NCBI GenBank assembly: GCA_964016885.1
Contig: OZ024743.1
Coordinates: 11,222,001-11,286,000, forward strand
Direction of reading: 5' to 3'
DNA length: 64,000 nucleotides
From: Eledone cirrhosa
Lineage: Eukaryota
Shown here: positions 1 through 64,000 of the stretch, one piece after another
Layout: every line of letters starts with the position of its first letter
Position numbering within the stretch: the stretch's first letter is position 1
The notes under the pieces: generated by a model
What the model was told of the DNA's origin: nothing
Database searches by the model: none
The model's input: only the letters and a program-made list of their open reading frames with translations
Translations under genes and position numbers: made by a program

Positions 1-2370
1 GCTGGCCTTTCATTGTGACTTTAAGCAAAACACCCCATTCTATGGTTTTAATTTCCATAGTTATGTAGAATATGCGCCAGACTTCCACTTAAAGTTACGT
101 CAAAAAATTGTTTAAAGAAGCGGAACACTCTTGATGTCAGGGTCCTATGTACATGTGGTGACGTCAGACCATGGTATGGTGTCTGTAGGCCACATGAGAT
201 ATGCCTACAATTGGTATGGGCCTATGATTGGGGCGAGGGTTACTCGCTTCAATTTCAAGTTCTTTTATTCTGTTCAGGTTCCTGTATGTACATTGCATGC
301 TCTGCATATATATATATAGATTCATCACAGGCAAATACTGTATTAAAGGTCGAGTGACACAACTTCGAGAGATTAGCGGCCTTTAGACTCACCTGATCAA
401 TGAAACAATTGTTAATACTTGAAATAAAGCCCCTTGTTGTACAGCCGACTATGTTATTCTTCAATCTTTCACTATATATATATATATGTGTGTGTGATGT
501 GAGAAAAGCCACAAACCATCCATCTCAATTCTACTTTTGAAAAGCAGAAGAACTGCGAAACCGGTAAAGGAACCAAATAAATATATATTAAAAAAAAAAA
601 AGACTCCAGTTGCATTTTCGATTTCATCTTTTTTCCTTATATATATATATCTCTCCATAGCCCATGCATAAATTATACATATTTATCGCTGATTACTAAA
701 ATACATAATGATCAGTTTGAAATAGAGCCTACATTTCACATAGGCTTGTTCCTCCTACCCACTTTTGTGTGTGGTAGGCTACATTTTATATTTGGTCACA
801 ACCAAACACCAGTTTTTATGGATCTGCATGCGAGGGTCGCATGAAGAATAACCTTTTACTTTAATAACAATGTTTATACATAGATAAATCAATAAGGGAA
901 ACACATGTAATATATAAGTATTATACTCGCATTCCATTTCCATATCTACAATATTGTCTGCCTTAATAAACAGATCAGAGTTTAAATGAAGTTCACTGAT
1001 CGACAGAAAATAACTAACCTGCACGATAAAATGTATCTATTGTATAAAAACGTGATATACATGTTTATATATACTTATATTATACTTAAAGGCTGTCATA
1101 GTGACAGGCTCTCACTATATGCAAACGACCACTTCCAGCCGATGTTTTCTGCTTTGCTCTATACAAATAAGCATCTCTAGCAAGTGATATTCACACAAAC
1201 CTCTTTATAGACTAAAATCTAGTTCATGCCAGTACGTTTTGAGTGAGTTTCACTGATGAATTTTGAAACAGCGCGCTGTCTGACATCCTCAGAACATACC
1301 GCCAAGGAAAATAGAGGAAAATTTATATTTTTTTATTCGGTAGCGAAGCTAACCATATAAGTTTATATATGTTTATATATACATCTCTATTATGCTTAGA
1401 CGCTGTCATAGTGCTACCGCCAATTAAAGTATATTTTATATTACTTTGATAATTGAAATTAACTGGCGGAAATTCGTAATGTAATTTTTATAAACTGCCA
1501 CGTTTTGCTGAAGAATCTTTCATAAAATGAGAACCAAACTACATGCCAACCTTTCGGTGTATATTTATTTCAGTATTTTCGGAAACAATAAAAAAGTTAT
1601 TTTATCACATAAATGATTTCCTATCTCCACCTCTGTTTTTCTTTTCTTTCTTTTCTGTCTCATCCCCATCATTCTCATTTTTGTCACCATTATTTAAGAC
1701 GCTATGCCCCTTAATCTTTCTTCGTGGCTGGTTAATTTCACCGCTGACCCCGCTTCTTTTCTTTAACTATAGATGGATGCAAACCCATCTCCACCCATTA
1801 AAGTATTTCTTTCCCAGAAAATGTATCTGATTGCAGATAATTCTGAGCCTAAGGTCTAGCCTGTTCCTTATCTCTTCCCCACTAGTCCGTAAAATATAAA
1901 ATTAAAACCTTTTCAGATAATATAAGCGACACACAGATGATTTACGATTATTACATAGAGACGTAAATTGCTAAATATATTCGTCTGTTGAACAGATTCT
2001 TGTTAAGATTACAAACATCGCCAATGGAGTTTTGTTGTTCATTTTTGTTTTTATGAATTCATTTCTCTTTTGTCAAATAAAAGAAATGGAAACGGAAACT
2101 CTGTTCTTACATGAACTCCTGAATCAATCCTTTAGCTCAATGATATATCAGTCATGGAGGTGAAAGCATAATTAATAAGAAAAAACATTGAAAAAGCGAA
2201 AGTATATTCAGAAATGTGACAAACGAAAAAATTACTATTATTGGTCAGGATGATGGTGATGACGATGAGGAGTTCAGACGCATTATCATCAGCAGCAGTG
2301 ATAGCATGAGGTTGTATTATTGGAGCAATAGGGAACGTCAGAATTGGTAGAATCTTGTAGTATAGCATCG

Positions 2371-2480
2371 CAAGCTGGAATGGCTTTTCAAGCGCGTCTC
2401 TCTCTTCATCCTCCGGGGAAACGCCTTCTCTACTCTGTCCGTCGGGCCGCGGGACGGCCAGTGCGCGGGCCCCCAATAGC
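2371..2480 (+). pseudogene. Fragment of the C-terminus of a restriction-like-endonuclease non-LTR retrotransposon (CRE-like)
   Basis: Translates LEWLFKRVSLFILRGNAFSTL, nearly the same as the fragment at 25295-25500 (EWLFPFISLTILRGNAFSIL). The qRlS..i.RGNA motif ends RLE-type ORFs. Confidence 0.6.
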
Positions 2481-2961
2481 GAGAGATAGGGAGAGCGGAA
2501 GAGACGGAGGCGATGACAGGGGGAATTTGGTTCTTTTGTGTTTGGATATATATGTGTATATGTGAGAGAATGAGCATTTGATAGTATCTATATTTTTTCA
2601 CAAGTTTACTATTGTGGTATTTAGTTATGTTCTAAGTTTGAATCGCACCGTAGTTTACTATACGGTTTCCATCCTTCTTGGTATCTGTCAAATAGAGAGA
2701 TCGATTAAATTACCTATACGCCTCTTCCAACATATCTTACCATTCTTCAGTATGAGACAGATTGATTTAATCGGCAAGTATGTGTACGTATGTGTGTCTC
2801 CACGTCTATACGTATGTAACTTTTTACTGGTTTCAGTTATCGGACTACAGCAATATCCGGTGAAAACTTAATGGGTTTTATTCGACCCCACTACTAATCT
2901 CACTACAGTAATTATTTTATTGGTATCACTTTGTCGAATAGTTAAGCTACACACTCTCTCT

Positions 2962-3066
<105 letters not shown>

Positions 3067-3370
3067 TATCTATAACCTCAGGTTTTTACACAAATACAAA
3101 CATGGATACCTATATATGAATTTAATTAACTGCTGTCTCCACACAAGATAAACATTCGACACTATAAGTTCAAACCTTATCACATTTCCATCCGTTTAAA
3201 GTTGTTTATGGTATCTTAGGGCTCCTATGTCCAGCATATCGATTTACTGAAAGAAATGAATGTCACCTATTTCAAATAAATAAAATCTGTATTGTTGACA
3301 ACTTTTAAATTAACTAATTGATTAAATAATTAATATTTCCTGCTCAGGATATATATATATATATATATAA

Positions 3371-4246
<876 letters not shown>

Positions 4247-4249
<3 letters not shown>

Positions 4250-4565
4250 TAATGAAATGAGAGGAGGCTGGATTTGTGTAAATCCTTGAAATGTTTATTA
4301 TACTATGATCATTTCAATGACCGGGTTCCGTATGAATCCGGTGATGTCATCAGGTATTCGAAATATAATAAGTGAATGTAATAGATAAAATCCTCGGGTC
4401 TTTGATTTTCAGCCCCATGGATTTTATCTATTACATTCACTTATTATATTTCGAATACCTGATGATATCACCGGATTCATACGGAACCCGATCATTGAAA
4501 TGATCATAGTATAATAAACCTTTCAAGGATTCACACAAATCCAGCCTCCTGTCATTTCATTATAA
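4247..4565. repeat. Long inverted repeat (arms about 147 bp, spacer about 25 bp), Penelope-like inverted pseudo-LTR
   Basis: 4247-4393 is the reverse complement of 4419-4565 with a few mismatches, and each arm contains a hammerhead motif. Confidence 0.9.
4455..4512 (+). ncRNA. Minimal type I hammerhead ribozyme (mirror copy on minus strand at 4300-4357)
   Basis: ATAC-CTGATGA-(stem II)-GAAA-T-GATC-A-TA-GTAT. Core boxes are intact, stem I is ATAC/GTAT, loop 3 is the palindromic GATC and the cleavage triplet is AUA. Confidence 0.7.
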
Positions 4566-4707
4566 TATTTAACTCCGTAATAGCACCACCAACTACAAAA
4601 ACAAAGACGGTTGAACTGCTTTACGTTGAGTACTCTCTATATTATTACATTGAGGTTGACCATACGGAATTGACCAGCTCTATCCAGTGGTGAATCTCAA
4701 ACCTGAA

Positions 4708-4760
<53 letters not shown>

Positions 4761-5103
4761 ATAAAGAATTTTTTCTCATATCAAAGTTTAATGGGCTTCC
4801 ACTGAAGATTTATAAGTACCCACCTAAATATATTCTTACATGAAAATATGTTAGGCTTCTACATAAACTGGAAACATTCTCCCAATTTGTAGAAAACTTA
4901 TAATGAAACAATTGTTTGGAAAGAGAGATATATTTTAACTTTAATTATATCTCATAAAATAATACAATTGGCTTTCCACAAAATACATATAGTTAGCACC
5001 CCAAACACTTAAATTGGGTTTATACTAACATAACCCAATGTTTGTTGAGTGAGATGGTTACCAGTCGGAGTTTAGCTTTAAGCTATCTCTGTTATTGTAT
5101 TAA

Positions 5104-5129
5104 ATTATATATATATAATATATATATAT

Positions 5130-5226
<97 letters not shown>

Positions 5227-5282
5227 TATTATATATATATATAATATATATATATTATATATATATATATTATATATATATA

Positions 5283-5327
<45 letters not shown>

Positions 5328-5362
5328 ATATATTATATATATATATATTATATATATATATG

Positions 5363-5393
<31 letters not shown>

Positions 5394-5435
5394 ATATATA
5401 TATATATATATTATATATATATATATATAATATAT

Positions 5436-5479
<44 letters not shown>

Positions 5480-5487
5480 ATATATAT
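5104..5487. repeat. Interrupted (TA)n tract
   Basis: Directly visible, with TTA/TAA phase shifts. Confidence 0.95.
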
Positions 5488-7335
5488 CATCATCATTATC
5501 ATCATCATCATCGTTTAACGTCCATTTTCCACGCTAGCATGGGTTAGACGGGAGTTGTCCCAATTTGAGTCAGGTTGGTCGGGTGACCGTGCCTCGCTCA
5601 TATAGGACTATCTGGCAGGTTTTCTACGGCTGAATGCCCTTCCTAACACCAACCACATTAACAGTGTGGAACTGGGAACTTTTTACCGTGTTACCTACAC
5701 GGCCACATTACAGCGTGTACTGTGTGTTTTTTGTCGTGACACCTACACAATCTCGATCTCATTATCTCATTTATTTGGACTGGATGTTGTGGTACCAACT
5801 TTACAGACAGAGTGTGGTGTTGGTGGGAGTGGGAGGATAGGGTAGGGTTAGTGGATTGTGGTGTATATTTGGTTAAGCGGTGCCTACTGACTGTTGGTTT
5901 CGCTTTGTACATAGGCAATGCGGGTCTTCTGTATTACTGCGTAGCGCCAAAGATCTCGGTCCAGTGACATTGTCTTAGAGAGGTGTAAGTGTGTAAGGTC
6001 GTAAGTGTGTAAGGTCGCAAGTGTGTAAGTGTGTTAGATCGTCCCAGGTTTTTCTGGGTCTACCTACTCAGTAACTACCATCAATTTTGATCGCCCTGCA
6101 CTTTTTTATACAGCTGTCGTCTTTTCATGCGCATCACGTGGCCATACCAACGTAGTCTTCTCTCAAGTAAACAGCATCTGATACCTCTTATTCCTAATTT
6201 CTCAATTAGTTCATTTATGCTTTGCCGTTCACGTATATTACTATTACACATCCAACGGAGCATGCAAGCTTTGTTCCTTTCCAGTCTGCGCAGGTCTTCT
6301 GCACGTAATGCTCATGTCTTATTGCCATGTAGCATGTTCGTATACAAGCATCATACAATCTGCCTTCCATTTTTAGAGAGAAACCTTTTGTGGCCAACAG
6401 CGGTATAAGCTCGCTGAACTTTTTCCATCCCGTTCTGACTCTGGTTACTGTACTTTCAGAACACCCTCCTCCACTGCTGATTTCGTCACCCATGTAACGG
6501 AAAGTGTCTACAATTTCTATAAAACCATCTGGGCAATAGAAGGAGCTAGTATCCTGTGGACACTTGCTACTTATTGCACCTGAGCATTGGCCATATATAA
6601 AGTCTACGCTCTTAGATAGTTTACCTGTGATCCTACTACATCTTTTATGTACCTATACTTTGCATTTGGGACATAAAATGGAATTTCTGCCTACTCCTTT
6701 CCTACACACTGAGCATGGCCATTTCCCTGAGGGCACCTGTGCCCTATTTTCCTTTCTACAAACTAGAACTTTAGTCTTAGACAAGTTAACTTTAAGGCCT
6801 TTTGATTCTAGGCCATGCTTCCATGTTTCGAATTTCTTCTCTAGTTCAGCCATTGATTCAGCTATGAGCGTTAGATCATCTGCGTATAGGAGTTCCCATG
6901 GGCAGCCGGTCTTGAACTCCTCTGTTATAGCCTGAAGGGCAATAATAAATAGGAGGGGGCTAAGGACAGAACCTTGATGAACACCAACCTTTACACTAAA
7001 TTTTTCACAATATTCAATTACTGATTGTTTCATTATACATAGCTTGTATAGCTCTCACAAGCCATTCATCTACACCTAGTTTTCTAAGAGCCCACCAGAT
7101 AATGGAGCGGAGGACTCTGTCAAAGGCTTTCTCCAGGTCTACAAAAGCTAAGTAGAGGGGTTTACTTTTAGCTAGGTACTTCTCTTGTAGTTGTCGTACA
7201 AGGAAAAGAGCGTCTGTTGTACTTTTACCTGACACAAACCCAAACTGCATTTCATCTAGATCAATTCGCTCTCTGATTAGTTGCGCTATAACTCTTTCTG
7301 TGACCTTCATGACCTGGTCAACTAACTTTTCGCAG
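5487..7335 (-). mobile_element. 5'-truncated, frameshifted RTE-type LINE with (ATG)n tail
   Basis: Consecutive ORF pieces give AFVDLEKAFDRV, GVHQGSVLSPLLF, YADD, a Cys-rich insert (WPCSVCRKGVGRNSILCPKC) and RRLRWYGHVMR. The (CAT)n at 5487-5512 marks the 3' tail. Confidence 0.9.
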
Positions 7336-8094
7336 CAACGCACATCGTATTTATTTTCCAAGACTCAGATATCCCACCCTTTTCAGTACTTTGAATCTTT
7401 CTCTTTTATTAGTACAAAGCCAAATCTATTAGAGACCTACGCTATTATATCACTTATCAATGACTTTTCCCACTCTTGAGAAATTTGGTGTTCTGAGACA
7501 AGAAATTTTGGAGTGAGGACAATGCCATGGCAAAGACGTCTATTTATGCGGAAACACGTATCTGTGATATCCGTTGCCTTCAAAATATAAACAAAACGCT
7601 TTTTTTTTCCTTTGGGCATGTTAATTCATTGATATTTAATTGTACATTCCTTATTTAGCAATCACTACCATGTTGTTTTTTTGTTGTTGTTTTTCTATAC
7701 CCACTGCCTACAACAGATATTTTGATAAATTTAGAAATTTATCGTGTATGGCATTTAAAACAAATCCATGGACTTTGTGTTATTCTCATTTTAATTAAGG
7801 AGATCACTTTTTGCTAAAAATGTTCTCAATACTTTTGTATATGTCAAAATATTTATATCTATTTCGTGGCGAGAAGACTCGTGCAAGGCAGATGATGCCT
7901 GTTGAGACAGAAACATGTGCTCTTGTTGTACCTTGCCTCCTAAATAGAGAACAAAAACTTGTTCTCCAGGCATGTGAATCCATTGAAATTCTTGAAAATA
8001 TCTCCCTCTCACATACATAGTTGCTAATGATAATCGATATTTTTTTAATTACATAAGAATTTATTATGTACGGTTTTCAGTAAACTGAGCTAGC

Positions 8095-8203
<109 letters not shown>

Positions 8204-8440
8204 TTCTTTATTAGCCACAGGGGCACAAAAGAAGGGGACAAATACAAAGGGGGAAGTTTACATACAATAAAAACGTGTAAAATGTTATCACAGATGGAAT
8301 TTAAAAGTTAGTCGATTTTCCCCAATAGAGGGAGACAGTTTATATGGGTAACACATACCCCCGAAAAAAAATGTGCAACCCTCATCTCCAGGAGTACGAA
8401 GAGCTTGTACTCCTTTCCTCTCCTCCTCCTTTTCCTCAAC

Positions 8441-11400
8441 CTACAGGCTGATATAGAGAGAAGGCCCATTCACTCGGGCCATTCTCGCCACTTTCACCCA
8501 CCTTTCATAAAACTTGCTGGGGTACAGCACCTCTCTCTCCATCCTGATTCTTCTTCCAAAGTGGTATTTGAAAAAAAGAATCAGTTGTTGGCCGGAGAGA
8601 AAGGTGTCTGACCTCAGCCCTTTCAACCTTGTCCACCATACAACCTCTTTCGCCATAGCTATCACACAAAGGAAAACCGCCTCTCCTTCGTTTTTGAAGG
8701 AGGGTGGCGGTTTGATCATGACAATGGACTCGGTGGTCAACTGGATTGGTCCCACCCGCGACAATAGTCGTTCTACATAGCCCCACAGGTCAGTGACGCC
8801 CGGGCAGTGTATGAATGCGTGCGCGACGGTTTCTTCGTCTCGCACGCACCTCGGACAGATCTTTTTTGCAGGGTCCCTGCCCGGGCGCCCATGTTTGTAG
8901 AGCTTGTCTCGAACTGGTAGAGCTCCTCGGTAGCACTGCCAGGCCAGGGACTTTTGGAAGTTGTCCATCGGTCTCGGGCGGAAGGTCCTACCGAACAGAC
9001 TGGCCAGTTCATCTTCCTCCACGCCTAGAGTTTCACCGAGCGCGTCGTCGCACTTGCTGCGGACCAACCCTCTATAGAATGACGAAGTGGAGTCTCCACT
9101 GATCGCCGGGTCCGCCTGCCAGAGGGCTGTGAGCGCCTGAGCACATTCGATGTGCCAGTCGCCCATTTTCCTCGGTCTCTGCTTGACCCAGGACTGCAGC
9201 TCGGTCAGCGAGACGAGTCGTGGGAAGGCTCGCCTCACGAACGGGGCCCACACCGGTTGTCCGGTGAGGAATACGTAGAGATGCCGCAGCCTGAGCGCGT
9301 GTTTGCGCATCGTCAACCACGGCATCCCCAGCCCTCCGTTAGAAGGGTGTTGGCAGCAGATGGATCTTCTTACCAAAGAAGCCCGCCTCTTCCAAAGGAA
9401 TCGGAAGAGGGCGCGCTCCATTTTGGCGAGCGTTTTGGCTGGACAAGGCACGACGGTCAAGCGGTAGTAGATGGCGGACGCTATAAAAGTGTTCGCCACC
9501 TCCGCTCGACCTTTCAAGGATAGTTTGCACTCGGCCCACTTCTGGGTGAGTGCAAACACCTTGGCCGTCACTTCGTTCCAGTTCTTCTCCACCTGGAGGT
9601 CCGGACCAAACCAGACCCCGAGCAGCTTTACCGGTCCTTCCGTCCAGCGTCCGACGACGCCATCGGAAGGCATCGGTCTGCCTCTCCACGATCCGAGTTG
9701 CAAACCGATGGACTTGTCCCCGTTCAGCTTCGCTCCTGTGAGACTTTCGTATTCCTTTAGTAAGGTGCCGACTTCCTCGATTTGCGAGGCGCTCGACACC
9801 ATTACTGTCACGTCGTCGGCGTAGGCCGACGCCGCTTTCCGCAGTACCGGTTCCAGAGGGATGCCCTGCAATAGCTCCAGCTTCCGCAGTAGTGGCTCGA
9901 GAGTCAGTACGTACAGAAGGGAGGAGAGAGGGCATCCCTGTCGAATGGATCGCGTAATATGGAACGGCTCCGAGAGGTAACCGTTCACCTTGACCCTTGA
10001 GCAGATGTTGCTGTTGTGCATTGCAGCAATCCAGCCCCTGAACACGGGTCCGAAGCCTGCCGCCTCGAGCACCGCATCCAGGTAACGATGGTCAACCCTA
10101 TCGAAAGCCTTAGACTGATCCAAGTTGATCAGGGCCCCACCGAAGCCGGGTTTACACCCTACCCTCTCTATGATGTATCGCATGAGGTGGAGGTTGTCGT
10201 GTATGGACCTGGTCGGGATCGCGCATGTCTGCGCTTCTCCCACCAGGTTCTCGACGACAAGCGCCAGCCTCTTTGCCAACACTTTGGCCAAAATCTGTAA
10301 CTCTGTGTTTAGCAGAGTTATGGGCCGGAAGTTGCCTATGTCATCCCCCTTATTCTCGTCCTTCCTGATTAGTGTGACCACGCCCCCGGTTACAGAACTG
10401 GGAATTCTCCCGTTCTGTTGCCAGTTGCAGTAGACCGCTTCCAGGAGACCGGAGAATAAGTCCGGCATTGCTACGTAAAATTCGTAGGGTAGACCGTCGA
10501 GACCTGGAGATTTGCGTTTGCCGCATTGGCTCAGCGCGTCCCCTATCTCAGTGGCTGAAATCGGCTTTTCGCAGAACTTCGCCTCACTGTCCGAGAGTCG
10601 CGGTAGGCCGTCGAGGTATGGACCGAAATCCATAGCCTCTCCCGGTGCGCCGCTCCCCCCGAACAGCCGAGCAAAGTGCCGCTGAAAAGCCGCACACATC
10701 TGCTTCGGCTCACGTATCACGCGTCCGTTTTGGTCCTTCAAAGACCGAATCGTGGACTTGTTGCCACTTTTTGCCTCCGTCACTCGGGCCCAGCTAACAG
10801 CTTTGGCTACCTCGTTTCCCAGAGCACGTATTTTGCTTCTGACAACGCAGCCTTCGTGCTTTGCGTCGAAGAACTGGTCCAAGGCCGTTCTCGTTGCTAG
10901 CACGCTGGCTACGTTGCCACTTCTAATTGCCTCTTCTACTTTATCTACCAGTTCCTTCTCGGTTCTATTTCTATCTAACGCTAATTCTTTACTAAAAACT
11001 ATCGAGTCTAATCTAACTGCCCTCTTGAGAGAGTACCACCATCTGTTGTTGACAATGGCCCCTGTCAAGTGCTGTTTAACTAAAGTGCTAATCCGTCTAC
11101 TGTAGGCTTTGCTTGTCGGTAACGACAAGTTCAGCTTCCAGTAGCCGGGTCCTTGTCTATGGGTTCTATCAAGGTTGGCCATGCAGGTCACTAGTTTGTG
11201 ATCTGAATAGGCAACCATGAACATTTGTGGACAGCTTAACATGTCCCTATCCTTATTTCTAACTAGAACCCTATCTAGGTACGATCTAGATGTTCCGCTA
11301 CGATTACTCCACGTCCACAGTGGCGCAGTCGGAAAATCTAGTCGATATCTATCGGCCAGGTCAAATCGGTCGATTAACTGTTTGAGGCTGTTACACCCCC

Positions 11401-11878
11401 CTTTTTCGGGACATGCTCCCACATAGTCCCAACGTGCATCTAGGATTCCATTCCAGTCCCCCACTAAAAGCAAGGAGCGGGACGTTCCCAGAAAAGTCTC
11501 TAGACGTTTGAAGAAGTCTGGCCGCGGTGTCCCGGATGGGGCATATGCGGCCACCAGCCTGAAGGCTCCACCTTCACTACCGTCAACGTCTAGGACCACC
11601 AGTCGACCCTCCGGGTCCAGATGTACCGTCTGTGTTACGAGGCCCAGGTGTTTCCGCAGCAAAACGGCAACTCCGCCCCCACCCCCCGGTTGACAGAGAG
11701 ATGCGTAGATCTCAAAGTCATCGAAGATGGGGGCCAGCTGTCGCTCGCCGTGGATCCTGGACTCGCAAATGGCTACCACATCCAAACTGTGCGACCTGAG
11801 GTCGTTTAAGAGTTTGCCCTGTTTCCAGGGCATCCCCAGGCCGCGTACGTTCACACATCCAACTCTTATATTGACTAT
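8441..11878 (-). CDS. ORF2: AP endonuclease, reverse transcriptase and C-terminal zinc finger. No AUG; the homologous start position is ATA.
   Basis: NVRGL, GDWN, SYLDR, YSDH (APE); FRPITLLN, DQSKAFDRV, QGCPLS, YADD (RT); CPRC..ETVAHAFIHC. The frame stays open upstream of the tracked GTG to ACC AAC ATA GTC, matching ACC AAC ATG GCT in copy 2. Confidence 0.92.
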   Translation of the reverse strand: MVNIRVGCVNVRGLGMPWKQGKLLNDLRSHSLDVVAICESRIHGERQLAPIFDDFEIYASLCQPGGGGGVAVLLRKHLGLVTQTVHLDPEGRLVVLDVDGSEGGAFRLVAAYAPSGTPRPDFFKRLETFLGTSRSLLLVGDWNGILDARWDYVGACPEKGGCNSLKQLIDRFDLADRYRLDFPTAPLWTWSNRSGTSRSYLDRVLVRNKDRDMLSCPQMFMVAYSDHKLVTCMANLDRTHRQGPGYWKLNLSLPTSKAYSRRISTLVKQHLTGAIVNNRWWYSLKRAVRLDSIVFSKELALDRNRTEKELVDKVEEAIRSGNVASVLATRTALDQFFDAKHEGCVVRSKIRALGNEVAKAVSWARVTEAKSGNKSTIRSLKDQNGRVIREPKQMCAAFQRHFARLFGGSGAPGEAMDFGPYLDGLPRLSDSEAKFCEKPISATEIGDALSQCGKRKSPGLDGLPYEFYVAMPDLFSGLLEAVYCNWQQNGRIPSSVTGGVVTLIRKDENKGDDIGNFRPITLLNTELQILAKVLAKRLALVVENLVGEAQTCAIPTRSIHDNLHLMRYIIERVGCKPGFGGALINLDQSKAFDRVDHRYLDAVLEAAGFGPVFRGWIAAMHNSNICSRVKVNGYLSEPFHITRSIRQGCPLSSLLYVLTLEPLLRKLELLQGIPLEPVLRKAASAYADDVTVMVSSASQIEEVGTLLKEYESLTGAKLNGDKSIGLQLGSWRGRPMPSDGVVGRWTEGPVKLLGVWFGPDLQVEKNWNEVTAKVFALTQKWAECKLSLKGRAEVANTFIASAIYYRLTVVPCPAKTLAKMERALFRFLWKRRASLVRRSICCQHPSNGGLGMPWLTMRKHALRLRHLYVFLTGQPVWAPFVRRAFPRLVSLTELQSWVKQRPRKMGDWHIECAQALTALWQADPAISGDSTSSFYRGLVRSKCDDALGETLGVEEDELASLFGRTFRPRPMDNFQKSLAWQCYRGALPVRDKLYKHGRPGRDPAKKICPRCVRDEETVAHAFIHCPGVTDLWGYVERLLSRVGPIQLTTESIVMIKPPPSFKNEGEAVFLCVIAMAKEVVWWTRLKGLRSDTFLSGQQLILFFKYHFGRRIRMEREVLYPSKFYERWVKVARMARVNGPSLYISL

Positions 11879-13824
11879 GTTGGTGCTGAAAAGTTAAAAG
11901 AGGAAAAGAGATCACTCACCCTTCGCCTCCTGGGGACCAGGCCGCACGATTTCCATGGGGGTGTTGGAGGGGTTGTCTGGATGGGTGGTGGTTTCCGGCG
12001 GGGTGGGGACGCAGATGTTTGGTGGGGTGGGGTCTGGTGGGATGGGGGTGTCTGGGTGGGGAGGCATTTGAGAAGGACGCGGTTGAGTGGTTTCACGCAG
12101 GAATTCCCCACATCCTTCTCAAATGTTTCTTTTAGGGACCTATAAGTTTGTATAGGGACCCTAATCAGTTTTAGGTTCAGTTTTTTGCTATTTTTTATAG
12201 AGTGGGCGAAAGTTTTCCCTTCGGTGAAAACCGAAGGGTCGTTCGTGATGGTCTCCATTAGTGTTTTGTTTTCAGTGTTTATGTAAGTGTAAGTGTAATT
12301 TTCTTGTGTTGTGTTTGTTTTTGTCTGTAGTTCTTGTGTGTGCTTTCGTTTTGTTGTAGGTATTTTGTTTTCAGGAGGTGGGGGTTTTGTTTGTGATATT
12401 TTTGTTGTTTGTGTTGGTGGTTGTATGTTTGTGGTAGTGTTTGCTGGTTTTTTGCTTTTGTGATGTCTTTTCTTTCTTTTCGAGCGATGGGGTTCTCCCT
12501 CGTCTTCACTGGGTGATGGCGAGATAGCCTCATCTGTTGTATCGTCTGTGTGATTGGGGAGGGGTATGTCTTGGGGAGCTGTTGTGTCTGTATGTGATTT
12601 TGCAGTGGTTTTAGGTGGAGTGGGTTTGGGTGGGACTGTGTTTGTTGTGGTTATTTTTGTGTGTTGGTGTTGTTGTTGTGGTGGTGTTGGTGGTTGTGTT
12701 GTTTTGATGGGTGTCGGCAGAAGAGCCTTTTTTTGGTTCATTAGTTTAGGACAGGAAGCCCTCAGGTGACCCCTGCTAAAGCAATGGTAACATGAAGGCC
12801 GCCTATCCTCAACCGAAAGGTTTATGTAGGTAAGTCCGTCCAGGAGTACACGCTGTGGGATCATAGCTATTCGCTCTGGGCTCATTTGCACCAGAACTTC
12901 AATGCTAGTCCCATTGAATACATCTCTGGGGGACTTGCCTACTGACAGTATTCTGTCTTCATCAAAATTGATGAAGCCGCACAGTATCCACCATATGTTC
13001 ACCTTTGGTGTGACACTTGTGATTCTGATCTTTTGTGTCCTTTTTCCCATGTATGTAGGGAAAAAGGTGTACAGGTTGGATACAATTGGCGACACAGAGT
13101 AATTTTGGGCCGTCAATTGATCCTTCATCAGTACCGAAATACTCCCAAAAAGTTTGCTTCTTTGAATGAATGCAATATCATTCATTGAATCTTTGAAAAC
13201 CAGTTCAATATCTTTCTGTGACAATTGGACTGGTTTTCGGCTAGAATTGGAAACTGTCCTAAAAACTATCGTTTTGAAAGCAGTTTCCTTGCGAATTTCT
13301 ACCGGAGAATTGATGCTGAAAGCACCATTTTTTTCGAAGGTGACATATCTCTTAGCGTCCTTTAAAAGGTGTTCAGCATTTGTTATGTCGAGATATATCA
13401 ATTGTTCTTTCTTTTGAACTTTCTCCGCAAAGGAGATTTTTGGTTTCTTTGTGGAATCCGTATTGGTGGTGTTGTCATTATTGTTGTTATTCTTGTTGTT
13501 ATTCTTGTTGTCACCGATGTTGGTATCATCCGTATTTTCCTTGGTGTTGTTGTTGTCTTTGATGCTGGTGTTATTGGCGTTGTCTTTATTTTTTTCTTTG
13601 TTGTTGTTATCATTGTTGCTTTTATCATCATTATTGGTTTTGCTGTTATTTTTGTTGTCATTGAGCTGTTTGGTGTCATTTGTGTTGTTTGGATGTGAAT
13701 TCGTTTTTTTATTTTCATTTTGTCTTTCCATCTCTATAGTATCTAGTGAAGAAGACGTTGTTGACTGCGAGCTTTGTAGTCTTACCGCCTCTCCACCACC
13801 ATTATCGTTGGACGCAGCGTTCAT
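11875..13824 (-). CDS. ORF1 gag-like nucleic-acid-binding protein, 649 aa
   Basis: CCHC knuckle CYHCFSRGHLRASC, Asn-rich N-terminus, Pro/Thr-rich C-terminal half. It is homologous to ORF1 of the other two full-length copies. Confidence 0.88.
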   Translation of the reverse strand: MNAASNDNGGGEAVRLQSSQSTTSSSLDTIEMERQNENKKTNSHPNNTNDTKQLNDNKNNSKTNNDDKSNNDNNNKEKNKDNANNTSIKDNNNTKENTDDTNIGDNKNNNKNNNNNDNTTNTDSTKKPKISFAEKVQKKEQLIYLDITNAEHLLKDAKRYVTFEKNGAFSINSPVEIRKETAFKTIVFRTVSNSSRKPVQLSQKDIELVFKDSMNDIAFIQRSKLFGSISVLMKDQLTAQNYSVSPIVSNLYTFFPTYMGKRTQKIRITSVTPKVNIWWILCGFINFDEDRILSVGKSPRDVFNGTSIEVLVQMSPERIAMIPQRVLLDGLTYINLSVEDRRPSCYHCFSRGHLRASCPKLMNQKKALLPTPIKTTQPPTPPQQQHQHTKITTTNTVPPKPTPPKTTAKSHTDTTAPQDIPLPNHTDDTTDEAISPSPSEDEGEPHRSKRKKRHHKSKKPANTTTNIQPPTQTTKISQTKPPPPENKIPTTKRKHTQELQTKTNTTQENYTYTYINTENKTLMETITNDPSVFTEGKTFAHSIKNSKKLNLKLIRVPIQTYRSLKETFEKDVGNSCVKPLNRVLLKCLPTQTPPSHQTPPHQTSASPPRRKPPPIQTTPPTPPWKSCGLVPRRRRVSDLFSSFNFSAPT

Positions 13825-14041
13825 AACGTAATCAAAATTTTACAATATTTTTTCCAAGATTCGATGGAGAAAAATTTTTTAAATGGATATTCCGCCCCTG
13901 AAGGGGCGAAAATGAGTTGACCCACCACCTGAAGGTCCAGACGGGTGGTCAAGTTACACAATGATATAAAATTGAACTAAAAACTCACGTTTTTTCCTTA
14001 CATAAATTAACGGAAACTTCTCCGCGAAGTGACACACGACT

Positions 14042-14048
14042 GATAGAG

Positions 14049-14117
<69 letters not shown>

Positions 14118-14120
14118 GAC

Positions 14121-14184
<64 letters not shown>
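14042..14184. repeat. (GATA)n between Tx1 copies 1 and 2
   Basis: Directly visible. Confidence 0.98.
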
Positions 14185-14185
<1 letters not shown>

Positions 14186-14449
14186 TGTTTCTTTTATTTG
14201 CCACCAGGGCATCAAAAGTGGGACAAGTACAATGGGGGGAGTTTACAAAACAAGGCGTCCTCAATAAGGAGGAGGCAATAATAATATATAAAAATAAAAT
14301 AAAATATTACAAAAAATAAAATTTATAACAAAGTCCTCAATAGAGAGGAGGCGCCTTGGGGGGTCGCACACACCCCCGAAAAAAGTGTGCAACCCTTCTC
14401 CTCAGGAGCACAGAGAAGGGGTGCTCCCTTGGTCTTTCATCTTCTTCAC

Positions 14450-17400
14450 CTATAGTCTGATGTAGAGTGAAGGCCCATTCACACGGGTCATTCTCGCCAC
14501 TTTCACCCATCTTTCATAGAAACGGCTGGGGTGCAGCACCTCTCTCTCCATCCTGATCCTTCTTCCGAAATGATATCGGAAGAAACGGACCAGTTGTTGG
14601 CCAGAGAGAAAGGTGTCTGACCTCAGTCCTTTCAGACGCGTCCACCATACAACCTCTTTCGCCATGGCTATTACGCACAGAAACACCGCCTCTCCTTCGT
14701 TTTTGAAGAGGGGAGGCGGCTTGATCGTTACAATAGACTCGGTGGTCAACCGGATCGGTCCCACCCTTGACAGCAGTTGTTCGACATAGTCCCACAAATC
14801 GGCAATGCCCGAGCAGTGTACCAATGCGTGTGCAACGGTTTCCTCGTCGCACACGCATCTGGGACAGATCTTTTTCGATGGGTCCCTACCCGGGCGCCCG
14901 TGTCTGTATAGCCTTTCTCGAACGGGCAGAGCCCTTCTGTAGCATTGCCAGGTCAGGGACCTCTGGAAGTTATCCATGAGTCCCGGGCTGAATGTCCTAC
15001 CGAACAGGTTGTCCAGTTCGTCTTCCTCCATGCCTAGGGCTTCTCCGAGGGCGTCGTCGCACCTGCTAACCACCAGCCCTCTATAGAATGACGAGGTGGA
15101 TTCTCCACCGACAGCCTGTCCGCCTGCCAGAGAGCCGTGAGCGCCTGGGCACACTCAGTGTGCCAGGCGCCCAGTTTTCTCGGTCTTTGCTTGACCCAGG
15201 ATTGCAGCTCGATGAGTGAGACGAGTCTGGGGAAGGCTCGCCTCAGAAACGGGGCCCACACTGGTTGACCGGAGAGGAATACCTGAAGGTGCCGTAGCCT
15301 TAATGCGTGTTTACGTATCATTAGCCACGGCATCCCCAGCCCTCCTTTCGAAGGGTGTTGACAGCAGATGGATCTCCTCACCATAGGAGCCCGCTTTTTC
15401 CAAAGGAATTGGAAGAGTGCGCGCTCCATTTTGGCGAGCGTTTCCCTTGGGCAAGGCACAACGGTCAGGCGGTAGTAGATGACGGACGCTATATAAGTGT
15501 TCGCCACCTCCGCCCGACCTTTCAGGGACAGTTTGCACTCGGCCCACTTCTGGGTCAGTGAAAACACCCTGTTCGTCACCTCACCCCAGTTCTTCTCCAC
15601 CTGGAGGTCTGGTCCGAACCAGACCCCGAGCAACTTCACCGGGCCCTCCGTCCAGCGCCCGACGACGCCATCGGAGGGCATCGATCTGCCCCTCCACGTG
15701 CCGAGTTGCAGACCGATCGACTTGTCCCGGTTCAGCTTAGCCCCTGTAAACCTTTCGTACTCCTCCAGTAAGGTGCCGATCGCCCCGATTTCCGAGGCCG
15801 TCGACACCATTACTGTTACGTCATCGGCGTAGGCTGACACCGCTTTCCGCAATCCCGGTTCCAACGGGATGCCCTGCAACAACTCCAACTTCCGCAGCAG
15901 TGGCTCTAGAGTCATTACATACAGAAGGGAGTAGAGAGGGCACCCCTGTCGGATGGACCGCGCGATTTCGAACGGCTCCGAGAGGTAGCCGTTCACCTTG
16001 ACCCTAGAGCAGATGCGGCTGCTGTGCATGGCATTGATCCAGCCCCTGAAAACGGGTCCGAAGCCTGCCGCCGCTAGCACCGGATACAGGTAACCATGGT
16101 CAACCCTATCGAATGCCTTAGATTGATCCAAGTTGATCAGGGCCCCACCAAAGCCGGGTTCGTTCCCAACTCTCTCTATGATGTATCGCATGAGGTGGAG
16201 GTTATCGTGGATGGACCTGGACGGGATAGCACATGTCTGCTCATCTCCCACCAGGTTGCCCACGACAAGCGCCAACCTCTTTGCTAGCACCTTGGCCAAA
16301 ATCTGTAACTCTGTATTTAGCAGAGTTATGGGCCTGAAATTATTTATATCGTCCCCCTTGTTCTCGTCCTTCCTCACTAGCGTGACTACGCCCTTGGTCA
16401 CAGCACAGGGAATTCTCCCGTTCTGTTGCCAGTTGCAGTAGACCGCCTCGAGGAGATCGGGGAACAAGTTCGGCATAGCTAGATATAGTTCGTATGGAAG
16501 ACCATCGAGACCCGGGGGTTTGCGTTTGCCGCATTAGCTCAGCACGTCCTCTATCTCAGCGGCTGAAATCGGCTCCTCGCAGGACTTCGCCTCCCTGTCC
16601 GAGAGACGCGGCAGGCCGTCGAGGTATGGACCGAAGTCCACGTCCCCAACTGGCCCCCCGCCCCCGCCCCCTCCGAACAATCCGGCAAAGTGCTTTTGAA
16701 AAGCCTCGCACATCTGCTTAGGTTCAAGGATCACCCGTCCATCCTGGTCTCGAAAAGACCGGATAGTGGATCTGCTCCCTCTTTTGGCTTCTGTCACGCG
16801 GGCCCAGCTAACAGCTTTGGTCCCCTCGTTTCCCAGAGCACGTATTTTGCTTCGGACGATGCAGCCTTCGTGTTTCGCGTCGAAGAACTGGCCCAGGGCC
16901 GTTCTCGACGCTAGCACTCTAGCCACGTGGCCGCTTCTAATTGCCTCTTCTACACTATCTACCAACTCCCTTTCCTTCCTATTTCTATTGGAGGCTAACT
17001 CCTTACTAAATTCTATAGAGACTACTCTAATCTCTCTTTTGAGAGGTCCCCACCACCTGCTGTTGACGATGGCGCCCGTCAACCGCTCCCTAACTAAGGT
17101 GCTAATCCGGTCCCTGTAAGCCTTACTTGCCGGTAAGGACAAGTTGAGCTTCCAGTAACCGGGTCCCTGTCTATGAGTTCTGTCAAGGTTGATCATGCAG
17201 GTCACTAACTTGTGGTCTGAATAGCCAACCATGCGCATTTTTGGACAACTTAAAAAGTCCTTATCCTTAATTCTAACTAAGAACCTATCTAGGTACGACC
17301 TAGATGATCCGCTACGATTTGCCCAAGTCCAGGTTGGTGCAGTCGGAAAATCTAGTCGATATCTATCGGCGAGGTCAAATCGACCGATTAACCCTTTGAG

Positions 17401-17892
17401 GCTATTACACCCCTCTCTATCGGGACAGGCCCCTACGTAGTCCCAGCGTGCATCTAGGATACCATTCCAGTCCCCCACTAATAGCAAGGAGCGGGACGTC
17501 CCTAGAAAAGTCTCCAGACGATGGAAGAAGTCCGGCCGCATTGACCCGAAAGGGCCGTAGGCGGCTACCAACCTAAACGCTCCGCCTTTACCACTGCCAA
17601 GGTCCAGAACCACTAGTCGACCCTCCGGGTCCAAATGTACCATCTGTGTTGCGAGACCCAGATATTTTTGCAGCAGAACGACAACTCCACCCCCACCTCC
17701 GGGCTGACAGAGAGATGCGTGCATCTCAAAGTCATCAAAGGTAGGGGCCAGCTGTCGCACGTTGCTGATCCGAGCCTCACAAATAACCATCACATCTATA
17801 CGTTGTGACCTGAGGGCATTTAGAAGCATTGCTTGCTTCCAAGTTGAGCCCAGGCCACGCGCATTTAAACAGCCTACTCTTAGCATAGCCAT
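14450..17892 (-). pseudogene. ORF2 (APE-RT-ZnF) with one nonsense codon (16534-16536) and one frameshift (about 15115)
   Basis: ORF pieces 16534-17916, 15034-16476 and 14450-15154 align end to end with copy 1 ORF2. AGC TAA TGC replaces AGC CAA TGC. Confidence 0.88.
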
Positions 17893-19698
17893 GTTGGTGG
17901 TGAAGAGAAAAGGCACTTACCTCTCTGCGTCCCGGGTATCGGGCTGCACAATTTCCATTAGGGTGGGGGTGGGTTGTTGGGTGGGGTGGTGGTTTGTGGA
18001 AGTGTAGGGGCATCAGTGTGTTGTGTGGTTGGGGAGCTTGGAGTTGTGTGGGTGTTTGGGGAGGGGGTGGGGTAGTTTTTTTTAGGAGGACGCGGTTAAT
18101 GGGCCCGACGCAGGGGGGACCCACGTCCTCTTTAAAATTGTTTTTTAAAGTTTTATAGGTGTCCTGTGGGGCCTTAATCATTTTGAGGTGGGGGAAATCC
18201 CCTGCCTGGGTGAAGTTAGGCCCTTGTGTTTTTATTAGATTGTTGTTGTACACAATGTTTAACAGTTTTTTTGTTTCTTGTGTTTATGTATGTGTATGCA
18301 TGTTTTTGTTTTTGTGTGGTGTTTTTTGTTTGCTGTTGTTGTGAGCTCTTTTGTGTTGGTGTCAGTGTTATGTTTTGGGGAGGGGTTGTTTTCATTTGTG
18401 TGTCTGAGGTGTGTTTTCTTTTTTTTCTTTTGATTGTGTGGAAGTGCTCCTCCTCGTCTGACGACGAACTAGGGTCATCTTCCGCGTTGAAGGGGAGGGG
18501 TATATTTTCGGGTTGTGTTTGCGGTGCCGGGTGTTTTGGAAATTGTTTTTGTTTTTTGAGTGGAGGGGATGGGTTGGACATTGTTTTGTTTTGGTTTGAG
18601 CTGTGGTGGTTGTTTTTGTAGTGGTAGTTGTGGTGATTGTGTTGGTTGTGCAGTTGTTGGTGGTGTAGGCAGGATTGGGGTTTTCTTATTAAATTGGGGA
18701 CAGACAGCCCTCAGGTGACCTCTGGTTCCGCAGAGGTAACACGAGGGCCGTCTACCCTCAACGGTAATGTTGATGAAGGTTAGATCATCCAGTATGACGC
18801 GTTCAGGGATCTGGGCGATCCTTTCGGGCCTCATTTGAACTACAAGTTCGAGGCTCGTTCCACTGAACGCGTCACCCGATGCCTTTCCCATGGACACCAG
18901 CATGTCATCCTCCAGGTCCAGGAAACCTGTCAAAACCCACCATATGTCCATAATCGGCAGGATGGTGTGGATTTTTATTTTTTGTGTTCTTCTACCCATG
19001 TACGTAGGGTAGAAGGTGTATGCGGTGGATGTGATTGGTTTGATGGACAGTTTCACTGCTGTGTCCCTGTCCTTCATGAGAATGGATAGACTCCCGTAGA
19101 GTCTATCCTTCTGAATGAAGGTGGTGTCCTTCATGACGTCTTTTAAAACCAGCTCTATCTCACTCTGTGATGGTTGAGCTGGTTTTTTACTTTTATTTGA
19201 GATTGTCCTAAACATGACCGTGTTTAGGAGTCTCTGGCTTTTTAGTTCCGGGGGGGGGGGGGGGGAATGGATTGTGAATGAACCATTTTCTCCGTACACT
19301 ATATATTTTTTCGCATCTGCCAGTAGCTCCTTCGCTTTGGTTATATCTACTGGCAGATAGTCGAGGGTTTTCCTTGTCGTCTCGGCGAAGGAGAAATTTT
19401 GTTTGTTTGTGTTGTTGTCGTTGGTGGTGTTGTTGTTATCATTGTTGTTGTTGTCACAGTTATTGGTCTTGTTGTTGTTGTTATTGTTATTGGTGTTGTT
19501 TTCGTCCGTCGCATTGTTGTTGTTGGTGCCGCTGGTTGTTGCCATGGCAACGTCAAGTTGTCGGTTAACAGGTGGAGAGAATTCTTCCTCTGGCTGACCT
19601 TTCTTCTTGACCTCTGCTACTGTGACAGTGGCAGGGGGAAGCTGTAAGTTTATCTTCCCCTTTCCTCCTTTGAATTTTGGTGAAGAAGCTTCGGCCAT
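17777..19698 (-). pseudogene. ORF1 with two frameshifts (about 18590 and 18250)
   Basis: Pieces 18475-19728, 18216-18581 and 17777-18253 match copy 1 ORF1 (CYLCGTRGHLRAVC, YTYINT, PINRVLLK). Assembly indel errors cannot be excluded. Confidence 0.82.
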
Positions 19699-19920
19699 TT
19701 TAAAAAATATTGACTTTTCAACAAGCAAAAAACTTCTTTTTTTTTTTGTTTAACTATTTCGCCTAAAGGCGTAGAATATTTTGAGAGACTGACCAGATCA
19801 AAGTTTGACCTGGCAGTCCCTCTACAAAATGGTACAAAAATGAAAGTTCACAGTTTACAATTTCCGGATGAATTTAAACAAAACTTACCGAGCGAGCTCA
19901 GCACATGTGTCCATCGTAAA

Positions 19921-19921
19921 G

Positions 19922-20013
<92 letters not shown>
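19921..20013. repeat. (GATA)n at the 5' flank of Tx1 copy 2
   Basis: Directly visible. Confidence 0.98.
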
Positions 20014-20466
20014 GCACACACATACATATATGTATATATAAAGAGAGAATGAGAGAGAGAGATGAGAAAGGAAGAGAGCACAAAGTATATTAGGTTTAAT
20101 ATAAATTTAATGTAAATATAACTGGATTTATTAATTAATTAGAAATCACGCTGTGAAAAGAAGGAAATGTAAACACACTTTCCACTCTTCCAACAGTATG
20201 TAAAAAAATATAAAATATTATCTTTACACGTTTCAGAGATTATTATCTCATCATTAATAAACGAAGTCTAGATATGAGGGTATCAAACTTCCTGTTATGA
20301 GTGCACTTTTCCCAGCAGTTAAATTGAACTCATAAACAGAAGTCAACAGTAAACATTTATACGCTTATCGCCAAAACTATGGAATCAAAAAATACAACTG
20401 AAAATACATGATTTTTTTTTTTTTTTGGTATTTGTTTATTCTTTGATTTTTATATGAAATCTAGAC

Positions 20467-20632
20467 CAGGGTTTCCCAATTTTTTTCAACCACGGAACCC
20501 TTTTTGGTTCAGAAATTTTTTGGGGAACCCAAAGTCTAAATACGTTATATGGTCATAATATAAATATATTCCTCTACCTTTTTTCCTGGAACCCCAGACA
20601 CTCGTTTGCGGAACCCACTTTTGGAACTATTG
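20467..20632. mobile_element. hAT (Charlie-type) MITE
   Basis: Imperfect TIRs cagggtttcccaa / ttggaactattg. The 8-bp flanks atctagac / gtctagac match the NTCTAGAN target preference. Confidence 0.7.
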
Positions 20633-20769
20633 GTCTAGACGAACATCCACTGTAATTAACACAGCTGAAGTTAAGTGTTATTCATATTTTGTTATTGTTT
20701 TGATTTAGCTCTTAAATCACTGAAAACGTCTTTGTTTAAGTCACAATTGATTTAGTACTAGCAACTTTT

Positions 20770-21185
20770 GATTCCGTCCTGCTTTATGGCAGTGAAACGT
20801 GGACTATTGACAAAGTGCTATGCAAGGGACTTGACGGATGTTACACGAGGATGTTGTGAATGGTTCTCAACATTTCTTGGAAACAGAAGCTGACAAATAA
20901 GGAACTATACAGATCACTACCACAAGTCTTAAAAAAAGTTGCCTGCAGACGAATGAAACTGGCTGGGCACTGCATCCGTCATCCAGAAGAGATAGCACCG
21001 CAACTTGGGCTGTGGAAACTGGCAGTCAGACGAAGTGTGGGAAGACAGGCTGTCTCATTCATTGATACCCTGCTGAAAAATGTCAACATTGATAACATCG
21101 ATGAACTGAGAAATGTCATGCTTGAACGGGACGATTGGGGAAAGCGTGCTGAATCTTTGCGAGTGTAAACTCGGCCGAAGACGAA
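20770..21185 (+). mobile_element. RTE-type LINE 3' fragment
   Basis: SVLLYGSETWTIDK..LDGCYTRML*MVLNISWKQKLTNKELY..RRMKLAGHCIRH. Confidence 0.85.
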
Positions 21186-21434
21186 GAATAGACAGTGAAT
21201 TGAAATATAATTGGCTGATATTTCTAGCCTGTCAAACCATCATATAAAGATCCCCTCATAATGCTCGACTATAGTATTTTCTCTTACAAATAGTTTAATA
21301 AATTTAATACGTTTCGTATTCTAGTTTCAGAATTTTTATTACGAAACATTACACTGATAATTCTAAATTAAAAACAAAGTAATGGTTATTTTTTCTAACA
21401 TTATTGTATTTATTTTTGATTGTTTTTATGAAAG

Positions 21435-21501
21435 AAAAGCACAGAAATATGTATGGAATTACACCGTTATATGATGCAGCCCGGGGCGGGAGAAGTAACA
21501 T
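21435..21501 (+). CDS. Candidate host coding exon (NMYGITPLYDAARGGRSN)
   Basis: Upstream ctaac and T-rich tract with AG at 21434 (alternative CAG at 21444). Perfect gtaagt donor at 21502. Phase-compatible with 23918. Confidence 0.35.
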
Positions 21502-21606
21502 GTAAGTTAGGAAGACTAAATCTAATGACAGCGAGTGACTATCTGACTCAGTTATTTCACTGGTTACGATCTTGAAGATGAGTTGACTGTTAACTATACG
21601 TATATA

Positions 21607-21658
<52 letters not shown>

Positions 21659-22112
21659 TTCATAGTTACTTAAGTGTATATATATATAAATATATATATA
21701 TGTGTGTGTGTATATATGTATATATATATATATACTTATATGAGTGTGTGTGTGTGTGTGCGTGTATGTACACTTGATATATAAGAATTGTAATAATCCT
21801 GACATTGTATCTCTACGGAATGGGGCTACAGATGCACTGCAAGTACTTAGTTAAAAAAAAAAGAAATAGAAAACATACATCTGAGAAAACTACGAAGCAA
21901 GTTAGACATTAAGATTTAATTCTTTTCACCGTGAGAATATATACTGCAAAACCTTTTATGTAAACGATCTCCTATGTTGGTGTCATAATAGCAAATATAA
22001 ACAGATAAAAACTATTAAATGTTACGATTAAGGACTTTAATCATTGAACATAAGTCATCAGCTGTGTAAGAGAAATTCATCTTTAGACATACACACATAC
22101 TTAAATAGCTGC

Positions 22113-22152
<40 letters not shown>

Positions 22153-22174
22153 GTACGCACACACACACACACAC

Positions 22175-22232
<58 letters not shown>

Positions 22233-22261
22233 GTATACATATATATATATATGTATATACG

Positions 22262-22354
<93 letters not shown>

Positions 22355-22502
22355 ATGTATGTATGTGTGTGCGTGAAAGGGTCGTAATTGTGTATAATCA
22401 ATATAGACCTTAATGTGAAACCTCGATTTGTTTTCAATATATACATTCTGCCTTTGCATAGGGTGCTAATTTTGGTACCCTCCTCAGTGTACCACATATT
22501 AT

Positions 22503-23135
<633 letters not shown>

Positions 23136-23917
23136 ATTAGTAGGTAAAATTATCCAAGGTATAGTGCAACTCTAGTCCGTAGGGCGAGTTTGACATTTCA
23201 AATTTAAGTCAATGTTATTTATACTGTCTGTTCGTCTCTCAAAATATCAGTCAATTCTATTGGGTTAATCTAATTTTGCAATCGTTATTCTTACTTTGAA
23301 ATCCTTAATCTCACTTTGAATTGACAAGGCCTAAGTTTGTCCTAACTTAGAATTGCAAATACTCTAGTTGATTTTGATATAGTTGACTAAAACTCTAGAA
23401 GTGGCCATCACAATATTTCGGTGAATATGCGCCTTACGGATTAGGATGTTTGGCCACGATCGTTTGTTTGATACTCGGTGACGCATTGTGTTCTTCAGCA
23501 AATCTCTATACTTTACGTTGTTTCAGTCTACCCAGCTGGGGAAAATGAGTTGTACCTGAAAAATGAATTGTCAGGCTGTATCCCCTGGCAACTACATTAA
23601 GGGAATACGCGTCAGTGGAATGTTCAGCAATTTGCATATTCATGTCATGAGAAAGTTGTTCCCTTCATCAAACAACTGGAACACTCGTCGTTGGAAACAA
23701 CAGAAGTCCAACACATCACATGAATTGTTATTGATATTCCAGTGGAAGAAGCTTCAAGTTGAAATCAAACGGGTGTTGTTGTCTCTCGCACCTTATTACA
23801 GCTCTGAAACGAGTAAAATTACACCTCCACAAAGAATTCTTTTCAGTAACTTACCAGCGCGCTCTAACGTATAATATTTTTGTTTATTTTACTGAACGAA
23901 ACTTAAGGCATTTATAG

Positions 23918-23993
23918 CATGGAAATGACCAATTATCCCATAGAAAGTACGGAAGATATCCAGTGTGCTATACAGTATGCTTCATTGATAGCT
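23918..23993 (+). CDS. Candidate host coding exon (MEMTNYPIESTEDIQCAIQYASLIA)
   Basis: tttatag acceptor, gtaagg donor, open frame, and phases that match both neighbouring candidates. Confidence 0.35.
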
Positions 23994-25294
23994 GTAAGGT
24001 TTTATATTTAATTGTTATTATATATACATAACACATGTTAAACGTTATGTTTTCTTTCTTGCATTGTTCTACATAACAAGTCGGTTTTTAATTTTATCGT
24101 CCCTGAAAAAGAAAAAAGTAGACAGAGAATTAATACATCGAGTCGTAGTTGTGAGGCTTAATGTCTTAACTGGTGACTTGACTTAATCTCATTTTCAATC
24201 GGCATCAAAATCACTAAATAAAAAAAAATCTGTAAACGTAGGCTGAAATTCTGGAACCTAGAGCTAAATATTTATCTAATTATGCAAGCTACACTAATAT
24301 TTTTCTTAATGAAACTAGTATTACAATATTCTTTAATTTTATGTCGCCACTGTAATACACCAATTATTCCGGCCCCTATCGCCTTTTTCATACCCAACAC
24401 CTTTGCCAGCGACGAATCGACAAAGGAGCCTTTACGTGGTTATGCGTCCCGTTAGAAATAACACCCAAATCTATTTCACATTTCATAAGGAAGTCCTAGA
24501 TACAATATGGCTGAATAAAAAAGGTAAAATGGTCACAGTTGGAATGCTTTTGATCATAGTCTCGCTTGATTGGAGCTGACCTGACACTAAACATGAATAT
24601 TACTACGAGGAAATCTTACGTAGTTGTTTCCCTTATTGTCCAATGCAACAGCCAAATCTACCTCAGCAAACTTCCCACGATCTGTAAATTAGAATGTATT
24701 GTATCCTAGAATTTGAGGTATATAAATCTTAGGACAGCTTTACTTCGTTAAAGATAGGATTATTCACTGCTGGAAATGTCGATTGAATGCTTCTTTCCAA
24801 TCAACTACAGTCGTATCATCACTCAACTAAAACGTTACTGTGACTACTGAACACGAACATCGAATATTATAGCATATCTATTATAGTATATTTATAATTT
24901 TATTAGACATTCCTTTCTAATACTGGATCATGATTCCTAATATGGACAAAACTAAGCGCAAAAATTAAAGAATAAAACAATGCGTTACACAATTCATTCT
25001 AGTCAAATATATTTGTTACAATAAACAATATCTGACGGTTATGATTATCTCTTAATTACTTTTCGGTTGAGTCCTTTCAAACAGATGTAAATAGTGGTAA
25101 GTGAAAAGTTATTTAAATAGCCATATCTCCATCTTCAGGAGAACAAACAAGTACAAAGCCTGCTCGATTTTTTTCTATTTTTTTATATTAAATTATTTAC
25201 ATTAAGTTATTGAACTTAGGTCATACTGGTGCACTGCTTTCAAGAGTGGAGAATAATTGGAGTGTGTAAGGGAGTGGAATGCCTTGCAGAATTA

Positions 25295-25510
25295 TTATGA
25301 GCAAGTGGGGTCCCACGCGCTGGCCGGCGGCAGAATGGAGAAGGCGTTTCCCCGGAGGATAGTAAGGGAGATGAACGGGAAGAGCCATTCCATCTCGCGA
25401 GGCTCACACCTGCGGCTAGCCAGCTCAGTGCCTATGGTGGTAAGTAGATAGGTAGCCCTAGGGCCAAGAACACCAGAAGTCTCCACTGCTAGGGGCTCGA
25501 CTGAGCTAAC
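25295..25510 (-). pseudogene. CRE-like RLE non-LTR retrotransposon C-terminal fragment
   Basis: EPLAVETSGVLGP...EPREMEWLF..ISLTILRGNA matches the P..vET.G...RGNA signature. Confidence 0.7.
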
Positions 25511-25987
25511 TTTCCGATCATCAAGTTCGTGTTTGGAACATAGCAAATAGTTCTTCCATAAGATTATGATGGGAGTTTTTTTCTTTTTTTAGATTAATGT
25601 AAATACTTTAAAACAAACAAATTTCTTATTGTAGAACCAGGGCCAGTTTCGGGCGGTTTAGTATCAAAAGGTGTAATGGTCAAATATATTTCATTGATCC
25701 TGGAAAATCGTGACTATATACTTGCTGAACAACTGCACCACATAACAAATGTCTGTTGATCGTACGTTTTTCAAAACCATTAGCTAACTTTCTTAAAGTT
25801 AAATGGTTGCAAATGGCTTTTGGAAGTAGATTCTAGAATCAACATACTGACATTTGATCTTCAATAGAAAACAATATCGTATATATTCTTTTAAAAGTCA
25901 ATACCATATAAAAGCCAAACTCTATTTGTTGCCTCCAAATTTGGATTTTTCCGTATATATGTAAAAATTGACGCTAGTTCTTCACAG

Positions 25988-26098
25988 ACAACAGATCTAC
26001 ATTTATACATCGAGATTTATCTTGAAAATAGAGATTGTGAAGACGAAATTAATTTTACTAGACAATTATGTCCGCAAGTGGAAATATTTATGGGTTGA
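25988..26098 (+). CDS. Candidate host coding exon (TTDLHLYIEIYLENRDCEDEINFTRQLCPQVEIFMG)
   Basis: ttcttcacag acceptor and an open phase-0 frame. It ends either at a weak donor (26094) or at TGA (26096-26098). Confidence 0.3.
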   Translation, partial: TTDLHLYIEIYLENRDCEDEINFTRQLCPQVEIFMG

Positions 26099-26218
26099 GC
26101 GGCATTTGTTTACCCGTGTTTTATTTCACAGGGAAGCTAAATTTGTCGGTATAACTTACAATCAAATTTCAAATTATCCAACAAATGTAATACCATGATG
26201 AGACACAGAACAATCCAG

Positions 26219-26378
<160 letters not shown>

Positions 26379-26899
26379 ACGTGCAGAGGCATAAAACCAT
26401 ATTGTTTACACTTGCTTGCATTTCTCAGCTAGGCGGAAATTGTAATTATGCTCTATATTAAATTTTCCGATGGTACTTATTTATCCACTATAAAAAGAAA
26501 TATGGTCAAATTAACACCGATCGGATTTGAAAAAACTCAGAACAAACTATATACTACAAAGTATTTTCCCCTCTATCTGTTATCTCTGTTCTTCACCACG
26601 CTGAAATAATATTAACTTTTGCTCACCCCCCACAAAACTATTGAAGACTTTGTCATTTGAAACTACCACATACACACTCATCCACACCCAGACACACACA
26701 TACGCACAGACAAATGAGTACGTACAAGCAATTAGAAACCTGTATAGATGAGTATTCCTGTTTTTCAGTGACATGTGTGCCCATAACACAGTACTCAGCT
26801 GGAATCCTTCCAACGAACTCCCACAAAATTTCTGTCTACCTAATTTTTTTTCATAAGGCTTGGGTTGATCCAGGCTATGGTAGCTTATTATTGGGATTG

Positions 26900-27130
26900 C
26901 TTGAGTGGATTGACAGTATCGTTAGACCACCGGACACCATGCTTCGCAGCATAGAGTAACATACTTTTACGTCTATGTTCAAATCTCACCTATGTTAACT
27001 TTGCCTTTCATTCTTACGGGATCGATAAAATAAAGTAGCAGTAACGTATTGGGCTCGATTTAATCGACTTTCCCCTCCCCGAAAATTGTTGGCCTTGTGC
27101 CTAAATCAGAAAATTTTATTATTATTATTG
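26900..27130 (+). mobile_element. tRNA-derived SINE, family A (central ttgcctttcat..gatcgataaaat..tac domain)
   Basis: B-box-like gttcaaatc followed by the domain shared with the minus-strand copies at 44355, 46018, 55290, 57785 and 63740. It ends in a short (ATT)n. Confidence 0.7.
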
Positions 27131-27768
27131 AGACAAGCGCCATAGGTGAAAATGTAAACTCGTGACATGGAAAACATCACATGTCGTTTATGCAATTAAA
27201 ATATATCTAAGAAAAATTACAACTGCACAAATTTCCTTCCACTAAACTATGGCGTCTTTGTGCAAATTTAGAAAAGAACCAAAATTATTCTTCTATATTT
27301 ATGAGTGAAACCTTTTACGTCACTTTTGCTTCGAAAGTCTACGAAAAAGACATAAACCCCACCACATTTTCTTGTGGAGAAATCAATATAGGTATTCTGT
27401 TTTAATTAGACAAGGCAACAAGAGCACATAAAACAATAGTTAAGACGGCTAAGTAATAAACATATTTCCCATATGGTAATTAGCTTTGGCGACGAGCTCC
27501 AGAATGTAATAAGGCGCCAAAAGAAAAACGCTACTTTAACTAGCCGAAATCAAATACGTAAAGAAACATTTTGTTGCTTTCTTTTTTTCCTTCATTCATT
27601 CTTTATTTATTTTTTATTTATTTATTTCTTATACATTTATTAGTGAGAGTATGGTCTCCTTAAACTGTGTTTGTTTCCATTTTAATTCTAGTAACGTTAA
27701 CAGAACAGACAACAAATAATGCTAATAACAATAATGATGATAATGATAATAATAATAATAATAATAAT

Positions 27769-30298
27769 GATTTCATTTATTGGCCACAAGGGCCGACATA
27801 TAGGGGACAATACAAAAGACTGGGACAGTGGGGTTTTACAGAAAAATCGAGTAAACAATATGAATCACAATAACAAAGTAACAATAACAAAGTAACAATA
27901 AAGTAACAAGAAAATTACAAGAAGAAAAAATTCCCCAATAGGGGGGATGACCACCTAGGGTTCGCTCAGGTACCCCACCAGTCCTGAACGACCCGACGCT
28001 TCGAGAGCACCCTGGAAGGGCACCCCTCTCCTCTTCAAATTTACCTACCTACAGCCGCATGACCAGAGTAGGCCCACTCACACGAGCCATTCTCGCCACA
28101 TTCACCCACCTTTCAGCAAATGTACTGGGGGGCAGCACTTCTCTCTCCACCCTCACCTTCCTTTCCAAGTGAAACTTGAAAAAGTTGATGAGGGATTGGC
28201 CGAAGAGAAAAGTGTCTGTCTTCAGTCCTTTCAACCTCGTCCACCATACAAGCTCTTTCGCTACTGCCACAAGACAGAAGAAAATTGCCTGCCCTTCCTG
28301 GCCAAAAGAAGGCAGCGGGTCGATCTTCACTATGGACTCGGCCGATAGCCGGATCCGTTCTACACGCGACAACAGCTGTTCAACATAACTCCACAAGTCA
28401 GTAATGCACGGACACTGAACGAGTGCGTGCAGAACGGTTTCGTCGCTCTGCGCGCATCTCGGGCAGGTCCGTCTGACAGCACTTCCGTGCCTGTAGAGTT
28501 TATCTCATACCGGCAGTGCCCTCCGGTAGCACTGCCAAGCGAGGGATTAGTGGAAATTATCCATCGTCCCCGGCTCGAAAGTCCTCGGGTACAGACTGGT
28601 TAGTTCGACTTCGTTGACTCCCAGAGCCTCTCCGAGTGCGTCGTCGCACTTGCCCACCACTAATCCTCTATAGAACTCGAGAGTGGAAGTTCCACTGACC
28701 GCATTGCCCGCCTGGTAGAGGGCAGTGAGTGCCTGGCAACATTCCAGATGCCAGTCACCCAGTCTCGGTCTCTTCTTGACCCAGGACTGCAACTCAGTCA
28801 AAGAAACAAGCTGCGGAAAGGCCCGTCTGACAAACGGCGACCACACCTGTTCACCGTTTAGGCAGAATATCTGGAGATGCCGCAGCCTCAGCGCGTGCCT
28901 GCGCATCATTAGCCACGGCATGCCCAGCCCTCCCCGTAGAGGGTGCTGGCAGCAGATGGACCGCCTCACCAGCGGAACCTGACCCCTCCACAAGAATTTG
29001 AAGAGGAGCCGCTCCAAGATGGCGAGGCGCGAGCGGGGGCAAGGGACGACAGTCAGACGGTAGTAGATGACGGACGCGATGTACGCGTTCGCCACCTCCG
29101 CCCGACCTTTCAGTGATAGCTTCATCCCAGCCCATTTCTGAGTGAGACTGACTACCCTGCCCGTCACCTCGTCCCAATTCTTATCCACCTGGAGGTCTGG
29201 CCCGAACCAAACCCCTAGCAACTTTACCGGTCCGTCCGTCCAGCGCCTAACGACGCTGTTGGACGGCATGGACTTGCCTCTTTAGGTGCCGAGTTGCAAG
29301 CCTACTGACTTTTCCGGGTTAAGTTTTGCTCCCGTCAACCTTTCATATTCCTCCAATAAGGTGCCGACCACCTCGATTTCTGAGGTGTTCGACACCATCA
29401 CGGTGATGTCGTCCGCATAAGCCGACACAGCCTTTCCGCGTCCCGGTTCGTGCGGATGCCCTGCAACAGCTCCAGCTTCCGCAGTAAAGGCTCGAGAGTC
29501 AATACGTACAGAAGGGAGGAGAGAGGGCACCCTTGACGGACCGATCGGGAGACCTGAAACGGTTCTGAGAGGTGGCCATTAATTTTGACCATCGAGCAGG
29601 TGCCGCTGTGCATTGCAGCGATCTTCTGAAGACGGGGCCGAAGCCAGCCGCCTTGATGACAGCCTCCAGGTACCGATGGTCGACCCTATCGAATGCTTTC
29701 GATTGATCTAAATTGATCAGAGCCCCACCGAAGCCAGGTTTACACCCTACCCTCTCTATGATGTATCGCAAGTTTGCGCCTCCCCAACCAAATCCCCGAC
29801 GACAAGCGCCAACCTCTTCGCTAACACCCTGGCCAAAATCTTAAACTCTGTGTTGAGCAGAGTTATGGGCCTGAAATTGTCTAATGCGTCCCTCTTGTTC
29901 TCGTCTTTCCTTATCAGCGTCACTACGCCCCGGCTCACAGAACTGGGAATACTCCCGTTTGTGCTGCAAGTTGCAGTAGAGGGCTTCGAGGAGATTGGAG
30001 AACAAGTCTGGCATATTTACGTAAAGCTCATAGGGCAGACCATCCAAACCGGGTGACTTGCGCCTCATGCAGCCGACAAGGGCATCCTGAATCTCGGCTG
30101 AAGTAATTGGCCTTTCGCAGCGCCCAGCGTCAGCCGTCGAGAGTTGCGGCAAGCCATCGAAGTAGGGACTTTCCCCTTCACGGGGCAAAGTCTAAGGGCT
30201 TATATCTCTTACACAACAAGAAATATTTAACAACAAATAATTTTAACAGACAAATAAAGCGACTTACTGGGAGCGAGCAAAATACGTGCGCTTAGACC
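27769..30298 (-). mobile_element. Internally deleted Tx1-like element, copy 3, with (AAT)n on both sides
   Basis: 3' UTR and RT/ZnF pieces (28049-30166, several frameshifts) are joined directly to about 130 nt resembling the family 5' UTR (GCTCGCTC..GTAAGT, hairpin). ORF1 and the endonuclease are missing. Confidence 0.85.
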
Positions 30299-30328
<30 letters not shown>

Positions 30329-30329
<1 letters not shown>

Positions 30330-30710
30330 TATTTTTTTCCCTACAGGGGCGTCGGATAAAGAGGATATTGCAAAGACTGCTTACATAAAGTGTAGGGGGT
30401 CTACATAGAAATCGAATGAGATATAAAAGTGTGTACATAGTATATAAATATAGAATGCAATCCTCATATTATTAGAGGACCTTTTGCTAAGGTCATTTGA
30501 AGGACTCATTACATTCAGTGTCACACTGATCAACATTGGTCATGCTGGTGTTAAGCTTTCCCTTTTCGCTATTTTCACCTACCTTTTGAAACATTTACTG
30601 GAGGGAGAGCATCCTCTCTCTACCCTTACTTCCTTTTACGAGAGGTCAATGAGATTTTGTCTTCATTCCTTTCAGCTCACCCACTACTCAACCTCTTTCC
30701 TCTGTTAGAA
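30329..30710 (-). mobile_element. Old, decayed Tx1-like 3' fragment, copy 4
   Basis: attttcacctaccttttgaaacatttactggagggagagcatcctctctctaccctt aligns with acattcacccaccttttagcaaatgtactggggggcagcacttctctctccaccctc in the 52582 ORF. It abuts (AAT)n. Confidence 0.65.
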
Positions 30711-31018
30711 ATGGCTGGCGAGAGGATTTCCAGTATGAACTCAGTCGATATCCGGATTTGTATATTGAATAATATACGGGATGTTTATGAAAAATATTTT
30801 GTAGGCCTTTCGCTATGAATTTTTAAGATTGTGATCATCGTCTCACACTCAGCCTCTGCAAAAACAGGGGGGAAAGTAATCGACGCATTTCTAGCTTATT
30901 AGCTGTTATTGAACTAAATATCTCCCCGTTTTTGCTGAGGCTAATGTAAGCTTCAGTCTTATAGATTACAGCCTATGAGCTGATGAAACTCATTTGCATT
31001 CAGAGCGGTAGGCTTTAA

Positions 31019-31054
<36 letters not shown>

Positions 31055-31057
<3 letters not shown>

Positions 31058-32543
31058 TTAAAACAAAAACAAAAACAATCACGAAGGGTGCAGTACAAAG
31101 TGTTAGTATTAGGTTCACGCTTAAGAGTGGGGGGTAGGGGACGACGTTTTAGGGATAAGCCCTTCATCAGGAGAAAAGTGGGAAAGAAAAGAGATCCGAG
31201 AGTGGGAGGGGGAGTGGTGGAAAGACATTAAAAGGGAGGGAAATTTAAAGGGAAGGGAAAAAATTAAAAAGAGGGTAAAAAAATTAAAATGAAACAAGTG
31301 GTGAAAGGGTGTGAGAGGTGTAGGGGTGGTGGTAGGTGGATGGAAGGAAGCAGGGGGTCCGAGCGGGGGAAGGCGGAAGGTGGTATATGTGTATGTGTGT
31401 AGGTGTGCGTGTGTGTGTGTGTATGTGTGGATGTGATTGTGAGAGTTTGGGGAAGAACAAGGTTCCATATTCGGATAATAGGAAAACTAGTGTGAACATG
31501 CGGTGGGGTGTGAGTCAGTGTGTATGTGCGTGTGGATAGAGAGGGGTCAGAGGGGGTGGGGAGAGGGGGACCTGCGGAGTTCGGAGGCTGAGTATGTGTC
31601 TGTGAGGATACGCACGTGTGTGTTTTTGTGTGGTGTGGATACGTGGGAACGTATGGTTGCGTGTGTGCGAAAATAGTGTAAGGGTTTGTGTGTGTTCCTG
31701 AATGTTTTACCGGTGAGTGTATGGAGAGATGGAGAAAAATCCGAGTATAAGAAGGTGGATGTCTAGAGCGTGTGACCAGTGGTGTAGCATCCGTGCAATG
31801 GTGCAGAGGAAGTAGAGAGTTGTGGGGTGCGCGCCCAACAGGAAGTGGTCAAGAAGGTCAAGGCAGGGTGGAAAGGGCAGGGCGAAGGATGCGAGAGAAA
31901 GGAGATAGCAGTGAGGAGGATGACAGACAGGCGAGTGGTAGGGATGGTCTGTATGTGTGTGTGGTTGGGGGTTAGTGGTGGTAGTGTGGATGTGGGGTGG
32001 GTGGTGTATCGGTGTGTACGTGGGTGTGGGTTAGTGTATGTATGCTGGTGTGTGTTCGTGTGTGTGTGGTGATGGGGAAGGTGGGTTTGGGGGATGTTTA
32101 GTATTGGTGGTCGGATGTGGATGTGTGGATGGGGTAAATGGTGATAATAGGGTGTGTGAATAGTGTGGATGAGTGTATATATGTACTGGTGTGTGTGTGC
32201 GTGTTGAGGGTGTGGGTGCGCGTATGATAGGGGGGATGTTAGTATAATTGGTTGTGGGGTGGCTGGAAGTGGAGGGGATGGTGAATCTTGGGAGCGTTTT
32301 AGTGGTGTTAGTAGGGGGTATGTGTAGGGGAGGGGGACGGTCGAAGGTTAAAGGAAGAAGGGTGGGGAGTTCAGGTCAGGGGAGGGGGATCTGTAGGGTG
32401 AAGATGGTGTGTTGTTCGGCCCTAAGGCGAGTTGTGGGGGTTCCATGGCATTCGATCAGGCCACAGACGATGAGGTTGTTGGCGAAGTGTCCAGGGGAAC
32501 CAAAGTGGCGGGCGATGGGGGAACTCCCGCCCAGACGAATATC
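31055..32543 (-). mobile_element. 5'-truncated Penelope-like element: GIY-YIG C-terminus, long low-complexity 3' region and degenerate hammerhead
   Basis: Minus strand 32543-32379 reads DIRLGGSSPIARHFGSPGHFANNLIVCGLIECHGTPTTRLRAEQHTIFTL. 31140-31172 reads CTGATGA-agggcttatccct-AAAA-cgtcgtc. Flanked by TA-rich microsatellites. Confidence 0.7.
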
Positions 32544-32549
32544 TATCTA

Positions 32550-32581
<32 letters not shown>

Positions 32582-32730
32582 GAGTATATGTTGGTTGTTT
32601 ACCGACACCTCAGTATGCAGACTGGAGCACTCGACGTAGTACGCAGGTTGGTTTGTTTACTCCGGAGTAATGTAAACTAATTAAGTCAAATATGTAAAAT
32701 TTGGCTTCGTTTATTATAAATTATAGATAT

Positions 32731-32785
32731 ACTGCTATATATATTTCAGTGACAGCCATCATTGGCTGTGACCTCTTCAGGCAGT
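32731..32785 (-). ncRNA. Minimal type I hammerhead ribozyme
   Basis: ACTGC-CTGAAGA-ggtcacagcca atga tggctgtcact-GAAA-T-ATAT-A-TA-GCAGT. It has a 5-bp stem I, a long stem II and a palindromic loop 3. Confidence 0.75.
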
Positions 32786-32891
32786 CCTAATTGGTGTGGG
32801 AGAGACAGGTACACATGTTGTTGAAGTGTGTTTTACTCCGTCAATACTCCGATATGTCCAGCTCCTGGTTGTGTTGTTATTCCTCTGAGGA

Positions 32892-32981
<90 letters not shown>

Positions 32982-33260
32982 GTGTGTGTGCGTGTGTGTG
33001 TGCGTGCGTGTGTGTGAAGTAATTCCGTCGGAAAGGTACAGGAAAAAAGAGTGCTCTATGTAGGTTACAGAGCTTATTAGTTACGTAATAAACAACATAA
33101 GATAATTATTTCATTTACCAGTGGTTTCTTGAAAGCAGATATATCTGCTTTCAGTCGTCAGAATGAATAAAACATGGTGTTTTTATTAAATGTGGATTTG
33201 AAAACAAAATATAAGAAATATGAAAGCGAGGCTGAGGAAACAACGGGCGAAGAAGAAAAG

Positions 33261-33312
<52 letters not shown>

Positions 33313-33366
33313 CGTTTCTGAATTTGTTTAGCAAGATTCTTTATCTGAAATCGTGTGTTGAAACCG

Positions 33367-33684
33367 ATATTGTTATACTTTGGGAGGGTCATGTTGCCAA
33401 TAAGAAACACACGCACCAGTTGCTTTCACTTCAATTTATTATATATTTATAAATTTATAAATTTACAAATCTACAAACTTATAAATTTCTGGTTGGTTGG
33501 TTGGTTCCACAACCAGATAGTTGTTTATATATAAACAACTATCTGGTTGTGGAACCAACCAACCAACCAGAAATTTATAAGTTTGTAGATTTGTAAATTT
33601 GTAAATTTATAAATATATAATAAATTGAAGTGAAAGCAACTGGTGCGTGTGTTTCTTATTGGCAACATGACCCTCCCAAAGTAT

Positions 33685-33692
<8 letters not shown>
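33367..33692. repeat. Near-perfect spacerless palindrome, arms about 163 bp
   Basis: Centred on tatatata (about 33526-33533). One mismatch seen by eye. Confidence 0.93.
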
Positions 33693-33724
<32 letters not shown>

Positions 33725-33964
33725 ATATAAAATAAATAAATAAACAAATATACACACACTCAACCACGCGCATATACTTAAAAAGTACGTAGACATAAGT
33801 TGTCACATAAGCGTATATGTATCAAGCGACATGGACAAAATACATACACATACATATACATGAAGTAATAAGAATAAATAAATAAATGAATAAGAACAAC
33901 AAATATTCAAAGTCAAAAATAAAAAACATTTCAAATCCGCATTTAATAAAAACACCATGTTTTA

Positions 33965-34022
33965 TTCATTCTGACGACTGAAAGCAGATATATCTGCTTT
34001 CAAGAAACCACTGGTAAATGAA
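33965..34022 (+). ncRNA. Type I hammerhead ribozyme (mirror copy on minus strand at 33110-33167)
   Basis: TTCATT-CTGACGA-c tgaaagcagat at atctgctttca a-GAAA-CC-ACT-GG-TA-AATGAA. It has a 6-bp stem I, a long stem II, stem III and a GUA triplet. Confidence 0.78.
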
Positions 34023-36729
34023 ATAATTATCTTATGTTGTTTATTACATAACTATATATATATATATATATATAATGTAACGAAGATCGCTGGTATAAAT
34101 ACAGCGTCCCCCGGCCAGCGTCTAGCTCACTTAATGAATCTGGCAAAATGCAGTTATGCAGCTTTAATCAACTGTTCAGAGTGCACACATTTAGTTTACT
34201 GTAGATAGTTGGCTGTATTTTTAGTTAGAGATAGATGTAAATATCTCGCTCCTGGACGATCGTTCCTGTGTAATATAACTTTACAAATGCAGATTTTACT
34301 TCTGCAATGTTCAGAAAATCACGCAAAGTCACCGGATATTTACGTAATTGGGCTATTACACGTCTTCAGCAGGTTCACCTAGTATTATGCGATAGTTCCA
34401 TGCAGTGTCAGCCAGCCTTCACTACTGGATAAGATATCTAGCACTTCACGGCAGTCCCCCACTCTGCCTCTAATGAAAAGAGGAAGAATTTCTCGCAGAC
34501 CATAACACGTGATTTTGGTAGTTGAATTCAAACAAAGGAATTCGCGCCAAAACGAAGAACTTAACCGGCTTCGTGCATATGTGTATACTTAGATAACGAG
34601 GTTCATACATATATACACATATACAAGGAAATAAAATCGGATGTGATACAAAGTCAAATATAAAATTTAATTTTAGGAAACACGTACTGAACAAAAGAAC
34701 ATGATTTTGTTGAGCGAGAAAAACAATGTATATGACTTTTAAGTAGAGGTCAACGCTTAGCTTAAATTTCAACTTGGTCTTTCGTGTCGAATTTTTTTAT
34801 GTATATATCACGTGTAAGTTCAACCAGCCACTGTGTATGTAAATCAACTCATACGGGAATGTATTTGAAGTCATTAAGTTGGTGTTTCTTTGCAACGAGG
34901 GTTTTTTTTTTTTCGCTCGTTTGAGATGAGTGATGCAATCAGGATTTTGCATTTTCAGTTGTACATAGTAAACAGTGACCGCTGTGGCCATTGTATGCAT
35001 TTGTCTTTGCAACAATAGTTGATTTTATTGTGGGGTCACCTTTCCATTTGTGTTTCAAAACTCAAACATATTTCAGGAGGTACTATATTGTATATGAGAT
35101 ATCAGGAGACCAGACATAAATGCAAGGCTAAAATATATGCTAAACATTGATTTATCGCTATTAAGTCAAGTATAATTATATCCCCTAAGAAATTTATGTT
35201 CTTTTTATTTTACGTATAATATATGTTGTCTGGTGAAGCAACGGGGTCCTGGGGCCATATTGGATTAAAACGTGATTTTCATTATAGACCAACAATAGCC
35301 ATCTCATAGATTGACTGATCGTGAAACTTAAAATGACAACAAAAGGTATCAGCCGAATATATATATATGTGTGTGTGTTTGTGTGTGACAGTGTGTGTCT
35401 GTGTGTGTCTGTGTGTCTGTATGTGTGTATGTATGTGTGTGTATGTATGTGTGTGTACATTTGTATGTGAGTGTGCACGTGTGCGTTTGTTAGTGTATGT
35501 GTATGTTTATGTAAAGAGCAGTAAGTACACATAATTATGTTAAGCGAATATGCTTAGTATGATGTGTTCTGATTAACGCCAAGGGTAATCATGTGAATAT
35601 AATCGTGCTTTTAAGGCCAGTGCTGAACTAATGAACATAACCAATTAAATTAGTAATTAAGGAAGTAGCTTAGCAAAATATTGAAAAAATTTAATTAAAT
35701 AATTAAGTTGCCATTAATAATATGGAATATTCTAAAATGAAGTGGAAGTACACGATAAATTCATTACTGTGGGTGCATTATAGATGTATTATGGAAGATT
35801 GTATGAGGGTAAACAAGATATACAAAGCATTTAAAACATTTAAAACATGCCTTTATATCCGCGTAGAGTGGGAGAAAACGAGCCCGTCCTCATTTTCAAT
35901 GCTAAAATCTTCCACAATCATAAACTTTGTACCTATCAGATCATTTCATCAGAAACATGATCAAATGTGATCTCGCCGTGGCTAGTATATCTATGACTAC
36001 ATTATTCAATGTCTTTTGTTTTATAGAACGGCCAAGTGTGATTTGAGGGATATCCGTGTGCTATTTGTAACAGAATTATAGACTCCCGAGTCAACTTGAG
36101 AGATTGCATCTACTATCTATTGCTCTACTATCTGTTGTTATGCAGTTACCAATGAACCAGTCGCAGATTCAGTCATGGAGTTATATGCCTAGGAGAATTT
36201 ACATCAGTCACAACGTAAATTTCTTGGATAGATGAAGTGTGAAGTTCATTTGTTTTCAATTGTAATCAACAAAGCATTAGTAGAACTTCTAATAGTTTTT
36301 TACTTACCGGAGTGCGGGGATATATTGTGCAGTAAGGGAGACATTATATTTTGATGTAATTAGACTAGATGTACCACGAGCTATTTGCGACATATGTGCA
36401 CCACCAGGGTGAGCTAAGTAATGACTGATAATATTTCTTCTAGACACAAACCACTTACTTATTCATTAGTAGCTGCACTTCCGCAGTACAGATGACGAAT
36501 ACCGGTTACAACCTAGAAATAACATTGGAGCATATGCATGGTCATTCGGCGTCCTAGAAATAGCATCCAAATCTCCCTGAAACTACACTCTATCAAAACA
36601 GAATACGTTGTATAATGTAGTCCTCTATCTAATGAAATATATGGAAAGTCTTTCGTTGGAATATTTTCACTTTCAGATATTCTTAATCAGAGCAACTTAA
36701 GGATAAACAACAACAACCGCTTACTACAT

Positions 36730-37280
36730 TTGTGATGAGTATCTGGCCATCACCAAACTGAGAAGCATTTACACCACAACGACCCCTCTCCCATAATGTA
36801 TTTACTAAAGGATGACCACACCTACTCAACATTTACAATGATGCAGTCTTAGCGTGTCCCTCCGCATCAACAGCTATGGCATGCTGAGACAATCATGCAG
36901 ATCATCTTGGCAGCAGATGGGCAGCCAAAACAGCGGGATGTAATCCTTCGAAGGAGTGAAGAGCATACGCTCCAATCTAGTCAGATGAAAACAAATCAAA
37001 TTATGATGGAGTTCTCTAGAGGAAATCATTAATGTAAAGGATGCTTTCATGAATTGCACAGCTTGTAAGCTGCCCCGCTTCCCAAATCCATCAGCGCCTT
37101 CTGATAACTTGCCAAGGGTTCTGCAAAGTTAACTTAACTTTGCAGGACCCTACTTCCCATCAATCTTTATACAGGATAGATATGTAAGAAGCACTCCCGT
37201 TGAAAAGGCTAGCACATTTGCTATCCATTTTGTTTCCAGCTCCACACTGCACACAGAAATTCTTCCCAAATTTCTCTTTT
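36730..37280 (+). mobile_element. Highly decayed CR1/Jockey-group LINE ORF2 fragment
   Basis: 37190-37250 translates STPVEKASTFAIHFVSSSTL, resembling the KA..FA..F.SNSTL linker between endonuclease and RT. Boundaries are uncertain. Confidence 0.4.
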
Positions 37281-37611
37281 TGGTTCTTCCTGTCTCACCC
37301 TCACGTATGACATGAAGTATAATCCCGATTTTTATACCGTTTATTGTATTGTATGGGCGATCCCTTGGTGATAATACAAGAAAAGATTACAGTTGTTGTT
37401 GGTATTAATATTATTATTAATAATACTATTATCATTATGGCGGTGGATTGACAGCGTCGGTAGAGTGTTTGACAACATGCTTTGAGTCATAAAGTTACGT
37501 CCCTTTACGTTCTTAGTTTAAATCCTGGGGATTATAGAGATAGTCAGAGAGAAATAGAGACAAAGAAGAAATGAATATGAATTATGAGTGTTTTTGGAAA
37601 TCCGGTACAAT

Positions 37612-37753
37612 CAGTGCCGGATTTCCATTGTGCTTAGGTGTGCTTAAGCACAGTGCCCCGTTAGCCAGAGGGACACATCTTTTAGTCCCCAAAAATGTTT
37701 ACGGTTGAATTTTTCAAATGTTTGGGACCTCATTTGTCCTAAATCCGGCACTG
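37612..37753. mobile_element. hAT-type MITE
   Basis: Perfect 13-bp TIR cagtgccggattt / aaatccggcactg, with 8-bp flanks ggtacaat / gatacaat. Confidence 0.8.
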
Positions 37754-38506
37754 GATACAATGCAAATTACATATACAAGAGTGAAAATCAGAGTACAGTA
37801 AAATATGAAGTCAAGTATGAAAAACAAAATAAAACAAAACAATGGTTTAAATGTTTGTTATTTATTACGATACACTACTCTAGTTTTCACTTATATAATT
37901 CTTATTTGCATTGTACTGGCTTTCCCAAAACAATCACAGTCACATATCTTACATGCTTCATATCAACTATACTCCTTCGAAAATATATCAAACATATTAA
38001 TGGCGATAAGTGACGACGGAAAAACGAACAGAGAGAGCGAGAAAAAGGGAGAGAGAGAAAGGAGAAGACAGTGTGAGGGAGAGAAGGGAGGGGAAAGATT
38101 ACCAATCATTTGTAAATTAATGCAAAATTAGCAGAATAATGTAATCGTATCCGAACTAAAATTGAAATAATAACACGCTAAAGTATAACACTTAATATAA
38201 GAAATTGCCTCGAGTTGGAATCATATATTTGTTGAATAAAACCGACCACAGTCAGGGCGTCTCGTTATAGGTGACCATAGGCTATTTCTCTCGGTATTTC
38301 ACTTAAAAACCAATTTGGATTTGAAATTGACCAAGGGTTACTTCGCTCTTCTTATTTTTATGTCTCGGTGTTTATTTATATGAATATATGTTTGAATGAA
38401 TATATGTTTGTTTATTTATATGCGTGAATGAATATAGTGTGCAAATGTATGTACATATTTATATACTCACATACTTATACAAACAGAGACACACACATAT
38501 ATACAC

Positions 38507-38553
<47 letters not shown>

Positions 38554-38735
38554 GGATTACCAAAAGACAAATCCTTGTGTCTGGAGTCACGATAACACGC
38601 GGTCGGTAAATAAATATATTTTTTATATTATCTAGTGAGTCTGGGGATTTCTTCTGTATTTGAATGAAACATATGTAAATCAATTAAATAATGTTGTAAT
38701 GTATTGAACTTTTATATGTGTATATTTTCGTTTTA

Positions 38736-41700
38736 TTGTTTCATTGGTTTAGACTGGCTCTCTCCATGTGTGAGTACCGTTGTTTCATTGGTTTAGACTG
38801 GCTCTCTCTCCATGTGTGAGTACCGTTGTTTCATTGGTTTAGTCTGGCTCTCTCTCCATGTGTGAGTACCGTTGTTTCATTGGTTTAGTCTGGCTCTCTC
38901 TCCATGTGTGAGTACCGTTGTTTCATTGGTTTAGTCAGGCTCTCTCCATGTGTGAGTACCGTTGTTTCATTGGTTTAGACTGGCTCTCTCTCCATGTGTG
39001 AGTACCGTTGTTTCATTGGTTTAGTCTGGCTCTCTCTCCATGTGTGAGTACCGTTGTTTCATTGGTTTAGTCTGGCTCTCTCTCCATGTGTGAGTACCGC
39101 TGTTTCATTGGTTTAGTCTGGCTCTCTCTCCGTGTGTGAGTACCGTTGTTTCATTGGTTTAGTCTGGCTCTCTCTCCATGTGTGAGTACCGTTGTTTCAT
39201 TGGTTTAGTCTGGCTCTCTCTCCGTGTGTGAGTACCGTTGTTTCATTGATTTAGTATGACTCTCTCTCCGTGTGTGAGTACCGTTGTTTCATTGGTTTAG
39301 TCAGGCTCTCTCCATGTGTGAGTACCGTTGTTTCATTGGTTTAGTCTGGCTCTCTCCATGTGTGAGTACCATTGTTTCATTGGTTTAGACTGGCTCTCTC
39401 TCCATGTGTGAGTACCGTTGTTTCATTGGTTTAGTCTGGCTCTCTCTCCATGTGTGAGAACCGTTGTTTCATTGGTTTAGTCTGGCTCTCTCTCCATGTG
39501 TGAGGACCGTTGTTTCATTGGTTTAGTATGGCTCTCTCTCCATGTGTGAGTACCGTTGTTTCATTGGTTTAGTCTGGCTCTCTCTCCATGTGTGAGTACC
39601 GTTGTTTCATTGGTTTAGTCTGGCTATCTCTCCATGTGTGAGTACCGTTGTTTCATTGGTTTAGTCTGGCTCTCTCTCCATGTGTGAGGACCGTTGTTTC
39701 ATTGGTTTAGTATGGCTCTCTCTCCGTGTGTGAGTACCGTTGTTTCATTGGTTTAGTCAGGCTCTCTCCATGTGTGAGTACCATTGTTTCATTGGTTTAG
39801 ACTGGCTCTCTCTCCATGTGTGAGTACCGTTGTTTCATTGGTTTAGACTGGCTCTCTCCATGTGTGAGTACCATTGTTTCATTGGTTTAGACTGGCTCTC
39901 TCTCCATGTGTGAGTACCGTTGTTTCATTGGTTTAGTCTGGCTCTCTCTCCATGTGTGAGGACCGTTGTTTCATTGGTTTAGTATGGCTCTCTCTCCGTG
40001 TGTGAGTACCGTTGTTTCATTGGTTTAGTCAGGCTCTCTCCATGTGTGAGTACCATTGTTTCATTGGTTTAGACTGGCTCTCTCTCCATGTGTGAGTACC
40101 GTTGTTTCATTGGTTTAGACTGGCTCTCTCCATGTGTGAGTACCATTGTTTCATTGGTTTAGACTGGCTCTCTCTCCATGTGTGAGTACCGTTGTTTCAT
40201 TGGTTTAGTCTGGCTCTCTCTCCATGTGTGAGTAACGTTGTTTCATTGGTTTAGTCTGGCTCTCTCTCCATGTGTGAGTACCGTTGTTTCATTGGTTTAG
40301 TCTGGCTCTCTCTCCATGTGTGAGTACCGTTGTTTCATTGGTTTAGTCTGGCTCTCTCTCCATGTGTGATTAACGTTGTTTCATTGGTTTAGTCTGGCTC
40401 TCTCTCCATGTGTGATTAACGTTGTTTCATTGGTTTAGACTGGCTCTCTCTCCATGTGTGATTAACGTTGTTTCATTGGTTTAGTCTGGCTCTCTCTCCA
40501 TGTGTGAGTACCGTTGTTTCATTGGTTTAGTCTGGCTCTCTCTCCATGTGTGATTAACGTTGTTTCATTGGTTTAGTCTGGCTCTCTCTCCATGTGTGAT
40601 TAACGTTGTTTCATTGGTTTAGTCTGGCTCTCTCCATGTGTGAGTACCGTTGTTTCATTGGTTTAGTCTGGCTCTCTCTCCGTGTGTGATTAACGTTGTT
40701 TCATTGGTTTAGTCTGGCTCTCTCTCCATGTGTGATTAACGTTGTTTCATTGGTTTAGTCTGGCTCTCTCTCCATGTGTGAGTACCGTTGTTTCATTGGT
40801 TTAGTCTGGCTCTCTCTCCATGTGTGATTAACGTTGTTTCATTGGTTTAGTCTGGCTCTCTCTCCATGTGTGATTAACGTTGTTTCATTGGTTTAGACTG
40901 GCTCTCTCTCCATGTGTGAGTACCGTTGTTTCATTGGTTTAGACTGGCTCTCTCTCCATGTGTGAGGACCGTTGTTTCATTGGTTTAGTCTGGCTTTCTC
41001 TCCATGTGTGAGTACCGTTGTTTCATTGGTTTAGTCAGGCTCTCTCCATGTGTGAGTACCGTTGTTTCATTGGTTTAGTCTGGCTCTCTCCATGTGTGAG
41101 TACCGTTGTTTCATTGGTTTAGACTGGCTCTCTCCATGTGTGAGTAACGTTGTTTCATTGGTTTAGACTGGCTCTCTCCATGTGTCAGTAACGTTGTTTC
41201 ATTTGTTTAGACTGGCTCTCTCTCCATGTGTGAGTACCGTTGTTTCATTGGTTTAGTCTGGCTCTCTCTCCATGTGTCAGTAACGTTGTTTCATTGGTTT
41301 AGTCAGGCTCTCTCTGTGTGTGAGTACCGTTGTTTCATTGGTTTAGTCAGGCTCTCTCTCCATGTGTGAGTACCGTTGTTTCATTGGTTTAGTCTGGCTC
41401 TCTCCATGTGTGAGTACCGTTGTTTCATTGGTTTAGTCTGGCTCTCTCCATGTGTGAGTACCGTTGTTTCATTGGTTTAGTCTGGCTCTCTCTCCATGTG
41501 TGAGTACCGTTGTTTCATTGGTTTAGACTGGCTCTCTCACCGTGTGTGAGTACCGTTGTTTCATTGGTTTAGACTGGCTCTCTCTCCATGGGTGAGTACC
41601 GTTGTTTCATTGGTTTAGACTGGCTCTCTCTCCATGTGTGAGTACCGTTGTTTCATTGGTTTAGACTGGCTCTCTCCATGCGTGAGTAACGTTGTTTCAT

Positions 41701-43205
41701 TGGTTTAGTCTGGCTCTCTCTCCATGTGTGAGTACCGTTGTTTCATTGGTTTAGTCTGGCTCTCTCTCCATGTGTCAGTAACGTTGTTTCATTGGTTTAG
41801 TCTGGCTCTCTCTCCATGTGTCAGTAACGTTGTTTCATTGGTTTAGACTGGCTCTCTCCATGTGTGAGTACCGTTGTTTCATTGGTCTAGACTGGCTCTC
41901 TCTCCATGTGTGAGTACCGTTGTTTCATTGGTCTAGACTGGCTCTCTCCGTGTGTGAGTAACGTTGTTTCATTGGTTTAGACTGGCTCTCTCCATGTGTG
42001 AGTAACGTTGTTTCATTGGTTTAGACTGGCTCTCTCCATGTGTGATTAACGTTGTTTCATTGGTTTAGACTGGCTCTCTCTCCATGTGTGAATACCGTTG
42101 TTTCATTGGTTTAGTCTGGCTCTCTCCATGTGTGAGTAACGTTGTTTCATTGGTTTAGTCTGGCTCTCTCCATGTGTGAGTAACGTTGTTTCATTGGTTT
42201 AGACTGGCTCTCTCCATGTGTGAGTAATGTTGTTTCATTGGTTTAGACTGGCTCTCTCCATGTGTGAGTAACGTTGTTTCATTGGTTTAGACTGGCTCTC
42301 TCTCCATGTGTGAGTACCGTTGTTTCATTGGTTTAGTCTGGCTCTCTCCATGTGTGAGTAACGTTGTTTCATTGGTTTAGTCTGGCTCTCTCCATGTGTG
42401 AGTAACGTTGTTTCATTGGTTTAGACTGGCTCTCTCCATGTGTGAGTAACGTTGTTTCATTGGTTTAGACTGGCTCTCTCTCCATGTGTGAGTACCGTTG
42501 TTTCATTGGTTTAGTCTGGCTCTCTCCATGTGTGAGTAACGTTGTTTCATTGGTTTAGTCTGGCTCTCTCCATGTGTGAGTAACGTTGTTTCATTGGTTT
42601 AGACTGGCTCTCTCCATGTGTGAGTAACGTTGTTTCATTGGTTTAGACTGGCTCTCTCTCCATGTGTGAGTAACGTTGTTTCATTGGTTTAGTCTGGCTC
42701 TCTCCATGTGTGAGTAACGTTGTTTCATTGGTTTAGTCTGGCTCTCTCCATGTGTGAGTAACGTTGTTTCATTGGTTTAGACTGGCTCTCTCCATGTGTG
42801 AGTAACGTTGTTTCATTGGTTTAGACTGGCTCTCTCCATGTGTGAGTAACGTTGTTTCATTGGTTTAGACTGGCTCTCTCTCCATGTGTGAGTACCGTTG
42901 TTTCATTGGTTTAGTCTGGCTCTCTCCATGTGTGAGTAACGTTGTTTCATTGGTTTAGTCTGGCTCTCTCCATGTGTGAGTAACGTTGTTTCATTGGTTT
43001 AGACTGGCTCTCTCCATGTGTGAGTAACGTTGTTTCATTGGTTTAGACTGGCTCTCTCCATGTGTGAGTAACGTTGTTTCATTGGTTTAGACTGGCTCTC
43101 TCCATGTGTGAGTAACGTTGTTTCATTGGTTTAGACTGGCTCTCTCCATGTGTGAGTAACGTTGTTTCATTGGTTTAGACTGGCTCTCTCCATGTGTGAG
43201 TACCG
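38736..43205. repeat. Satellite array of roughly 100 units of 44/46 bp
   Basis: Unit gttgtttcattggtttag(a/t)ctggctctc(tc)tccatgtgtgagta(c/a)c. Successive starts at 38779 and 38825. Confidence 0.98.
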
Positions 43206-43559
43206 CCATAAAGACGATGTTTTAATAACCAATCTAGTCTTTTTAACTTAGCCGTTCAATTGTTAACTCATTGGCTATTTATTTAAACCCAATGCAAAAT
43301 ATGAAGCCACTACAATAAACTATCATCATATAATTATATTATAGAACAGAGTACCCGAAATATTCAGATAATACCAATATCGGCGTCCTCCTCTTCCTCC
43401 TCCTCCTTCTTCTTCTTCTTCACCCACTCAATCATGTGAGGATGGTGGGGACAGAGTCCTCAGACACACTTTCTTGGGAGTTCTATCAGAAGCAACCACC
43501 TCCAAATGATGCAGCTAACGAGACCAATAGAGATTATGATTGTTATCCGCCCATCTTTC

Positions 43560-43965
43560 TGGCTCTCCTGCCGGTTCCCTTTGCCGTTAAATCAGTCAAG
43601 CAATTCTTTCCTTAAACATGTATAACCACTTGCCTGTAGTACCTGGACCGTGACCTCTTGATACAGAGAACTAGGGGTTCTGCCTGAAGCGACTCTCTGA
43701 TCTCCGAGTTACTCACCCTTTAGAGTGACGTTATCCAGAGACCCTTCAGTCGCTTGTATTCGTGATTGTATTCTTTCCATCATTACCCAAGATTTATGAC
43801 ATAAGGGTAGACACAGATACAGAATTGAAGATAGTGAGATTAACTTTTACAAATACGTCCTTTCTTCTTCTTCACATTATTACACGAGATTCAGCAATTC
43901 TTGCATTTAATTCTCTTTCTTGGCTTTCATCACTCGTGAACTTTTCGGCTTGCTTCAGTATATCT
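43560..43965 (-). mobile_element. Decayed RTE-type LINE fragment
   Basis: FTSDESQERELNARIAESRVIM resembles the post-RT FTSDG...EID.RI motif. Boundaries are uncertain. Confidence 0.45.
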
Positions 43966-44354
43966 CCACTCACATGCAGAATGTACTGCGCGGGTGTCTC
44001 GGGGGACATTAACTTCCGGCGAGTTAAATAGAACAATGTCGTTTGTAAATTCCAGCCGACTGATACTACACCCATCGATTTTGACCCCACTTCCATTTCG
44101 CTGCTCATGTTAATCCTATTTACGAAGATTAAGAATGGGAGAGGTATCAATATGCAGAGTCTGACATCTACATCGGAAGGTTATGACTTAGCACTATTTA
44201 TCCAAACACAAATAGTAGGACTTTCGATTATCACCAAAATATATTTTCTACGTAAGTCTGAAGAGTAACAAGTGTCTTTTCAACCTCTTGTTAATTGTGG
44301 ATCCTGTTATTGTGTTTAACCTTCTGTTTCTCGTCCTGCCGAATGGTTAGACAG

Positions 44355-44566
44355 ATAATGATTTCTACTATAGCCAAAAGGCAAGCAGCCTCGGGGGAAG
44401 GGAAAGTCAATTAAATCGACCCCAGTGCATCACTGGTGCTTCATTTTATCGACCCCGTAAGGATGAAAGGCAAAGCAAACCTCAGTGGGATGTGGACTCA
44501 GAATGTAAAGGCTCGTAACTAGATGCTGCAAAGCGTGGCATCCGACACTCTACTCATATTGCCAAT
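44355..44566 (-). mobile_element. SINE family A copy
   Basis: aatcgaccccagt..tttatcgaccccgtaaggatgaaaggcaaag shared with the other copies. Confidence 0.75.
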
Positions 44567-44655
44567 AAAGATATAAATTTTAAAAATTCAAACGTTTTTA
44601 AATTGCCAAAAAATGTTAGAATTGTTTATCTGTTTATCGTAAATCTATGTTGTTT

Positions 44656-45827
44656 ACCTCATATCAACATCGTACACACAATCAGCACCTATATCATATA
44701 CAACCCACTAAACATACCTCATAACAACAACACCGTACACACAATCAGCACCTATATCATATACAACCCACTAAACATACCTCATAACAACATCGTACAC
44801 ACAATCAGCACCTACATCATATACAACCCACTAAACATACCTCATAACAACAACACCGTACACACAATCAGCACCTACATCATATACAACCCACTAAACA
44901 TACCTCATAACAACATCGTACACACAATCAGCACCTACATCATATACAACCCACTAAACATACCTCATAACAACAACACCGTACACACAATCAGCACCTA
45001 CATCATATACAACCCACTAAACATACCTCATATCAACATCGTACACACAATCAGCACCTACATCATATACAACCCACTAAACATACCTCATATCAACATC
45101 GTACACACAATCAGCACCTACATCATATACAACCCACTAAACATACCTCATATCAACAACATCGTACACACAATCAGCACCTACATCATATACAACCCAC
45201 TAAACATACCTCATAACAACAACATCGTACACACAATCACCACCTACATCATATACAACCCACTAAACATACCTCATATCAACATCGTACACACAATCAG
45301 CACCTACATCATATACAACCCACTAAACATACCTCATATCAACATCGTACACACAATCAGCACCTACATCATATACAACCCACTAAACATACCTCATAAC
45401 AACAACATCGTACACACAATCAGCACCTACATCATATACAACCCACTAAACATACCTCATATCAACATCGTACACACAATCAGCACCTACATCATATACA
45501 ACCCACTAAACATACCTCATAACAACAACATCGTACACACAATCAGCACCTACATCATATACAACCCACTAAACATACCTCATATCAACAACATCGTACA
45601 CACAATCAGCACCTACATCATATACAACCCACTAAACATACCTCATATCAACATCGTACACACAATCAGCACCTACATCATATACAACCCACTAAACATA
45701 CCTCATAACAACAACATCGTACACACAATCACCACCCACATCATATACAACCCACTAAACATACCTCATAACAACATCGTACACACAATCACCACCCACA
45801 TCATATACAACCCACTAAACATACCTA
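44656..45827. repeat. Minisatellite of 19 units of 60/63 bp
   Basis: Unit cctcat(atc/aac)aac(aac)atcgtacacacaatcagcacctacatcatatacaacccactaaacata. Units counted from the translated repeat. Confidence 0.97.
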
Positions 45828-46017
45828 ATTAAAATAGGTGTAACAGATATACTCTCCCTTTCCTTCTAGCTATCTCTTTTCTCACACACACATTATCGGT
45901 CTCTTTCTTTCTCCCCCCCCCCCCCCCCCTCCCCTCTCTCTTCTTTTCACTCTCCCGTCATACTTGCTTACTATTTCTTTTTCTCTTTTAGTTGTTTTGT
46001 TTTCAACAATTGTTATT

Positions 46018-46218
46018 ATAATGATTTCTACTATAGGCACCAGGCCAGCAATTTTGGGGGAGGGGAAAGTCGATTAAATCGACCCTAGTACATTACTGGT
46101 GCTTTATTTTATCGACTCCGTAATCTCGGCGGGATTTGAACTCAGACCATAAAGGGGCGTAACTCTATGCTGCATAGCATGGCGTCCGACTCTTTTCTAA
46201 TACTGCCAATCCACCAAT
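46018..46218 (-). mobile_element. SINE family A copy
   Basis: Same domains plus gggatttgaactc (B box on the minus strand). Confidence 0.75.
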
Positions 46219-46219
46219 T

Positions 46220-46262
<43 letters not shown>

Positions 46263-46521
46263 TTTCTTTATTAACCACAAGGGTTTACATAAAGTAGACA
46301 TTAAGGACAGTGCAGGACAATGCAGGACGGTACAAATGGGCATTTCTGCGTGTAAAAAACAAAAACAGAGGATGTAACAAAAATAACAATGAAAATAACA
46401 ATGAAAAATTCCCCAATAGGGGGGAGACTTCGGAGGGACATTTGTGGAGAAAGCCCAGTAAAAAGCCACAATGACCCTGACCACCAAGGCAAGTGCCCTC
46501 TCCCAGTTTTCCACCTTTAGT

Positions 46522-49500
46522 TTACAGATATATACTCAGAGTCGGCCCATTCACTCGGGCCATTCTTGCTTCTCTCACCCATCTTTCAACAAAATGCTGG
46601 GAAGAGAGCACTTCCCTCTCTACTCTGATTTTCCTTTTCAAATGAAATTTGAAAAAGTCAATCAGAGCATCACCGAAGAGGTAAGTGCTCGTCTTCAGCC
46701 CTTTCAAACGTGTCCACCATACTATCTCTTTCGCCATGGCCACCAGACAGATAAAAACTGCCTGCCCTTCCCGGCTAAAGGAGGAGGGCGGGGCAATCCT
46801 CACGATAGACTCAGATGATAGCTGGATCCGTCCTAAACGCGACAGCAGGTGTTCGACATAAACCCACAAGTCAGCAATTTTCGGACACTGGACGAGTGCG
46901 TGCAGGACGGTTTCGTCGCCCTGCGCGCATCTCGGACATGCCCGGCTGACGGCACCTCCATGCCTGTAGAGTTTATCCCGAACTGGCAAGGCTCCTCGGT
47001 AGCACTGCCAGGCCAGAGATTTCTGGAAGTTGTCCATAGGCCCTGGCCCGAAAGTTCTTCCGAAGAGATTGGCTAGTTGATTTTCGTCGACGCCTAGAGT
47101 TTCCCCAAGTACGTCGTCGCTCTTCCCCTCCACTAATCCTCTATAGAACGCCGAGGTGGAGTTTCCACCGATCACATTGCCCGATTGGTCGAGGGCTGTG
47201 AGCGCCTGAAGACATTCCAGTCTCCAGGCGCTCCCTCTCGGTCTTCGCTTGACCCAGGACTGCAGCTCCGTCAAGGAAACGAGCTGGGGAAAAACGCGTC
47301 TAGCAAACGGCGACCACACCTGATCACCGTCGAGGAAGAGGTGGAGATGTCGTAGCCTGAGCGCGTGCCTGCGCATCATCAGCCACGGCATGCCCAGCCC
47401 TCCACGTAGCGGGTGTTGACAACAGATGGACCGCCTGACCATCGGAGCACGTCCCTTCCACAAAAAGCGAAAGAGCAAACGCTCCAGCGCAGTCAGGCGA
47501 GGCTTAGGACAAGGTACGACGGTTAGGCGGTAGCAGATGACAGACGCGATGTACGCGTTAGCCACCTCCGCTCGACCTTTCAGGGATAGCTTCCTCTCCG
47601 CCCATTTCTGGGTGAGAGAAGCCACCCTGCTCGTCACCTCGTCCCAGTTTTTGTCCGTCTGGAGGTCCGGACCGAACCAGACCCCTAGCAATTTAACCGG
47701 TCCGTCCGTCCAGCGCCCGACGACGCTGTTGGACGGCATGGACCTGCCTCTCCAGGTGCCGAGCTGCAGGCCCACTGACTTTTCCTGGTTGATCATTGCT
47801 CCTGTCACCGCTTCGTATTCTCTTAGTGTAGTGCCGATCGCCTCGATGTGTTTGGCGTTCGACACCACTACGGTGACATCGTCCGCATATGCTGACACGG
47901 ATCTTCCGCATCCTAGTTCGCACGGGACTCCCCTCAACGTCTCCAGTTTGTGCAGTAATGGCTCGAGAGTCAATACGTACAAGAGGGACGAGAGGGGACA
48001 TCCTTGGCGGACCGAGCGCATGACGTTGAACGGTTCCGACAGGTGACCGTTCACTCTCACCACAGAGCAGATGTCGCTGTGCATGGCAGCGATCCAGCCT
48101 CTGAAGACGGGCCCAAAGCCAGCCGCCCTCAGGACTGCCGCTAGGTAACGATGGTCGACCCTATCGAAAGCTTTCGACTGATCTAAATTGATCAAGGACC
48201 CACCCGTGCCAGGTTCCCTAGCTACCCTCTCTACGATGTATCGCATGAGGTGGAGGTTGTCGTGGATGGATCTGTCGGGAATGGCGCATGTCTGCGCCTC
48301 TCCCACCAGACCACCAACGACAAGCGCCAACCTCTTTGCTAGCACCTTGGCCAAAATCTTAAACTCTGTGTTTAGCAGAGTTATGGGCCGGAAATTGTCT
48401 ATGTTATCCCCCTTGTTCGGATCCTTTCTCAGCAGTGCCACCGCTCCTCGGCTCACAGAACTGGGAATTCTCCCGTTCTGTTGCCAGTTGCAGTAGACGT
48501 CCGCTAAGAGGCCTCCGAACAAGTCTGGCATCTGTACGTAAAGTTCATAGGGCAGACCATCCAAACCAGGCGATTTACCCCTTGTGCAGCCAGTCATTGC
48601 CTCCCTTACTTCAGCGGCTGTTATCGGCTTTTCGCAACACTTCGCCTCAGTGGCCGAGAGCCGCGGCAGTCCGTCGAGGTAGACACTAAAGTCCATCCCT
48701 CTACCCGGCCCCCCGCTGCCCCCGAACAGCTGAGCGAAGTGTCGCTGAAAAGCTTCACACATTTGCCCGGGATCGAGTAGCATGCGCCCGTCGTGGTCCA
48801 CCAAAGACCGGATCGTGGCTTTGTTGCCACGACGCGCCTCCGCCACTCGGGCCCATTGAACGGCTTTCGTCCCCTCGTGTCTGAGAGCACGCACCCTAGC
48901 TCTGACAACGCAGCCTTCGTGCTTTGCATTGAAGAATTGGTCAAGGGCCAATTTCGCCGCAAGCACGTCGGTCGCAATGCCTTTGCTAAGCGCCTCGTCT
49001 AATTTTCTAACTAGTTCTCCCTCTGCTCTATTTTTCTCTATTGCTAAAGCCTTACTAAACCTAATCGATTCTATTCTAATCGCTCTTTTCAGAGCAAACC
49101 ACCACTTGTTGTTGACGATGGCCCCCGTCAACGCCCGCTTAACTAGTTCGCTAATCCGGTCTCTGTAGGCCTTGCGCGCTGGTAAGGACGCGTTTAGCTT
49201 CCAGTAGCCGGGTCCTTGTCTATGAAGCCTATCTAAGTCAAGCACACAGGTCACGAATTTGTGGTCCGTGTAGCTGACTATCTTGAATTGTGGACAGCCT
49301 ATGCTAGACCTATCTATTTCCCTACAAAATACTCTATCTAGATATGATCTGGATGACCCTATGCGGTTTGTCCAAGTCCACATTGGCACATTCGGGAAAT
49401 CCAATCGGTACCTGTCAGACAGTTCAAAACGCCTGAGCAGGTTGGTGAGGCTCTTGCACCCTCCACCCCTATCCGCTAATCCCACACAGTCCCAGCGTGC

Positions 49501-49941
49501 ATCTAAGATCCCGTTCCAGTCGCCCACTAACACTAAAGAGCGGGACGTTCCAAGAAAGGTCTCCAGACGCCGGAAGAAATCAGGCCGCCCTGCTCCTGTC
49601 GGGGCATAGACGGCCACTAGCCTGAAAGCTTGCCCGTCTCCGCTGGTCACGTCCAGCACCACCAGCTTACCCTCTGGGTCCAGGAAGATGGCCCATATGG
49701 CGAGATCCAAACCTCTCCGAAAAAGCACAGCAACTCCTCCACCCGATCCAGGACGGCTGGGAGATGCGTACACATCGTAGCCGCCGAAGATCGGTGCGAA
49801 GGCCCGTGCTTCGGAGATTCTGGTCTCGCTGATGGCCACTACATCTATGTTTAGTGACCTGAGGTCGTTGAGCAGGTGACCCTGCTTCCATGACGACCCC
49901 AAGCCACGCGCATTTATGCTGCCTATTCTGAGTGAGGTCAT
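46522..49941 (-). CDS. ORF2 APE-RT-zinc finger, 1139 aa, intact
   Basis: NARGL, SET, GDWN, YLDR, YTDH; QGCPLS, YADD; CPRC..ETVLHALVQC. Confidence 0.95.
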   Translation of the reverse strand: MTSLRIGSINARGLGSSWKQGHLLNDLRSLNIDVVAISETRISEARAFAPIFGGYDVYASPSRPGSGGGVAVLFRRGLDLAIWAIFLDPEGKLVVLDVTSGDGQAFRLVAVYAPTGAGRPDFFRRLETFLGTSRSLVLVGDWNGILDARWDCVGLADRGGGCKSLTNLLRRFELSDRYRLDFPNVPMWTWTNRIGSSRSYLDRVFCREIDRSSIGCPQFKIVSYTDHKFVTCVLDLDRLHRQGPGYWKLNASLPARKAYRDRISELVKRALTGAIVNNKWWFALKRAIRIESIRFSKALAIEKNRAEGELVRKLDEALSKGIATDVLAAKLALDQFFNAKHEGCVVRARVRALRHEGTKAVQWARVAEARRGNKATIRSLVDHDGRMLLDPGQMCEAFQRHFAQLFGGSGGPGRGMDFSVYLDGLPRLSATEAKCCEKPITAAEVREAMTGCTRGKSPGLDGLPYELYVQMPDLFGGLLADVYCNWQQNGRIPSSVSRGAVALLRKDPNKGDNIDNFRPITLLNTEFKILAKVLAKRLALVVGGLVGEAQTCAIPDRSIHDNLHLMRYIVERVAREPGTGGSLINLDQSKAFDRVDHRYLAAVLRAAGFGPVFRGWIAAMHSDICSVVRVNGHLSEPFNVMRSVRQGCPLSSLLYVLTLEPLLHKLETLRGVPCELGCGRSVSAYADDVTVVVSNAKHIEAIGTTLREYEAVTGAMINQEKSVGLQLGTWRGRSMPSNSVVGRWTDGPVKLLGVWFGPDLQTDKNWDEVTSRVASLTQKWAERKLSLKGRAEVANAYIASVICYRLTVVPCPKPRLTALERLLFRFLWKGRAPMVRRSICCQHPLRGGLGMPWLMMRRHALRLRHLHLFLDGDQVWSPFARRVFPQLVSLTELQSWVKRRPRGSAWRLECLQALTALDQSGNVIGGNSTSAFYRGLVEGKSDDVLGETLGVDENQLANLFGRTFGPGPMDNFQKSLAWQCYRGALPVRDKLYRHGGAVSRACPRCAQGDETVLHALVQCPKIADLWVYVEHLLSRLGRIQLSSESIVRIAPPSSFSREGQAVFICLVAMAKEIVWWTRLKGLKTSTYLFGDALIDFFKFHLKRKIRVEREVLSSQHFVERWVREARMARVNGPTLSIYL

Positions 49942-49976
49942 GTTTAAAATAGAGTGGAAAAGATGGGAAAGACCAC

Positions 49977-52073
49977 TTACCGTACTTTTGGTAGAGGAGG
50001 GATGGTTTTTACATCCCTTTTCACTTGATCGTCTGGTGAAGGGACCGTTGAATCGTCCCTTCGGCTGGTCGTCGGCTCTTCTAAGAGAATGTCTGAATAT
50101 ACTCTTCGATTGATGGTTCCTTCAAGGTCCCTGAAATCACCAACTGCGTTGGGGAATTTCGTTTTAATGTTTGTGTATTGTTTCTGTGCTATTTTTAGCA
50201 GTCTTATGTTAGTTGGCGTTTTGATTGGTGCTGGTATTATGTAGTCCTGTTGTGAAATGTCTGTGTGTTCAATTATGTAAGTCATTAGTTTCTTGTTGTG
50301 TGTGTTTATTGCCGTGCATTTGTTTTTCTGGGGGTGGGGTGTGGTTCTGCTATTTTCTTGTCGTTGTTGCTGGGTGTGTGTGTTTTGTTGTTGTGTTTGC
50401 GATGTTGGTGCTTGTGGTGGTGGTGTTGAAGGTGTTGTTGGCGGTGGGGTTGTCGCCGGTGGTGATGGTGGTGCTGGTGTGGGTGGTGATGGTGTTGGTG
50501 GTGTTGCTGCTGTGGGTCTCTTTGCAGTAGACTTTACCCTTTTCTCATTTCTTTCCTCCCTTTTCAAAGGCGACGATGCGCTGCTTCTGCGTTTGTGCCT
50601 TCTTGCGACCTTTTGCCATCCCTCTCCCACCTCACACTCCATGTCTGATTCTGTAAGGTCGGGGAGGGGTACCAGCTCCACTCTTTCACTTGTTGTTGTT
50701 GGTGATGTTTGCACTGGAGTCTCTGTTGCAGCTGCATTTGGTATTGCTGTTGTTGTTGTTAATATTTCCACTGCTGCTGCTGTCTTTGATTTCCGTGGAG
50801 TGGGTATGGGTGCCACGGACCTATCGTTCCTGGTTGCCGCTTGTCCTGTTGCTGGTAGCCGTGGAGCCGGATTCGGAAGGAGGGGGGTTTTCTCCTTTCT
50901 CAGGGTCTTCTCGTTGCAGAAGGCCCTGAGGTGAGTCTTCGATCCACAGCGAAAGCATTTCGGGCGTTTGCCCTCAACACTTATGGGCAGTTGAGTGCCG
51001 TTATCGAAGTCTATCACATCCGGGATAGCTTCGATGCACTCCTGGTTGGTTTGGATTAGCATCTCAATGGAGGAGCCGACCCAATCTTCTCTTACTTTTT
51101 TCTGTACTTGCAGTACAGTTGTTTTGTCCTCGATTCCGACGAGGACAGACGCGGCCAGCCAAGAAGGGGTCATTCCGGGGGGGACGTGGGTCAGTTTGAC
51201 CCTCACAATTTTTTGCCCGCAGTAGGAGGGCACCAACACCATTTCCTCGCTCCTTAGGGTCACTACTGATTGGGCCTTTGCCTCCTGGGGTGTGGCAAAA
51301 AGTACGTCTACGGTGGCGTATTTTTTGCCTCGGGTGATGTGCGTTTTCCTCTGCCACACAGACCCCAAGGCTTTTTGTATTTGGGCCTCTGTGGCTCTTT
51401 CCACCCTACGGGATTTTGTACTTACTGTACGGTACGTGACCGTACAGTGCTCTTGGGTTTCGAAAAAATTTTTCGCTGCCTTGCAGATTGCTCGGTGTCC
51501 GTTCTTTGTCACCATCTTCTTCGCTTCCTCTAATTCCTCATTTGTTATGAGGATTGTTTCCAAGTTTTTCGCAATACCTGCAAATGAGATTGGTTTGTCT
51601 CTGCTGTTGTTGTTGTCGTCAGAGCTGCTGGTACTTTTGTTGTTGCTGCAGGTACTACGACTACTGCCTCCGCCGCTGTTGCTGTGGTTGTTGTTGGTGT
51701 TGCTGCTGCTAATGCTGTTGTTGTTTATGCTGCTGGTGATGCTGTTGCGGCTGCTACTGTTGTTTTCATTGTCACTGTTGCTGTTGTTATTACGGCTGCT
51801 ACTGCTATTATTCCTGACGTCAGACGAATGAACTGGGTTTTCGTATTTCCCGCACACCTGTTTCGTCGCTGTCGTCGTCGTCGTGGAAAAACTTTGCACG
51901 CTTTGCACGAGACTTTTCTTTTCTTTCGTCACTTGCGAAAGAGAAGGGAGGGAGAGAGACACATTTAAAGAAGGGAGGGAGAGAGACAATCTTCTCTCTG
52001 CTGTAGTGATGATTGAGGAAGAAGAAGACGGAATGAGTGGGAGTGACGTATGAAATTTCTTTTTCGTAGCCAT
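49977..52073 (-). CDS. ORF1 gag-like protein, 698 aa, intact
   Basis: CFRCGSKTHLRAFC knuckle, Ser/Asn-rich N-terminus, Pro/Thr-rich region, and a C-terminal INTHNKKLM block shared with copies 1 and 2. Confidence 0.88.
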   Translation of the reverse strand: MATKKKFHTSLPLIPSSSSSIITTAERRLSLSLPSLNVSLSLPSLSQVTKEKKSLVQSVQSFSTTTTTATKQVCGKYENPVHSSDVRNNSSSSRNNNSNSDNENNSSSRNSITSSINNNSISSSNTNNNHSNSGGGSSRSTCSNNKSTSSSDDNNNSRDKPISFAGIAKNLETILITNEELEEAKKMVTKNGHRAICKAAKNFFETQEHCTVTYRTVSTKSRRVERATEAQIQKALGSVWQRKTHITRGKKYATVDVLFATPQEAKAQSVVTLRSEEMVLVPSYCGQKIVRVKLTHVPPGMTPSWLAASVLVGIEDKTTVLQVQKKVREDWVGSSIEMLIQTNQECIEAIPDVIDFDNGTQLPISVEGKRPKCFRCGSKTHLRAFCNEKTLRKEKTPLLPNPAPRLPATGQAATRNDRSVAPIPTPRKSKTAAAVEILTTTTAIPNAAATETPVQTSPTTTSERVELVPLPDLTESDMECEVGEGWQKVARRHKRRSSASSPLKREERNEKRVKSTAKRPTAATPPTPSPPTPAPPSPPATTPPPTTPSTPPPQAPTSQTQQQNTHTQQQRQENSRTTPHPQKNKCTAINTHNKKLMTYIIEHTDISQQDYIIPAPIKTPTNIRLLKIAQKQYTNIKTKFPNAVGDFRDLEGTINRRVYSDILLEEPTTSRRDDSTVPSPDDQVKRDVKTIPPLPKVR

Positions 52074-52305
52074 GTTGTTTTTTGTTTAAAATGAATATTG
52101 GGTTCAAAACCCCAATAACTGGTTATTTAGCCCCGAAGGGCCAAATAACGGACAGAAGGACCCCTCTCACGAGGAGGAGGGTGTCTTTATCAACAATTTG
52201 GTTCAAGTTTTAAACAATTTACAATTGTTTTAACGGTTAAAAATTACTATACCTTACAGAGCCGAGCCTCCGTCAACCATGGCATTCAATAATAATAATA
52301 ATAAT

Positions 52306-53307
52306 GATTTCATTTATTAGCCACAAGGGCCGACATGTAGGGGACAATACAAAGACAGGGACAGTGGGGGTTTACAATAAGGTCGAGTAAACGTGCACAA
52401 TGGCAAGACTAATTTAACAATGAAAATATAAAATATAAAATAAACTATGCAAAATATAACAAAATAAATTCCCCGATAGGGGGTGGACGACCCTGGGGTG
52501 ATTCGGGTACCCCACCAATCCTGAACCACCCTGCGCTTCTAGGGCACCCAGGAGAGCACCCCTCTCCTCAAGTTAGCTAGCCTATAGGCGCATGGTCAGA
52601 GTAGGCCCATTCACACGAGCCATTCTCGCCACATTCACCCACCTTTTAGCAAATGTACTGGGGGGCAGCACTTCTCTCTCCACCCTCACCCTCCTTTCCA
52701 GGTGAAACTTGAAGAAGTTGATGAGGGATTGGCCGAAGAGAAAAGTGTCTGTCTTTAGTCCTTTCAACCTGGTCCACCATATAATCTCTTTCGCAACTGC
52801 CACCATACAGAGGAAAAAGTCCTGCTCTTCCTGACCTAAGGAAGGCGGTGGATCGATCTTCACTATGGACTCGGCCGATAACTGGATTCGTTCCACACGC
52901 GACAGTAGCTGTTCGACATAACTCCACAAGTCAGTAATGCACGGACATTGGACAAGTGCGTGCAGAACGGTTTCGCCGTTCTGTGCGCATCTTGGGCAGG
53001 TCCGTCTGACAGCACTTCCGTGCCTGTAGAGTTTATCCCGAACCGGCAGTGCCCCCCGGTAGCACTGCCAAGCGAGGGATTTCTGGAAATTGTCCATTGT
53101 CCCCGGCTCAAACGTCCTCCGGTACAGACTGGTCAGTTCGACTTCGTCGAGACCCAAAGCTTCTCCGAGTGCGTCATCGCACTTGCCCACCACTAATCCT
53201 CTATAGAACTCGAGAGTGGAAGTTCCACTGATCGCATTGCCCGCTTGGTAGAGGGCAGTGAGTGCCTGGCAACATTCCAGGTGCCAGTCACCCAGTCTCG
53301 GTCTCTT
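52306..53307 (-). mobile_element. 5'-truncated Tx1-like element, copy 6 (same subfamily as copy 3)
   Basis: ORF 52582-53193 is the ORF2 C-terminus. The 3' UTR closely matches 27769-28048. Homology ends abruptly near 53307. Confidence 0.9.
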
Positions 53308-53895
53308 TAATATTCACTCACGAATACATGTTTTTTTTTTTAGTTTTATAGTATTTCGTTGTTCATCCAAAACCTGTTGTGCCTCACCACCACACACCTG
53401 AAATCTCCCAATCAGTTATTTATTTCATTGATTCCCCTGCTTTAAAATCAATATTTAAACGTCTACCATTCATTGTGATTTTAAGATCCACATAATTTAC
53501 TGGATCTCTCATTTTATTCATATAAACCCAACTGCAAAGCCAAAGATTCTGTCCATCTTAAATAATTGTTGGCATTAATATAATTATTAAATAACTGCCT
53601 AATATTAGGGGTGTTGATATTAATGTGACATGACAACAGTATGATATTTGTGGTAATATCAATAAAGTGATATAATGAGACTTTAATGTTAGAGGCGACG
53701 CATCATTCCTGATATAACAGCCATTGTGACGTTAAACTTGACAAAAGCATACAACGAAACCTATTATATTTTGATTATAAAAGGCGTTAACTGTGTCCAC
53801 ACCAATTATATCATCTTCAATAATCTCAGATAAGTTGCTGTTTGTATGAAGAGAATGTTCGAGTTATATACATATATATATATATATATACATGT

Positions 53896-53962
<67 letters not shown>

Positions 53963-54039
53963 ATATTTCTCTCTCTCTCATATATATATATAAAGGATCG
54001 ATCGACTTTCGTCAAATCGGACCGAGGAAACAATGTTTC

Positions 54040-54215
54040 CGTCGGTCTTTCCAATTGCTAATACTATCTATCGGTCGCAACTCCAGGTAGAATGAGCAAC
54101 GTGAAATAAAGTGTCTTGCTCAAGGACATAACGCATCACGGTCGGTCCAGGAATCGAACTCACAACCTCACGATTGCGTATCCAATTCTCTAACCACTCA
54201 GCCACACGCCTTCAC
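54040..54215 (-). mobile_element. tRNA-derived SINE, family B (CORE-like tgtccttgagcaagacactt). Related pieces near 23420, 54750, 59190 and 61100.
   Basis: Minus strand gtggctgagtggttag (A box) ... gagttcgattcc (B box), followed by a CORE-like segment. Confidence 0.7.
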
Positions 54216-55288
54216 TGATATATATGTGTGTGTATGTGTGTATGCCTGTATGAAGGGTTGGAGCGAGTAACAAATCTTATATAGGCTCATTGCCATGCCA
54301 CTGACGTACGTTCGATGCTGTTGAGTAGAAGCCAGTGAATATCTCTGGCTGCCATTTGGAACCTCACCCTTCACTGCTCAATCTCACTCTCTTGGCGGCT
54401 TCTTCATATAGTAAAATGGAGCGCCAGTCTGTCTCAGCCTTTCTACCACACCCGATTATGCTTACCTTTCAACCATCTAGCTTCCTTATACCCGACCTAA
54501 TGGCGACAAGACCTCCGCCTTTATCCATGATGTTAATCTTTTCACTTTTATGGTTGTGTTTGTTTTGTTTTGTTTTTTAGTTGATTGTCTACGTATTCTT
54601 TTTATACTTTTAATTCCCCGATTCTCTTTCTCATCAACCACGTGTCAGCCTCACTAACAGAAAATAATTTTCAAAAAGGAAAACCAAAAGAAACAGTAAG
54701 TTTTCTTATGAATCTCTAAGTAGAACGTTTGTAATTTTAAACTGTTTATAGCCGGGTAGGTGCAGCATTATTAATCTATGGATTCATGAGTTGTAAGCTC
54801 AAATCTAATGCAAGCATTACATTGTTTTTCCAGATAAGCCACTTAATTCTGCACTGCCATAATTTAACTACATTTTAGAAATAGGAATCTGCATCGTTTC
54901 CAGAAACACCGTCTCCTGATCTCTTAATACTAAAGAAACGGTAACTCTGCATCTCCCATTGATGCGTAATTATTAGAATTAGAAAGAATTAGAATTTCAA
55001 CATATATTATGGATATGGTTGATATTTTCTGGCAAGTGAGATACGTCCTTGGGACAGGCTGGGATATATAACAAATGAACATTTACTATAATGAACTAAA
55101 TGAAGAAATTGGGAAAGACAGCTTTCTCGATAGAAAAAGGGAAATCGTTATTTATTCTCAAAAACTATGATAGTCTTTTCCAAATAAACGTTGTAATCAA
55201 TGTGAATTGTATGTTTGTAACTCAAGTCTCGGGGAACCTACAGATACTTCGATTGCACCTCTTCCTAGCGACTAAACCAATACAACAA

Positions 55289-55812
55289 ACAAATATATAG
55301 ATAATTGTTTCTACTTTTGGCACAAGGTCAGCAATTACTCAGTGCATTACTGGTACTTTGTTTTATCGACCCCGTAAGGATGAAAGGCAAAGTTGACCTC
55401 GGCAGGAATTGAAATCAGACTGTAAAGGGCCGTAACTCTATGCTGCAAAGCATGGCGTCCGACCTTCTACCGATACTGCCAATCCACAACAAATATATAG
55501 ATAATTGTTTCTACTTTTGGCATAAGGCCAGCAATTACCCAGTGTATTACTGGTACTTTATTTTATCGACCCCGTAAGGATGAAAGGCAAAGTTAACCTC
55601 GGCGGGATTTGAACAAATATATAGATAATTGTTTCTACTTTAGGCACAAGGCCAGTAATTACCCAGTGCATTACTGGTACTTTATTTTATCGACCCCGTA
55701 AGGATGAAAGGCAAAGTCAACCTCGGCGGGATTTGAACTCAGATCGTAAAGGGACGTAACTATGCTGGAAAGCATGGCGTCCGATCCTCTACCGATACTG
55801 CCAATCCACTAG
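55289..55812 (-). mobile_element. Three tandem SINE family A units
   Basis: Each unit begins acaaatatatagataattgtttctacttt (about 55289, 55488, 55613). Confidence 0.85.
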
Positions 55813-57399
55813 ATAATGTAAATAAATCAGAGGAGATTGGTTAACAATTATATTTCGTTAGATAGTCTAAAGATGACAAATAGGACACAGTCACCCAGCC
55901 TGTTACTGGGTGGTAGACTTTAGCTGTCACCTGAGTTAATACCGCCAGTTTGAGAATGGGTCCCTCTAACGGAGTCTTTGCTTTTGTAAGCATTCGAGCA
56001 AGATCTCGTACGTGAGGATAATTTTCTTCACTACTCTCGGAGACCCTATAAAGAGCTGTAGGTGCCATCAATACTCATGTGATTTAACTATTAGAAATAT
56101 TGTAGTAACACTGTTTATGAAGCATCTACAATAATACACTGGAGCCTTTTTTTTTTTTTAAACTTTAAAGACACAGGTGATCACAGCAATTCAAGCTAAT
56201 GAAACACTAATTAATTATACTCGTCATACACACTTTACAGTAGTTGGATATGCTTAGACCATAAGGTATTTCATGTCAGCTGACTGATCGGAACCTCGGC
56301 ATTTCTATGTTGTAAACAGTTGAAACAAGTCCCCGAGTTCGAGAATCAGTGATGGACTTTGCTAAAGGCACTCAAAGTCTAAGTGGTGGTGTTACACCAG
56401 GCTACGGTTTATGTTTACCACCCAAAGATAGCCGTCAAACAGAAGTTAACATAACATACAAAATAAATATAAAGGATAATGATGATGGATATATCGCATA
56501 GGAACTTATGTAATTTACATCCAGTCTTGGAAGCCCTGACAAGAGATTTAAACCCCATCTTGTCCGCATTTACTAAAAAATGAAAATAGCTCTCTTATTG
56601 AACTTTAGATAAATAATTATTATTTTATCTTTTCACTGGGTTCACTCTTTACGCTGCTACTATTTTGAAGACCATTTTCAAAATTAAGGTTTTAGGTGAT
56701 TCTATCGACCTTAGTATTTTTTCTGTGACGTACTTTAACGATGTTGTAAGACACGAAATGTAAGCCATCCTTGTTTTTTTTTGTATATTTTTTCTTCTTT
56801 TTTGTTGCATTAATGAAGCAAGTATAGTTGTGAATATTTGTATAACAATCAGGTTGTCTATTACGTATAGCAATGAAAACAGCCTTCCGCATTCAGTGCA
56901 TTTCGCGATACTTGTTGATACTGAAATATTTTTTAAGTATACTACCCGGGGGTCCGACTTGGTTATCCACACGAGTGTATGCGCGGGAGAGATGATGTAG
57001 TTAAAGTACAAACAGTATCTGTAGTTTTCGTAACAATTGGCCACATATGTAGGTAATTTATGATGTGTGCTTGTGCAATTTTTTTCTGTGTTTGCATGAA
57101 AGTGCCTCGTAATAAATGTACGTAAGTATGTAGCAATAGCAATAAAGATCATAGTAGAGACAGTCAGAATAAATAAACTCAGCTGATGACGAGGTGTTGC
57201 CTGTGCTGCTGCTGATGGTGCTGATGGCAACGACGACTGATGACGGCAAACAATTGGGAGTAGAGTTTGAATATAAAGCAAGCCGGCGTGACAGTATAAG
57301 TGAGCTAATGAAAAGCTAATTCGCATTTGTTATACTAACATGTGTACAGACATATCGGCAGACGGTCTATTAGCATTTTCACTTTGTCTGCTGCTCCAT

Positions 57400-57474
<75 letters not shown>

Positions 57475-57777
57475 GTTACTATTATCGCTATATGTTTAGG
57501 TATAAAAAATAACGTTATAAGTTAAAGCATCCATTCAAAATACTTCAGATAACTAGTGTTTCCCGTGCTTCTCCTTCAGACTACATTTTTAATACCAAAG
57601 AATCTTAACTGCAATCAAATTAATAACTATGTTCCGCCAAAAGAAAACGTATTATAATCGCTGTCCCGTCCAATGACACTCAGGTAAACAGAAATTTACT
57701 AGAGCTGGTGTTTCATAAAAGACCGATAAAATTATTTAATAGACATAAACAACGCAACACAGACTTAAAAAAGAAGA

Positions 57778-58203
57778 CTTTCACTATAATGGTTTCTAAT
57801 TTAGGCACAGGGCCAGCTTATTTGGGGGTCAAGGAGAAAGTCGATTAAATCGACCCCAGTGCGTTACTGGCACTTTATTTTATCGACCCCCTAAGGATGA
57901 AAGGCAAAGCTAACCTCAGCAGGTAAAGGAAAATAACTTTATGCCGAAAAGCATATTATTCGACCGATAGTGCCAATCCACCGCCTAAAGGCTTTCACTA
58001 TAATTGTTTCTACTTTTGGCACAAGGCCAGCAAATTACCCCAGTACATTACTGGTGCTTTATTTTATCGACTCCGTAAGGATAAAGGCAAAGTTAACCTC
58101 GATGGGATTTTAACTCAGACTATAAAGGGGCGTAACTCTATGCTGCAAAGCATGGTGTTAGATTCTCTACTGATACTGCCAATCTGCCACCTTTCACTAT
58201 AAT
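57778..58203 (-). mobile_element. Two tandem SINE family A units separated and flanked by a 13-bp direct repeat
   Basis: ctttcactataat at 57778, 57992 and 58191. Confidence 0.8.
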
Positions 58204-58929
58204 GATTGTTGTTGTTGTTGTTATGCTCACTCGCCAACGACTCCTTTTTCTACAAACGGTGGTGGGGGTCCCTTGGAGTTACAGATAAAGTGGGACTGGG
58301 TTGTGGGTGTATTCACTAATTGTTAAGATACTTATTATGTTTTTGTGTTGGAGAAGCGGGTGGCATTCTAGCCTCATTTCGCCCGGCCTTCACAGATATA
58401 CAGTCAAGACCCGTGTCTCGCTGCCATGTGCACAGCTCTTGGGATCCCCACAAGAGGTAAAGGGTTTCACGTACCCACTTAGTGATTATTTCTACTATGA
58501 ATCTGTAATTTACCTATAATCCCACTATATCTGTCCATTGATTCCATTGTGTATAACCTGTGGAGCTTCTGGCCACTACATTTCAACATAACAAGCATCA
58601 TCATTTCCTAGATGGCATCAGGGTGATGTCTTCTTTTGTATTTAATAACACGTTTGGATTTGCAAATATAATTTTAAGCTTTTCGGTTCTAGATTACTCT
58701 TTCAAGTCAGAAATTTTGCGACTAATTTCTCCACTGATTCAGCTGTAAGGAGTAGATCAACAACATACAGGAGCTCTTCTATTATGGACAAAAGGACATT
58801 ATGAACAGAAGTGAACTCAAAATCGATCCTAGGTCACCACCACCTGCACTTCAAATTCGTTATTGTACTTATTGTCAAATTAGACCTTGTTTTTGGCACC
58901 TCTATACATAACTTGTAAAGGTCTCACAA

Positions 58930-59132
58930 GTATTTCACCTACACTTAGAAACCTAAGCGCCTATCAGATTACAGAGCGGGGTACCCTATCAAAAGCCTTC
59001 TCAAGGTCAACAAATGCTTCCTTAGACTTAATCATAACTAAGTACTTCTTCTGCGGTTGTCCTACAAGGTACCATCGTGAGTACCTGACATAAAGCCGAA
59101 CTGCATCTCATTTAGTCTGATTCTCTCTCTAA
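58930..59132 (-). mobile_element. RTE-type RT fragment related to 7070-7280
   Basis: Minus strand AFVDLEKAFDRVPRSVI, similar at the nucleotide level to 7100-7270. Confidence 0.7.
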
Positions 59133-59133
59133 T

Positions 59134-59178
<45 letters not shown>

Positions 59179-61271
59179 AGTAAAAGACATTGGCTCATGC
59201 CCTGTTGTGAGATTGAACACGGAACCCTACAGTTTCGGGACGATTTTTATAACCACGCAGCTATGCCTGTGCCCGTCAGACAACTAATGGTTTATTTACC
59301 TACGAATACTAATCAATTTCTTCTACATTATTATGACAGTATTATACATCGTACATCCGTTGAAAACCACCAAGCACATTTCGTCCGAAATTATTTACTA
59401 AAGCAACACGGTAACACATAGCTAAGATTACAACACCAGGAAAACCTTTCTCATCTATTACAGCCGACAGACTTATCGCCAGCCGAAATAATTGCGAAGA
59501 GATCACTAAGAAAGCAGAATATGTAATTTATAATTCAATGTACGTCTAACAAGTGCCCCGCCTCCAAGCACCTTGCTGAACCAATTTCCACAAACTTTGC
59601 TATATCGTCTTTCATCTACTACTCAATTCATATGATACTGTCACAGCACCACCCAGAATGTATCAATATCCATCCTTCACTTTCTACATTTAACGTTCTG
59701 CTCTATTAGCTTTAAAAAATATTCTCATTTTGATAGTTCTGAAATTTTAGTCTCAATTATTGTGGCTTATTCTCATTCCTAATAAACGTTTCTATTCATA
59801 CTATCACTAACATCTTGAAGTATAAATTAAATCTAGTTGATCCTACTATACGTCATATAGCAACTATAGAATCTAATATTATCCGTGCAGATGGAAACAG
59901 TTATCGATAAACACATTTTCAAATTTCCTTTTGCTTCCCACGTTGTCTATGAAGATGGATTCGGAAAATCGAAATCTACTAACTTGCAATAATGATTTCT
60001 GATATGTTTTGATTAGATATAAGGTCAATTATTATAAAGAAAACATACAGTCGATTCACGCGATCCCAATGCATCATTTTATTACGCCAGATTAAATTTG
60101 GTCTCCAAAGCGTGAAAGACTTAATGCTTTACTTTCTTTGTCATACTTCAATATTGGGGTAGACTCTAACACACAGTATCACTAGAGCGCCGTCGATGTA
60201 AACTACTTATTAACTATCTTCTATCTTAATGGTTTAGAAAGTAAATTGTAAAACTTGAAAGAAAGTTAACATCAAATCAAGCGAATTTCATATCATATCA
60301 AAACACTCTCTTCTTGTGAAAAGTTCGTTATTTCCAGAATTTCACGTTTGCATATCACGACTTCCCTCATTGGTGTATCACAACTTCAATATTTCCGTAA
60401 TATTGTTAACCGGATTGAGAAAATTGCGTTTCTAGTCCATTCAAAAAGATATTTTAATCAAAAATAGTTTTTGATCATTATACATTATCTATTATGTATC
60501 TCACAGTCACATAGAATGATGAGCGATACGTGAGTACTATGATAAATTCGTGGTTACCTTCAATAAAGTGGAATAAAGTAGCTTGAACAAATTTGCTGCA
60601 ATTATTTATAAAGTATACAGTAATTAACACTTAACAAAAATTATTAGTTAGGCAGCAAGGAAGAGACTCTTGCTATAAACAGAATAAGAAAAATAAAATA
60701 GCTAGGGACTTTTCCCGAAAAACAACAATAAGTGAAATTTATGACATTTTATATTTGTATCTAAAAATCAGTATCATTTTAAACTGAGACAAAATGTAAT
60801 CCAATATCAATGATCATATAACTATAAGAAGACCTGTCAACTCTCCCCGTCCGACGGGGAGAACTCCCACCCACTTTGGGGAGGGTGAGAGATGTCTTCT
60901 CTTATGAAAATGGGTATAGCTTTCATTATGTAAAATCTTTCCATTTTGCCTCAAAGTGCGGTGCTGCAAAACTGAACACAGAATCAGTTGGTTTCGAAGT
61001 GAATTTCTCAGCTGCACTGCTATGTGAACCTAAAAACAAAAATAGCTTGTCTTATTAGACCAAAGAAATAATGTTGCCATTGGTCATACCATCGCTGAGA
61101 CTATCTGTCTCGGCAGAAGCAGAACACAACGCACCCGGTGGTCCAGGTATCGCACTTAGAAATCTTTGATCGTAAATCCAACCACATTACCCACTGGGCC
61201 ACATGCTCTCTCTCTATCTCTCTCTCTCTACATATATATATATATATATATACATACACACATACATACAC

Positions 61272-61432
<161 letters not shown>

Positions 61433-62148
61433 CGTATGTGTTTATGGGTATTTGCTAGTGTGACATAGTTACTAAATTGCTATGTGTGAGGAGTGTACGA
61501 GCAGACTAAGTGTGTTTTCTTTGTATATTTTATTGAAAGTTTTATCTTCTTTGTCTGAAGACGGATTTATTTATGCGAACCCAGACACTGTTATTGGATG
61601 TTTTGTGATTTGAACTTACATAGATCTTCCCTAAACGCCTTTCAGTTGTAAATATGCACCACCAGAAGAGCAGTACGTCAGATAAGCACTCTATTTATCA
61701 CTAGTTATAGCAGCTCGTTTCCAACATTAACACGCAGTATGTTTACAATTATTAATACATCAGATTGTTATTATTAGCTTTGTGTGCTATCAGGTGCTCA
61801 AACTGGCGACCAGCTGACGCCAAAATGCTGATCTCCACACTTCCCCTATTCTTCAACTTATTCCGGCTTCAGCAGTCTTACTTCGCTTGCAGATCAAATG
61901 AATTTTCTAAAAGCACTTTCGGATTTTTACTTTTGGCAACCTTTCACGGGACAATGTTTTCATCTCTCACCAAACCATAGACAAACCGTCATCAGTTTGG
62001 ACAGGTTAAATCGTCAGAAATGGACACTTGAGGATTACAAATATATATAAAATTAATGAAAACCACAAACACACATATATATATAACATACCTAACACGT
62101 ACACATAAATATTTATTTAAATACTCATGTGTGTGTGTGTATGTATGC

Positions 62149-62222
<74 letters not shown>

Positions 62223-62609
62223 TATATATATAATTTTATAATATAATATATTCAATATATCATGTATATTATGTTGTATTATATTATAGTATATTATATT
62301 TAAGACATTTTTCTTTCATTGTACCTATTTCTGTTTTCACTACTTTAGCAATAATTAATAATTATGGCAATAAAAATACTATAGGTTCGTTTATTTCAGC
62401 TAAAGCGACAGGTGTTGAGACATCGCATGCACAATTGAAAATTAACACCCATGTAGCATACGTGAATCGAAAGTTGGGAAAATTTAATTGAATCGTCCAT
62501 GGTTTCCTACCATTCCATGATACTTTACAATATATTCAACATTCTGATTCTGAAGATGAAACTGCGAATGACACACATAGATTTAGGATACGCTTGTTTC
62601 AAACTAGGT

Positions 62610-62725
62610 ATAAAGAATTAATAAGTAAATATGAAAAATCATTAATATATATGATCAAACTAGAGCACAGTCCTGTTCTCAATACATGTTTGAAGGAAAA
62701 GCTGTTCCCTATTTATGCACACATT
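62610..62725 (+). pseudogene. Possible N-terminal fragment of a Penelope-like ORF
   Basis: KELISKYEKSLIYMIKLEHSPVLNTCLKEKLFPIYAHI resembles, from memory, the N.TCL.E.LLP.YT motif of PLE ORFs. It is flanked by microsatellites and a TA-centred palindrome (62837-62959). Confidence 0.35.
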
Positions 62726-62853
62726 GTGTGTGTGTGCGCGCGCAGGTTCGATCTATAATAGGTATTGCCTCGAGCTGATCGATAGTGAAACATATGTAAT
62801 ATTTTATTAAATATGTTATGATGCAACACTGAATGCTTGTTCCGTATCCTTAT

Positions 62854-62945
<92 letters not shown>

Positions 62946-63739
62946 AGGATACGGAACAATTTTGTGTGTGCCTTACTTATGATTATCCTAAGAAACGCTA
63001 ACCATTTATATTAAACTAGCATTTTTCAACCTTTTATGTGAAGATGGTTGAATCCCTTTGACCTACGAAATTTTAACCTGCTATCTTCTTCTCCCTTTTC
63101 TTCTTCTTCTTATTATTATTACAGCTACGGCCATCACTGTAGTACATATTACATTTATTTAAGCACAAAGTCACCCGTTAGCCATATCACTAACAAATGT
63201 ATAAAATTATGTTTCACCGATATATAAATTATCACTTTCTGGATAAAGGTTGTTGTTGAACATACTTGACAATATTTAGAATTCCGACTTAAAAATGACT
63301 TCCTAACTTTAACAACGAAACGTTTATCGAAAATTAAAAATGTTGCTTCACTGCATATAATTTCGCTCTCCGGCTTCTTTTAAATTATTTAACGAAGTGG
63401 TGAGAGGAGAGCCATCGGTGTCATTATCATCATCTATTTAGCTGCCAAAACCTTATTTGCTGCCTGTGTATTAATTACATTTCATACCCTAATTTGTTGC
63501 CATTACACAGAACAGGTACTAATATCACTTTCAAATTATACAAGTAGCAATGATTATTCTACATGACTGTCCTCTATTACTCAATATATTCCCCTGCAAG
63601 AGTATATAGTTGTTGTAAACTTATGTATTTAAGGTATTACTATTGATTCTTACGTTCACATTTCTGTGATTTATCATGTCAAATTTTGACACCTTCTCCA
63701 CCACAGACATTCTGGTGGTTTAGAGGAATGAAGTGTATA

Positions 63740-63900
63740 TACAATACTTTCTAATTTAGGCACAATGCCAGCAAAATGAGGGAGGATATATTCGACTAAA
63801 TCGACTACGGTACTTGACTTGTTCTTTATTTTATCTATCCAGGAAAGTTGAACAACAAAATGGATGTCAATGGAATTTGAATTCAAAACATAAAGAACCA
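63740..63900 (-). mobile_element. Decayed SINE family A copy
   Basis: tttctaatttaggcacaa..ccagcaa..aaatcgac..ggaatttgaattc. Confidence 0.6.
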
Positions 63901-64000
63901 GAAAATTATCGTAACGAATTTAATCCGACACTTTAACAATATAGTCAGTTCACCCCGTTAATAGCAATAATGAATTATACTTTAAGCTCATGACCAGTAA

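Follow-up and report, generated by a model that had tools for sequence, protein, structure and literature searches.

The LINE copies in the window

The window, the whole stretch of DNA that was analysed, comprises 64,000 nt of Eledone cirrhosa contig OZ024743.1 and contains several copies of a microsatellite-tailed LINE that are 71–82% identical (copies 1, 2, 3, 5 and 6); all features described are on the minus strand. The segment 8438..11919 is ORF2 of this L1/Tx1-type element. In copy 1, ORF2 (8441..11893; 1150 aa) encodes endonuclease, reverse transcriptase (RT) and zf-RVT domains, and carries ATA at 11878–11876 where copies 2 and 5 read ATG. Pfam PF03372, PF00078 and PF13966 (APE endonuclease, RT and C-terminal zinc domain, respectively) match ORF2 of copies 1 and 5, and the best PDB match is human L1 ORF2p (E 1.5e-52). 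ORF1 of copy 1 (11875..13824) codes for a protein with a CCHC knuckle and a disordered C-terminus; there is no Pfam match, although the CCHC motif is visible in the sequence, and Atlas feature matches to zf-CCHC and ZCCHC3-like clusters (0.90–0.93) are a lead only. The ORF1 frame at its 3' end, where the donor motif described below lies, is ambiguous: in copies 1 and 2 two compensating single-base offsets retain phase 0, yet the MEIV frame has the look of coding sequence, and some contigs have one base more at 12053.

Copy 1 ends with AATAAA and a (TATC)n tail (8131..8212), and is adjoined by the (TATC)n tail of copy 2 (14186..19920), a decayed full-length element. Copy 5 (46261..52287) is the only one with both ORFs open and an ATG for ORF2, and has (ATT)n on each flank. 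Copy 6 (52300..53361) is 5'-truncated to the end of ORF2 and the 3'UTR, with its tail adjoining copy 5, and copy 3 (27769..30298) lacks ORF1 and the endonuclease. The simple-repeat tail 3' of AATAAA, the presence of 5'-truncated copies and the 3' bias in contig depth are all L1-like, and copies 1, 2, 3 and 5 each have one and the same microsatellite on their two sides, four such copies in one window. No relatives of the element were found in the viral contigs searched. The L1/Tx1-type non-LTR elements described in PMC4494074, which include Kibi, Koshi and the crocodilian microsatellite-targeting Tx1, are similar in having two ORFs, an APE endonuclease, RT and zf-RVT, and in lying within microsatellites; the repeat units of the window LINE differ, being (TATC)n and (ATT)n. 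Membership of Ty1/copia was rejected, as this is a two-ORF LINE with an endonuclease-RT and a simple-repeat tail, and the comparison with copia made below concerns working principle only.

A donor motif at the ORF1/ORF2 border

A match to the 5' splice site consensus, G/GTRAGT (the slash marks the splice boundary), is located 31–41 nt upstream of the ORF2 start in all three copies that retain the junction, and is referred to as D1. It reads G/GTGAGT in copy 1 (11914..11919, GT at 11919), AG/GTAAGT in copy 2 (17915..17920, GT at 17920) and CG/GTAAGT in copy 5 (49975..49980, GT at 49980), where the ORF1 stop codon TAA falls within the motif. Such a match is expected by chance in about 0.6–0.7% of junctions per copy (60-nt window), and D1 is the sole sense-strand G/GTRAGT in copy 1 (5.8 kb) and copy 5 (6.0 kb); copy 2 has one further match besides D1. 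A pyrimidine tract follows in all three copies (69–85%), with the 85% tract of copy 1 directly 3' of the motif. A donor-like site is also present in the 5'UTR of all four window copies compared (D0; 13983..13988 in copy 1, with homologues at 19888, 30267 and 52257 in copies 2, 3 and 5).

D1 is shared with a distant relative, whose ORF2 has 41% identity to the window family. The two families form one clade with SH-aLRT support of 100, about 1.8 substitutions per site apart, in a quick tree search that bears on this grouping only. In the relative the motif is found at 65 of 68 ORF1 ends, with an invariant hexamer and variation at bases +7 and +8; the remaining three units are a sister family that lacks it. 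The units are near-identical array members and so amount to few independent events. Among distant L1-like elements G/GTRAG was found at none of 20 ORF junctions, and the 5'UTR donor-like motif is present in the relative in 52 of 52 matches. Taken together, these comparisons give good support to the view that the donor at the ORF1/ORF2 border is real as a motif, beyond chance.

The pyrimidine tract 3' of D1 raises the question of a mini-intron, in which D1 would be joined to an AG 42–55 nt downstream, fusing ORF1 to ORF2. A phase-2 AG in the fifth codon of ORF2 would pair with the phase-2 donor of copy 5, but the phases disagree between copies, and in the relative D1 comes after the stop, only 7 nt ahead of the ATG, and has no tract. 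Introns of 42–55 nt are also very short for animals, and we regard this arrangement as very improbable.

The relative carries a second donor, D2, a GTRAGT found in 64/64 units at −8 to +40 nt relative to the stop of ORF2, with +3 alternating between A and G, and there is no further G/GTRAGT in the rest of its 3'UTR (424–469 nt from stop to AATAAA). D2 bears on a simpler explanation, that G-TRA-GT serves as the context of a stop codon or of reinitiation and has no role in RNA processing, its match to the donor consensus being incidental. Reinitiation models have been proposed for LINE ORF2 translation, and ORF2 has its own ATG in copies 2 and 5 and in the relative. Within the motif, TRA serves as the stop of ORF1 in copy 5, as a stop in the ORF2 frame in copy 2 and in the relative, and in six relative units as the stop of ORF2 itself. 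Nonetheless, this explanation accounts for only three of the seven motif bases, the TGA of copy 1 falls in neither ORF frame, and D2 mostly lies 14 or 40 nt beyond the true stop yet retains GTRAGT. We consider it improbable.

The ORF2 stop codon and other candidate acceptors

The original prediction was that ORF2 is a retained intron, with its stop codon supplying the AG to which D1 is joined, which would excise exactly ORF2. The TAG/G ends and the quoted sequences are correct in copy 1 (stop codon 8441..8443) and its homologues at 14450, 28049 and 52582, and the hand-counted codons left open after such a splice are reproduced (50 in copy 1 and 15 in copy 2, both in phase 0, and 70 in copy 5 in phase 2); if the MEIV frame is instead the one in which ORF1 ends, splicing would bring an immediate stop in copy 1 (phase 1) and copy 2 (phase 2). 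TAG/G is present in four of the five window copies and in 54/64 relative units, compared with 1/24 distant elements. The four window sites are inherited copies rather than independent events, so an acceptor beyond chance is not demonstrated by them, and the base after the stop is not constant, TAG/A occurring in one contig run (X5). In copy 5, the sole intact copy, the stop is TAA (46524–46522), and the substitute AG proposed there is at 46516–46515 as described, with the first exon base at 46514 rather than 46515.

In a crude acceptor ranking the TAG/G sites place 7/371 (copy 1), 37/370, 17/159 and 8/62, the substitute AG of copy 5 ranks 112/443, and the stop-codon site is 12th among 98 shared AG columns. 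Pyrimidines occupy 13 of the 24 free codon positions before the stop versus 40–47% in the ORF2 body, which is no clear excess; no branch point shared between copies was found by eye before the stop, and a rival CAG lies 7 nt upstream of the stop AG in copies 1 and 2. The shared I-G-E reading after the splice, offered as a common read-through, derives from a hairpin present in 5/5 3'UTRs (8319..8334 in copy 1), so that argument fails and I-G-E is rejected as a conserved peptide; copy 2 retains the stem, with GAC where others have GAA or GGA. The TAG that ends ORF2 in the relative is at a non-homologous place in the loop of a hairpin, ranks 73/370, is TCG in six units, and if used would leave a 14-nt exon ahead of D2. 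Four contig runs were also inspected: no joint linking 11920 to the 3' end, including 8440, is among the 15 of 321 joints and 12 of 47 extra rows listed (40 of 1224 variant rows were also listed). We therefore regard the stop codon as an improbable acceptor, while the broader proposal that ORF2 is removable to give an ORF1-only mRNA gains from the far-conserved donor and the layout of the relative. The AG/GT at the stop also resembles a donor that has decayed, and a donor occupies that place in the relative.

Other acceptors are not distinguished by score. The score is an ad hoc pyrimidine/YAG index, and the best antisense AG columns (1.34 and 1.31) exceed the best sense column (1.18); it thus cannot pick an acceptor and has little power either way. 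One alternative within ORF2, TTCTATAG/AGG (site 9072; 9069..9079), is invariant in all five copies and at 11 nt is the longest such run, although about one is expected by chance on a rough estimate, so it is not significant, and the relative does not keep it. The top-ranked AG of copy 1 follows a pyrimidine tract just 5' of ORF2 (11886..11911); this AG is not shared by copies 2 and 5. No acceptor conserved across the five 3'UTRs of the window was found, and the candidates in this family are site 9072, non-homologous 3'UTR AGs such as that at 46346 in copy 5, or the stop codon.

In the relative, a homologous pyrimidine-TAG site 236–263 nt downstream of D2 is the best 3'UTR AG in 60/64 units, and this donor-donor-acceptor layout fits two donors sharing a 3'UTR acceptor better than an acceptor at the stop codon. 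Both D1 and D2 are no more than 50 nt away from a stop codon there, which is what the 50–55 nt rule of nonsense-mediated decay (PMC5896957) would be expected to favour for junctions that are used.

Possible splicing, U1 docking and the ORF1p to ORF2p ratio

We propose that D1 is a likely 5' splice site from which a part of the transcripts would lose most or all of ORF2, using an acceptor that is probably not the stop codon; we place this reading at roughly one in three, and the broader statement that ORF2 is spliced out, whatever the acceptor, at just short of even. U1 would bind D1, and a share of transcripts would be spliced from it to give a monocistronic ORF1 mRNA, with D1 and D2 competing for one 3'UTR acceptor in the relative. 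Unspliced RNA would serve as the retrotransposition template and the source of ORF2p, and the short mRNA would raise the ratio of ORF1p to ORF2p. As judged from the sequence comparisons, the splicing view is favoured by the occurrence of D1 at 3/3 window junctions and in two lineages, with none of 20 distant junctions carrying it, and by D2 after the ORF2 stop together with the common acceptor-like site; by analogy, it also has precedent in copia and EVD. Counting against it are the lack of an ORF2-less copy or a window-family acceptor in the material compared, the antisense controls that beat the crude score, the 5'UTR donor-like motifs, which fit generic U1 docking, and the one sister family without D1.

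In that alternative, U1 docks without splicing. Donors in the 5'UTR and at the ORF border, and in the relative also those behind ORF2, would recruit U1 so that polymerase II continues to elongate, early 3'-end formation is prevented or the transcript is kept nuclear. Two or three non-coding places in each element carry a donor-like site with a U-rich tract after it, which would suit such a role, as would the absence of a conserved acceptor in the window family and of any spliced copy among the relative units and listed joints. There is precedent for such roles: U1 suppresses premature termination in EVD (PMC5580714), and intact 5' splice site motifs lead to nuclear retention (PMC11629677). However, ORF2 downstream of D1 has no sense AATAAA or ATTAAA in 4/4 elements, leaving little there for non-splicing U1 to protect, although this count is not below that of synonymous shuffles of ORF2, in which neither donors nor poly(A) signals appear depleted. 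The relative, moreover, has a fitting acceptor 236–263 nt past D2, and D2 keeps close to the stop in a 3'UTR of about 450 nt. We hold U1 docking alone to be only slightly less probable than the proposed splicing reading.

The splicing reading recalls the Drosophila copia intron of about 3 kb and the Arabidopsis EVD shGAG RNA, which is accompanied by U1 repression of premature termination (PMC5580714). A conserved donor close to where the structural ORF ends is common to these elements, the window LINE (3/3 copies) and the relative (65/68 units). Retention of the intron by the genomic RNA would be a further shared trait, as would a short mRNA for the structural protein, both only predicted for the window LINE. 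Copia and EVD belong to the LTR elements and have a single polyprotein and a spliced RNA that has been demonstrated, and EVD couples splicing to premature termination, whereas ORF1 of the window LINE has its own stop and its splicing is predicted from sequence alone. Human L1 SpIREs (PMC5860796) similarly involve functional splice sites in a LINE and 5'UTR donors, comparable to the putative ones here, but those donors are used and lead to dead ends, while D1 is at the ORF1/ORF2 border and has been kept over about 1.8 substitutions per site. An excess of ORF1p over ORF2p is usually attributed to inefficient ORF2 translation from one bicistronic RNA (PMC3894237).

More generally, an invertebrate L1/Tx1 clade may follow a copia-like plan, a suggestion we make tentatively and with somewhat less than even expectation, in which the donors at the ORF ends are rivals for an acceptor further downstream. 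Three RNAs would then arise from one promoter, namely unspliced genomic RNA, a bicistronic mRNA and an mRNA dedicated to ORF1, and the ratio of ORF1p to ORF2p would be set by splicing. If the donor is kept by selection, the spliceosome, or U1 at the least, would be part of how this LINE lineage organises its own expression, beyond any harm that it takes from cryptic sites. If U1 docking is all that occurs, D1 would still be a conserved regulatory signal of a kind not found described for LINEs in the literature searched; conserved donors at LINE ORF ends were likewise not found there, and Repbase-type family descriptions, outside that search, may note them.

The original prediction also anticipated ORF2-less retrocopies, and none was found among the 68 relative units, in which all ORF1 ends continue into ORF2, or among the contig joints listed; all 64 relative 3'UTRs examined still contain the putative intron. 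A contig joint at 8392–8460 was considered as a splice and rejected, as it fits a microhomology deletion instead. The 5' end of copy 3 is fused straight to mid-ORF2 at 30170–30168; its breakpoint coincides with an AG, and a spliced retrocopy is one possible origin of this copy.

LINE copies of the window

Five recognisable minus-strand L1/Tx1-type copies (1, 2, 3, 5 and 6), with 71–82% identity between them in the ORF2 region, are accompanied by a decayed LINE 3′ end (copy 4, ~30330–30700). They lie head to tail within (TATC)n and (ATT)n repeats, the tails being (TATC)n in copies 1 and 2 and (ATT)n in copies 3, 5 and 6, and the start of one element directly abuts the microsatellite tail of another in the pairs 2–1 (14042–14185), 4–3 (30299–30329) and 6–5 (52288–52306); this stacking suggests that the elements target microsatellites. 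Copy 1 ORF2 (8441–11893, minus strand) encodes a 1150-aa protein that carries an endonuclease, an RT and a zf-RVT domain, with human L1 ORF2p as its nearest relative among solved structures. Copy 1 has ATA where the ORF2 ATG is expected, and copy 5 is alone among the window copies in combining two open ORFs with an ORF2 ATG. The host is an animal, and its repeats appear to resemble those of octopuses. Recently active L1-Tx1 families are tabulated for O. vulgaris in PMC13282606.

The window also contains a 46-nt satellite (99 copies, 38736–43205) and a 123-nt satellite (9.5 copies, 44655–45826), from which a 437-aa open frame (44519–45832) derives. A 1.5-kb C/A-rich stretch (31056–32580, minus strand), flanked by (AT)n repeats and without a match to ORF1 or ORF2, may be what is left of the 3′ portion of some unrelated retroelement.

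A conserved donor motif at the ORF1/ORF2 border

A G|GTRAGT donor motif (D1) lies 31–41 nt upstream of the ORF2 start in 3/3 window copies, is followed by a tract of 69–85% pyrimidine, and is the sole G|GTRAGT on the sense strands of copies 1 and 5; the chance of finding one is ~0.6% per copy (60-nt search interval). In a relative with 41% ORF2 identity, found on eukaryotic contigs binned into the bacterial MAG G001, 65 of 68 units carry G|GTAAGT after the ORF1 stop, the hexamer being invariant and the bases beyond it variable; the other three belong to a sister family in which stop and start overlap as TAATG. In a quick tree the window and G001 families group as a single clade, separated by ~1.8 substitutions per site. 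Because D1 is kept in the relative and G|GTRAG is missing from all 20 distant junctions (GTRAG lacking the leading G occurs at four), it is, judged from sequence, lineage-specific and conserved, the array units representing few independent events in these counts. The motif, its position and its conservation are read directly, and from them we infer U1 binding, splicing and purpose; D1 is a real, conserved, putative splice signal, and that the motif plays no part in RNA processing is improbable.

Removal of ORF2 by splicing, whatever the acceptor, has a probability of about 0.47 by our estimate. This part of the original prediction, in which ORF2 is a retained intron, fits the conservation of D1 and the layout of the relative, whereas its choice of the stop codon as acceptor does not hold up well. 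That U1 docks at D1 without splicing is a somewhat unlikely alternative, favoured by donor-like 5′UTR sites in 4/4 window copies and 52/52 relative hits (not de-duplicated, sister family excluded) and weakened by an ORF2 free of poly(A) signals in 4/4 elements. A mini-intron fusing ORF1 to ORF2 is very improbable.

Candidate acceptors and a second donor motif

The original prediction joined D1 to the AG of the ORF2 stop codon. Its quoted ORF2 ends, coordinates and codon counts are reproduced from the sequence, except that the copy 5 acceptor is off by one base, and its figure of 50 open codons hinges on the ORF1 frame, for which copies 1 and 2 give an ambiguous reading. TAG|G ends ORF2 in 4/5 window copies and 54/64 relative units versus 1/24 distant elements, the copy 1 site ranks 7th of 371 AGs, and of the two ORF1 frames that are possible, one would meet an immediate stop after the join in copies 1 and 2 alike. 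However, copy 5 closes ORF2 with TAA and has a substitute AG placed 112th of 443, a TAG|A variant exists in one contig run, and 13/24 free codon positions preceding the stop are pyrimidine versus 40–47% elsewhere. In copies 1 and 2 there is a CAG 7 nt upstream of the stop-codon AG, the stop-codon AG takes 12th place among 98 shared AG columns, and antisense AG columns outscore every sense column. The relative's TAG is at a non-homologous position in a hairpin loop, ranks 73 of 370, and reads TCG in 6 units. With TAA in copy 5 and no clear pyrimidine support, the stop codon is unlikely to be the acceptor. The read-through peptide I-G-E is no protein signal; it falls inside a short hairpin present in 5/5 3′UTRs, the stem of which is kept in copy 2 with altered bases.

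The relative has a different layout, also observed directly. In 64/64 units there is a second donor (D2, GTRAGT) at −8 to +40 nt relative to the ORF2 stop, its +3 position alternating between A and G, and the remaining 3′UTR of these 64 units has no further G|GTRAGT. A homologous pyrimidine-TAG site 236–263 nt downstream of D2 is the best 3′UTR AG in 60/64 units. Read most simply, D1 and D2 would be alternative donors for one common 3′UTR acceptor, and use of D1 would drop ORF2. Both are <50 nt from a stop, a distance that would suit the NMD rule as given in PMC5896957. By comparison with D2, what looks like an acceptor at the ORF2 stops of the window, AG|GT (AG|GTAGGT in copy 3), may instead be the remnant of a second donor that has decayed. 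No acceptor common to the window's five 3′UTRs was found, and loss of ORF2 through an acceptor other than the stop codon is put forward tentatively.

The working mode would be similar to that of copia and EVD as presented in PMC5580714, although the window LINE is no copia element. Human L1 donors, as described in PMC5860796, are in the 5′UTR and their products are dead ends, whereas here the donor is at the ORF border; a mostly shallow literature search, with Repbase notes outside its scope, turned up no LINE described as having a conserved donor at that position.

Search for ORF2-less copies, 5′ ends and LINE arrays

Depth over copy 1 is 3′-biased in four contig runs, as with truncated genomic copies; in one of these (X1) 37,838 contigs match. 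A joint from 11920 to the 3′ end is absent among the 15 of 321 joints and 12 of 47 extra rows listed. The listed X1 joints reach down to depth 12–33, where the donor has ~29,000, which, provided that joints are ranked by support, makes it unlikely that a form without ORF2 has been amplified; single copies could be hidden. Among the relative's units no ORF2-less form occurs either, 68/68 ORF1 ends continuing into ORF2. Such missing copies are weak evidence, because an ORF1-only RNA would not code for ORF2p and L1 proteins favour their own RNA (PMC5860796).

In copy 3 (30298–30168, minus strand) an intact ~130-nt 5′ end is joined to ORF2 near codon 424, with ORF1 and the endonuclease missing. 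The breakpoint is on an AG, and copy 5 has AG at the same place after TTT; copy 3 may derive from a spliced RNA that was retrocopied or from a deletion at microhomology, its parent 5′UTR lying outside the window. In four copies, donor-like GTRAG sites (13988/14002, 19888, 30267 and 52257, minus strand) occur within 30–55 nt of the 5′ end, each followed by U-rich DNA, and high-ranking AGs lie 91 nt (copy 1, 13898) and 67 nt (copy 2, 19822) beyond them, so a 5′UTR intron is possible in copies 1 and 2. The best-scoring acceptor of copy 1 (11886, minus strand) is 8 nt upstream of the ATA (11878); this subfamily could conceivably make an RNA with ORF2 alone or a fused one. A short inverted repeat, G/C and hairpin-like, was seen by eye to be common to the 5′UTRs of copies 1, 3 and 5 (13892–13912, 30170–30186 and ~52125–52140, minus strand).

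The G001 relative forms tandem arrays. Contigs C3–C19 (L081–L119, L122, L124) hold >400 kb of eukaryotic LINE arrays with a period of ~6.4–6.9 kb, several subfamilies, mostly intact ORFs and an unusual organisation; in a bacterial MAG these are host contamination. The sister family (L114/L149) lacks the junction donor, has the TAATG stop-start overlap and keeps the donor 40 nt past the ORF2 stop. In L120 a full U1 snRNA gene and a 5′-altered U1 copy (3036–3199, 9961–10137) flank a distant L1/Tx1-like element, which may target U1 gene arrays.

What the first reader, a model, noticed from the sequence alone, without database searches (positions are those of the whole stretch)
11876..11922. Conserved 5' splice site plus pyrimidine tract at the ORF1/ORF2 junction of three diverged Tx1 elements
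Seen, on the element sense strand: copy 1 AGG|GTGAGTGatctcttttcctcttttaacttttcagcaccaacATA (donor 11914-11919); copy 2 GAG|GTAAGTGccttttctcttcaccaccaacATG (17915-17920); copy 5 ACG|GTAAGTGgtctttcccatcttttccactctattttaaacATG (49975-49980). The surrounding ORF1 tails are not alignable at the DNA level. The motif falls in a different ORF1 codon phase in copy 5, where it contains the stop, so protein constraint does not explain it. Established: G|GTRAGT is the U1 snRNP consensus, and L1-group ORF2s are normally translated from an unspliced bicistronic RNA. Inference: the family has a selected U1 site immediately upstream of ORF2. It could serve splicing, suppress premature polyadenylation or tune ORF2 output. 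I do not know of this being described for Tx1 elements.
Basis: partly seen in the sequence, partly recalled or inferred. Interest (0 to 1): 0.82.

Follow-up and report, generated by a model that had tools for sequence, protein, structure and literature searches.

The report
Splice donor ending a LINE's ORF1
Three copies of a jumping gene here, and a very distant relative, carry their strongest splice-donor-like signal right at the end of their first gene, which likely lets the element cut out its second gene to make extra RNA-packaging protein, a trick known from other retrotransposons but untested in this class.

Summary
The motif is real at all three stated positions and is the best-scoring sense-strand donor in each element (of 278, 282 and 313 GT sites). 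An outside test rescues the conclusion. A lineage at 41% ORF2 identity, with saturated silent sites, has AAG|GTAAGT 13 nt before ORF2 in 64 of 64 array units, after its ORF1 stop and without a pyrimidine tract. A third lineage lacks it. Both outside lineages also have a donor just after the ORF2 stop, a 3'UTR acceptor and two AATAAA; copies 1 and 2 have donor-acceptor pairs in the 5'UTR. So the donor is the conserved part, not the tract. Most likely it is an alternative donor that removes ORF2 to give an ORF1-only mRNA, as in Ty1/copia (about 0.4); U1 binding without splicing is the main rival. Only copy 5 of the five window copies has a strong 3'UTR acceptor. Use in RNA is untested. Not found in print in my searches.

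The parts
11914..11919 (-). Copy 1 junction donor GTGAGT (AGG|GTGAGTG), 41 nt before the ORF2 start
   Evidence: top-scoring sense donor of 278 GT sites
11886..11911 (-). Copy 1 pyrimidine tract ending in TTTTCAG; acceptor-like, but the AG is not kept in copies 2 and 5
   Evidence: top acceptor score in copy 1
11875..13824 (-). Copy 1 ORF1 (CCHC knuckle); probable frameshift in the proline-rich tail
8441..11878 (-). Copy 1 ORF2 (endonuclease + reverse transcriptase), open, start codon reads ATA
13898..13988 (-). Copy 1 5'UTR donor GTGAGT to acceptor (Y)nCAG: 91-nt intron-like stretch
   Evidence: predicted only
8204..14041 (-). Copy 1, full-length element between (TATC)n runs
17915..17920 (-). 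Copy 2 junction donor GTAAGT; its TAA (17919-17917) ends the MEIV frame of ORF1; ORF2 ATG at 17892
   Evidence: top-scoring sense donor of 282 GT sites
17897..17913 (-). Copy 2 pyrimidine tract, no AG before the ORF2 ATG
19822..19888 (-). Copy 2 5'UTR donor GTAAGT to acceptor (T)nGTAG: 67-nt intron-like stretch
   Evidence: predicted only
14186..19921 (-). Copy 2, full-length, with frameshifts in ORF1 and a stop and frameshift in ORF2; (TATC)n on both sides
49975..49980 (-). Copy 5 junction donor GTAAGT; its TAA (49979-49977) is the ORF1 stop; ORF2 ATG at 49941
   Evidence: top-scoring sense donor of 313 GT sites
49947..49972 (-). Copy 5 pyrimidine tract, no AG before the ORF2 ATG
49977..52073 (-). 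Copy 5 ORF1, 698 aa, intact, CCHC knuckle
46522..49941 (-). Copy 5 ORF2, 1139 aa, intact: PF03372, PF00078, PF13966
46346..46368 (-). Copy 5 candidate 3'UTR acceptor (T)nACACGCAG|A, 177 nt after the ORF2 stop; would close a 3635-nt intron from 49980
   Evidence: top acceptor score in copy 5; not shared by copies 1-4; predicted only
46261..52260 (-). Copy 5, full-length intact element, ending AATAAAGAAATC then (ATT)n
27765..30170 (-). Copy 3, 5'-truncated, no junction
52295..53313 (-). Copy 4, 5'-truncated, directly upstream of copy 5, no junction

Best explanation
The motif is a conserved 5' splice-site consensus at the ORF1 stop of these LINEs, and it likely works as an alternative donor that removes ORF2 as a 3.6-3.7 kb intron to give an ORF1-only mRNA, while the unspliced RNA would remain the source of ORF2 protein and the template for retrotransposition. 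Shown: position, rank, recurrence in a saturated lineage, and the presence of 3'UTR acceptors in relatives. Inferred: U1 snRNP binds it; the acceptor used is the 3'UTR one; the spliced RNA supplies extra ORF1 protein; having no ORF2 protein in cis it is rarely copied back, so the 'intron' is not lost. The pyrimidine run is read as ordinary U-rich intron-start sequence (a recalled property of donors), dispensable where the spacer is short.
For: Top-ranked sense donor in 3 of 3 window elements, and first or second in 7 of 7 units of the distant lineage. GGTRAGT at the junction in 64 of 64 array units of a lineage with 41% ORF2 identity and four-fold divergence 0.71-0.73; there the ORF1 stop comes first (GAR TAA G|GTAAGT), so neither codons nor the stop explain it and splicing would leave ORF1 whole. 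GTRAGT sits at non-coding borders: 10 in 4234 nt against 4 in 26294 nt of coding sequence over five elements (regions chosen after seeing the data, elements related). In 9 of 9 relatives examined the 3'UTR reads donor (+17 to +43 after the ORF2 stop), acceptor (+185 to +278), AATAAA (+438 to +470), AATAAA (+692 to +730), across two lineages 48% alike in ORF2. The 3'UTR acceptor at +177 is the top acceptor of intact copy 5. Donor-acceptor pairs in the 5'UTRs of copies 1 and 2. Precedent: Arabidopsis EVD and Drosophila copia make a Gag-only RNA from a donor at the gag/pol border (PMC5580714, passages).
Against: No strong acceptor is shared by copies 1, 2 and 5 in ORF2 or the 3'UTR (96 shared AG columns, best mean score about 2); copies 1, 2 and 3 have no 3'UTR acceptor above the cut-off and copy 4 a weak one. 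One of the two outside lineages (L069) has no junction donor and a TAATG stop-start overlap instead, so the site is dispensable. In copies 2 and 5 splicing would delete the ORF1 stop and add a new tail (19 residues in copy 5), unlike in the outside lineage. Of three decayed relatives one keeps the donor, one has GATAAGT and one has a deletion there. No precisely spliced join was found in any fetched locus. LINE proteins act mainly in cis in human L1 (PMC5860796, Discussion), which lowers the value of ORF1 protein from a separate RNA. Splice scores rest on recalled metazoan frequencies, not on a model for this host.
Confidence: 0.4

Rival explanations
1. U1 binds the site but splicing is rare or irrelevant: the donors in the 5'UTR, the spacer and the 3'UTR would keep polymerase going, block early cleavage, or set export and RNA level, and sit in the only non-coding room available.
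For: No acceptor shared by the window copies; donors occur in all three non-coding parts; all intron-like stretches are kept in every array unit that covers them (57 of 58 by pattern, the miss shows the donor with a flanking change); U1 blocks early termination of unspliced EVD RNA (PMC5580714, passages); the conserved L1 5'UTR donor is seldom used (PMC5860796, Discussion).
Against: ORF2 holds 0 AATAAA/ATTAAA in 4 of 4 elements (0.7-1.9 expected from codon shuffles), so there is little downstream to suppress; the AATAAA of ORF1 lie upstream of the site; strong acceptors pair with the donors in relatives.
Confidence: 0.27
2. The letters serve translation or act at DNA level, not U1: stop-codon context and a re-initiation signal for ORF2, or a factor-binding site, that happens to look like a donor.
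For: In copies 2 and 5 the TAA of the motif is the ORF1 stop; in subfamily L032 the 3'UTR donor's TAA is the ORF2 stop; the lineage without the donor has TAATG; the L1 5'UTR donor is kept for a RUNX3 site (PMC5860796, Discussion).
Against: In the distant lineage the donor follows the stop; its distance to the ORF2 start varies (13, 28, 39, 41 nt); the only variation in the hexamer is A/G at +3, as the donor consensus allows; the same hexamer recurs in both UTRs, where ribosomes do not re-initiate.
Confidence: 0.13
3. Chance plus shared descent: the window copies inherited the letters neutrally around a stop codon and the distant lineage matches by luck.
For: Window copies are only 0.30-0.46 apart at silent sites; the distant units are one lineage (0-0.14 apart, 85 of 103 four-fold sites invariant), so 64 of 64 counts as one observation; one of two outside lineages is negative.
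Against: Chance for the outside hit is about 0.005-0.008; top rank in each element; further donors at both UTRs of several lineages.
Confidence: 0.1
4. Other splice products: a short intron that fuses ORF1 to ORF2, an ORF2-only RNA from the 5'UTR donor using the tract as acceptor, or back-splicing to the 5'UTR acceptor to give an ORF1 circle.
For: In copies 2 and 5 the first AG in ORF2 (42 and 53 nt on) is in the phase that would join the frames; copy 1 has TTTTCAG 9 nt before ORF2; ORF1 is bounded by an acceptor and a donor in copies 1 and 2.
Against: The distant lineage has its stop before the donor, so no fusion; 34-55 nt is very short for an intron (recalled); copies 2 and 5 have no AG between tract and ATG; copy 5 has no 5'UTR acceptor.
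Confidence: 0.1

Closest known systems
Ty1/copia gag-pol splicing: Arabidopsis EVD and Drosophila copia (PMC5580714; passages seen)
   Same: A conserved U1 site near the border of the structural and the catalytic gene; spliced RNA gives structural protein only, unspliced RNA is the genome; in copia the intron is about 3 kb and ends near the 3' end, as proposed here.
   Different: LTR elements with one polyprotein; splicing and U1 action shown by experiment. Here a two-ORF non-LTR element, donor at the stop codon, no poly(A) hexamer in ORF2, nothing shown in RNA.
Human L1 splice donor G98U99 and SpIREs (PMC5860796; abstract and first part of Discussion seen)
   Same: A LINE keeps a donor over long times; a donor near the 5' end, as in copies 1 and 2.
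   Different: That donor is in the 5'UTR, is seldom used, harms the element when used and is explained by a RUNX3 site; the text I read names none at the ORF1/ORF2 junction.
Vertebrate L1 inter-ORF regions (PMC5381506; passages seen)
   Same: T-rich spacers before ORF2 occur in fish L1.
   Different: Discussed as IRES or re-initiation; the stem 'splic' does not occur in the main text.
Target-specific Tx1 elements Kibi and Koshi (as described in PMC4494074; passages seen)
   Same: Two-ORF elements inserted in microsatellites.
   Different: Targets there are (TC)n and (TTC)n in fish; here (TATC)n and (ATT)n; no splice signal mentioned in the passages seen.
ORF1-derived host exons such as Lyosin (10.1101/2024.04.25.591049; passages seen)
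   Same: An ORF1 coding exon ending in a 5' splice site.
   Different: Single domesticated L1 copies spliced to host exons; no claim, in the passages seen, that the donor came with the element.

Membership tests
Tx1 clade of non-LTR retrotransposons | ORF2 with APE endonuclease, reverse transcriptase and C-terminal zinc motif | tested here: met
   PF03372, PF00078, PF13966 in copy 5
Tx1 clade of non-LTR retrotransposons | Separate ORF1, here with a CCHC knuckle | tested here: met
   ORFs show C-x2-C-x4-H-x4-C; no Pfam hit at 1e-3; Atlas look-alikes are CCHC / ZCCHC3-type RNA-binding proteins (0.89-0.94, a lead)
Tx1 clade of non-LTR retrotransposons | Target preference, often microsatellites | tested here: met
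   5 of 5 copies end at (TATC)n or (ATT)n; copies 1 and 2 have (TATC)n on both sides
Tx1 clade of non-LTR retrotransposons | RT phylogeny groups with named Tx1 families | not testable with these tools
No named Tx1 reference was held; the tree has unnamed or 'hypothetical' rows only.
Major-spliceosome 5' splice site | Match to the consensus MAG|GTRAGT (recalled) | tested here: met
Major-spliceosome 5' splice site | A conserved partner acceptor downstream | tested here: inconclusive
   Present in 9 of 9 relatives and in copy 5, weak in copy 4, absent in copies 1-3
Major-spliceosome 5' splice site | Reads spliced at this GT | tested here: inconclusive
   No usable RNA run (see Tried and rejected)
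Major-spliceosome 5' splice site | U1 snRNP dependence | not testable with these tools
   needs mutation and compensatory U1
Copia/EVD-type subgenomic splicing system | Donor at the border of structural and catalytic genes | tested here: met
Copia/EVD-type subgenomic splicing system | LTR element with a single gag-pol frame | tested here: not met
   two-ORF LINE: it may work like the system but is not a member
Copia/EVD-type subgenomic splicing system | Short intron coupled to termination inside the catalytic gene (EVD form) | tested here: not met
   no poly(A) hexamer in ORF2 and no shared near acceptor; only the long-intron copia form fits

The most novel reading that the evidence does not exclude
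A whole LINE clade sorts its RNA into pools with the spliceosome: donors placed at the ORF1 and ORF2 stop codons splice to a shared 3'UTR acceptor and end at a proximal poly(A) signal, giving ORF1-only and bicistronic mRNAs that lack the conserved 3' tail, while U1 held on the unspliced RNA carries transcription to the distal signal and makes the only template for retrotransposition. This would explain how a LINE keeps introns for very long times.
Probability: 0.25. Interest if true: 0.82.

Novelty: new variant of a known kind. Interest (0 to 1): 0.6.

Why it matters
LINEs are taken to be intronless elements read from one bicistronic RNA, and how they set the ratio of ORF1 to ORF2 protein is still debated (re-initiation or IRES; PMC5381506). 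A donor kept at the ORF1 stop across about 1.8 changes per site of ORF2 would show that LINEs too use the spliceosome for this, as copia elements do, and it is testable with existing cephalopod RNA data. It would also predict that such insertions readily donate ORF1 exons to host genes.

Tried and rejected
RNA: no RNA holder listed (7 runs, 0 on record as RNA). Four runs laid on copy 5, all contigs: the one guessed to be RNA has no cover at the junction; none of the 15 joints shown, of 2064, starts at the donor; one contig of X5 (kind unknown) bridges the junction unspliced. None of this bears on use of the donor. No own genome is held, so the genome-wide logo could not be made. More lineages: viral contigs gave none with endonuclease profiles and three RT-only fragments without a junction (not used); metagenome contigs gave two bacterial exonuclease-like hits; L068 likewise; plasmids and phages no match; 243 and 127 further genomes added no new lineage. 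ORF1 homologue searches found nothing, so C-termini and fused models could not be checked; longer proteins were not searched. Rfam: 0 matches in 8 sources. Folding: small hairpins over the donor, z -0.4 to -1.0, not significant. Invariance within the array lineage is uninformative. Rejected: the tract as a conserved acceptor; ORF1-ORF2 fusion as the general rule; a UGGGA-type re-initiation motif (recalled), since that position reads TGGGA, TTGGA, TCGGA or TGAGA. Earlier findings of the scan: none.
Full report
What is there. The window holds five copies of a two-ORF LINE on the - strand: three full-length (8204-14041, 14186-19921, 46261-52260) and two 5'-truncated. ORF2 has endonuclease, RT and zinc-motif domains; ORF1 has a CCHC knuckle. 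Copies end in an AATAAA and a (TATC)n or (ATT)n run. No genome is held for the window; near protein relatives are named from Octopus sinensis and Argonauta hians, so the host is probably an octopod. L1-Tx1 is listed with 13 recently active families in O. vulgaris (PMC13282606, passages; its supplement was listed but not read). The label Tx1 fits the anatomy but was not tested against named references.

The observation. With a rough donor matrix from recalled frequencies, each is the best sense-strand donor of its element, of 278, 282 and 313 GT sites; antisense sites score as high in copies 1 and 5, so the rank holds for the sense strand only. The chance of GGTRAGT in the 50 nt before ORF2 is 0.002-0.008. 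Copies 1 and 2 align into the ORF1 tail and share a reading MEIV[RQ]P. In that frame copy 2 ends AGG TAA, as copy 5 ends CGG TAA: the stop lies inside the motif in the same phase, and copy 1 is one base off. Silent sites differ by only 0.30-0.46 among the three, so descent plus a stop codon could carry part of the pattern.

Outside test. A profile of the endonuclease found 66 loci among genome contigs: 64 are units of head-to-tail arrays of a related LINE that lie in one metagenome-assembled genome and look like animal DNA in that bin, one is a decayed relative in another such genome, one is a false hit. The array ORF2 is 41% identical to copy 5 and four-fold sites are saturated (0.71-0.73). 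All 64 of 64 units have GGTRAGT at the junction, reading GAR TAA G|GTAAGT then 7 letters then the ORF2 ATG. The stop comes before the donor and there is no pyrimidine tract. These units are close kin (0-0.14 at silent sites) and count as one observation. A third lineage from the same bin (L069; ORF2 48% to the arrays, 41% to copy 5) has no junction donor and a TAATG overlap. In a quick tree the window copies, both outside lineages and one more protein form one clade (SH-aLRT 100), with L069 sister to the array lineage (97) (the careful tree did not finish). So the donor is either old and lost once or gained twice. One hit in two outside lineages has a chance of roughly 0.01-0.02. Of three decayed relatives covering the junction, one keeps the donor.

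Wider anatomy. Donors recur at the other non-coding borders. Copies 1 and 2 have GTRAGT 53 and 33 nt from the 5' end with an acceptor 91 and 67 nt on; copy 5 has no such pair. In 8 array subfamily representatives and L069 (9 of 9) the 3'UTR reads donor, acceptor, AATAAA, AATAAA at +17 to +43, +185 to +278, +438 to +470 and +692 to +730 from the ORF2 stop; 57 of 58 covered units match donor and acceptor patterns, and the miss still shows the donor. A short tail motif before the last AATAAA looks alike in all lineages (by eye). Over five elements GTRAGT occurs 10 times in 4234 non-coding nt and 4 times in 26294 coding nt (borders approximate, regions chosen afterwards, elements related). In the window only copy 5 has a strong 3'UTR acceptor (46346); copy 4 has a weak one, copies 1-3 none, and no strong AG is shared along ORF2. 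ORF2 has no AATAAA/ATTAAA in 4 of 4 elements, against 0.7-1.9 expected, which is not a significant lack in any one.

How it likely works. Shown: a donor consensus at the ORF1 stop in two deep lineages. Inferred: U1 binds it, and part of the RNA is spliced from it to the 3'UTR, dropping ORF2 (3635 nt in copy 5; 3732-3758 nt in the arrays). The product would code ORF1 whole (arrays) or with a short new tail (copy 5). It would make no ORF2 protein in cis and, in the arrays, may end at the proximal AATAAA without the 3' tail, so it would rarely be copied back; no spliced join was found in the fetched loci. I give this 0.40, U1 binding without splicing 0.27, a translation or DNA-level signal 0.13, chance with descent 0.10 and other splice products 0.10; together about 0.75 that U1 recognition is what is selected. 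No RNA evidence could be had (see Tried and rejected).

Comparison. It would work like Ty1/copia subgenomic splicing, where a U1 site at the gag/pol border both allows a Gag-only RNA and protects the unspliced RNA (PMC5580714, passages), but it is not a member: this is a two-ORF LINE, and the short-intron EVD form does not fit. Human L1 keeps a 5'UTR donor that is seldom used (PMC5860796, abstract and first part of the Discussion). A survey of vertebrate L1 spacers discusses IRES and re-initiation, not splicing (PMC5381506, passages). Searches and passages of PMC4494074, PMC9341512 and 10.1101/2024.04.25.591049 showed no report of a donor at the ORF1/ORF2 junction of Tx1 or other LINEs. The library lacks most subscription papers and Repbase reports, and supplements were not read (those of bioRxiv are closed), so a prior note cannot be excluded. 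PMC3894237 (first third) did not bear on the question; PMC3735527 was seen only in a listing.

Verdict. New variant of a known kind; interest 0.6, held down by the lack of RNA data, one negative lineage and the missing acceptor in most window copies.

Noticed in passing
window 13898-13988 and 19822-19888 (-): Short intron-like stretches (91 and 67 nt, GTRAGT to pyrimidine tract and YAG) in the 5'UTRs of copies 1 and 2; a similar, longer one in the 5'UTR of L015.
   Followed up: partly
L003:7985-8225 and 8420-8670; L069:7073-7220 and 7465-7770: 3'UTR of both outside lineages reads donor, acceptor, proximal AATAAA, distal AATAAA: a retained 3'UTR intron-like unit in a LINE.
   Followed up: partly
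L003-L064, L066, L067, L069 (G001): At least 17 contigs of a bacterial genome bin are head-to-tail arrays of mostly intact 6.4-7.2 kb LINE units with near-identical ORF2 but different 5' ends; they look like animal DNA in the bin. G002:C16 also holds decayed copies.
   Followed up: partly
window 8204-19921, 46261-53313: Elements sit in tandem at microsatellites: (TATC)n for copies 1 and 2, (ATT)n for copies 3-5, suggesting two target specificities in one small clade.
   Followed up: no
window 8441, 14450, 28049, 52582 (-): ORF2 stop reads YTRTAG|G in copies 1-4 (AG|GT in 1-3), followed by a purine-rich run; weak as donor or acceptor except TAG|GTAGGT in copy 3.
   Followed up: partly
window 8212-8385 (-): Copy 1 3'UTR has a long stretch without AG that holds GACTAAC, a branch-point-like word, ending at the terminal AATAAAG.
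   Followed up: no
window 38736-43205 and 44655-45826: A 46-bp satellite of 99 copies and a 123-bp (about 60-bp subunit) array of 9.5 copies that gives an open frame of 437 codons on +.
   Followed up: no
window 55288-55809, 57785-58184, 44355-44566, 26885-27130, 46007-46235: Copies of a short interspersed repeat, one with internal tandem duplications.
   Followed up: no
P0002: An Octopus sinensis 'tectonic-3-like' gene model includes 61 residues of this endonuclease (62% identical) as an apparent exon.
   Followed up: no
L073-L075, 5700-7400: Three large virus genomes (186-211 kb) carry a stand-alone 490-500 aa RT fragment related to this ORF2 (26-29% identical), without endonuclease or ORF1.
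   Followed up: no
window ORF1 vs ORF2 of all full copies: Sharp change of base make-up at the junction: ORF1 strongly A/C-rich on the sense strand, ORF2 52-59% GC.
   Followed up: no
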